A stretch of DNA of 40,859 nt from the IMG/VR virus record IMGVR_UViG_3300012942_000079, positions 1-40,859 of that record. One strand, given 5' to 3'. The stretch's first letter is position 1; each line of letters opens with the position of its first letter. A model generated the notes under the pieces. It did no database searches, was not told where the DNA came from, and saw only the letters and a list, made by a program, of their open reading frames with translations. Shown piece by piece: positions 1 to 40,859 of the stretch. Origin of the DNA: a virus. Lineage: Duplodnaviria; Caudoviricetes. The position numbers and the translations under genes are program-made.

Positions 1-1077
1 TCCTCTCGCGTAGACACGGCCTTGAGTAGGGGCAAAGGGGGCTAACTGGTCCCCTGTGGCGTACCAAGCTTCTGTGGAACCCTCTCCGATCAACCAGACT
101 GTGTCTCCTACAGAGAGAGCTTCGATAATGTTATCAGGCTGACTTTCAGCAGTAGCGAAGTCCAGAGGATCGATCACCACCTCTCCGGGCTGCACCCAGT
201 AGAACCTATCGCTGTTAGCAACAGTAACGATAATGAAGGAAGCGATAGAGGCTACAGACTGAGCACCAACACCGTCAGGCATCTCTACGCCTTGAAGGAC
301 ATGAGTACCAGCACCAGTTAGCGTAGTACCTCCCCATGCTAAACCTGTTCCACTAAACACTGTGGTAGCTATGTCGTTAGCAGAGTCTGAGTCAGAGATG
401 GACGTGAGAGTAAGAGTAGTTGCGTCAGACTCAGCAGTCACCAGAGTAGACGGACCACCAAGATTAGCAGAGAAGTCTACTCCCCGGACTCCATCGAACT
501 TCAGAAGCTTTACCATGTTGGCCAGAGAGGCTTCAGTGTCAGCCCCTAGAAGAGCCAACCAAGGATTGTCACTAGTTCCAGCAGCGTTACCAGATACGTC
601 ACTAGACCAAGAGTAGTAGGCACTCCCAATCTGAATAATCTGATCCGAGATAGTAGCCGAGGCTGTCAGAACTCCTGTAGCCTTAGAGCCACCAGCGTAA
701 TATTGAAGAAGAGTACCATCAGCAATGAAGAGTCTCTCATACCCTGCACCAGCCTGAAAGGCCATACTGGGCCTACCCTGTCCAAGGACTTCTCCAGAGA
801 TGGTAATCAGAGTACCATCTGGCTTATACCGAAACATCGTGCTTCCCGAGACAAAGAACAAGTCTCCATCATGCAGCCCCGGAGCAGAGAAAAAGCCCCG
901 GATAATTCCTTCAGCCTCAGTGGACACAAGAGGAGTAGTTCCGGGGCGAGCAAGAAGAGCTACGCCATCAGCAATGTTGGTAGGGTTCTCTTCAAAGAAG
1001 CGATTGAGACAGTGGATTTCAGGCTCATTGGCGTAGTTTCTTTGATACGCTCCTTTACCGAGGGGCACAGCAACCAT
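1..1077 (-). CDS. P22 gp10-like packaged-DNA stabilisation/tail hub protein (3' end runs off the window)
   Basis: Not in the ORF track. ATG at 1077 overlaps the upstream TAA (TAATG). Manual translation: MVAVPLGKGAYQRNYANEPEIHCLNRFFEENPTN...LLARPG...FATAESQPDNI...GSTEAWYATG...PF, typical of gp10-family proteins. Follows the gp4-like gene. Confidence 0.8.
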   Translation of the reverse strand, partial: MVAVPLGKGAYQRNYANEPEIHCLNRFFEENPTNIADGVALLARPGTTPLVSTEAEGIIRGFFSAPGLHDGDLFFVSGSTMFRYKPDGTLITISGEVLGQGRPSMAFQAGAGYERLFIADGTLLQYYAGGSKATGVLTASATISDQIIQIGSAYYSWSSDVSGNAAGTSDNPWLALLGADTEASLANMVKLLKFDGVRGVDFSANLGGPSTLVTAESDATTLTLTSISDSDSANDIATTVFSGTGLAWGGTTLTGAGTHVLQGVEMPDGVGAQSVASIASFIIVTVANSDRFYWVQPGEVVIDPLDFATAESQPDNIIEALSVGDTVWLIGEGSTEAWYATGDQLAPFAPTQGRVYARG

Positions 1078-1352
1078 TAGGTTTTATTCCTTTCCAACAG
1101 CTCCTGTTGCATCTTCCCTACGCTCCAGACAGCACTAACCTTAACACCAAGCTTGGCCAACTCTTCGGTTAGTTCTTTCCTGTTGAGCTTCCTACCTTCT
1201 GTAGGTCCTTCGACCAATCTAGGATTAACCAGATCAGGACTGTCTACCCATCCCTCGGGAACCTCTCCAGAGTGCTGAAAGATTTCAGCCTCTCCGTGGG
1301 GGCCGTACCTCCAAGCAGGCCACTTCTTCGGCAGTCGTTCTTTCCTAGCCAT
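1077..1352 (-). CDS. hypothetical protein (virion morphogenesis region)
   Basis: 91 aa ORF translationally coupled on both sides (TAATG overlaps). Confidence 0.75.
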   Translation of the reverse strand: MARKERLPKKWPAWRYGPHGEAEIFQHSGEVPEGWVDSPDLVNPRLVEGPTEGRKLNRKELTEELAKLGVKVSAVWSVGKMQQELLERNKT

Positions 1353-2122
1353 TAGTAGAATGGATACCCTGTATCAAACAGGCTAGTAGGATCGCCATAG
1401 TAGTTACGTCCGTACCAACGATACTGCCCTGAGAGTCTCAATAAGCCCTCCTCAGAGGGTTTCTGGGTGTCCTGAGAGTAGCGAGCCCTGAACTGTGATC
1501 TAGCCCTAGAAAGGGCTGACTGGCTGGCAGGATCGAGAGTCTGTCCATAGCGAGGATTGAGCCGAGCAGCAAGCATGATGATGAACATATCATCGAACTC
1601 AGCAGGGTAAGGCATCTCACTGGTGAGAGTGATACCAGTAACCCTCATCCAGTTTCCAAGGTCCTCTCGATAGAACCACTCTCTAACCATTCCGTTCTCA
1701 TCAAGAGTCAGGATATCGTCACCTTCGATGGATCGGCCATTACCGTAAATATCTAGGTGAAACTCAGAGAGATTATTCGATACATCAACTATGCCCATTC
1801 TAGCCCCATCGTGAGGCTTAGGGTGGAAGTTTACCTTACCATCACCAGTCAGATTGAGCATCAACCGAATGTTGGCTGGAACGAACACATTCCCCGGAAG
1901 CTCATTAGCGTACCAAGGATAGCCACTAGGCGATTGGATTTCATTCCGTCCCAGAGGCATTGGAGTAAGGTTATCCCCAGCCTCGTTGCCAAGGACTGAG
2001 GACACGATGGTTTGAAGTCTACGAAGACCTTCCGCATTCTCCTCATCACTAGGAGCCTGACCCAGAGGGATGATGTTAGTCTCCCGGAGGGCATCGTTAA
2101 TGATTGAGGAAACAAGGGTCAT
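1352..2122 (-). CDS. head-to-tail adaptor, P22 gp4-like, with an inserted beta domain
   Basis: N-terminal IINDALRETNII...EGLRRLQ and C-terminal LAARLNPRYG helices resemble gp4-type adaptors; position after the capsid genes. Confidence 0.7.
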   Translation of the reverse strand: MTLVSSIINDALRETNIIPLGQAPSDEENAEGLRRLQTIVSSVLGNEAGDNLTPMPLGRNEIQSPSGYPWYANELPGNVFVPANIRLMLNLTGDGKVNFHPKPHDGARMGIVDVSNNLSEFHLDIYGNGRSIEGDDILTLDENGMVREWFYREDLGNWMRVTGITLTSEMPYPAEFDDMFIIMLAARLNPRYGQTLDPASQSALSRARSQFRARYSQDTQKPSEEGLLRLSGQYRWYGRNYYGDPTSLFDTGYPFY

Positions 2123-2131
2123 TAGCGATCC

Positions 2132-2737
2132 TTACGAAAGGGTGAAGACGTGAACCTGAAGAGGGCTGTCAGCAGCAGGAGTGATTACCCGGACATAGAA
2201 ATTGTCAGAAGTCTCTACGTCACTCCAGAACTCCCAGCAGTCAGAACGATAGCCCTGAGTAGCATCGGCACCACCAGATAGGGTGCCAGAGCCAGAAACG
2301 GTAAGGTTGGTAGCCGTAGTCGTAAGGACAACATCATTGCCGTCCGAACCAGTAGCAACAGCATTCAGAGTAATCACAGCCGGACTTGTCTTGTTAGCAA
2401 CCACAACCCCCGACGCCTGAGAACTGATGGCAGCCAGAAGATTGTCTAGAGAGCCTTCAGCATCCGTACCAATCTCTACGTCAGTGTCTTCAGTAGGGGT
2501 AGCAGTAAAGGTGAAAGTCGTAGTTCCGATAGTTACCGTATCGTCTTCAGCTACCTGATCGGCAAAAGTAATCGTGCCAGAGGCATTAGAACCATTCAGT
2601 ACCGGATCAGACGAACCAGACGTAATAAGGATAGGATGGGTCAACGGATACTGCCGGATTTTAACGAGCTTCGTAGAACCAGAAGTGACCTGAACCCATC
2701 CATCCTGAGGAGTGATTTCGTAAACAGCAGTAGCCAT
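2132..2737 (-). CDS. putative virion structural/decoration protein
   Basis: T/S/G/A-rich beta protein directly after the coat gene; AGGAGA RBS. Confidence 0.65.
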   Translation of the reverse strand: MATAVYEITPQDGWVQVTSGSTKLVKIRQYPLTHPILITSGSSDPVLNGSNASGTITFADQVAEDDTVTIGTTTFTFTATPTEDTDVEIGTDAEGSLDNLLAAISSQASGVVVANKTSPAVITLNAVATGSDGNDVVLTTTATNLTVSGSGTLSGGADATQGYRSDCWEFWSDVETSDNFYVRVITPAADSPLQVHVFTLS

Positions 2738-2757
2738 GTAAATCTCCTAGAAAGGTG

Positions 2758-2788
2758 GACCGGGAGTATCGTTGAGGGACTCCCGGTC
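2758..2788 (-). terminator. stem-loop after the major capsid gene (weak terminator or mRNA-stabilising hairpin)
   Basis: GACCGGGAGT (2758-2767) / ACTCCCGGTC (2779-2788), perfect 10 bp; only a short interrupted U-run (CACCUUUCU) follows on the minus strand. Confidence 0.55.
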
Positions 2789-2795
2789 GGATAGA

Positions 2796-4109
2796 TTAGG
2801 CAGTACCGTTAATACGAACCAGTCGCCTGCGGTCAACAATGTTAGCCGTAAGGGCAACATCGAAGCGGATACGGTGTTCACCAGTCGCGAAGACCGAGTC
2901 CTGCCACATACGGACACTCAGAGGAACCTTCGTCAGGCTCTTCCGCGAAGCCGTACCAGTCGCGGGCATGATGAGGTCAGCCGTATTGACAATGACAGCC
3001 TGTTTGTTCATCAGCAGGCGGGGCTTGACAGCCGTGCTAGCCGCATTCATAAACGTGATGACCGCATCATCAGCCGGAGCCGCCGACACCGTAGCATTCG
3101 CCGTATTGACACTGATGTCACCACCGCTGCCCGTGTTCGGGACAATGATAGCCGGGAAGATACGGAGAGCCGCTACAGCGCCACCCGACGTAGCCGTGAA
3201 GTCGCCGACCACTCGGAACTGCTGGAGACGGGGAGCAAGGCTAGCCTGAAGCCGATTGTCATAGGCGTAGACACCCGCAATCGTAAAGACTTCGCCATCC
3301 TTGATCGTCGCATTCGCGCCAAGACCGTCAACCGCAATCGTCTGCGTCAGATACTGGCCCGGAGCAGGCGAGATCGCCACGTCCTTGTAGTCCGAGTTCT
3401 GAGACGCACCATTGACAGCGCCAGTCGCAGTACGGGAGCCGCTGGTAAGCGTCGGAAGCTGCTGAGTGAACAGCGTCGGGATACCCGCCACCGAACCCGA
3501 GAAGCCCTGACGGTAAGTCCCCGAACCGATATCGGGAAGCGAAGCATTGTCAGCCACGATAGCCGAGCCGAGAGCCTGCTTATCCCCATACGTCAGAACC
3601 GCACGGACATCAACGTCCTCAACGCCCTCTTCCTTCAGACGGGTGTAGCCACTGGCCACATCATCGAAGTCCGAGACAGCCGTACCGGGCGTGCCAGTCC
3701 AGTTGTTCGAAGCCAGAGCCGCATAACCCAGAATGTAGGCGTCGATCTGTTCCGAGAGGTTCAGGGCAGCGTTCTTGAGAGCTTCACTCTCACGAGCCGC
3801 ACCGATATCCCGAATCTTCACGAAGTCGCCCCAACCCATGCTGGAACCAAACACGTCCTGAAGCTTGTACTGTTCCGAACCGAACACGGTATCCTGAACA
3901 CCCGTGCTGAGGTCCTGAACACCATTAGTCGTCCGCGTCACCGTGTAACGGGGGCCAACCTGTTCCACAACAGTAAGGCCATTTCGGTCGTTCATTTCGT
4001 TGTCGAACTTCCGCCACGTCACAAGGTCCTTAGACACAAGGTTGTTCTGGAAGATTGCCGCAAACGAGTTGAGAACAAGCTTTGCCTGATCTACAGTAAC
4101 AGTAGCCAT
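2796..4109 (-). CDS. major capsid protein, P22 coat (gp5) family
   Basis: 437 aa, strongly biased codons, follows the scaffold; GEVFTIAGVYA insertion-domain motif and C-terminal HRIRFDV. Confidence 0.88.
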   Translation of the reverse strand: MATVTVDQAKLVLNSFAAIFQNNLVSKDLVTWRKFDNEMNDRNGLTVVEQVGPRYTVTRTTNGVQDLSTGVQDTVFGSEQYKLQDVFGSSMGWGDFVKIRDIGAARESEALKNAALNLSEQIDAYILGYAALASNNWTGTPGTAVSDFDDVASGYTRLKEEGVEDVDVRAVLTYGDKQALGSAIVADNASLPDIGSGTYRQGFSGSVAGIPTLFTQQLPTLTSGSRTATGAVNGASQNSDYKDVAISPAPGQYLTQTIAVDGLGANATIKDGEVFTIAGVYAYDNRLQASLAPRLQQFRVVGDFTATSGGAVAALRIFPAIIVPNTGSGGDISVNTANATVSAAPADDAVITFMNAASTAVKPRLLMNKQAVIVNTADLIMPATGTASRKSLTKVPLSVRMWQDSVFATGEHRIRFDVALTANIVDRRRLVRINGTA

Positions 4110-4136
4110 TCCTTATTTTCCTTTTGGTACTCCTCA

Positions 4137-5186
4137 CTACTTTCGTTTGAAAAACGTCTTCTCGAAAGCATCGAGGTCGTCGGTATCAGGCGCTACATTC
4201 TTTACCGAGTTCGTACCTTTATTAAGGACGGGCGGAGGAGTAGGGGCCTTGGATACCTTCGGTTTCTTTACTTCTGTCTCAGCTTCCTTGAGAAAGAAAC
4301 TCTCAATTCGGCCAAGGGCGATAGTTGCCTTCACCGGACCACTAGCAGCGATCTTCTTGGCTTCGGCGATGTTGCTGGCAAGATAGTAAAGAACGTCAGG
4401 ACCGTGATCCAAGGACATGATGGTGTTCGCTAGATACTCCCCATACGCAGGGTCGAGATCGCGGAATGTCTCCTCAAGGTGAGCATTCTTGTCATCTAGG
4501 TCTTCATAAGTCTCACGAGCTTTCTCAAGCTTCCCCTGCCATTCAGTGTGCAGAGAGTTGCGGGACTCTTCCAGTTCCTTTTGCTTTCTAGTCTCCTCTT
4601 CCTTAGCCCGAAGCTCTTCAGTCTCCTTCTGGATCGTAAAGCGGGTAAGGTCGCGGATATAGAGAGGATCAAACTCACCAAGCGGGTACTTGTCTTCTCC
4701 GTTCTCCAGCTTATCTTCCGGAGTAGGAGCACCAAGTGGGTTGGCAGTCGTCTGGTCTTTCGGCTCTTCCTTTGCCGAGTTGTCGAGCTTACTGAGGATT
4801 TCGTCAAGCTTACGCTGAAGGGCTTCCTTGTCACGTTCAGCTTCACGAGCCTTAGCAGTTAGCTCATTGATCCGTTCCTGAAAGCGGCTCTTGGGTTTAG
4901 GCTTGGGTTCAGGCTCAGGAGTCTCCTCCTCACCGTCGTCCTCGTCACCATCGCCATTGTCGTCGTCGTTTTCAGTTGCGAGGGAATCATCCTCGTCGTT
5001 GTCATTGTCGTTGTTTTCGTTACCATCAGGAGCGTTGGGTTCAACTACTTCCGAGTCTTCCGTTTTGGCCTCCGGTTCGACTACTTCTTCCTGCTTTGCT
5101 CGGCCATTGAACAGATCAGTAAAAGCGTCAAGATCGTCAGTGTTTACATCAACGATAAGTTCATCACTAGAGTTATTATCACTCAT
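4137..5186 (-). CDS. capsid scaffolding protein
   Basis: Acidic N-terminus, coiled coil (RFQERINELTAKAREAER), GPDVLYYLA...ALGRIE and KVSKAPTPPP motifs; lies between portal and coat. Confidence 0.85.
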   Translation of the reverse strand: MSDNNSSDELIVDVNTDDLDAFTDLFNGRAKQEEVVEPEAKTEDSEVVEPNAPDGNENNDNDNDEDDSLATENDDDNGDGDEDDGEEETPEPEPKPKPKSRFQERINELTAKAREAERDKEALQRKLDEILSKLDNSAKEEPKDQTTANPLGAPTPEDKLENGEDKYPLGEFDPLYIRDLTRFTIQKETEELRAKEEETRKQKELEESRNSLHTEWQGKLEKARETYEDLDDKNAHLEETFRDLDPAYGEYLANTIMSLDHGPDVLYYLASNIAEAKKIAASGPVKATIALGRIESFFLKEAETEVKKPKVSKAPTPPPVLNKGTNSVKNVAPDTDDLDAFEKTFFKRK

Positions 5187-5218
5187 ATTTAGGTTTGCGG
5201 TCCTTCACCGAAGCCACC

Positions 5219-7333
5219 TTATTGCGGTTGTTTGGGAGCAGGGGTGGACGAGCCTGCTGCCGCCGAAGCTTTCTGCTCTTGCCCATTAAGGGCCACAGAG
5301 TGCTTGAGTATAGAGTCGATAGCGCTCAGTTCAAGCTGATTGCCGTCAACCATATTATCGGAGAGAGCCCGAATACGCTGCGTCTCAGCATTGTATTTAT
5401 CAATTTCGAGCTTCTCAATATCAATCGTCTTGTCAGTCTTGAGTTGCTGGTTCTCAGCAGCCAACTGTTGTAGCTGTTGCTGCATCTCCTGCAACTGTTC
5501 AGGAGTGACTCCCAGACCGCCCTCTTCCTTGGGATCAAGGAACTGCGGAGGAATGGTCTTCTTGAGTCGTTCAGCCAACTTGTCAGCACCCGGCCAATCC
5601 TGAGCCTTGGCAACAATGTCACCGGCAACTTGGATAAGCTGTGGCCAGACCTGAATGGCGTCCATCATGGACTGAGCAGCCTCAACCCGGCGGGTCGTGT
5701 AGCTTGTGCCAGTCGTCAGGGCAGTATCGTAGATACCAACAGACAGATCAGGAGACGTTGGGTCCATAGGATCGTTGATCCGAACGAACTTAATCTCTTC
5801 ATCCTCACCGATAGCACGGACAGTGCGAGTACCATCGTAGACCTGAGAGATCAACTGATTGACAACATCACCACCCTCAAGGACGGAGTCATTGCCATTG
5901 TCATAATAGGTCAGGCTGGCGATATCACCTTCACGCTGACGAGCGTTGATAGCCTTACCACTAGTCTCATTACTCTTGATACCAAGCGAAGCATCGTGGA
6001 TGCCTGTGATATCCTTCATGTCCTGAGAGTTTACATTGGCTTCATTGAGAAGCGCAGCCTCAGGAGTCGGAGGAGCAAGCCTTTCAGGTGGTGCCGAGGC
6101 GTCATCATTGTAGATGAGAAGAGGATCACGAGACAGGTGGGCCTTACGGAACGCCTCTTCCCGGCCCTCAACAGCACTCTCAGGGGCGATCCACTGGGCC
6201 TTGGGAGCATATCCTAGCTGCTCAGCAGCAACCGAACGCCAGAAGTTTTTGAGGCGTACAGCGTCCTTCATAAAGCGGACTAGGCCATAGCGGACACGCC
6301 TACCACGGACATTAACCACTCGACCAGACATACGGATAATCGGAAGACGGGTGAGGCGATACTCATAGGGTCCAGACAGGATGCTGAAGCCCGTAACAAG
6401 GTGCATCTGAGCGTAGGAACAAGGGCTCAGGCGGGTACGAATAGGGGCACCGTGCTTAGCTGAAAGCTCTTCGATGTTGTCCTTATCGATGAACCGGATC
6501 GAGCCGTCTTCAAACAGAGCGAGGAGGCGATCCCGTTCGATCATCCTCCAATATTCGGTGATCCGATAACCTTCGTCGGTGATCCAACCACCTTGATACA
6601 TCATTGCCTTGGTATTCTCACCAAGGTCAGAAGGCTCTACACCTTTCCATTTAGCTCGAAATTCCTTCTCAGAGATAACATCATCGACCCACACCCTTCG
6701 GGCATCGCGACCAGTGTTATCAACCGAATATCGGTCCCATACAACTGCAAGGGAGTCCTCAATGGGCCGAATAAAAATGTCTTGGTCGAAGGCATCGTCA
6801 CGAGAATACTCAACAGAGACTCGGAAAGCGCCATCACCACACTGGACCATGGACTCAAATGCGTCGTTGTAGACACGATCAGCCCGAGACTTCATCTCAA
6901 TGGCTCGGATCAGGTCCCCACGAACAGAGGCAACATCAGTATCATTATCCTCTGAGGGGACGATCTTAATAGCCTTGCGGCTCTCTCGCCAATCACCTAC
7001 CAACTGAGCAGTAAACTGGGGGACAGAGTTGATAACAAGGCAGGGAAGGCCCTTACGCTGCTCAAGGACCAGAGGGTCCCACTGTTCACCAGCAGCAAAC
7101 TTCTTGTCGTCTAGGGCCTGATCCCGGTTCTCACGATCAGCATCAACATTAAGCTGGTACTCTTCGCGCATATCCTTGAGAAAGTCCTCGACCGTCTCAA
7201 ACCCCTCGGGGACGTACCCTTTAGGGACATTATCCGTGAATTGGGTAACACTTATCTCGCGAACAGGCTCCTTCTGATCGGGCTCTGGCGCAATAATAGG
7301 TTCTACTTCTGTTGCCACTAGCCTATCATCCAA
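5219..7333 (-). CDS. portal protein, P22-like (start may be GTG at 7318)
   Basis: ~700 aa after terL; DKKFAAGEQW, YGLVRFMKDA, SGKAINARQREG and Q-rich C-terminal barrel typical of P22-like portals. Confidence 0.9.
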   Translation of the reverse strand: MDDRLVATEVEPIIAPEPDQKEPVREISVTQFTDNVPKGYVPEGFETVEDFLKDMREEYQLNVDADRENRDQALDDKKFAAGEQWDPLVLEQRKGLPCLVINSVPQFTAQLVGDWRESRKAIKIVPSEDNDTDVASVRGDLIRAIEMKSRADRVYNDAFESMVQCGDGAFRVSVEYSRDDAFDQDIFIRPIEDSLAVVWDRYSVDNTGRDARRVWVDDVISEKEFRAKWKGVEPSDLGENTKAMMYQGGWITDEGYRITEYWRMIERDRLLALFEDGSIRFIDKDNIEELSAKHGAPIRTRLSPCSYAQMHLVTGFSILSGPYEYRLTRLPIIRMSGRVVNVRGRRVRYGLVRFMKDAVRLKNFWRSVAAEQLGYAPKAQWIAPESAVEGREEAFRKAHLSRDPLLIYNDDASAPPERLAPPTPEAALLNEANVNSQDMKDITGIHDASLGIKSNETSGKAINARQREGDIASLTYYDNGNDSVLEGGDVVNQLISQVYDGTRTVRAIGEDEEIKFVRINDPMDPTSPDLSVGIYDTALTTGTSYTTRRVEAAQSMMDAIQVWPQLIQVAGDIVAKAQDWPGADKLAERLKKTIPPQFLDPKEEGGLGVTPEQLQEMQQQLQQLAAENQQLKTDKTIDIEKLEIDKYNAETQRIRALSDNMVDGNQLELSAIDSILKHSVALNGQEQKASAAAGSSTPAPKQPQ

Positions 7334-8742
7334 CTGTTAGCGTTATCGATGTACGTGTTAGGAGTATATCCGGGGTCCCATCCAGTAGGGTTGGCAGGTT
7401 TGGGGGTCCTTGGATCAGTCCTTCGCCTTGCAGTAATCCTGTCAAAGATTTCAGTCAAACCCCAGACCAGAGCATCAACACGGTCAGGAGAGCCTGTGCT
7501 GGCGTTCCTGATGTTATCAACAGAGAAGAGGCACATCTGATCTTCAAGTTCATCAAATCGTCCTACATGGTGGACTCTGGATTGTTCGTACAAAGCAGAG
7601 ATTGGTTCAGCACGGATAACCTTACCTCGGCTAGCGTGAACAAGCTTTACTGGGACACTTCTATCAGCAGCACGAAGCACTGAGAGGACCATCTCCCCTC
7701 CTTGGTTCTTCTCAGCTACTATCTTGTCTGCCTGCCACTTCCTGTACATCGTGACAGCCTTCTTGGCCCACTCTTCAGGAGAACCTCGAAGGCTGGCATC
7801 TTCGAGGACATAGCCCCTAGCATAACCGTCCCTGTCCCTAGCCAGACCAACAACTACGATCCCGTTCTCATCGCTGCCCTCTTCCGAGCTAGCTGCTGGA
7901 TCAACAGCAACAATAACTCGTTCAAGGTCTTCAGGAGCCTCTGAGACTCGGGCTTCGTCAATGCTCTCTCGGTTCCACAGGGCTCCGGGGATGTCTCCGA
8001 GGATTTCTCCCTCAAGTTCCTGCCGCCCTAAGCGGGTATCTCCGTATCGGTCGTAGAGTTGCTTGATCGTGCTCTTAGCCAGATTGGCTGAGTTATCCAG
8101 TGTTGATCCACGAGTAACATAAGTATCAGGGTCAGCTACCAGCTTCTTAATCAGAGGCAGAGGACGAGGAGTAGTGGTAACAATAATCTTGGGGTGGACG
8201 CCCAATCGCATACCGAAAGCTAGCTGATCCCACGTCTCTTGCATGTACCGGAATTTAGCCAACTCATCGATCCAGCCAGCATCATGTTGAGGGCCTCGAA
8301 GTTGGTCTGGCTCGGTAGCATTGTAGAGATAAGCTAGGGCTCCGTTAGGCCAAGTCAGCTTTCTGTTCGTCTTCTCATAGACTGGTCGGAACTCTTTAGG
8401 GTGACAGGCGAGGATACCACTTTCACCCTCAACCATAACATCACGAGCATCGGCTGCTGTCTCTGCCACTAGGGCAATTCGTTTGTACCTTCCGCCTGAA
8501 AGGGGAGTTGTTCCACATGCCCAGCTTCGGATAGCTTCTGACCCAATCCTTGTCTTCCCAAAACCACGACCAGCAAGGATCATCCATATGTTCCAGTCGC
8601 CCTCTGGTTCTATTTGGTTTGGGCGAGCCCAGAAGGGCCAGTGATATTTAAGACTTGCTTTCTGCTCCGGGGTCAACGAGTTCAACCACTCTTGGCGCTC
8701 CTGCTCGTTCAACGAGGCTAGCAATTGAGCGGGTGAAGTCAT
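7318..8742 (-). CDS. terL: terminase large subunit
   Basis: Walker A AGRGFGKT, Walker B WIDE, TTTP motif, nuclease VAVDPA and DRVDALVW. Probable start ATG 8742 (MTSPAQLL) rather than the ORF-track start at 8898. Confidence 0.95.
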   Translation of the reverse strand: MTSPAQLLASLNEQERQEWLNSLTPEQKASLKYHWPFWARPNQIEPEGDWNIWMILAGRGFGKTRIGSEAIRSWACGTTPLSGGRYKRIALVAETAADARDVMVEGESGILACHPKEFRPVYEKTNRKLTWPNGALAYLYNATEPDQLRGPQHDAGWIDELAKFRYMQETWDQLAFGMRLGVHPKIIVTTTPRPLPLIKKLVADPDTYVTRGSTLDNSANLAKSTIKQLYDRYGDTRLGRQELEGEILGDIPGALWNRESIDEARVSEAPEDLERVIVAVDPAASSEEGSDENGIVVVGLARDRDGYARGYVLEDASLRGSPEEWAKKAVTMYRKWQADKIVAEKNQGGEMVLSVLRAADRSVPVKLVHASRGKVIRAEPISALYEQSRVHHVGRFDELEDQMCLFSVDNIRNASTGSPDRVDALVWGLTEIFDRITARRRTDPRTPKPANPTGWDPGYTPNTYIDNANSWMIG

Positions 8743-9262
8743 CTGCATCTTCGCGAACTTTCTCGTACTTGATTGCCTCGCCATCCTTGCCGGTGATCTC
8801 TTGGCGTTCAATGAACATACCCAGATGCTTGGCGAGAAGCTCAGCCCCTCGGAGGATAGCGTTAGGGTTGTAGTCTTCCTTCGTCTCACAACGCTCAATC
8901 GTTGCTACGATCTTCTTCAGGACGTAGTCAGCGGTAACGTCGGAGTGCTTGGCTCGATCCATCTTGAGGGCGTCGATGGCTGCCCGGATCGATGGAGTCT
9001 TCAGGAGTTCAGAGGCCAACTGAGCAGGATTATCGGAGGAGTAAGCTGACCTCTGGACAGCCGCTGTACCATTCAGATCAACAAGATACTCTTCAACGAA
9101 GGAACGCTGTTTCCCAGTCAGAGCAGCCAGAATGTCATCGATATTGCCTGAACGGAGAGCTTTCTGAAGCTGAGGAGTCAAGCCCCTCGGCCTAGCCTTA
9201 ATGGTCTTTTTGTAGTTCAGAAGCTCTTTGGCGTAGGATCGTTCACCCTGAGGAACCAACAA
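8648..9262 (-). CDS. terS: terminase small subunit
   Basis: LTGKQRSFVEEYLVDLNGTAAVQRSAYS HTH and ELLAKHLGMF motif; TTG start with GGAGAG RBS. Confidence 0.9.
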   Translation of the reverse strand: MLVPQGERSYAKELLNYKKTIKARPRGLTPQLQKALRSGNIDDILAALTGKQRSFVEEYLVDLNGTAAVQRSAYSSDNPAQLASELLKTPSIRAAIDALKMDRAKHSDVTADYVLKKIVATIERCETKEDYNPNAILRGAELLAKHLGMFIERQEITGKDGEAIKYEKVREDADDFTRSIASLVERAGAPRVVELVDPGAESKS

Positions 9263-9293
9263 TTAAACACTCTCCTCTTTCCCTTATACCCAT

Positions 9294-9322
9294 ATTATAC
9301 CATTTTTAGGTTGCAATGTCAA
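9294..9322 (-). promoter_or_regulatory. sigma70-type promoter for the virion (late) arm
   Basis: Minus strand TTGACA-17 nt-TATAAT, perfect consensus with extended -10 TGG, ~30 nt upstream of terS. Confidence 0.9.
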
Positions 9323-9439
9323 GAACTATTTGTATTTTTCCACAAATATGGGAGGGAAGGGGGGCTTCGGAACGGGGGATGGGTGGGATGACTCCCACAC
9401 CATCGGATAACAAAATCTAGGTAGGGGTCACTTTTACGG

Positions 9440-9468
9440 TTGACAGATTGTCAATTCTATGGTAGAAT
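9440..9468 (+). promoter_or_regulatory. sigma70-type rightward promoter
   Basis: TTGACA-17 nt-TAGAAT with TGG extension. Confidence 0.75.
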
Positions 9469-9602
9469 ATCTATTCTTATAAGAATATACTATAAACAGT
9501 ATTATAAGAATATACTCTTAGTACTGTATTAAAATATAACTTACAACATTAACTATCAACAGGTAATTAACAATAACTAATAACATTCTAAGAATGTTGT
9601 AT
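9467..9602. repeat. very AT-rich segment with direct repeat and palindromes (possible origin/unwinding element)
   Basis: TTATAAGAATATACT at 9477-9491 and 9502-9516; palindrome TATTCTTATAAGAATA at 9472-9487; AACATTCT-A-AGAATGTT at 9582-9598. Confidence 0.5.
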
Positions 9603-10472
9603 TGGGCAGTTAGTCCTCAGCCCTTCGACCCTCTGGTAGTCCGTCTGGTAGGAGATGGGCCAAATAGCTCACAGTTGCGTCTTAGCGATGCTTAGGGCCG
9701 ACAGGCCCGTACCTCAAACTGTCAACTGAAAACTGATAGCTGCTCATAATTTTTTTTACAAATTTACAGGGGAAAGGGAAATGCTGAAATTTTTATTTCC
9801 CGCTTCAGGTGATCTGAGATACACATAATCACTCTCACAATCCACGCCCCCCCCCTACCCCTGCCCCCTCCTCTCCAGCCGACTGCCTGCCCCTCCCCAA
9901 GCGAGCCTCCCCGAGCCATGGCCATGTGATGACATGTCATATCCATGTTGATCGAGGCCGGAGGCCGATTCCAAGGCCCATATCCGGGAAATCGACGCTA
10001 AGGCCCCTAGAAGCCTCTCTCAGCGCGTTGAGGAGGATTTAGCTACCCAAGTACCCTAGGGGGCATCTTCGCGCTCTAAGGGGCATCCTAGAGCCCTACA
10101 GAGGCATATCTAATTGGCATGGCCCTTGCAATCGCATGTGCGGGAGTCTTTTGGTCATTCACGGGGATATTCTCTAACACATCAGTAGACAATTCCCCTA
10201 GGCTTTCCAGAGCCTTAGAGAACATAAGGGGAACAGACCAAGAACGTACCGGGAACCTGAGCCAGATGGGTTAGAAACCGGAACAAAAGGGGAACATCTG
10301 TGCGATGAACCGTGCAAAAAGAGCGACGAATGGAGTTGATTTAACCAAAAAGGAGGAGCACAAGTGAAGCTGTCGGAAGGGACGGGAACCACCATAGGGT
10401 CAGCCATCTGGGCTTCCCCCGATTGACTATAGCTCTAGGGCCGCTTTTGGTCCGCCTTTAGGAAAGGAGCGT

Positions 10473-10700
10473 ATGACCATGGCTAACATTGATCCAGCAT
10501 CCTGTTATACCGACGGGAGCCATTGCTACTGGCACAACAACCGCCCAGTGGCACAAATAGCGAGCCTTTATGAAGACCCTAGCATGTTTGTGATTGTGGA
10601 GGTCTATCAGGATGGCGGTTGCGGCATGGTAGGGTTGTTTGACCATTATCCTACTGTCCCCGAGGCCCGGAAAGCGTGGGAGGAATGGATCAATGGCTAA
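10473..10700 (+). CDS. early hypothetical protein
   Basis: Strong RBS AGGAAAGGAG; first ORF of the rightward arm. Confidence 0.75.
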   Translation: MTMANIDPASCYTDGSHCYWHNNRPVAQIASLYEDPSMFVIVEVYQDGGCGMVGLFDHYPTVPEARKAWEEWING

Positions 10701-10980
10701 GACGCGAAATCAGCGTAGGATGGCCGCTAAGGCGAGGCGAGAAGCCAAGCAAGAGCGAATTATCAAAGCGCATATCGCGGCTGGATTGGATGCCAATCGG
10801 GCGATTGTTAAGGCCAACCTTAGCAGTCGGATCGAGCGAAATTACTATCCTCAATCCAGCATGGCGGGGATGCTTGCGTCTTCCCATAGGGCCTATATCT
10901 GCCAACCTTCTAGGCGGGGGCGGGGCGGCCATGGCAAGGATAATCAATCTGCCCGGTCTAGCTACTGGTTGGTTGATTGA
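10693..10980 (+). CDS. early basic protein with N-terminal Arg-rich motif
   Basis: ATG 10693 overlaps the previous gene; MAKTRNQRRMAAKARREAKQER. Confidence 0.7.
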   Translation: MAKTRNQRRMAAKARREAKQERIIKAHIAAGLDANRAIVKANLSSRIERNYYPQSSMAGMLASSHRAYICQPSRRGRGGHGKDNQSARSSYWLVD

Positions 10981-10988
10981 GATAGGGG

Positions 10989-11017
10989 TTGACATAGGGA
11001 TATCACGTCTCTAGGTC
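10989..11017 (+). promoter_or_regulatory. putative promoter for the structured RNA
   Basis: TTGACA-17 nt-TAGGTC; predicted start ~11024-11025, next to the first helix of the structured region. Confidence 0.5.
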
Positions 11018-11025
11018 AGCATCCA

Positions 11026-11599
11026 TAGGCGTAGCGGAGCCTGAATCTGCTAGGAACGCTAGGTGCGATAAGCGGCACTTAGTGCATCCCGAGAGGTTTT
11101 GACACAACCTCTCGCTTAGGAACGGGGAGGCACATTTGCCTCTTGGGCGTTCGCGAGGAAGCGCGGTGACTGCATAGTCTCTCGCTGATGACTGGATACT
11201 ATCAGCCATCAGCTTATAGAGGTGCTATGAAGCAATTGTCCGGCTGGAAGAACCTCCTATGAGCAAGGCCCTCTTTGTGCGAAAAGAGGGTGTAGCTACA
11301 TGTAAGCACAGACACGCGGCGTTGATTGCAAACCACTTCAGCGCAAACCGTGGACAGGGTTTCTCTCTGTAAAGGAACGGTGGACGCCTAAAACGAACGT
11401 AACCGATAACCCTAGCATGCTGCAAAAGATGGGCTAGGGGCTAGGTTACGTGGAGATACGCTAGGATCGAACCATGGTGTCGCTTCTCCCTCCAACCCCC
11501 GAGACGGCGATATCATGTTAAGGCGGGATTGATCCTCCGCCTAGCAGCAATCCTAGTCGCTCTAGTCACTGTGAATGGCGTATCTCCACCTAACCTAGC
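11026..11599 (+). ncRNA. candidate large structured non-coding RNA (unassigned family)
   Basis: No credible ORF; more than 15 contiguous helices, many with G-U pairs on the + strand; closing stem TAGGCGT 11026-11032 / ACGCCTA 11384-11390; 22-bp inverted repeat (1 mismatch) at 11440-11461 / 11578-11599. Confidence 0.65.
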
Positions 11600-11666
11600 G
11601 CAACAGTTTGACTTGGTTAGAAATCAACCTTTTAAGCGGGGGATGCTTTATAAGGACATTATTATT

Positions 11667-11855
11667 ATGGGACAGCGTATCCGTGTACCTGATGAACGGC
11701 TTGTTAAGTGGATGGAATATGCCGCTGGCAAGGTTCATATGGCTGTTGAAGAGTATGAGAGGGAAGCCCTTCCTAATACTCTGGTAATGGCTAATCTTCG
11801 CGTTGCTGAAAGTCTCATCAAAGACGTTCAGAAACAGTTCAATCAAAGGCTATGA
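11667..11855 (+). CDS. early hypothetical protein (62 aa, helical)
   Basis: ATG 11667 after TAAGGA; the ORF-track start at 11529 lies inside the RNA structure and is unlikely. Confidence 0.6.
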   Translation: MGQRIRVPDERLVKWMEYAAGKVHMAVEEYEREALPNTLVMANLRVAESLIKDVQKQFNQRL

Positions 11856-11870
11856 CAAGGGGTTGATACC

Positions 11871-12104
11871 ATGGAACAGCGGTTCGATGGGGTATTCTAT
11901 TACCGTGTCTATACAACGGAGTTCCTTTACGGGGAAATGTTAGTTCAAGCCGATGCTATCAGCTACGCCAAAAAGATTTCCCGCCGGTTCCCCAATGCTA
12001 TAGTCTTCGTTGCCACCATGTTTTGCCGGTCGGAGAGTCCTTTCCTTGGTGATACGAAAATGTTCAGAGGCGGAAAACCTTACTCAAACCGCCCACAACC
12101 CTGA
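11871..12104 (+). CDS. early hypothetical protein
   Basis: 77 aa ORF with AAGGGG RBS. Confidence 0.65.
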   Translation: MEQRFDGVFYYRVYTTEFLYGEMLVQADAISYAKKISRRFPNAIVFVATMFCRSESPFLGDTKMFRGGKPYSNRPQP

Positions 12105-12131
12105 GCCCTGTTAGCGGCGTGAGCCCTGTGG

Positions 12132-12159
12132 AAAGCCTCTAGAGATTGGGGGCTTTTTT
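12132..12159 (+). terminator. intrinsic terminator
   Basis: AAAGCCTCTA / TGGGGGCTTT stem ending in a T6 run. Confidence 0.7.
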
Positions 12160-12246
12160 CTAGGCTTACAATGGATTAACCTAGACGGGCTCCGGCATTT
12201 TAGCCGGTAAGCTTGAAATCCCCAACCAACTGTGGAGAATACCATC

Positions 12247-12909
12247 ATGGCTACCAAGGAACAGACTTCTGTCGAAAAGATCGACAAGATGATTGCGGAA
12301 GTCCGCAGTCACATCAATAACTTCAATAGCACGGTGCAAGACGCGGCTGTTGCTATCATCGTCCACGCCAGTCAGTACGGAGATTGCTCGCGTGCGAAAA
12401 TGCTGGCACGGGCAGTTCCTTCCCGGCTCCGCAACATGCTTATCGGCTATTTCGCTCTTTACTCTCCTATCGGGATCAGCATCGGGAAGACGGCTGTGGA
12501 CGATAAGAGTCGGTTCATTCGGCCGGAGAGTAAGCGTTATCACGACTTCAACATTGACGGGGCTAAGGCTAACAAATGGTACGACGATCCAGCCAAGGTT
12601 GCTCCTCCTCCTCCGGCACTCAATAGCCTTAGCGACGCTTGGGATAAGCTTAATGGCTTCCTGAAGCGCCTTCTGGACGATGCTCGGAAGGAAGACGAGA
12701 AAGCCAAGTACAAGGACGAGGATCGTCCGGCTATCATCGAAATGGCCAACGACCTTCAGACCATCGTCAATCGTTACCACGCTCGGCAACTCGCCAAGAT
12801 GGACCCCGATGGACATCACAACGATAACCACGCGGAGGAGCAGGAAGAGGCTGAACAGGCGGCTCCGGCTCGTCGTGGTCGTCGGGTCCGTAAGGCTGCT
12901 AACGGCTGA
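12247..12909 (+). CDS. conserved-looking phage early protein, probably highly expressed
   Basis: GGAG RBS, ATG 12247; capsid-like codon bias; the IIVHASQYGD...RNMLIGYF segment resembles podovirus early hypothetical proteins; Arg-rich C-terminus. Confidence 0.8.
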   Translation: MATKEQTSVEKIDKMIAEVRSHINNFNSTVQDAAVAIIVHASQYGDCSRAKMLARAVPSRLRNMLIGYFALYSPIGISIGKTAVDDKSRFIRPESKRYHDFNIDGAKANKWYDDPAKVAPPPPALNSLSDAWDKLNGFLKRLLDDARKEDEKAKYKDEDRPAIIEMANDLQTIVNRYHARQLAKMDPDGHHNDNHAEEQEEAEQAAPARRGRRVRKAANG

Positions 12910-13080
12910 CCTAAACGAACAACCTGAGCAAGTTGTTAAAAGGCTCAATTTCTATCTGTTAGATAGCTGCATGATCCCGAAGCATCAATCCGCGACGGCG
13001 GTGAGAAGGGCACGGGCTATAAGACGTGCTGGCCAACGCTGTAAGAAAGTGCGGCTTTCTAACCGATAGGAGTGTGTGTA

Positions 13081-13518
13081 ATGCCTGCGGCGAAATATGT
13101 CCTTAATAATATCATCAAAATTCTCTCTGATATCGGTCATACGGAAGACACCAGATTTCCGGGGCTGACCAAGAAAGAAGATATCGCCCACGAGTATATC
13201 GTGGCAAAGACAATCGCCCGTCACGCCCTCAAGCGTCTTGAGTTGGCCGAGAAGGCTGCGACGAGCGAGGGGGTTATCGGGGACCGCTCTAAGCTGGAGA
13301 AGGGGCAGGAAGTCACTGTCTGGAAGCCGAAGAAGGTGCCTCCGAGTGTCTTCATCACGGCTCGGACGAGCATGGATAGGTTGCCTATGCTCGACAGGGC
13401 TTTGCTTGAGAAAGCTCTTCGTAAGCACGTCACAGCGGCTGTAGCAGACCGCATCTATGCGGAGTCCTTGAAGCCTGTTGAACCGACGGTGACTTATTCC
13501 GTTGTGTTCTTTAACTAG
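13081..13518 (+). CDS. hypothetical protein
   Basis: AGGAG RBS, ATG 13081. Confidence 0.75.
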   Translation: MPAAKYVLNNIIKILSDIGHTEDTRFPGLTKKEDIAHEYIVAKTIARHALKRLELAEKAATSEGVIGDRSKLEKGQEVTVWKPKKVPPSVFITARTSMDRLPMLDRALLEKALRKHVTAAVADRIYAESLKPVEPTVTYSVVFFN

Positions 13519-13537
13519 TTCCTCTAGGAGATAGGTA

Positions 13538-13678
13538 ATGACTCCCAACACTCGTCTCTACTGGAAGAGGGTGACTATAGGCCTTCTGGCGGTTATCCTC
13601 TCCCCAATCTGGGCTCCTTTCACCTTTCTGTCTTTGATCGGGGAGTATATTCAGTGGGAGGTACTGGGTGAGCGGTGA
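13538..13678 (+). CDS. small membrane protein (46 aa)
   Basis: Below the ORF-track cutoff. AGGAGATAGG RBS; MTPNTRLYWKRVTIGLLAVILSPIWAPFTFLSLIGEYIQWEVLGER, one hydrophobic stretch. Confidence 0.6.
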   Translation: MTPNTRLYWKRVTIGLLAVILSPIWAPFTFLSLIGEYIQWEVLGER

Positions 13679-13789
13679 CTCTGACTTCTGGTATCGCGTG
13701 GCTTGGAACATCTTCGTTATGCTTCAAGGCATTATCATCTACGTTACAGTTTGTTACATCGACAAGCTAATACGGAAAGGAAAGTAATT

Positions 13790-14191
13790 ATGCCTCTTAT
13801 TGATTGGTCGAAGCCTATTGAAACCACGGACGGCGGGCCAGCCCGAGTTATCTGTACAGACAGGCAAAGTTACAACCCTGTAGTCGTTCTGCTTACTGAT
13901 AGGATGATTCCTAAAGAAGAGTCGATTCTCGCCTTCCCGAAGTATTTCGACACTAATAGCACCTTGTTCGGAATAGGACTTAGGAACAAGGCCGAAGAAG
14001 AATATTTCGTAATCAACCCCAATACAGGTTACTTTTTGGGGGCCAGACTCAAATCCAAGAAGGAGGTTTGTGACCAGTTTAAGATTCCTCCGGGGAAGTC
14101 TGTGCAACTTCTCAAAGTCGTTAAGCAAGACGATGACAAGTGGAGGGCTGTTGAGATTATCGATTACGTCACCGGAACAGAGGAGGACTGA
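13790..14191 (+). CDS. hypothetical protein, paralog 1 (IDWxKPIE...ARVxCTDR)
   Basis: ATG 13790 after GGAAAGGA. Confidence 0.75.
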   Translation: MPLIDWSKPIETTDGGPARVICTDRQSYNPVVVLLTDRMIPKEESILAFPKYFDTNSTLFGIGLRNKAEEEYFVINPNTGYFLGARLKSKKEVCDQFKIPPGKSVQLLKVVKQDDDKWRAVEIIDYVTGTEED

Positions 14192-14194
14192 CTA

Positions 14195-14608
14195 ATGGCT
14201 ACTATAGACTGGACGAAGCCCATCGAGGGGGTTAACGGAGAGAAGGCTCGGGTACTGTGTACTGATAGAGTTTCTATCTCTGAAAGTTCGAAGTCCCGAT
14301 CAGGAGAACCTCTCTCAATTATTGTCTTGATTGAAAACAAAGGCTCCGAGTATCCTCGCAGTCTTACTGTGGAAGGTAAGACCCACTCCGGAATCCTTAG
14401 GGTCAGGAACAAGAAGGAGGTCTCCTACTGCGGCTTTGTCAATGGTATGCGGATTTATCCATCATCCCCCTCTTTAGAGACCGTTAGAAACTCTACCTTG
14501 AGGTGGGCAGGAGATGCTTTCAGCCGACAAGTCTTGAAGATGGAAAGGAGTGTCGATGGCGTCGGCCCTCAAACTTGGAGGATAGTCGAGGTTATTGATG
14601 TCGATTAG
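14195..14608 (+). CDS. hypothetical protein, paralog 2
   Basis: GAGGAGG RBS; shares N- and C-terminal motifs with the previous gene. Confidence 0.75.
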   Translation: MATIDWTKPIEGVNGEKARVLCTDRVSISESSKSRSGEPLSIIVLIENKGSEYPRSLTVEGKTHSGILRVRNKKEVSYCGFVNGMRIYPSSPSLETVRNSTLRWAGDAFSRQVLKMERSVDGVGPQTWRIVEVIDVD

Positions 14609-14981
14609 TAACCCCGTCGTAGCTGTTTACGGGACTCTTCGGGTGGGGACCGCAAAGGGTGATCTTCTAGTCAGCAGAGGGAGAGTTAAACCAGTAGGGA
14701 AGTCACATTTCAAAGGTACACTCTACGATCTAGGAGCCTTTCCCGGTCTTAGGCTTGAAGGGGAAACCCTTATCTGGGTTGACCTTCTGGAACTACGGGA
14801 TGAGAACGTCCTTCACGATCTGGACCTGTACGAAGGCTACATGCCTGATAACCATTTAGACTCTTTGTACCTCCGCAAGCTTCTGCCTTGTGGGGTGTAC
14901 GTGTACGTATTCAACCAATCCTTAAACGGAGCAAAGGAGATTGTTTGTGGAGACTGGCTACAATATCTTGCCGGGGCTTGA
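14598..14981 (+). CDS. gamma-glutamylcyclotransferase (AIG2-like) family protein
   Basis: VYGTLR, GTLYDLGAFPGL, LDLYEG and YVYV motifs. Confidence 0.88.
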   Translation: MSISNPVVAVYGTLRVGTAKGDLLVSRGRVKPVGKSHFKGTLYDLGAFPGLRLEGETLIWVDLLELRDENVLHDLDLYEGYMPDNHLDSLYLRKLLPCGVYVYVFNQSLNGAKEIVCGDWLQYLAGA

Positions 14982-15774
14982 GTACCTCGTCAATACAGGG
15001 AAGAAGTGGCGCAAAGGAGTAACTTGTTCCCAGACATTTAATGGAGATGGCTCTCTGTTCGCTGATGGGAATCACCAATATTGCCATTCAAATGTCAACA
15101 TAGCCTATCGAAAGTTGAAGGGTAAGAGCCCTTTCTACATCGCTAGTGCCTATACCCACAATCGGCACTCTCCGGTCCTCACGAAGGAGGAGTCTGACGC
15201 TCTGATGGATTGGATGCTGGATACTCCTCTCGGCAAGCTGTACATCATCAATCGAGATGACCGCGAGCTTTGCAAGGACGGCGGTATCCTTATCAGCGGT
15301 GAAGCGTCTTGGACTGAATGCCTGTGGATTTGCAAGGTCCTTCGCTACGCTGCCGAGGACCCATCGTCCATCAAGACGTGGAAGGCTCTTGTTGACGCTG
15401 GTGTGGACGGAACCGCTGCCATCTGGATTGCCAGCTACTATCGTTTGTCGGATGATCGAACCTACTTCTACATTCACGAGGTTAACGGTCATGTGTCTGT
15501 CTTCTATAGGTACGCCCAAAATAATTATAAAAACATCAAGGCGGGCTTCAACCTCCTGACCAACTGGCGTTACAACAAAGGAGACAGTGTCGGTGATACA
15601 ACTAGACTTTTTCCGCTCGAAGGTAAAATCGCCGTCACCCCTCCCACCACGGCCCAAGTCGAACCGGATAGGCCAGACGGCTGGGGAGGAGTTATCAAAG
15701 CTGTTCCCATCAACAACAAAGGAACTTCCTTCAAGACCGAAGACTTCATCAAGTGCATCAAGGAGGCAATGTGA
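14947..15774 (+). CDS. hypothetical protein in the amidoligase cluster
   Basis: GTG 14947 about 7 nt after AAGGAG; ~275 aa. Confidence 0.75.
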   Translation: METGYNILPGLEYLVNTGKKWRKGVTCSQTFNGDGSLFADGNHQYCHSNVNIAYRKLKGKSPFYIASAYTHNRHSPVLTKEESDALMDWMLDTPLGKLYIINRDDRELCKDGGILISGEASWTECLWICKVLRYAAEDPSSIKTWKALVDAGVDGTAAIWIASYYRLSDDRTYFYIHEVNGHVSVFYRYAQNNYKNIKAGFNLLTNWRYNKGDSVGDTTRLFPLEGKIAVTPPTTAQVEPDRPDGWGGVIKAVPINNKGTSFKTEDFIKCIKEAM

Positions 15775-15778
15775 GGTT

Positions 15779-16501
15779 ATGCCGCAAGTAACAGAAGTCA
15801 ATCTTGAACCTCTCCGCTGTTATGTCGTCGGTGGAGGGATGAACTACATTCGGATGCTGTATGAGGCTGGCATCCGGGGGGCTACGGACGTCGAAGACGC
15901 TGACTTCGTCATGTTCACTGGGGGAGAAGACGTTGATCCCAAGTTCTATGGAGAGAAGCCTCTTCGTGGAACTAACTATAATACCGCCCGCGATGAACGG
16001 GAGAGGGCTATCTTCGAACAAGCCAAGAAGTCGGGCGTTCCTATGGTAGGTATCTGTCGCGGAGGGCAGTTTCTGAATGTTATGTCAGGCGGCAAGCTTT
16101 GGCAGGACGTAGACAATCATGCGATTGGCGGGGTCCACGATATCGAAGACCATGCTTATGGTCTTAGCCACCTGAAAGTGACCTCTACTCATCACCAGAT
16201 GATGAATCCCGCCGAGGATGGTTTGATCCTAGCTTCTGCTGCTAGGAGCACCTACAGGACGGCAGAAGGGATTCACGCCACTGTCTACGGCGATAATGGA
16301 AGTGCCGGAGTACATGACGATGACGTTGAAGTCGTCTGGTACGACAAGACCAAGTGTCTGTGCTTTCAGCCTCATCCCGAATACCTCATCTCGACGGTTC
16401 CGGATGAAGTTCGAACCATGACTCGGGACTATTTCCTCGATCTGCTCGACGATTATGTCCTTGCAGCTATCAATTCGGGTTCAAAACGTACTCGTAAGTG
16501 A
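15779..16501 (+). CDS. class I glutamine amidotransferase (peptidase C26 / PuuD-like)
   Basis: TGGEDVDP, nucleophile GICRGGQ, HHQ and QPHPE triad motif. Confidence 0.92.
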   Translation: MPQVTEVNLEPLRCYVVGGGMNYIRMLYEAGIRGATDVEDADFVMFTGGEDVDPKFYGEKPLRGTNYNTARDERERAIFEQAKKSGVPMVGICRGGQFLNVMSGGKLWQDVDNHAIGGVHDIEDHAYGLSHLKVTSTHHQMMNPAEDGLILASAARSTYRTAEGIHATVYGDNGSAGVHDDDVEVVWYDKTKCLCFQPHPEYLISTVPDEVRTMTRDYFLDLLDDYVLAAINSGSKRTRK

Positions 16502-16544
16502 ACCAATCTGGTTTGTCAATAGGGAAGATTGAAAGGAATTACTT

Positions 16545-17879
16545 ATTTGTGGACTGGTAGGAGTGCTGTCTAGCAACATGCTCGACAGGCACAAGAAGGC
16601 GTTCCAGATGCTCTTGTTTCTGGATACGCTCCGAGGCTCGCACGCTACAGGTGTCGCCTATGTCCGTAGTACTCGGGCTGTCGAAGTACTGAAGCAACCT
16701 ATTCCGGGGTATGACTTCCTCGAAGACCCTCGGGTAGAGAAAGCCTTCCGTCTGACGGATATCCTGTGGATTGGGCACAACCGGTTCAAGACCATGGGAG
16801 ACAACAACAAGAAGAATGCTCATCCATTCAGTGTTCTGGACAAGGACGGCGATATTGCTCTTGTAGGGGCTCATAATGGGACTCTCAAGAACAAGTGGGA
16901 CCTTCCGGAGCATGACAACTACGGGACTGACTCGGAAGCCTTGTTCAATTGTATCTACAACAAGGGCCTAGAGCCTACGTTTCAGGACTATGTCCGGAGC
17001 GACGGTGCTTGGGCAATCACTTACTGGGATAACCGGAACGATACGTTCAACGTCCTCCGTAACAAGGAGAGGACTCTCTACTGGTGCATGGAAGACGATG
17101 AACAGACTATGTTCTGGGCTTCCGAGAAGTGGATGCTGGAGGCTGCCCTTAGTCGCCACGGTATCAAGATCAAGGATGACAAGATTTATATCTTCGAAGA
17201 GGAGCATCACTACGTCTTTGAGGGTCCTGCAAAGATGAGGGGCAAGATAAATTGGAGTAAGAGCAAGCCGAAGGGAGGCTTGGCTGGCAAGGCCTCCGGT
17301 TTTTTTCAGACAGGGACCACAACAGGAGTTGGTTACGGGGGTGGTGGGACGACGACGCAAACGACATCGGAGTTAGACAGACTGTCGGAAGAGGAACTTC
17401 GACATCTCCGGGAACTGACAGCAAAGAGGACGAGGGAGCCAAACATAAAGAAGAAGGCGGAAATAACAAAGGAGATAATGGCAGTCTGGGAGAAGAACCG
17501 GCAGAACTTACGGTCTGGCGGCAACACGAAAGAGACGGGCACTGGAGCCTCAAGCAAATCAAACGTAGTGATCTTCGGCAAGGCGACCAAATCTACGGTG
17601 TCGTCCCAGCCGTCCACTAAGGACAAGCTTGACACAATCACCAAGACTTTCCGGGGTGCTCACATGACTCGAAAGGAACTTCAAGCTGTCCTAGCTTTTG
17701 GTTGTTCTTGGTGTGAGGATGAGGAGTTGACGCCAGAGAGTCTCTATGGGTGGATCGACGACTCTCATGTTTGTTGTAAGAAGTGTCTGAACGATACTCA
17801 CGATGTATCTAAGGACGATGTTTCGAATGTGGGTGACGAAGGGGTCTCCTCTCCGTCAACTCGCATTCTCCGCAATTAG
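16545..17879 (+). CDS. class II (Ntn) glutamine amidotransferase with C-terminal Zn-finger-like extension; predicted ATT start
   Basis: ATT-TGT-GGA-CTG-GTA-GGA gives (M)CGLVG; RGSHATG, GHNR, NAHPF, AHNGTL, TDSE and WASE motifs. Confidence 0.9.
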   Translation: MCGLVGVLSSNMLDRHKKAFQMLLFLDTLRGSHATGVAYVRSTRAVEVLKQPIPGYDFLEDPRVEKAFRLTDILWIGHNRFKTMGDNNKKNAHPFSVLDKDGDIALVGAHNGTLKNKWDLPEHDNYGTDSEALFNCIYNKGLEPTFQDYVRSDGAWAITYWDNRNDTFNVLRNKERTLYWCMEDDEQTMFWASEKWMLEAALSRHGIKIKDDKIYIFEEEHHYVFEGPAKMRGKINWSKSKPKGGLAGKASGFFQTGTTTGVGYGGGGTTTQTTSELDRLSEEELRHLRELTAKRTREPNIKKKAEITKEIMAVWEKNRQNLRSGGNTKETGTGASSKSNVVIFGKATKSTVSSQPSTKDKLDTITKTFRGAHMTRKELQAVLAFGCSWCEDEELTPESLYGWIDDSHVCCKKCLNDTHDVSKDDVSNVGDEGVSSPSTRILRN

Positions 17880-17901
17880 TAACCACAAGGAGTGAAGACT
17901 A

Positions 17902-18729
17902 ATGTTGAAGATTACGCTTGGGTGTGACCCGGAAATCTTTGTCCATAATAAGGACCAGAAGCCTCGGTCTGCTTATGGGATGATTCCGGGGACGAAGAGT
18001 GAGCCTCACCTTGTTGAAGAAGGGATGGTTCAGATCGACGGAACAGCCTTGGAGTTCGGTATCGACCCTTGTTCCTCGGAAGATGAGTGGGTTCGTCGGA
18101 TCAACAAGGTTATGAGCCAGATGAGGGCTATGCTGCCGAAAGGGTACGATTTCCTCCATTCCTCTTCAGTAGTATTCAACGGAAATCACTTCCGTAAACA
18201 GCCTAAAGAGGCCCTTGAGCTTGGGTGTGAACCAGATTACGACGCCTACACCTTGCAGGCTAATCCTCGCCCCGTGGCACCTCCCAACTTCCGGACGGCT
18301 GGAGGTCACGTCCACATCGGGTTCTGTGAGGATGAGAAGGACATCTTAGGCAAAGCTCACATGGACCGTTGCGCTACTCTTGTTAAGCAGCTTGATGTGT
18401 ACTTGGGGCTCCCTTCGGTACTGTTTGACAGGGATACTCGTCGGCGTAGATTGTATGGTGGTCCGGGGGCGTTCCGTCCTAAGAGCTACGGCTGTGAATA
18501 TAGAACCCTCAGCAATTCGTGGATCGAGGATGAGTGGAAACAAAGGTTCGTCTATCGGGCCACCACCATGGCCATCGAGGATCTGTTGAACGGAGTTCGA
18601 GGATTTGATGGCTCCGTGGCGGAAACTGATGTTAAGGATATGATAAAGAACTCTCAACACTACAGAGCGCGAAACGCTTTGCGCCGCTTTAAGCCTAAAC
18701 TCTTTGGGGAGGTATCGAAGTGTCTCTGA
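17902..18729 (+). CDS. phiEco32-like COOH-NH2 ligase type 2
   Basis: GCDPEIF, GCEPDYDAY, RTAGGHVHIG, RRRLYGGPGAFRPKSYGCEYRTLSN. Confidence 0.92.
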   Translation: MLKITLGCDPEIFVHNKDQKPRSAYGMIPGTKSEPHLVEEGMVQIDGTALEFGIDPCSSEDEWVRRINKVMSQMRAMLPKGYDFLHSSSVVFNGNHFRKQPKEALELGCEPDYDAYTLQANPRPVAPPNFRTAGGHVHIGFCEDEKDILGKAHMDRCATLVKQLDVYLGLPSVLFDRDTRRRRLYGGPGAFRPKSYGCEYRTLSNSWIEDEWKQRFVYRATTMAIEDLLNGVRGFDGSVAETDVKDMIKNSQHYRARNALRRFKPKLFGEVSKCL

Positions 18730-19403
18730 AGGCTCCTAACTACGAAACCTTGGAGGATGCCAAGGCTCGGCTGTCTGGTTCTGTTGTTCTGTACGAGAAC
18801 CGTCCGGTGTACATCTCGGGTGTGGGCAAGCTCGTGGACGCATCAGAGGCAGCTAAGGGGGATATCTATCGAGTATATTGCTGGAGCCTCCCTATCTCCA
18901 AAGAGAAGCTGGCTAACACTCCTCCGGAGGAGGCCGAGTTCCGTCGGTACATATCTTCTCGTAAGTTCGATATGGCCGGTATTAAACTCGGATATATGAA
19001 CTACGATGATGGAGACACAACTCTCCACCTCTCGCGAGTACCTGTCCGAGGGTACAAGCAAGGACTGTGCGAGAATAATCTCAGGGTAGAGAGGTGCTCT
19101 GGGGGCGAAGGTCTCCGAAAGGTTACTCGCTTCACTGACATCATCTCCAGCAAGGGTTTCCCTCAGATGGTTGAAGGAAGCTACCCGAGGCTGAAGGACT
19201 ACAAGGGTAAATCCTCCTTCGCTCTGTCCCGGACTGTGTCTGTCAACAAGGACGAGAACTTCGATCTGTACTACGTCTTTTACAAAATGCAAAAGGTAGG
19301 GCTGGTTCTTCCAAATACAGATGAAGTCCATCTCGCCAAGAAATACTCCTTCCTGAAGGAAACGATGGAAGAGAGCCATATCCCTTTCAACCTCCAGAAA
19401 TAG
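18720..19403 (+). CDS. hypothetical protein in the amidoligase cluster
   Basis: 227 aa, GGGGAGG RBS, lies between the two ligases. Confidence 0.8.
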   Translation: MSLKAPNYETLEDAKARLSGSVVLYENRPVYISGVGKLVDASEAAKGDIYRVYCWSLPISKEKLANTPPEEAEFRRYISSRKFDMAGIKLGYMNYDDGDTTLHLSRVPVRGYKQGLCENNLRVERCSGGEGLRKVTRFTDIISSKGFPQMVEGSYPRLKDYKGKSSFALSRTVSVNKDENFDLYYVFYKMQKVGLVLPNTDEVHLAKKYSFLKETMEESHIPFNLQK

Positions 19404-19415
19404 AGTTGGACGACT

Positions 19416-20660
19416 ATGCCAGAGATTGAATTTGATGGCCGGTTATTCCGTGTAGAAGATGTTATGGTGGGGGGGGACGAGGAGGGATTACCGCCTAATC
19501 AGCCGAGGGCTCCAGCCCCTCCGCCTCCACAGCACGATCCCAGAGTCCCGCGACCGGCAGACATTATTGCGGCTAATGCTGCAAGAATAGAGGAGATTTT
19601 AAGAAGGAACCAGCGGCGGGAGGTGGCTGTGCCTGTTGGGGCAGAGATACCGCGTCGGTTTACACTAAAGAAGGTGATGGATATGGGCAAGGGTTATAAT
19701 GTCCTAGACCTCCACATCTCCGAACTTGTTGCCTTGAGGCATAAGGTAAAAGGAGATATGTTTGGAGTAGAGTTGGAGATGGAGGGCCGTAACCTCGCTA
19801 TGGCGAAGGATTACATCCTCTGCGACTGGGTCAGCCATGTGGACGGTTCCCTCCGCAACTACCATGGAGAGGCTATCGAGTGGGTGACTAATAGGCCGGA
19901 GAGTTACGAGGACACCGTAAAGAAGATAGACAGGCTCTTTAAAGGACTGGCTGAGAACCGAGCGAAGGTAGTTCCTAGCAATCGGACCTCTACCCATGTC
20001 CACTTCAACATGGGAGACAAGAAGGTCTATCAGTTGACGAACCTCTTCATCTACTACACTCTTATTGAAGATGTCCTCGGGCACTTCGCAGGGGATGATC
20101 GGAATGGGAATGTCTTCTGCCTCCGAAACAGGGACGCTTCTGCTACCATTCAGATGTTCTACAACAGTGTCGTGACGTACAAGAACTTGGGGGATTTCAA
20201 TGGTAATAACCGATACTCGGCCCTGAACCTCTGTTCTCTGTTCAAGTTCGGTACTGTAGAGTTCAGGCAGATGCGGGGAGTCGATAAGCCTGATGATCTC
20301 CTCACGTGGTTGAAGCTCCTGAACAGGCTCATCCAGTTCTCCATGAACAGTATGCAGGCTCCGTCCGAGGTTATTGAGTTCATCTCTGTCGGGGGTCCTA
20401 TCGGTTTTCTCAATCAAGTCTTTGGACCTGAACTAACCAATAAGCTGGTAGTCTTGTACGGTTCGGAGCGGGAAGTCTGCGACAGCATCTACGAGGGAGT
20501 CCGGGAGGTTCAGCATCTGGCCTATGCTGTGTCCCCTAACTATGAGGGACTGACCCCTCCTATGAAGGATTTCTGGGCACAGCAAAAGGCCGGTCTCGCT
20601 GATTATAAGGCTAGGATTGAGGAGGACGACGATGTGGAAGGTGAGCAAGAGGATTTCTAA
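19416..20660 (+). CDS. putative amidoligase (COOH-NH2 ligase, Amidoligase_2-like)
   Basis: FGVELEMEG, DGSLR, STHVHFN, RYSALN, GTVEFR; Pro-rich N-terminal extension. Confidence 0.9.
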   Translation: MPEIEFDGRLFRVEDVMVGGDEEGLPPNQPRAPAPPPPQHDPRVPRPADIIAANAARIEEILRRNQRREVAVPVGAEIPRRFTLKKVMDMGKGYNVLDLHISELVALRHKVKGDMFGVELEMEGRNLAMAKDYILCDWVSHVDGSLRNYHGEAIEWVTNRPESYEDTVKKIDRLFKGLAENRAKVVPSNRTSTHVHFNMGDKKVYQLTNLFIYYTLIEDVLGHFAGDDRNGNVFCLRNRDASATIQMFYNSVVTYKNLGDFNGNNRYSALNLCSLFKFGTVEFRQMRGVDKPDDLLTWLKLLNRLIQFSMNSMQAPSEVIEFISVGGPIGFLNQVFGPELTNKLVVLYGSEREVCDSIYEGVREVQHLAYAVSPNYEGLTPPMKDFWAQQKAGLADYKARIEEDDDVEGEQEDF

Positions 20661-21405
20661 GATCAGGGTGTACCCGTACAAACAAGGGTCAGCTTCAGCC
20701 AAGATACTGGCAGAGAAGATGGGAGGTAAAGTTCTAAAGCATGTCAACAGTAAATATGCCCCTCGTGATGGTGATATCATTATCAATTGGGGTAGTTCTA
20801 ATCCTCCTGACTTCAGGAAGGGGACCACCCTCAATAAGGACGTGAAGATAGCGTCCAACAAGCTTAGTGCATTCAAGAAAATGAAGGAAGAGGGGGTTTC
20901 GATCCCTGACTTCTACGAGAACAAGGAAGAAATCCCTAATGGTGATGAAGCTTATCCGATCGTCTGTCGAACTATTCTTAATGGCCACAGTGGCGCTGGC
21001 ATCGTCATTGCTGATGGTGTCGATGACCTTGTAGACGCTCCTCTCTATACCAAGTACGTGAAGAAGGCTGATGAGTACCGGGTTCATGTAGTCCGGGACG
21101 AAGTGGCTATGATCGTCCGTAAGGCCCGTAGGATGGACGTAGAGAAGGAGAATGTGAATTGGAGGGTGCGTAACCTAGCCGGAGGTTTCGTCTTTGTAAT
21201 GTTGGATGAGGGCGATGTAGAGGCATGTGTGGTAGAGGAGGCTAAGAAAGCTATCAAGGCTCTGTCTTTGGACTTCGGGGGAGTGGACGTTATCTTTAAC
21301 AAGTACGAAGGAAAGGCTTACGTGCTTGAGGTAAACACCGCTTGTGGGCTGGAAGACCGGACTGCTGAAGCCTATGCTCAAGCCTTTGAGAAGCTTAGGT
21401 TTTAA
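20641..21405 (+). CDS. ATP-grasp ligase (phage RimK/YheCD-like)
   Basis: IINWG, GHSGAGIV, EYRVHV, LDFGGVDVI, YVLEVNTACG; start uncertain (20617-20641). Confidence 0.9.
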   Translation: MSKRISKIRVYPYKQGSASAKILAEKMGGKVLKHVNSKYAPRDGDIIINWGSSNPPDFRKGTTLNKDVKIASNKLSAFKKMKEEGVSIPDFYENKEEIPNGDEAYPIVCRTILNGHSGAGIVIADGVDDLVDAPLYTKYVKKADEYRVHVVRDEVAMIVRKARRMDVEKENVNWRVRNLAGGFVFVMLDEGDVEACVVEEAKKAIKALSLDFGGVDVIFNKYEGKAYVLEVNTACGLEDRTAEAYAQAFEKLRF

Positions 21406-21414
21406 AAATAGTGC

Positions 21415-21442
21415 TTGACAACTCAGAGAAATCTGATATAAT
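21415..21442 (+). promoter_or_regulatory. sigma70-type promoter
   Basis: TTGACA-16 nt-TATAAT with TGn extension and AT-rich upstream element. Confidence 0.85.
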
Positions 21443-21509
21443 ATCTTTATAGGCACAGCGGTAAAACACTCCTCTATAAACACATACTCAAGAAAGGAGG
21501 CCCTCCTCC

Positions 21510-21731
21510 ATGCACTGTAATATCTGTGATAAGCAACTTGATGAGTCTGACATCGTATGGAATGATGACTTGAAGAAGTGGGAACCTTGTAAGGAGTGTC
21601 TGGAAATAATCTATGATGCTGCATATCAGGGCCAGTTCACCAAGGAAGACCCCGTAGAGACATTGGAGCCAGAGTTTGATTTCTCTGGAGAGGGTGTTGA
21701 CTTTTCAGATGATAGGTTGTATAATCTTTAG
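21510..21731 (+). CDS. small Zn-ribbon protein (CxxC...CxxC) with acidic tail
   Basis: MHCNICD...PCKEC; AAAGGAGG RBS. Confidence 0.8.
   Translation: MHCNICDKQLDESDIVWNDDLKKWEPCKECLEIIYDAAYQGQFTKEDPVETLEPEFDFSGEGVDFSDDRLYNL
21697..21725 (+). promoter_or_regulatory. sigma70-type promoter
   Basis: TTGACT-17 nt-TATAAT. Confidence 0.75.
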
Positions 21732-21739
21732 GAGAAGGT

Positions 21740-21871
21740 ATGGCTATTGCTAACCTTAAAATCTATCCATGTCCTTTCTGTTCTGAATGGTCATCTACCC
21801 ATAAGGATAGGGTTGACCACATGACTAAGAAACACTCTAGAAAGAAGAAGGAGGCTAAGAAAGACCAATGA
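21740..21871 (+). CDS. 43-aa C2H2 zinc-finger protein
   Basis: Not in the track. AGGAGAAGG RBS; MAIANLKIYPCPFCSEWSSTHKDRVDHMTKKHSRKKKEAKKDQ = C-x2-C-x12-H-x4-H. Confidence 0.7.
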   Translation: MAIANLKIYPCPFCSEWSSTHKDRVDHMTKKHSRKKKEAKKDQ

Positions 21872-22023
21872 ACGATAAGGCCCTAGAGACTCTGGAGAAG
21901 CAAGCAGCCATCTGGAAAGCAGAGACAATGGCAATTCACAAAGTCAAGCCTATAGCCTCCACGAAGAATATCGGTCATCTCTGTGGGTTGATCGAGGACT
22001 TGATTAAGGAGCTTAGGAAGTGA
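21868..22023 (+). CDS. hypothetical protein (51 aa)
   Basis: ATGA overlap with the previous gene and GTGA overlap with the next; AAGGAGG upstream. Confidence 0.65.
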   Translation: MNDKALETLEKQAAIWKAETMAIHKVKPIASTKNIGHLCGLIEDLIKELRK

Positions 22024-22556
22024 GTGGTAAGACGTGGGTCATTGCAGACACCCACTTCAGCCACCAAGGAATGTGTCAGTTCACCAACTATGACGGAACC
22101 AAGGTTCGCCCTTGGGATAACTATGAGGAAATGGATGAAGCCCTCATCGAGAATTGGAACTCTGTTGTTAGTCCTGACGATAGAGTTTACCTCCTTGGTG
22201 ATGTTGCTATGGGTCGTAAAGGACTTCGATGCGTGGAGCGGCTCCAAGGTCGTATCGTTCTTGTAAAGGGCAACCACGATCAAGAGAAGCTGGGTAAGTA
22301 TGTTGACCTCTTCGACGACATTCGTGCTTGTGTCGTCAAGAAGGGCTTCATTATGACCCATATCCCTATTCATCCCGCCTGTCTGGCTAGGTGGAACCTG
22401 AATATCCATGGGCACCTCCACAACAACACCATTAAAGAAATCAAGCACGACAACATTGAGGATCAGCGCTACTTCTGTGCATCGGTAGAGAGGATTAACT
22501 TCACTCCGATCCTCCTAGACGACATTCTAAAGCAGAGGAAGGTTAACCAAGGATGA
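22020..22556 (+). CDS. calcineurin-like metallophosphoesterase
   Basis: DTHFSH, LGDV, GNHD, THIP, HGHLH. Confidence 0.92.
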   Translation: MSGKTWVIADTHFSHQGMCQFTNYDGTKVRPWDNYEEMDEALIENWNSVVSPDDRVYLLGDVAMGRKGLRCVERLQGRIVLVKGNHDQEKLGKYVDLFDDIRACVVKKGFIMTHIPIHPACLARWNLNIHGHLHNNTIKEIKHDNIEDQRYFCASVERINFTPILLDDILKQRKVNQG

Positions 22557-23266
22557 AGTTCTCCCTCATAAGTGATATGCACATCAACCATCCACAGCCT
22601 CGAACCCCTTACGATCAGCTTGAGCATATTGTTGTTGTCGCTGGGGATACTGACAACGGACTCGGTGGTTTGAAGTACCTCCAGAAGCTGAAGAACAAGG
22701 GCTATACTGTTATCGCTACCCATGGCAATCACGAACACTACTCCAATGTTGCCCAAGACCGTACCATGTGCGACACGATCAACAGGTTTCAACAGGACCA
22801 TCCTGACTTCTACGACTTCGGAAAGGACGTTCCTCTCTTCGTAGCCCGGAATGGTTGGTACATCGTAAAGGATGAGCCCCTCTGGTATAATTACATGAAC
22901 GATGGTCGTTACGGAGGGTTCGGAGCCGACGAGGTGAACTCTTGGGCTAAGATGGACTCTATCCGTGTTAAGTCTGTCCTCCGGCTGGCTCAACTGACCA
23001 ACCGTAAGGTGGTTGTAGTTACCCATACTGCCCCCTGTGAGGAGTCCCTGAATCAGGAGTATAAGGACCACTACTCACAGTCTTGGTACTGGAACCCTCT
23101 TATGCGTCCTCTGCTAGAGGAGTATAAGGACACTATCGCTGTCTGGTGTCACGGGCATACCCACGCTCAGGCTGATGTAGTTGTTGACGGAGTACGAGTT
23201 GTTGCTAACCCCCGTGGCTATCCAAGGGAGAACCCCGATTGGATGCCACTGACCATTGAGGTGTAA
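22553..23266 (+). CDS. calcineurin-like metallophosphoesterase
   Basis: SDMH, AGD, GNHEHY, THTAP, HGHTH, NPRGY. Confidence 0.92.
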   Translation: MKFSLISDMHINHPQPRTPYDQLEHIVVVAGDTDNGLGGLKYLQKLKNKGYTVIATHGNHEHYSNVAQDRTMCDTINRFQQDHPDFYDFGKDVPLFVARNGWYIVKDEPLWYNYMNDGRYGGFGADEVNSWAKMDSIRVKSVLRLAQLTNRKVVVVTHTAPCEESLNQEYKDHYSQSWYWNPLMRPLLEEYKDTIAVWCHGHTHAQADVVVDGVRVVANPRGYPRENPDWMPLTIEV

Positions 23267-23271
23267 TTACT

Positions 23272-23472
23272 ATGGAAGGGAATTACTTTGATACCCTCCC
23301 TAATGCGGTTGACGCCGCTCGGGAGGCTCTCGTCCATCTTGATGCTCGCGGATACACCAATGAGTATGGACTCATACGCCCTCCCTCGAAAGGCTTTAAG
23401 GAGTCCTCCCGAGACTCTGATGCCATCGATTATCTCTGTAGCGAATGGGACTACGGCTGGGCGGATATGTGA
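23272..23472 (+). CDS. hypothetical protein
   Basis: 66 aa, GAGGTG RBS. Confidence 0.65.
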   Translation: MEGNYFDTLPNAVDAAREALVHLDARGYTNEYGLIRPPSKGFKESSRDSDAIDYLCSEWDYGWADM

Positions 23473-23699
23473 TGGTCTACTATGTCCACATAAATAGAGG
23501 GGTAATAGATAGTAATAGGAAATACGGTCGCAACGACCCTCCTATAAGGATTCAAAGAGGTAAGTACGGGAAACCTGAATATGGGTATAGGTGCGAACTG
23601 CCCGAAGGTAGTGTGATACTGTACGATAGAGAGGGGTCTATCCTCCCATGCGGGGCCAGACTTGTAATCGCTTCCCAGAGTAGGCCAATCCTTGAGTAA
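23472..23699 (+). CDS. hypothetical protein
   Basis: TGATG-coupled start; VHINRGVIDSNRK...LPCGARLVI. Confidence 0.65.
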   Translation: MVYYVHINRGVIDSNRKYGRNDPPIRIQRGKYGKPEYGYRCELPEGSVILYDREGSILPCGARLVIASQSRPILE

Positions 23700-25353
23700 G
23701 TTCCTAAGGCATCAACCATGTCCGAACCCTGATTGTGGTTCATCAGACGGGCTAGCAGTGTACGATGATAATGCTCACTGCTTCGTCTGTAACTATCATT
23801 TCATAGGAGAATATGAGATCACAGAAGAGACTAATCAGAAGAGGGCTAAGTCTACTGATCTCCCCTTGACTCCGGTAGCTAGAGATTTCCGAGCCATTCC
23901 TGATAGGAAGTTGTCTAGTGATACTGTCGAGAAGTACAAGGTCCTTGTCAATCAAAACCCTAAAAGCCCTATCCAGCATGTCTACCCCTATTTTGATGGA
24001 GACGGGAAGCACGTAGCTAATAAGGTCAGGGTCGTAAGAGAGTCTGAAGATGAGAGTGGTAATCCAGTCTTAGAGAAGGACTTCTACGCAGAAGGACCTA
24101 TCGGAGAGGCAACTCTCTTTGGACAGCAATTGTTCCCTGCTGGCTGTGCTAAGGCTATAACGATCACTGAGGGCGAACTGGATGCCATGGCAGCCTATGA
24201 GATGCAAGGCAGTAAATGGCCCTGTGTGAGCGTTAGAGGGGCTTCCAGCGCTAAGAAGGATTGCCTTGCAGTCTTCGAATACCTTTCGTCCTTTGAGAAG
24301 ATTGTTGTCTGCTTCGACAATGACGAGCCGGGGCAGAAGGCAGCTAAGCAAGTCATCCAGTTGTTCAAGCCGGGGCAGGCTTATAACATGCGTCCTCGTC
24401 GATACAAGGATGCCTCTGACTATAACAAGAACGGAGAGTCTCGGGCATTCGTCAAGGAGTGGTGGGATGCAGAGCCTTATAAGCCAGACGGTATCAAGCT
24501 TGGTCGGGATATGTGGGGTGAAATCATCAACCACAAAGACCCTAAGAGTGTTCCTTACCCTTTTGCCGGTCTTAACAAAGCCACATACGGGCTAAGGACT
24601 TCAGAGCTTGTTATCATCACCGCTCCGACTGGTATTGGTAAGACTTCTGTTTTGAAGGAGATTGAGTACAGCCTCCTGATGAATGAGGAGTTGAAGAAGG
24701 AGGATGCAGGGGTAGGCTTTCTGCACTTCGAAGAGCCCAACTACGACACCGCCATCGGGCTCATGTCCATCCACAACAACAAGCCCTATCACCTTCCTGA
24801 TACTGTGCGAACCTCAGACGAACTACGCTCTGCATATGAGTCTGTTCTAGATAATGATAGGGTTGTTATCTGGGACCACTTCGGAAGTAACTCTATTGAT
24901 GCTGTCCTTGCCAAGGTTCGTCACATGGCGGCTCTTGGGTGTAAGTACATTGTTGTTGACCATCTGTCTATCATCGTCAGTGACCAGTCTGGTGATGAGC
25001 GGAAGCAGTTGGACGAAATTGCCACCAAGCTGAAGACGCTTACCATGGAGTTGGATATCTCTGTTATCTGTGTCATCCATCAGAACAGGAATGGACAGAT
25101 CAGGGGTACTGCTGGTGTCGAGCAATTGGCTAACATGGTTATCAGCCTCGAACGAGACATGACGGATATAAACGAGTGGCGTCGCAATGTCACCAAGTTC
25201 GTTATCCAGAAGAACCGTTTCTGTGGAAGGGCTGGACCTGTCTGTTGGGTACACTATGATGATTGCACGGGACGACTAAAGGAGCTTACTAAAGAGGAGA
25301 TTGATAGGTACGAACGAGGAGAGGATAACACTGGAGCAGAGATGCCCTTCTAA
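23692..25353 (+). CDS. T7 gp4-like DNA primase-helicase
   Basis: Zn finger CPNPDC...HCFVC, TOPRIM TEGELDAM and FDND, Walker A APTGIGKT, IVVDHL, KNRF. Confidence 0.95.
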   Translation: MSKFLRHQPCPNPDCGSSDGLAVYDDNAHCFVCNYHFIGEYEITEETNQKRAKSTDLPLTPVARDFRAIPDRKLSSDTVEKYKVLVNQNPKSPIQHVYPYFDGDGKHVANKVRVVRESEDESGNPVLEKDFYAEGPIGEATLFGQQLFPAGCAKAITITEGELDAMAAYEMQGSKWPCVSVRGASSAKKDCLAVFEYLSSFEKIVVCFDNDEPGQKAAKQVIQLFKPGQAYNMRPRRYKDASDYNKNGESRAFVKEWWDAEPYKPDGIKLGRDMWGEIINHKDPKSVPYPFAGLNKATYGLRTSELVIITAPTGIGKTSVLKEIEYSLLMNEELKKEDAGVGFLHFEEPNYDTAIGLMSIHNNKPYHLPDTVRTSDELRSAYESVLDNDRVVIWDHFGSNSIDAVLAKVRHMAALGCKYIVVDHLSIIVSDQSGDERKQLDEIATKLKTLTMELDISVICVIHQNRNGQIRGTAGVEQLANMVISLERDMTDINEWRRNVTKFVIQKNRFCGRAGPVCWVHYDDCTGRLKELTKEEIDRYERGEDNTGAEMPF

Positions 25354-25376
25354 CCACCAAGGAGTATTGATGGATC

Positions 25377-27185
25377 ATGTATCTTGATTGGCAGTCCGAT
25401 CCTCGTGAGTATTATTTCGTAGATATCGAGGGTGATGATCTTATCCCCTCTGTTCTATGGGTTCTTTGTTGGGAGAATATTAAAACAGGAGAGACGGGAG
25501 AGTGTATTGGACACGGATCAATCAAGAGGTTCCTTGATAACCGTAATGCTGTGTTTGTTGGGCATAACGCTCTTAAGTGGGATATACTGTGGGCGAATAG
25601 GCTTGCTTCTTCCCGCGTACCTATTAGTCGTATTGTGGATACTCTCATTCTAACGACTCTGTACAACCCGAGCATGAAGGGAGGACACTCTCTTCGTGCT
25701 TGGGGTGAGAGGTTCGGAGTATACAAAGGGGAGTGGACTGACTTCAAGAACTTCTGTCCTGAGATGATTTCGTACTGCCATCAAGACGTAACTGTTGGAG
25801 TACAGATATTCAAGAGAGTGACAGAAGTCTTGAGGAAGATTGGCTTCTCCGAGAAGAGCGTGAAGCTCCAACATGAGTTTATGAATGTTCTCCGTAAGCA
25901 ACAGGAGAATGGTTTTTACTTTAACTATGACGGAGCAGTAGCCCTATATCAGAAACTTAGGAATAGGCAGAATGAACTCCAGCAACTTATCTACAATGAG
26001 TTCCCCCCCGAACGCATCCTCGTCCGCGAGGCAGATATGTTTGTTAAATCTGGCCGACCAAGTGTCCGCTATGAGAAAGATAGAGAGCGGTATCACATCG
26101 AAAAGGATGAGCAAGGAGGAAGGTACTCTGCGTATGAAGATGTGTACTTTAACATTGGATCGCCTAAACAGCGAGTTGAAAAGCTTGTTGCCCTAGGCTG
26201 GGAGCCGGAGGAGTTCACCCCTAAGGGGTTTCCAAAGGTTACTGAAGAGTCTCTACAACGCTTTGCAGAACTCACTCGTATCAAGGAGGTGTCCTACATA
26301 ACCAAGTGGATGTCTATCTCTGGCCGAGCCAATATGATTAACAACTGGCTAGAGAACTACAACCACGAGACTCATTGTATCCACGGATCATTGTTTGTAG
26401 CAGATACTCTCCGACTTCGACACCAGAAACCCAATACAGCTAATGTCCCTGCTGTCAAGGTTCGAAAGGACGAGGACGGCAACAGGCATATTCTGTACGG
26501 AGAAGAAGGCTACTACACCTACGAGGCTAGGGACCAGTGGACTTCTAGGCCCGGAAGGAAGTTAGTAGGTGCTGACGCCTCTGGGCTAGAGCTTCGTATG
26601 TTGGCCCACTTCCTCAACGATGATAACTTCACTCATCAGGTTGTGGATGGCGATCCCCACCAATATAATGCTGATAAGGCTAGGGTCGAGAGAGATAATG
26701 CCAAGACTCTGATCTACGCTATTCAGTACGGGGCACAGGCCAAGAAGGTTGGCCAGATTATGAAGACCAATGCTAAGGAAGGAGGTAGGATAAGAGAGAT
26801 GTTCCTCAAAGAGCTTGGTCTTGATAAGGTTCTAGAGGAGGTACAGAGTGAGTTTATACAAGGACGAATTGAACTGGTTGATGGGGGAAGAGTCATATGC
26901 CCGTCTAAGCATGCTGCCCTCAACTATAAGCTTCAAGGCTCTGGTGCCAGAGTCATGGCTCAAGCGGCAGTATTCCTCGAAGGACATATTAGACGCAATG
27001 GACTTGATAGTCTTAAAGTCGGAGACATTCACGATGAGTGGCAGTACGATGTTGCTCCGGGAGATGCCACTAAACATGGAGAACTGGCGGTGCAGAGCCT
27101 TCGAGAAGCTGGCGAAGAACTTAATCTCCGAGTTCCGATTGATGGAGTTAGCAAGGAAGGACGAACTTGGGCAGAAACTCACTAG
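25377..27185 (+). CDS. DNA polymerase, family A (T7 gp5-like) with 3'-5' exonuclease
   Basis: ExoI DIE, ExoII GHN...WD, ExoIII YCHQD; motif A DASGLELR, motif B AKTLIYAIQYG, motif C IHDE; C-terminal WAETH. Confidence 0.96.
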   Translation: MYLDWQSDPREYYFVDIEGDDLIPSVLWVLCWENIKTGETGECIGHGSIKRFLDNRNAVFVGHNALKWDILWANRLASSRVPISRIVDTLILTTLYNPSMKGGHSLRAWGERFGVYKGEWTDFKNFCPEMISYCHQDVTVGVQIFKRVTEVLRKIGFSEKSVKLQHEFMNVLRKQQENGFYFNYDGAVALYQKLRNRQNELQQLIYNEFPPERILVREADMFVKSGRPSVRYEKDRERYHIEKDEQGGRYSAYEDVYFNIGSPKQRVEKLVALGWEPEEFTPKGFPKVTEESLQRFAELTRIKEVSYITKWMSISGRANMINNWLENYNHETHCIHGSLFVADTLRLRHQKPNTANVPAVKVRKDEDGNRHILYGEEGYYTYEARDQWTSRPGRKLVGADASGLELRMLAHFLNDDNFTHQVVDGDPHQYNADKARVERDNAKTLIYAIQYGAQAKKVGQIMKTNAKEGGRIREMFLKELGLDKVLEEVQSEFIQGRIELVDGGRVICPSKHAALNYKLQGSGARVMAQAAVFLEGHIRRNGLDSLKVGDIHDEWQYDVAPGDATKHGELAVQSLREAGEELNLRVPIDGVSKEGRTWAETH

Positions 27186-27201
27186 CTAGTTAATTTAGTA
27201 G

Positions 27202-27229
27202 TTGACATTAGTTTCATATGTGGTATAAT
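27202..27229 (+). promoter_or_regulatory. sigma70-type promoter upstream of SSB
   Basis: TTGACA-16 nt-TATAAT with TGG extension. Confidence 0.85.
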
Positions 27230-27283
27230 AAGAGTACAAGGTAGGGGGTTCACCTTGTTCAACACTAGAAAAGGATTAAGATA

Positions 27284-27826
27284 TTGGCGTCTAATAAGAC
27301 TGTAGCTTTCATCCGTGGCAAGCTCTATTGGCCTAAAGTCTTCGGAGAACCTCGGCCCAACTACGCTGGGGATGGTCGGGAGTGGACCTTCGAAATAGAG
27401 CCCGACGAGGAAGGGCTCGCCACCTGTAAGAAGCTGGGTATTACTGGTAAACTGAAGGATAAGTACGAGGATCGTGGTAAGTATCTGACTCTGAAGCGTC
27501 GTGAACTGACCAAGAGCGGAGAAAAGAACAGCCATATCCGAGTCATCGGCCCTGACAACAACGAGTGGGGTGATAAGCTCCTCGGTAACGAGACTATTGC
27601 TGATGTCAAGATTGATGTCCGCTCCTATGATAAGGGCATGAAGGGCGTCTACCCGATTGCTATTCGTGTTGTTGACCATGTGGAGTATAAGAGCAATGAG
27701 TTCCCTCCCATGACTAAGGATGACGAGTACTACAAGGCCCCAGACAAGGATGATTTTAAGAAGGACTTTGGCATTGAGGAGTCCGACGCTGACAATGAAG
27801 ACCTTGATGACGAAGTTCCTTTTTGA
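27284..27826 (+). CDS. single-stranded DNA-binding protein (T7 gp2.5-like)
   Basis: Follows the polymerase; GN motif, AIRVVDHVEY, acidic tail ending DDEVPF. Confidence 0.8.
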   Translation: MASNKTVAFIRGKLYWPKVFGEPRPNYAGDGREWTFEIEPDEEGLATCKKLGITGKLKDKYEDRGKYLTLKRRELTKSGEKNSHIRVIGPDNNEWGDKLLGNETIADVKIDVRSYDKGMKGVYPIAIRVVDHVEYKSNEFPPMTKDDEYYKAPDKDDFKKDFGIEESDADNEDLDDEVPF

Positions 27827-27982
27827 GGGTAGACCGGGTGGTAAGGTGAGGGATTACCTACTCCTTCAGAAGGAGGGGTTTTAACTGCGATACCCTCCGA
27901 TACCCGGCTGATCTGGGGAGATGCGGGGTAGCTCCAGCGAGAATGACAATGAAGCCCGCACATATATAACGGAGATATCCTA

Positions 27983-28243
27983 GTGCCTAAATACCGCTTT
28001 ACTGTTGATGTCCTTAGAGATGTTGAGGAGACTATTGACATCATCGTCAACGCTGGTAGTCTCGAAGAAGCTAAAGAGATGGCTGAGAAGATTATAGTAG
28101 AGTATCCTTGCAGCGGATATGTCGCTGATAGATATCTCGTTACTCATAATCATATCTCTATCCCTTATGAGATAGGCTTCCGAGAATTGGACGATAAACC
28201 AGTTAACGATAACGCTGACGAGGAGCCAGACCTAATTGCCTAG
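27983..28243 (+). CDS. hypothetical protein
   Basis: GTG start after GGAG. Confidence 0.7.
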   Translation: MPKYRFTVDVLRDVEETIDIIVNAGSLEEAKEMAEKIIVEYPCSGYVADRYLVTHNHISIPYEIGFRELDDKPVNDNADEEPDLIA

Positions 28244-29105
28244 TAGCATCGAAACACTGGTTCAGGATATCTATGACCTCTTCACAGGAGGAAAGATAGA
28301 ATTAAACGGTAAGCACCTAGACAACTTCACTGATGCTGTATCTGACATTATGAAGGTGCAGTTTGAGGAGGAAAGAGGTCCGGGCAACTACCTCCGGATG
28401 AGTAACATCGGTAAGCCTGATCGTCAGCTATGGTACGACATTAACTGGGAGGGGGAGACGGAGAAGTTCACAGGGCCTAACCTGATTAAGTTCATGTACG
28501 GCCATCTTATCGAACAGTTCGTCATCTTTCTAGCTGAACAGGCTGGCCACAAGGTAGAGTATAAGCAACGAGAAGTAGACGTTCTAGGTATAAAAGGCCA
28601 TATCGACTGCATGATTGATGGAGTAGTGGTTGATGTGAAATCAGCTTCATCTATGCAGTTCCCCAAGTTCGAGAAAGGTCTTCTCCTAGAGCCGGGTAAC
28701 GATGCCTTCGGGTACGTAGCCCAGCTATCTGGTTATCGCCATGCTATATCTCCAGATTCTCCTGCTGCCTTCTTAGCTGTCGATAAGACTCTAGGCAAGT
28801 TGGCCCTCCTGATGGTCCCTAATGAGCACCTAGACAGGTATAACGTAGAGAACAGGATCGTCCATGCCAAGGACATGGTAACTTGGAAGGAGCCTCCTAA
28901 GCGCTGCTACGAGCCAAAGGAAGAAGGAAAGAGTGGCAATCTTATCCTTCCTGTTGGCTGTGCCTACTGCAAGCACAAGGCTCATTGCTGGTCTGATGCT
29001 AACGGAGGTAGGGGGTTGAGGGTGTACGGGTATTCATCTGGTCCTAAGTTCTTTGTAAAGGTAGTTAAGGAGCCTCGTGTAGATGAATACTTCCCCCCGG
29101 TTTAG
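28236..29105 (+). CDS. PD-(D/E)XK (Cas4-like) exonuclease
   Basis: LRMSNIGKPDRQLWY, GHIDCMIDGVVVDVKSAS, YVAQLSGY, CAYCKHKAHC. Confidence 0.88.
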   Translation: MPSSIETLVQDIYDLFTGGKIELNGKHLDNFTDAVSDIMKVQFEEERGPGNYLRMSNIGKPDRQLWYDINWEGETEKFTGPNLIKFMYGHLIEQFVIFLAEQAGHKVEYKQREVDVLGIKGHIDCMIDGVVVDVKSASSMQFPKFEKGLLLEPGNDAFGYVAQLSGYRHAISPDSPAAFLAVDKTLGKLALLMVPNEHLDRYNVENRIVHAKDMVTWKEPPKRCYEPKEEGKSGNLILPVGCAYCKHKAHCWSDANGGRGLRVYGYSSGPKFFVKVVKEPRVDEYFPPV

Positions 29106-29454
29106 GAGTAAATTTGAAGAGACTGTTTGGAATGCTGCTATCGGGGAGGGTAAAGAACTAGAGTATGAACCTAAATCTCATCGTCTACCTTACACTCTGG
29201 CTTGTAATTACCTTCCCGATATGCTTCTACCAAATGGAACTATCGTCGAGATCAAGGGCAGACTTACCTCCCACGACCGCCGTAAAATGCTTGCTGTTCG
29301 TAACGCTCATCCACGCCTTGATATTCGTTTTGTATTCCAGCGTGCTTCTGTTCCTCTGTATCGTGGGGCTAAGATGAACTATGGACAGTGGGCTGACAAA
29401 CATAACTACCAGTGGGCAGAGAAAACAATCCCACTAGAATGGTGGAAGGAATAA
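29083..29454 (+). CDS. T7 endonuclease I-like Holliday junction resolvase
   Basis: FRSKFE, YLPD, VEIKG, DIRFVF. Confidence 0.9.
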   Translation: MNTSPRFRSKFEETVWNAAIGEGKELEYEPKSHRLPYTLACNYLPDMLLPNGTIVEIKGRLTSHDRRKMLAVRNAHPRLDIRFVFQRASVPLYRGAKMNYGQWADKHNYQWAEKTIPLEWWKE

Positions 29455-29459
29455 TAACT

Positions 29460-30173
29460 TTGAACAACAAACCTAAAATCCTGTATTGGGATTGTGAGTG
29501 GAAGCCTGCTAAAGCCTTCGTGTGGCGAATGTTCGACGAGAATGTAACTCCCGATCAGTTAATCGATGCTGGCGGTATGTTGTGCTTCTCAGCTATCTGG
29601 GACGACACTGGCGAGGTTATCTTCTCATCGGAGTGGGACGATGGCCATGAAGGAATGGTTCGTAATCTACATAAGCTCTTCGAAGAGGCTGACGTACTGG
29701 TCACTTTCAACGGTGATCGGTATGACAACCCTAAAGCTCTAGGTGAGTTCCTCCTAGCTGGGCTAGCCCCCCCTCCTCCGCCTACCAGCATCGACTTGCT
29801 CAAGGCTGTTAAGAAGATGGGCTATGTTATGAATCGTCTGGCCTTTATCGGCCCCTTCCTCGGTGTTGGTAAGAAGGTACAGCACGAAGGTTTTCCTCTG
29901 TGGACGGCTGTGATGGATGGAGATCCTAAGGCTCAGGCTCGGATGAAGAAGTACTGCATTCAAGACAGCAAGCTTCTGGTCCGTCTGTACAAGAAGATCA
30001 AGCCTTACATTCGTAACCATCCGTTCCTTGGAGAGCGTCGAGCCTGTGGCGCTTGTAATGGAAAGGTCCTTCACTCTAGGGGATATCGTAGAACCAAGGC
30101 TTTCAAGATTCAGCGGCTTCAGTGTGTCAACTGTGGTAGCTGGCAGGATGGTAAGCGTGAGCGGGTTGGGTAA
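29460..30173 (+). CDS. RNase H-fold (DnaQ-like) exonuclease with C-terminal Zn ribbon
   Basis: WDCE, TFNGDRYD, YCIQD; CGAC...CVNC; probable TTG start at 29460. Confidence 0.85.
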   Translation: MNNKPKILYWDCEWKPAKAFVWRMFDENVTPDQLIDAGGMLCFSAIWDDTGEVIFSSEWDDGHEGMVRNLHKLFEEADVLVTFNGDRYDNPKALGEFLLAGLAPPPPPTSIDLLKAVKKMGYVMNRLAFIGPFLGVGKKVQHEGFPLWTAVMDGDPKAQARMKKYCIQDSKLLVRLYKKIKPYIRNHPFLGERRACGACNGKVLHSRGYRRTKAFKIQRLQCVNCGSWQDGKRERVG

Positions 30174-30177
30174 CATT

Positions 30178-30360
30178 ATGGACAAAGAACTGGAACAAGT
30201 CCTTATTGATCGATTTGAGGCATGGGAGATTGCAGACTTCCTCCAGATTAGTACGGAGGAGTTTGTCGATTTCTTTAGGCATCGCATTGAGGAGAATTAT
30301 GAAGATGTCTGTGAATGGGCAGGCTTCCGCCGAGACGACTCACTCGGCTCCGATGAATAG
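30178..30360 (+). CDS. hypothetical protein
   Basis: ATG 30178; MDKELEQVLIDRFEAWEIADFLQISTEEFV. Confidence 0.7.
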   Translation: MDKELEQVLIDRFEAWEIADFLQISTEEFVDFFRHRIEENYEDVCEWAGFRRDDSLGSDE

Positions 30361-30652
30361 CTATATGTATGGACCTACTACTGCCCTTACAGTAGAGGAT
30401 ACGCTTAAAGAACGTGGTAGCCGATACGGTCCTTTTGAGACTCATGCAGAGTATGCTGAAGGGATCAATCAGGTCTATGAAAGCTCTCTAAACTGGCTGG
30501 ACATGAAGCCTGATGCTAAGGAAGCACTACGTATCATTGCTAACAAGATCGGCCGCATTCTCAATGGCGATCCTGACTACGATGATAATTGGCGAGATAT
30601 CGCTGGATATGCTACGCTCGTTGAGAAGCGGATCAACGGTATCAAGGTGTAA
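30353..30652 (+). CDS. DUF6378-like protein (all-alpha, putative nucleotide-metabolism role)
   Basis: TLKERGSRYG...KIGRILNGDPDYDDNWRDIAGYATL. Confidence 0.75.
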   Translation: MNSYMYGPTTALTVEDTLKERGSRYGPFETHAEYAEGINQVYESSLNWLDMKPDAKEALRIIANKIGRILNGDPDYDDNWRDIAGYATLVEKRINGIKV

Positions 30653-30676
30653 TAATAACAAGAAAGAGAGTTAACC

Positions 30677-30874
30677 GTGGTCAAGGGAATGGACCGCTAT
30701 ACTGATAAGCAGCGTCGGAGTGTAAGGAGGAGGAACCGCTATGCCCACGATCTTAGGACCCCTAAGTATCGGCAGAGGGTAGTGGACAATAAGAGGCCTC
30801 CGCCTCCTCCACCTGAAGTTGATGATTACGACGATGATGATGACTATTACAACGACAATGATAAGGAAGATTGA
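30677..30874 (+). CDS. small protein with basic N-terminus and acidic tail
   Basis: RRRNRYAHDLRTPKYRQRVV, poly-Pro linker, Asp-rich tail. Confidence 0.65.
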   Translation: MVKGMDRYTDKQRRSVRRRNRYAHDLRTPKYRQRVVDNKRPPPPPPEVDDYDDDDDYYNDNDKED

Positions 30875-31134
30875 TGGACGATAGTAATAAAGTGAATAAG
30901 CTTCTCGAAGAAATCGGAAACCTTAACGATGAGGAGTGCCTCCAACTCTTCATCAATCTGACAGATCGTGTTGATATCGGTACAGCTTTCCTAGAGCACA
31001 AAGAGTCTGGCTTGATCGACAAGCAACTCCTCATCCTGAAGTGTGGAGACATTGTTGAAGCGACTAACCATATTGACCTAGAGACTCCTCTTATGGTTGC
31101 TCGTCCTACTGAGTTGGAGGTAACACTAAACTAA
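30874..31134 (+). CDS. hypothetical protein
   Basis: Coupled by TGATG upstream and TAATG downstream. Confidence 0.7.
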   Translation: MDDSNKVNKLLEEIGNLNDEECLQLFINLTDRVDIGTAFLEHKESGLIDKQLLILKCGDIVEATNHIDLETPLMVARPTELEVTLN

Positions 31135-32900
31135 TGGTAAAGGTAGCAAGGGAGAGGGATAAACTCCTTACTGACTTCGGTAAGGAGACTCTCAAGGATC
31201 GATATCTTCTAAATGGTGAAGACTATCAGAACTTGTTTAAGCGCGTAGCAGAGGCATATGGTAACGATGAGGAGCAGAAACAGCGTCTCTATGATTACAT
31301 TTCCCAACTGTGGTTTATGCCTGCAACCCCTGTTCTTTCCAATGGTGGAACGGACCGAGGACTCCCCATCTCTTGCTACCTCAACAGTGTCGAAGACAGC
31401 CTCGAAGGCATCGCCTCCATCTGGAATGAGAATGTTTACCTCGCTGCTAAGGGCGGTGGTATCGGGACTTACTGGGGCGGTGTACGCTCTATTGGGGAGA
31501 AAGTAGGACAGAATGGTAAGACTTCTGGGATCATCCCTTTTGTATGTGTGTCTGATAGCCTCACTCTTGCAATTAGTCAGGGGTCACTTCGTCGAGGCTC
31601 TAGCGCTAGCTATATTGACGTATCTCATCCCGAGATTGAAGAGTTTCTCGATATTCGTAAGCCGAGCGGGGATTTTAATCGTAAGGCTCTTAACATACAC
31701 CACGGCCTACTCATTACAGACTCTTTCATGGAAGCTGTCCGTAATGGCAAGTCGTTTGCTCTTGTTTCACCAAAAACTAGAGAGACAGTTAAAGAAGTCG
31801 ATGCCCGCAGTCTCTTCCAAAAGATCGTAGAGACCCGGCTTCAGACTGGTGAACCTTACCTCGTGTTCATTGATACGGTTAACCGATCCATTCCCGAGTG
31901 GCACAAGAGGGCTGGTCTAAAGGTACAGACTTCCAACCTCTGTTCCGAGATTACCTTACCAACTAATGAGGATCGTACTGCTGTTTGTTGCCTGTCCAGT
32001 CTTAACCTAGCCAAGTGGCATGAGTGGAAAGATAATCCTCAGTTCATTCAGGATATCTATGACTTCCTCGCTAACGTCCTAAAGGACTTTATCAAGAGGG
32101 CTCCCGAGGATATGCGTAAGGCTATTGCTTCGGCCTATGCTGAACGGTCTGTCGGTCTCGGTGTTATGGGCTTCCATACTCTCCTTCAACAGGAGAACAT
32201 TCCATTCGAGTCTGTGATGGCCAAGGTTCTCAACAATCGTATCTTCAAGCACATAAAAAAGGAGGCCGATAAAGCCTCCAAACGTCTTGCTATTGAGTAT
32301 GGTCCTTGCCCTGATGCTAAGGAATATGGCTTCCATGAATACTTTTCTAACAAGACTGCCATTGCCCCTACTGCTAGTATCTCTATTATATGTGGCGGCG
32401 TATCTGCCTGTGTAGAGCCTATCCCTGCTAACATCTACACCCACAAGACTCTGTCTGGCTCCTTCACTGTTAAGAACCCTCTGCTTACAAGCATCCTAGA
32501 AGAGAGAGGGATCAACACAGAAGAGACTTGGGGCTCTATCCTTGAGGCTGGTGGCTCTGTCCAACACCTTAAAGGGCTGACCAAGCATCAGAGAGATGTG
32601 TTTAAGACTAGTTTTGAGATTGACCAGCGATGGGTTCTCGACCTTGCTGCTGATCGCTCTCCTCTTATCGATCAGGCTCAGAGTATCAATCTCTTTGTTG
32701 AGCCAGACATCGATAAGTGGGACCTAGTGATGCTACACTATAAGGCTTGGGAGATGGGCATCAAATCTCTCTACTATCTTCGGTCCAAGAGCCTACAGAG
32801 GGCTGGGTTCGTTGGGGGTGTCGAGAGAGACAACACGATAGAGCATCCAGTAGTTGAAGTTGTTCCTACCGAATATGAGGAGTGCATTTCTTGTCAATAG
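31134..32900 (+). CDS. nrdA: ribonucleotide reductase class I alpha subunit (no ATP cone)
   Basis: ATPVLSN, PISCYL, SNLCSEI, AVCCLSS, APTAS, KSLYYLRS, C-terminal CISCQ. Confidence 0.96.
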   Translation: MVKVARERDKLLTDFGKETLKDRYLLNGEDYQNLFKRVAEAYGNDEEQKQRLYDYISQLWFMPATPVLSNGGTDRGLPISCYLNSVEDSLEGIASIWNENVYLAAKGGGIGTYWGGVRSIGEKVGQNGKTSGIIPFVCVSDSLTLAISQGSLRRGSSASYIDVSHPEIEEFLDIRKPSGDFNRKALNIHHGLLITDSFMEAVRNGKSFALVSPKTRETVKEVDARSLFQKIVETRLQTGEPYLVFIDTVNRSIPEWHKRAGLKVQTSNLCSEITLPTNEDRTAVCCLSSLNLAKWHEWKDNPQFIQDIYDFLANVLKDFIKRAPEDMRKAIASAYAERSVGLGVMGFHTLLQQENIPFESVMAKVLNNRIFKHIKKEADKASKRLAIEYGPCPDAKEYGFHEYFSNKTAIAPTASISIICGGVSACVEPIPANIYTHKTLSGSFTVKNPLLTSILEERGINTEETWGSILEAGGSVQHLKGLTKHQRDVFKTSFEIDQRWVLDLAADRSPLIDQAQSINLFVEPDIDKWDLVMLHYKAWEMGIKSLYYLRSKSLQRAGFVGGVERDNTIEHPVVEVVPTEYEECISCQ

Positions 32901-32905
32901 GCTTG

Positions 32906-33895
32906 ATGACTGAGAGTAAAGCTTACAAGCCCTTCCGCTATCCTTTTGCTTATGAGTTCTGGAAGCAGCAACAGCGCCTCCACTGGCTGCCAGAAGAGGT
33001 CCCTCTCGGTGAGGATATCAGAGATTGGAATACCAACCTGACTCCTCCCGAGAAGAACCTCCTTACTCAAATCTTTCGCTTCTTTACTCAGGCAGACATC
33101 GAAGTCCAGAACTGTTACCACGAGAAGTACAGCCGAGTCTTCAAGCCTACTGAAGTCAAGATGATGTTGACCTCCTTCAGTAACATGGAGACAGTCCACA
33201 TTGCAGCTTACAGTCATCTTCTAGATACTGTGGGTATGCCAGAGACTGAGTATTCTGCGTTCCTTGACTACAAGGCTATGAAGGACAAGAGCGACTACAT
33301 GGCCCAGTTCGGGACTAAGTCATATCGCGATCTTCTTCTTACTATGGCCTTCTTCGGGGGGTTTACAGAGGGGGTCCAACTCTTTGCTAGCTTCGCTATG
33401 TTGATGAATTTCCCTCGGTTCAACAAGATGAAGGGCATGGGACAGATCATTAGCTGGAGTCTTAGGGATGAGTCCCTTCACTGTGAGGGGATCATCCGTC
33501 TGTTCCATGAACTAGCTAAAGAAACAGGGGCTCTTGATGAACCCCTGAAAGAAGAGATACGGAAACACGCTCTCTCAACTGTCGAACTAGAAGATAAGTT
33601 TATCGATCTGGCATTTGAGATGGGTCCAGTCGAGGGGATGACTAGTGACGACCTCAAGTCTTATATCCGCTATGTTACTGATTGGCGCCTTGGTCAGCTT
33701 CATCTTGAGCCTCTATTTTTCATCGAAAAGCACCCCCTTCCGTGGCTGGTTCCTCTGCTTAATGGGGTGGAACATGCTAATTTCTTCGAAACCCGAGCGA
33801 CTGAATATAGTAAAGTCTCCACTTCAGGCAATTGGGAGAATGTTTGGGGACTCTTCGATCAACGGCTAGCACGAAGGAGCAATTCTGATGAGTAA
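32906..33895 (+). CDS. nrdB: ribonucleotide reductase class I beta subunit
   Basis: HWLPEEV, FFTQAD, METVHIAAY, EGVQLF, RDESLH, NFFETRATEY. Confidence 0.96.
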   Translation: MTESKAYKPFRYPFAYEFWKQQQRLHWLPEEVPLGEDIRDWNTNLTPPEKNLLTQIFRFFTQADIEVQNCYHEKYSRVFKPTEVKMMLTSFSNMETVHIAAYSHLLDTVGMPETEYSAFLDYKAMKDKSDYMAQFGTKSYRDLLLTMAFFGGFTEGVQLFASFAMLMNFPRFNKMKGMGQIISWSLRDESLHCEGIIRLFHELAKETGALDEPLKEEIRKHALSTVELEDKFIDLAFEMGPVEGMTSDDLKSYIRYVTDWRLGQLHLEPLFFIEKHPLPWLVPLLNGVEHANFFETRATEYSKVSTSGNWENVWGLFDQRLARRSNSDE

Positions 33896-34040
33896 GGATG
33901 AAGAGCTTCGTTACATGGTTACTGAAATGGTACTACGGTATCAGTACAAAGATTCTAGCAAAGAAGCCATTGAAGAACTGTACGACTGGATTACTGAGAA
34001 CACAGTTCAAGCAGAGGACTTGTTTGGTTCCCGTACTTAG
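33888..34040 (+). CDS. hypothetical protein (50 aa), last gene of the rightward arm
   Basis: AAGGAG RBS, ATG 33888; MSKDEELRYMVTEMVLRYQYKDSSKEAIEELYDWITE...; 3' end overlaps the o-spanin. Confidence 0.6.
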   Translation: MSKDEELRYMVTEMVLRYQYKDSSKEAIEELYDWITENTVQAEDLFGSRT

Positions 34041-34254
34041 TCCACTCAACTAACTTCTGTAGAGCCACTCTAGCTACATCTTGCACATTCGAGGGCATCT
34101 CTCCTAGGCCAGACGGTCTCTGAGGGATGTCCTCTTTTTTTATGCACTTCTGAATGATGATAGTAGGGACTTCTACAGTCTGCACCTTGATCCCCGGAGT
34201 AGTAGTTGAGCAGCCAGCTAGAAGCACTAGGCAACTAAAGATTAGTCCACGCAT
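33991..34254 (-). CDS. outer-membrane spanin (Rz1-like lipoprotein)
   Basis: MRGLIFSCLVLLAGC lipobox; overlaps the 3' end of the i-spanin. Confidence 0.8.
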   Translation of the reverse strand: MRGLIFSCLVLLAGCSTTTPGIKVQTVEVPTIIIQKCIKKEDIPQRPSGLGEMPSNVQDVARVALQKLVEWTKYGNQTSPLLELCSQ

Positions 34255-34621
34255 CTTTAACATCCTCAGGAATAGTGTTGACAACAGAAGGAGTCTTGGC
34301 AGCTTCCAGTTTATTACTGACACCCGTCAAGGCATCGTTCTTCTTCCTAGCATCCTCTAGAGCCTTAGTGGCCATAGCCTGCTTTATTGCATCCTCCTGT
34401 TCCTGCTTTTGCAGTTGAACCTTTACACTCCTCAATTCATCCTTGAGGTCATCAATAGAAGAGTTGCTAACAGATAGCTTGGTTGATATAGCCTGAGCAT
34501 CTGCCTTATATCTAGCTGCCCGCTCGCCCTGAACATAGAGAAGGACGCAGAGCACCGCTACCGCAGCTAACAACCCCCCGATGATATACAGTTTAAATTC
34601 CTCTAGAAAGTTAGTCAGCAT
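34235..34621 (-). CDS. inner-membrane spanin (Rz-like)
   Basis: N-terminal TM (IIGGLLAAVAVLCVLLYV) followed by a coiled coil. Confidence 0.8.
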   Translation of the reverse strand: MLTNFLEEFKLYIIGGLLAAVAVLCVLLYVQGERAARYKADAQAISTKLSVSNSSIDDLKDELRSVKVQLQKQEQEDAIKQAMATKALEDARKKNDALTGVSNKLEAAKTPSVVNTIPEDVKDAWTNL

Positions 34622-34859
34622 TGTTCGGTGCACCCTTCTTCTCGTAGGTACGGATGCCGTACAGAGCAGCAACAAAAGCCAACTCCGCAGCAAGGAACCC
34701 CTCAGGGAGAATGATCCCATTGAGGGGTCCAATGACAACAGCAAAGAGGACCCCCAGAGCCCCGATCCAGTCCAGAGTGGGTCTGGCTAGACGGAGATAG
34801 AGTTCTAGTCCTCGACTAACGTACCTTTTCTTTGTGGATGAGTTCTCGGAGGGTTCCAT
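34611..34859 (-). CDS. putative holin
   Basis: RP...two hydrophobic segments...YGIRTYEKK, resembling the 3TM/GTA-type holin C-terminus; probable ATG 34859. Confidence 0.7.
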   Translation of the reverse strand: MEPSENSSTKKRYVSRGLELYLRLARPTLDWIGALGVLFAVVIGPLNGIILPEGFLAAELAFVAALYGIRTYEKKGAPNNAD

Positions 34860-34956
34860 AGTGTCCCTTATAGGTTGGATAGAGAGTCTTGAAGATTTCA
34901 TTGGCATCATAGACTCCACTGTTGATAAGTTTACGGATGGAGTTCGTAATGTCCAA
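34816..34956 (-). CDS. possible 46-aa protein bridging endolysin and holin
   Basis: TTG 34956 after AAGGGGAG; fills the gap and overlaps both neighbours. Confidence 0.4.
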   Translation of the reverse strand: MDITNSIRKLINSGVYDANEIFKTLYPTYKGHYGTLRELIHKEKVR

Positions 34957-35356
34957 TATCAGTCTCCCCTTTCTCCATAAGGTTGCCGTCCATATCCCAG
35001 TCTCCGCCATAACGGATACCAACACGAAGCTCCTTAGCTGCTTCCATCATGGCGTTGTAGATGGCTAGGAAGCCTCTAGTGTTGCTGTAGTCCACCGGAT
35101 ACGTGATGAGATCAACAGCATGACCATACCCATCCTTGTGAGCGAAGTGATTACTATTAAGAGTCCAAGTTACAATAGGGCCGGGCCTAGTCCGCCCCTG
35201 AGCGTAAAGCTCTTTCTGCCTAGCAGGAGTACGAACTCCTTCGCCAACAGAGAAGTCTTGAGTCGTCTTCTTGATAGCCAGTTCAATAACTTTGACCAGA
35301 TCGGGGTGGACACCCTTTAACTTGGCCTTAGATTTAGCGCTGAGAACGTAAGCCAT
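34931..35356 (-). CDS. endolysin, M15 family Zn peptidase (L-Ala-D-Glu type)
   Basis: EGVRT..RQKELYAQGRT, SNH, HAVD, GGDW, HYEL. Confidence 0.92.
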   Translation of the reverse strand: MAYVLSAKSKAKLKGVHPDLVKVIELAIKKTTQDFSVGEGVRTPARQKELYAQGRTRPGPIVTWTLNSNHFAHKDGYGHAVDLITYPVDYSNTRGFLAIYNAMMEAAKELRVGIRYGGDWDMDGNLMEKGETDIGHYELHP

Positions 35357-35367
35357 TTATATGCTCC

Positions 35368-35604
35368 TTAGATAAGGCTTCCGCCTTTAAGCCAGATAAT
35401 GAATGATACAAGAGAGCCAATGATACCAGTACCGAATAGGGCAGAGGCTAACCAGAAAGCCCCTAACCCCTTATTCCGGAGAACCAACAGTTCATCAAGC
35501 TTCTTGTTGATGGCTTGCTGATCTGATATCATCTGTTCTACTTTAACCTCAAGGACAGCTAGACGTTCTATCTGGGTCAATGTCTTGTTAACAGAGACGC
35601 TCAC
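35368..35604 (-). CDS. small coiled-coil plus C-terminal TM protein (lysis-cassette associated)
   Basis: ERLAVLEVKVEQ coiled coil, GAFWLASALFGTGIIGSLVSFIIWL. Confidence 0.7.
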   Translation of the reverse strand: MSVSVNKTLTQIERLAVLEVKVEQMISDQQAINKKLDELLVLRNKGLGAFWLASALFGTGIIGSLVSFIIWLKGGSLI

Positions 35605-38600
35605 TGATCGCCCCCCTGTCTCGTCCCAAATAGCTCTGCCCTAGCTGTCTTCCTTGCATCGTCCAGTACCTCCTTGATTGCCTCTTTCTTAAGGTTGTCG
35701 TCAGCTTGTTGCCACCCCGGATACTGCATCACTTCCCTCATGGCGTCGAGGAAGTAAGTTCCAGAGAGCCTCTGGTAGTCCTCTCTATCCTTTCCACCAA
35801 GAGTTACCCGCTCACCTTGAGGGTTAGTTCTGTAGTCATTAACATTAGAGCCGGGGGCTCCAACAAGAACCTCCTTCTGACTACGCTCTAAGCGGTTGAG
35901 TTCTTGGACAACTGGATCAGTCTCTTCAGGTCTCTCCTGCCTAGCGTTAGGAGCGGGTCGGCCATAGACATCGTACCTCTCAGGAAGCTCCTTGCTAAAC
36001 ATTGGAGTCCCTGCCTCGATCCTATTACCCAGCCTTTCCCCAAAGCTTCCGCTCTCTCCACGAGTGTTCCTCATGTAAGGATCAAGGTATTTTTGATTGA
36101 TCCAACGGACAAAGGCTGGATTAGCAACAGTAGAAATCTGGCCTCCGACGAGATTACCAAGCTGAGGCCCAACCTTAAAGTCGCCTTTTTCGAGGCTCTC
36201 TTTTGACTCTGAGGTGGCATCAATTATGTTGCCAATACTCTCAGCATAGCTACTGTTTTTCAAAGCTTGGGCCATACCGAGAGTAAGCCCGAGATAGAAG
36301 TCCTTATCCGTAAGGTCAGCCTTACCTCCAGCCCTTTCAACGGCCATAGCGGCAGCAGCCATAGGAGCCGACAGAGGATCAAGGTTGTAATAGGACTGCC
36401 ACTTACCGTTGATCTTAATCGACATCTTAGGGCGGACAGCAGAAAGAGCAGTCTCCTTCTTGTAGTTGGGATCACCGAATACAAGTTCTCCTTGAGCAGC
36501 TTTGTCCGCAAAGTAGGCTAGAACAACAGAGCTAAAGGCCATACGACCGATAGCAGACTGCCTGCGGACACCACCAGCCTTTAAATCTGACCTAATTTCC
36601 TTAGAGATTAAGGACAGAGGACCAGAGTTACGAAGTCCAGCCGCAGCAATACGATCCAGAGTCGGCATAAACCGTACTGTAGTCCTAGCTCCGAACTTTA
36701 TAGCTCTCTCAGGAATAGTGTTAGGGCTCTTAACGGTCTTAGCCGTAGGGACCATCTTACCTGTCTCGGGATCACGAGTCATTTTGATAGTCATCTCAGG
36801 CCGAGTCCGGGGCCTAGTCCAGTTCAATATCCTCTGAGTGTACTCAGTAGGTTTATCCCTGAACAGGAGCCGATCAGTCTCTGCTATCGCTTTCTCAACA
36901 AGCTCTGGCTTAGGATTGGCTACTCCCTCAGCAACAGTATCCCAAAACTCCTTACCGTGAGAGTTAGGCATGGCCTTGGCAACATCATTAGCCACCTCTC
37001 CGTAGAGGTTAGAGATGTGGAAGATGGTGCTCCAGAACTCGTCAATAGCAGCCATAGGGCGGCGAGACAAGGTTTCAGCAGCCGCTATAGGATACTTAAA
37101 TGGGTTCTTATTCGACATACGCTTAGACGTAAGCCCAGAGGTGCTAACTTTCCTGTTGAACGACTTTGAGCTTTCACCAGATGCGAACGCTTTAATGGTA
37201 TTCTCATAGGTCTTAAAGTTCTTCAACATAGTAAGAGCACCATAAGCCCTAGCGGCTACCTCTCGACCATAGACACGATCCATAGCCTTGTTGGTCACAC
37301 GGAGGGGTTGCCCAAGGGCAGACGTGACCCCCTTAGCCCCCAATTCATAGATGAAGTGGATAGGGGAGCCAAGGAAGTTAGCCTTCCAAGTAGCTGGACT
37401 GGATAGCATGGTGTTGCCAATGAGAGAGTCAAGGTAGTCCTCGGCGTGCATCTTGCTAGCATTCTTGATGTACTTGCTAGCACCAGCGGCCCCTTGTCCA
37501 GTCCTAGCTGCTTCTATGTTCTTAACGAATTTAAGGAGGGCCTCAGGGTCAGTGGGCACACCTCCGCTCTCTCCGAACTCCTGCATGAACTTAAGAGCAG
37601 CTTGAGTAGACTTTTTGCTGTTGGTAACTTCCCGGAGGACACGCATAGCCCGACCAATCTCGGCGATATCCCCTTGGAACTTACCATAGACAGCCTGAGT
37701 GATGGCTAGGGACTGACGGATATCAGCGTACAAGGAGGGAGTCATCCCTTCCTGCTCTGCCTTATTTCCGAGGCTAACAAGCTTCTCAACCTGATCGGTC
37801 AGTAGTTGTTTGGCACCAGCGACACGGCCAGCTAGCTTCTTCTCTTCAAGCCCAGAAGCTTTAGCATAGCTACTAGGAGATAGAGAAAAATCTTCCCCCT
37901 CTCTGAGGATTTCAGGGATAGAGCGAGCATCCGCCTTTACAGCATTCTCACCAAGAAAGTCTAGAACATCATCTAGGTTCTTCTCAGTCTTGATCTTCTC
38001 GGGAGTAAGGCTCTTAGCCTTGGAATACTTGTTGACAATCTGAGGAGTCTTGTCATCGAAGACAACATAGTTATAACTGCCTTCTCCTTTACGACGAGAC
38101 ATACCGTCCAGATACTTGTTACCAGTCACTCCATACTCAGAGAGGTATTTACTGGCCTGCCTAGGGCTACCAGTGATGTGGACTAAATCACGGTAATAGT
38201 CCTCACCAGTCTTGTTAGCCATACGAGGCTCGAACTCTGGACCAAGCTCCATATCGTTGAGAGCTTTCTTGACAGCCTCTGGCTGGTCAGCATAGCCACG
38301 ATCCCACTGGAGCCATTCGGCATTGTCAGGGAGTTCTACTTCGTAGAGTTTGCCTTTAGTGGTAACGTCAAGATTGTCGTTGACATATTTTACTACAGGT
38401 TCCATGAAGTCCATGGTTGAAGACTTTACTTCCGGGGCCATATTTTCATAGTCCCTAGAGCCTACTATGTCTTCCAGAACCTCAGAGGCCGTAGGCTTCT
38501 TACCACGATTATTGGTAATCATCTGGAACATAGAGTCTGCGACTATCTCAGCAGCAGCAGGATCATCTGGAAATTCTCTACGAACAGAGACGGACATGTT

Positions 38601-40409
38601 GTCTCTAGTCCCAGAGTGAGTTCCCTCTACCTTCTTCCAAGAGGGCCGCTCACCGCCCATGGTAGCCTTATAGCTCTCTGCTACTTTCTTAGTATCCGTA
38701 AAGTAGCTACCCCAACCATAAGCTTGAAATCCTTCCCCCGTACCCATACGGCTATTGTCGAACTGGTCAAAGTCAGCCCCAGACCCGTGCCAGACTTTAG
38801 AGTAGCGGAAACCATTCTCTGCGATGGACGGAGAACCATTAACCACAGCGTCATGGGCCATAGCAAGAATAGTCTTGATCTCACGCTCTGAGAAGTCAAC
38901 CCCCTTGATCCCAGCTTTGCGAGCAGTGGCCTTAATGAAGTTCTTAATTCGGTTCATCAGAGTGGCAGGGATTTGTCCCTGCTCTGACATCTCGGCTAGG
39001 ACCTCTTCTGCTGCACGGGCAGTAGGATTAGGAGAGTTACTGTAAGCTCCGGGGTTCTCTTCCATCCAGTCGTCAACAAGCTCCCGGAACTCAGGACCTT
39101 CGTTATAGAAACGAGTAAGAGTGGCATCCAGATTATCTCGAAACATCTGAGACAAGCCATGATGGCCAAGAGCCTCATGGAAGACAACAGCTTTCACTTC
39201 ATCAGGGGTCTTAAGATTGGACGCAATAATACGGACCTTGCCGTCAGGGCCGACAAAGCCTTTAACGCCATCTCCTTCTCTCTGCACCGCCTGTCGGATT
39301 GCAGGGTCTTCAATATCATCTACAGTTTTGTAGACCTCGAAGTCGGGAGAGTTCTTCCAACCAGAAGCTAGTTCATTGATTTGGTTTACAACATTGTTGA
39401 TATGTTCGTCGGAGACAGGAGGGGTCGCAGGCTGAGAAGGTTCCTCTGGAGTTTCTCCCTCACTCTCCGATACGCTCTTCCGGTTCTGGAAGTCCTGTGC
39501 CTCAGCAGATAGACGCTCTTCTAGGGCCTTCTCTCGGGCTGCTCTGCCCTCTGCCGTAGGGAACAGGTCCTCAGCCGTAGGTTCGGGCTTGGGTTGGAAG
39601 TCCTTAGCTTCCTGCTCAAGAGGAGTAGGCTCACTACTAGCTTTAGCAGCTTGGAAGTCCTTAGCTTCCTGCTGTAACCTCTCTACAACCTGAGCCTGCT
39701 GACCAGCTTCACGAGCCTTAGCAGCATTAGCTAGTTCAGCCTCATCCAGAGGGTTAAGCTTATTGGCAGCAGCCCAAGCCTGCATCTGCTCAGGAGTGGC
39801 CCCAGAGTTCCAAAGTTCCTGCCCCTCGTTAGCCAGTTTCTTGATTCCGGCTTTGCTCATAGAAGGAGGAGCATAAGGGAGGATGCCAGCTTCCGTACCA
39901 CCCAAAGGAAAGGCTTCAGCCAGAGCCATAGCAGCCGATCCGGGAAGAAACTTGTTACCACCAACACTAAGAGCTTCGTCAAGACCAAGCGCTTCTGCAC
40001 CCTTATCGAGCAGATTAGCGCCACCCTCAAAGGCTGCACCAACACCCTGAATACCACGAGTAGCGAGGTCAAGAGCGGTAGCCCCGGCCCTCATAGAAGC
40101 GCCAAGAGGAGTACCACCAGCAGCATTGATAGCGTTCTGGAAGAACTCACGAGTGCCGGGCTGAAGACCAGTCATCCTGTCCCCGAAATAATCAAGGACT
40201 CCTCCGCCCTGTTTGTTAGGGGCAGAAGGAGTCGCAGGATTGGCTTGTTCAGGGGTTTCCCCGAGTGCCATAGGAACAGGATTACCCGTCAGTGAGTCCC
40301 AGTATTTCTTAGTCTCCGGATCGCTAAGGTCCAACTGAGACTGAGCGTACTGCCTCGTCTCTGGATCGTTGAGGTCCAACTGAGAAAGATCAAAGGGCTG
40401 ACTAGCCAA
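35601..40409 (-). CDS. large internal virion/ejection protein, polyvalent type (zincin-like HExxxH and ART-like domains)
   Basis: 1602 aa. VVFHEALGHHGL...EEVLAEM is metallopeptidase-like; VWHGSGADFDQFD...GTGEGFQAYGWGSYFT...NYVVFD is ADP-ribosyltransferase-like; helical C-terminal region. Confidence 0.8.
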   Translation of the reverse strand: MASQPFDLSQLDLNDPETRQYAQSQLDLSDPETKKYWDSLTGNPVPMALGETPEQANPATPSAPNKQGGGVLDYFGDRMTGLQPGTREFFQNAINAAGGTPLGASMRAGATALDLATRGIQGVGAAFEGGANLLDKGAEALGLDEALSVGGNKFLPGSAAMALAEAFPLGGTEAGILPYAPPSMSKAGIKKLANEGQELWNSGATPEQMQAWAAANKLNPLDEAELANAAKAREAGQQAQVVERLQQEAKDFQAAKASSEPTPLEQEAKDFQPKPEPTAEDLFPTAEGRAAREKALEERLSAEAQDFQNRKSVSESEGETPEEPSQPATPPVSDEHINNVVNQINELASGWKNSPDFEVYKTVDDIEDPAIRQAVQREGDGVKGFVGPDGKVRIIASNLKTPDEVKAVVFHEALGHHGLSQMFRDNLDATLTRFYNEGPEFRELVDDWMEENPGAYSNSPNPTARAAEEVLAEMSEQGQIPATLMNRIKNFIKATARKAGIKGVDFSEREIKTILAMAHDAVVNGSPSIAENGFRYSKVWHGSGADFDQFDNSRMGTGEGFQAYGWGSYFTDTKKVAESYKATMGGERPSWKKVEGTHSGTRDNMSVSVRREFPDDPAAAEIVADSMFQMITNNRGKKPTASEVLEDIVGSRDYENMAPEVKSSTMDFMEPVVKYVNDNLDVTTKGKLYEVELPDNAEWLQWDRGYADQPEAVKKALNDMELGPEFEPRMANKTGEDYYRDLVHITGSPRQASKYLSEYGVTGNKYLDGMSRRKGEGSYNYVVFDDKTPQIVNKYSKAKSLTPEKIKTEKNLDDVLDFLGENAVKADARSIPEILREGEDFSLSPSSYAKASGLEEKKLAGRVAGAKQLLTDQVEKLVSLGNKAEQEGMTPSLYADIRQSLAITQAVYGKFQGDIAEIGRAMRVLREVTNSKKSTQAALKFMQEFGESGGVPTDPEALLKFVKNIEAARTGQGAAGASKYIKNASKMHAEDYLDSLIGNTMLSSPATWKANFLGSPIHFIYELGAKGVTSALGQPLRVTNKAMDRVYGREVAARAYGALTMLKNFKTYENTIKAFASGESSKSFNRKVSTSGLTSKRMSNKNPFKYPIAAAETLSRRPMAAIDEFWSTIFHISNLYGEVANDVAKAMPNSHGKEFWDTVAEGVANPKPELVEKAIAETDRLLFRDKPTEYTQRILNWTRPRTRPEMTIKMTRDPETGKMVPTAKTVKSPNTIPERAIKFGARTTVRFMPTLDRIAAAGLRNSGPLSLISKEIRSDLKAGGVRRQSAIGRMAFSSVVLAYFADKAAQGELVFGDPNYKKETALSAVRPKMSIKINGKWQSYYNLDPLSAPMAAAAMAVERAGGKADLTDKDFYLGLTLGMAQALKNSSYAESIGNIIDATSESKESLEKGDFKVGPQLGNLVGGQISTVANPAFVRWINQKYLDPYMRNTRGESGSFGERLGNRIEAGTPMFSKELPERYDVYGRPAPNARQERPEETDPVVQELNRLERSQKEVLVGAPGSNVNDYRTNPQGERVTLGGKDREDYQRLSGTYFLDAMREVMQYPGWQQADDNLKKEAIKEVLDDARKTARAELFGTRQGGDQ

Positions 40410-40429
40410 TGTTTAATTCCTTGTTGTAA

Positions 40430-40858
40430 CTACTGGGCCACCAGCTTTCCGTTTCTAAATACCAGTTTACCGCTAGGTTTACTGGGAGCAGCAGCCCCTC
40501 CGCCGGTGATAGCCTCAAGAGCGGAAGGCTTTCTATTAGACTTCTTCTCTGCTCTGCCGGGCCAGATATTAAGGCTCTTCAAAGTCTCCTGATCTTCAGG
40601 CGGTAGATTATCAAATCCACCAAGGCTCTGAGCTTTCTGGAGAAGGGGGTAGGCAATAGAAGCTGCTGTTGGGTTCTTAGGCTGAGGGGGTTTATAACGC
40701 CTCTCACGCCCAGCCTCTTGCATAGCAGCCCTCTGGTTACGACCTTCCTCTGCCTGCTGTTGACGGTCATCCCTGATCTGAGCCTGAGTAGGAGTGCCAA
40801 CAGATTGGAGAGCAGCGGCTACTCCATTGTCATTAACATCTGGGATAACATACTCATC
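40430..40858 (-). CDS. probable internal virion protein, C-terminal part (starts beyond the window)
   Basis: Frame is open from the window edge to the stop at 40430; Q/A/P-rich; directly upstream of the large ejection protein. Confidence 0.65.
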   Translation of the reverse strand, partial: DEYVIPDVNDNGVAAALQSVGTPTQAQIRDDRQQQAEEGRNQRAAMQEAGRERRYKPPQPKNPTAASIAYPLLQKAQSLGGFDNLPPEDQETLKSLNIWPGRAEKKSNRKPSALEAITGGGAAAPSKPSGKLVFRNGKLVAQ

Positions 40859-40859
40859 A

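Follow-up and report, generated by a model that had tools for sequence, protein, structure and literature searches.

RNase III processes the early message of phage T7 at five sites (PMC3867540). The enzyme needs a helix of ~11 bp beside the cut and ~20–22 bp in all (PMC1540722), and when it cuts a single strand, a stabilising 3′ hairpin can remain (PMC3867540). In phage HK022, which relies on host RNA polymerase, the putL and putR RNAs of ~70 nt and two stems lie just behind the early promoter (PMC9378689). The put RNA binds the beta-prime zinc domain and suppresses termination. The structures of the ROOL and GOLLD RNAs, which form oligomeric cages of RNA only, have been solved, but their function is still missing, partly for want of a tractable phage–host pair.

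The sequence studied here (the window) is the whole 40,859-nt stretch of IMG/VR record IMGVR_UViG_3300012942_000079, which derives from an uncultured podophage and represents a genome ~85% complete. A family search of the translations identified a portal and coat of the P22 type, an amidoligase cluster like that of phiEco32, a primase-helicase, a family A polymerase and ribonucleotide reductase. The 50 translations scanned from this ~85% complete genome gave no match to an RNA polymerase, integrase or reverse transcriptase family. The packaging genes run leftward from ~9260, and the early and replication genes run rightward from 10473 to 33895, forming a + strand run of ~23 kb. The element described below is located at the head of this run, directly behind a predicted promoter. 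Its conserved upstream neighbour is a small basic ORF (10693–10980, + strand) with homologs in the related contigs L006, L008 and L095. The first ORF on its 3′ side (11667–11855, + strand; 62 aa) is conserved in L095 and has no Pfam match, and a phrog_1448-like early gene (12247–12909, + strand) was used as the synteny anchor in protein-anchored searches. The host is likely alphaproteobacterial, because the best terminase matches are Brevundimonas phages (54%) and LexA-type boxes are observed at 10220–10295.

These boxes are four tandem copies of GAAC-N7-GAAC, which is complementary to the LexA box of Alphaproteobacteria (PMC3323433), and the window contains seven copies in total versus 1.3 expected. 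GAAC-N7-GAAC is also located upstream of early genes in L003, L006, L007, L008, L011, L012, L015, L018 and L095; 12 of the 21 loci scanned have a match, with none in the cultured phages Cd1 or BC. The boxes could place the early operon under SOS control in a phage with no detected integrase, or could titrate LexA. Two spaced GCGA(C/T)GAA words form a conserved DNA motif just 5′ of the TTGA box (window ~10300–10345; L095 136–180; L008 ~4650–4605), possibly a regulator site or a promoter. A strong promoter (TTGACA-17-TAGAAT) in 9440–9516 is followed, within an AT-rich stretch, by a 15-nt direct repeat and an 11-bp inverted repeat, and a perfect promoter at 9322 diverges from it. Near-perfect sigma70 promoters are found at 21415, 21697 and 27202 inside the rightward gene run. 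A 1602-aa protein (35601–40409, minus strand) shows a weak ART-PolyVal (ADP-ribosyltransferase) match at residues 538–582, below the Pfam cut-off, and is likely an injected virion protein.

The original prediction described 11026–11599 as an almost continuously paired + strand RNA of ~575 nt. Its helices were drawn accurately: 15 of 17 pair gap-free, and the other two (11120–32/11137–52 and 11212–23/11252–64) pair only with the bulges already drawn for them. RNA of the + strand is favoured over a DNA form, as predicted, because the 15 gap-free helices contain 10 G-U pairs, no A-C pair and one C-C mismatch. The element folds with a minimum free energy (MFE) of −241.4 kcal/mol (z −7.83), and none of 100 dinucleotide shuffles is as stable; the reverse strand gives a z of −2.83, and the element folded as DNA gives −4.42. 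The segment 11401–11600 is the most structured 200-nt segment in the entire 40.9 kb, and 11001–11300 is among the top nine. The second most structured 200-nt segment (32901–33100, minus strand; z −6.4) is antisense in the ribonucleotide reductase small-chain gene. No ORF is common to the element and L095, and the frame is broken by indels, in agreement with the proposed lack of coding. A sigma70-type promoter (TTGACA, 17 nt, TAGGTC; 10989–11017, + strand) is present as described, with transcription expected to start near 11024; position 11017 is T in the close-relative sequencing runs X2, X3, X5 and X6, which gives a better −10 box. A terminator scan found no terminator after the element, and the element would thus also be the 5′ part of the early message. 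Two apparent sequence features were discarded: CTAG occurs 10 times in the element, but other kilobases of the window hold 7–10 copies, and CsrB-like GGA repeats lie outside hairpin loops and are not retained.

L095, the one divergent homolog found, is a metagenome contig obtained by searching with the phrog_1448-like protein encoded downstream as the anchor. In viral contigs, this search gave no match with the single protein and one with a protein alignment; in genomes, it gave none. Protein homologs of the anchor (P0002–P0019) are 40–72% identical to it. In metagenomes, the search gave two matches, the window's own record and L095. L095 retains the entire gene order around the element, which is located at about 1020–1500 behind TTGACA-17-TAAATA and is 53.6% identical (253 of 472 columns), with a fold z of −4.48 (reverse strand, −3.16). 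DNA identity is 61–66% in the element and 53–70% in the flanking genes, so that the element is conserved about equally and not more.

The helices of the original prediction were drawn without the L095 sequence and therefore constitute a fair prediction when tested on it. On a sequence-only alignment, L095 keeps 72 of 96 alignable pairs, with 37 unchanged, 12 changed on one side and 23 changed on both sides; 24 pairs are broken, and 52 fall in gaps. Partners shifted by 1–3 columns keep only 29–44 pairs. When the window and L095 are scanned without bias for helices that both can form, six helices score at least 8, whereas 60 column shuffles yield 0.17 such helices on average and never more than 1. 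After registration by hand, the 17 helices retain 111 of their 112 pairs, 47 of them changed on both sides, a count that is tilted towards the model. The order and spacing of the helices and the sequences of the unpaired loops are retained in L095 while the stems are swapped. The fold is conserved and covaries in the comparison with this one divergent homolog, and conservation of RNA structure in the element is nearly certain.

The core structured RNA (11024–11390, + strand), the first domain of the original prediction, consists of successive covarying arms whose unpaired loops are conserved, and it has seven or more conserved helices within 365 nt. It is supported by the fold and by L095 covariation, and RNA-library contigs from runs X3, X4 and X5 cover it. 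Six hairpins (11057/11084, 11090/11114, 11120/11152, 11258/11302, 11319/11344 and 11355/11369) and a long arm (11173/11229) are observed in the fold and in the L095 comparison. The helix proposed to close the domain, between 11026–11032 and 11384–11390, is uncertain: it is present in the MFE fold of 11024–11452, but two of its seven pairs are broken in X2, X3, X5 and X6. It has no aligned counterpart in L095, for which a different 8-bp closing helix is predicted that overlaps the −10 box of L095. Three other pairings originally drawn are also weakened, namely 11220–23/11252–55 (disrupted by a close-relative variant), 11461–67/11550–56 (disrupted by several) and 11347–51/11377–81 (lost in L095). 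A tentative long-range or pseudoknot pairing connects 11238–11242 with 11351–11355; all five pairs are kept in L095, one with a double change, and the score is within the range that shuffles reach. An A-rich linker (11390–11396) follows the core.

Variation among close relatives was analyzed using a 47-kb contig from X2 that spans the region and is 90–95% alike, with no substitution listed in 11232–11507. Of 33 close-relative substitution rows, 24 were tested, and nine were dropped as lying outside the element or in an ambiguously aligned loop. Ten of the 24 are unpaired, eight keep a pair, and six break a pair. The pair-breaking substitutions are confined to three helices: two in the closing helix 11026–32/11384–90, one in 11220–23/11252–55, where it also breaks the terminal U-G of the revised arm, and three in 11461–67/11550–56, beside a deletion. 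RNA-library contigs from X3–X5, all from one study and possibly DNA carry-over, together cover 10995–11388. The individual contigs, which may likewise be DNA, span 10995–11385, 11044–11388 (plus 21 variant letters to about 11023) and 11001–11385. A fourth contig, from X6, covers 10960–11127, a small share of the element, and continues upstream; the X3, X5 and X6 contigs extend upstream across the promoter. These contigs have a depth of 3–7 and come from runs selected using this stretch, and they give presence rather than strand, level or ends. X3, X4 and X5 have no contig on 10300–10994 or 11389–12300, and their contigs stop at 11385, 11388 and 11385, respectively; these stops were rejected as a sign of a 3′ end or of higher expression, since contig holes from one study prove nothing.

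The 3′ portion of the element differs from the second domain originally proposed and is better described as an RNase III-type stem around a variable insert, together with a conserved hairpin and a switch helix absent from the earlier list. A conserved + strand RNA with its own predicted promoter is upheld by L095 covariation and close-relative variants, but a single two-domain unit of 575 nt is poorly supported. In the 22-bp stem, the 5′ arm (11440–11461, + strand) contains segment B and a C-C mismatch at 11449, and it pairs with the 3′ arm (11578–11599, + strand), termed segment C. L095 keeps 20 of 21 pairs with eight double changes, and X2 has no listed substitution in the 5′ arm. The enclosed insert (11462–11577, + strand) forms two hairpins, one with a C-rich loop, and is likely a spacer; it carries 12 substitutions and several indels in X2. 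The insert measures 116 nt in the window and ~41 nt of unrelated sequence in L095, and in L014, L015 and L018, the long stem encloses a whole ORF. Upstream of the stem, a hairpin (11410–11439, + strand) combines a swapped 7-bp stem, in which six of seven pairs are changed on both sides in L095, with a near-invariant 16-nt loop (15 of 16 bases identical).

Segment A (11397–11404, + strand), missed in the original prediction, forms 8 bp with segment B (11444–11451) and thereby excludes the 22-bp stem. The A:B helix is the second-best conserved helix in the unbiased scan and has two double changes in L095. The mismatched base of B:C is paired in A:B and covaries, as C-G in the window and U-A in L095. 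In the folding of growing prefixes, the A:B probability is 1.0 up to 11595, and the B:C probability is 1.0 from 11600; the same switch is observed in L095. A:B and B:C are mutually exclusive helices. B:C lacks a U tract, and the ribosome site at 11652 lies outside it.

The early regions scanned for long stems came from the window, nine relatives and two cultured phages, and 32 such stems were listed. Seventeen stems, some of them kin, were chosen as lying between genes and having a mismatch, and perfect stems and weak long-range stems were dropped. A pyrimidine-pyrimidine mismatch is located at pair 8–13 in 16 of the 17, and a U-purine step is found immediately 5′ of the mismatch in 11. An alternative of the A:B type exceeds shuffles in three stems (window, p 0.007; L095, 0.003; L006, 0 of 300) and does not do so in the other 14 (Cd1, 0.08). 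The 22-bp stem with its one mismatch, kept in L095, has the length that RNase III requires. It is likely an RNase III site, because this class of mismatch stem recurs between early genes of related phages; the recurrence includes another long stem in the window with this kind of mismatch (12948–12972/13049–13073). Processing by RNase III at the 22-bp stem is accordingly graded as probable on this analysis.

Additional observations were made on the stems and hairpins of these early regions. In L003 (652–560), L012 (3818–3725) and L008 (3650–3585), all on the minus strand, the loop of the terminal long stem is complementary (5–6 bp, judged by eye) to the following gene's ribosome-binding site. 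Such a loop could keep translation blocked for as long as the stem is uncut, or the complementarity may be due to chance. The C-rich loop of the window matches 11637–11642, upstream of the real ribosome site, possibly by chance. A short hairpin (12159–12185) conserved in L095 lies ahead of the phrog_1448-like gene.

The locus has counterparts by position in other genomes. In the relatives that share the small terminase and in L089, the order is terminase, promoters, in some cases the basic ORF, an ORF-free tract of 500–700 nt, small ORFs and the phrog_1448-like gene. The tracts of the relatives fold at z values of −2.4 to −6.9 (20 shuffles each), with sequences unlike the element, and a TTGAC(A/T) promoter is located at the 5′ end in 6 of the 10 tracts examined. 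Models built from the window and L095 gave no significant match in any of the eight syntenic relatives and two cultured phages searched; the best match at the expected place was in L006 (E 3.8). Homology of the core to L003/L008/L011/L012, L006, L014, L015, L018, L089, Cd1 and BC was not shown, and the short words that they share are within chance. A separate conserved non-coding tract family with shared sequence blocks and no Rfam match occupies the same locus on the minus strand (L003 1121–580, L008 4180–3600, L011/L012 4263–3745). Covariation in the L003/L008/L012 group is not above shuffles in an automatic alignment. Searches with blastn of the element and of the L012 tract against cultured phages gave no match, and four short matches of the L095 tract were rejected as chance. 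Matches to sequence patterns were also rejected as chance (L084–L088, five P2-like sequences, to one 19-mer; L096 and L097, of which L096 is coding and unrelated; L098, to a 20-mer only), and two further patterns had no match.

Cultured phages contain a look-alike. In Cd1 (Caulobacter) and in BC, AA and Babayka (Brevundimonas), a strongly conserved unannotated tract of ~580 nt precedes the first gene (L099 905–1512, L100 835–1421, L101 290–890; no Rfam match). Similar to the element, these tracts lie between the last early promoter and the phrog_1448-like gene and terminate in a stem of the same type; they also share an alternative helix of 8 bp and resemble the element in a loop motif. They differ in belonging to Autographiviridae, in their weak z values (−1.2 and −2.1), in giving no match to the core model R1 and in having the loop motif inside the stem. 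Common ancestry with the element is possible.

The element belongs to no catalogued RNA family by the tests run. The Rfam comparison gave no match in the window at the gathering score, and in 9200–12300 nothing was found at E up to 10 except four chance matches, as the proposed novelty predicted. Rfam likewise matched nothing in the tracts of the relatives, and ARAGORN detected no tRNA or tmRNA in the window. Neither the GOLLD covariance model, which covers a conserved 3′ region, nor the ROOL model matches. GOLLD is often longer than 800 nt and near tRNA genes, whereas the element is at most 575 nt in a window with no tRNA gene. ROOL has several conserved pseudoknots, and the element has one candidate, 11238–42/11351–55, within the chance range. 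No description of the element was found in the literature within reach, which includes two 2026 preprints on non-coding discovery and leaves out most subscription journals. The phage catalogue of Fremin lists motifs of at most 151 nt (PMC10690425). A small motif overlapping the element may be among them.

The preferred reading, to which we assign slightly less than an even chance, is that RNase III releases the element as a folded non-coding RNA, which then works in trans as a decoy or scaffold that binds protein. Host RNA polymerase would start near 11024 from the promoter at 10989, and segment A would pair with B while the RNA grows. Segment C, once made, would displace A to form the 22-bp stem, and RNase III would cut near the mismatch at 11449. 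Segment A could then re-pair with B, freeing the RNA from the downstream message and sealing its 3′ end. The proposed product (11024–11452) folds with a z of −6.84, and the 365-nt core may result from its trimming within the A-rich linker. The resulting RNA of 365–430 nt would act early in infection, with the conserved unpaired loops 11067–74, 11326–37 and 11417–32 as putative binding surfaces; that its partner is a host defence or RNA-binding protein is a guess. Release and action in trans are suggested because the element has a dedicated promoter, a stem at which it would be cut free, a helix positioned to reseal the cut end and loops that are conserved while the stems change. For action in trans taken by itself, the balance is about even.

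A cis-acting leader, for which the stable piece would be a by-product, is the less likely but strongest alternative. The nascent RNA would modify host RNA polymerase and so mediate antitermination as put does, or the A:B to B:C transition would time the early operon. The element resembles put in lying directly downstream of an early promoter, here at the head of the ~23-kb + strand run, in a phage with no RNA polymerase family in the 50 translations of the ~85% complete genome. The missing 3′ terminator and the conserved co-transcriptional switch also agree with such a leader, and put itself works promoter-proximally in this way (PMC9378689). However, compared with the ~70 nt and two stem-loops of put, the element has at least seven helices over 365 nt, a core five times larger with no likeness in sequence or structure (PMC9378689). 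No boxA-like match is found near the promoter (4 elsewhere versus 3.0 expected), terminator-like sites in 11000–30900 number 16 versus 14.8 in shuffles, and 21415, 21697 and 27202 are sites of additional strong promoters. Moreover, B:C lacks a U tract and leaves the ribosome site at 11652 uncovered.

A simpler leader, in which a chain of local hairpins shields the 5′ end of the early message, one RNase III site is present and the fold as a whole has no function, is improbable. The best-supported helices are indeed local, the syntenic tracts of relatives are structured (z −2.4 to −6.9) with unlike sequences, and one loop motif occurs at a different position in Caulobacter phage Cd1, as would be expected for shuffled modules. 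Plain stability, however, does not require that helix order, spacing and loops be kept while stems swap, and 365 nt far exceeds the need of a 5′ shield. Much less probable still is a DNA-level or replication element, which would form hairpins or cruciforms close to the end of the genome or give a primer transcript of the ColE1 RNA II type. The element lies ~1.2 kb from the start of the 47-kb X2 contig and folds as DNA at z −4.42, and a long transcript with exclusive helices resembles ColE1 RNA II; against this stand the 10 G-U and no A-C pairs on the + strand, the many variants that create or remove G-U pairs and the primase-helicase encoded by the phage itself. The catalysis once proposed found no support, and a ribozyme or intron relic, suggested by size, helix density and a hammerhead-like word at 11185–91, is scarcely credible given the absence of Rfam matches even at E values as high as 10, no catalytic core of a self-cleaving ribozyme or group I/II intron, no interrupted gene, no reverse transcriptase in the 50 translations and loss of that word in L095.

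The element may tentatively be regarded, at odds well below even, as the first representative of a class of large folded RNAs, not described before, in podophages of Alphaproteobacteria, first made on entry and equipped with a self-resetting switch. In such a class, the RNA would build its RNase III site only after folding and then reseal its 3′ end, and the freed RNA would act in trans against host defence or assemble as ROOL does. The fast-evolving structured tracts that occupy this position in eight uncultured relatives and in the cultured Caulobacter and Brevundimonas phages would be its divergent members. The position of the element is where phages put the needs of the first minutes of infection, and its release route is testable; the look-alike tract in cultured phages makes action in cis or in trans directly testable as well. 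Even as a processing leader only, the element would be a new conserved RNA family with a switch-gated RNase III site. In T7, as in the phage studied here, host-polymerase promoters near the genome end are followed by mismatch stems between early genes (PMC3867540, PMC1540722, PMC6212723). The element differs in that a conserved 365–430-nt fold with a switch helix precedes the first stem. To our knowledge, T7 has no such conserved fold with a switch helix. ROOL and GOLLD resemble the element as large, densely paired phage-encoded RNAs with no known protein partner or function (PMC12286853), whereas the element is shorter than GOLLD, stands at the head of an early operon and carries a processing stem.
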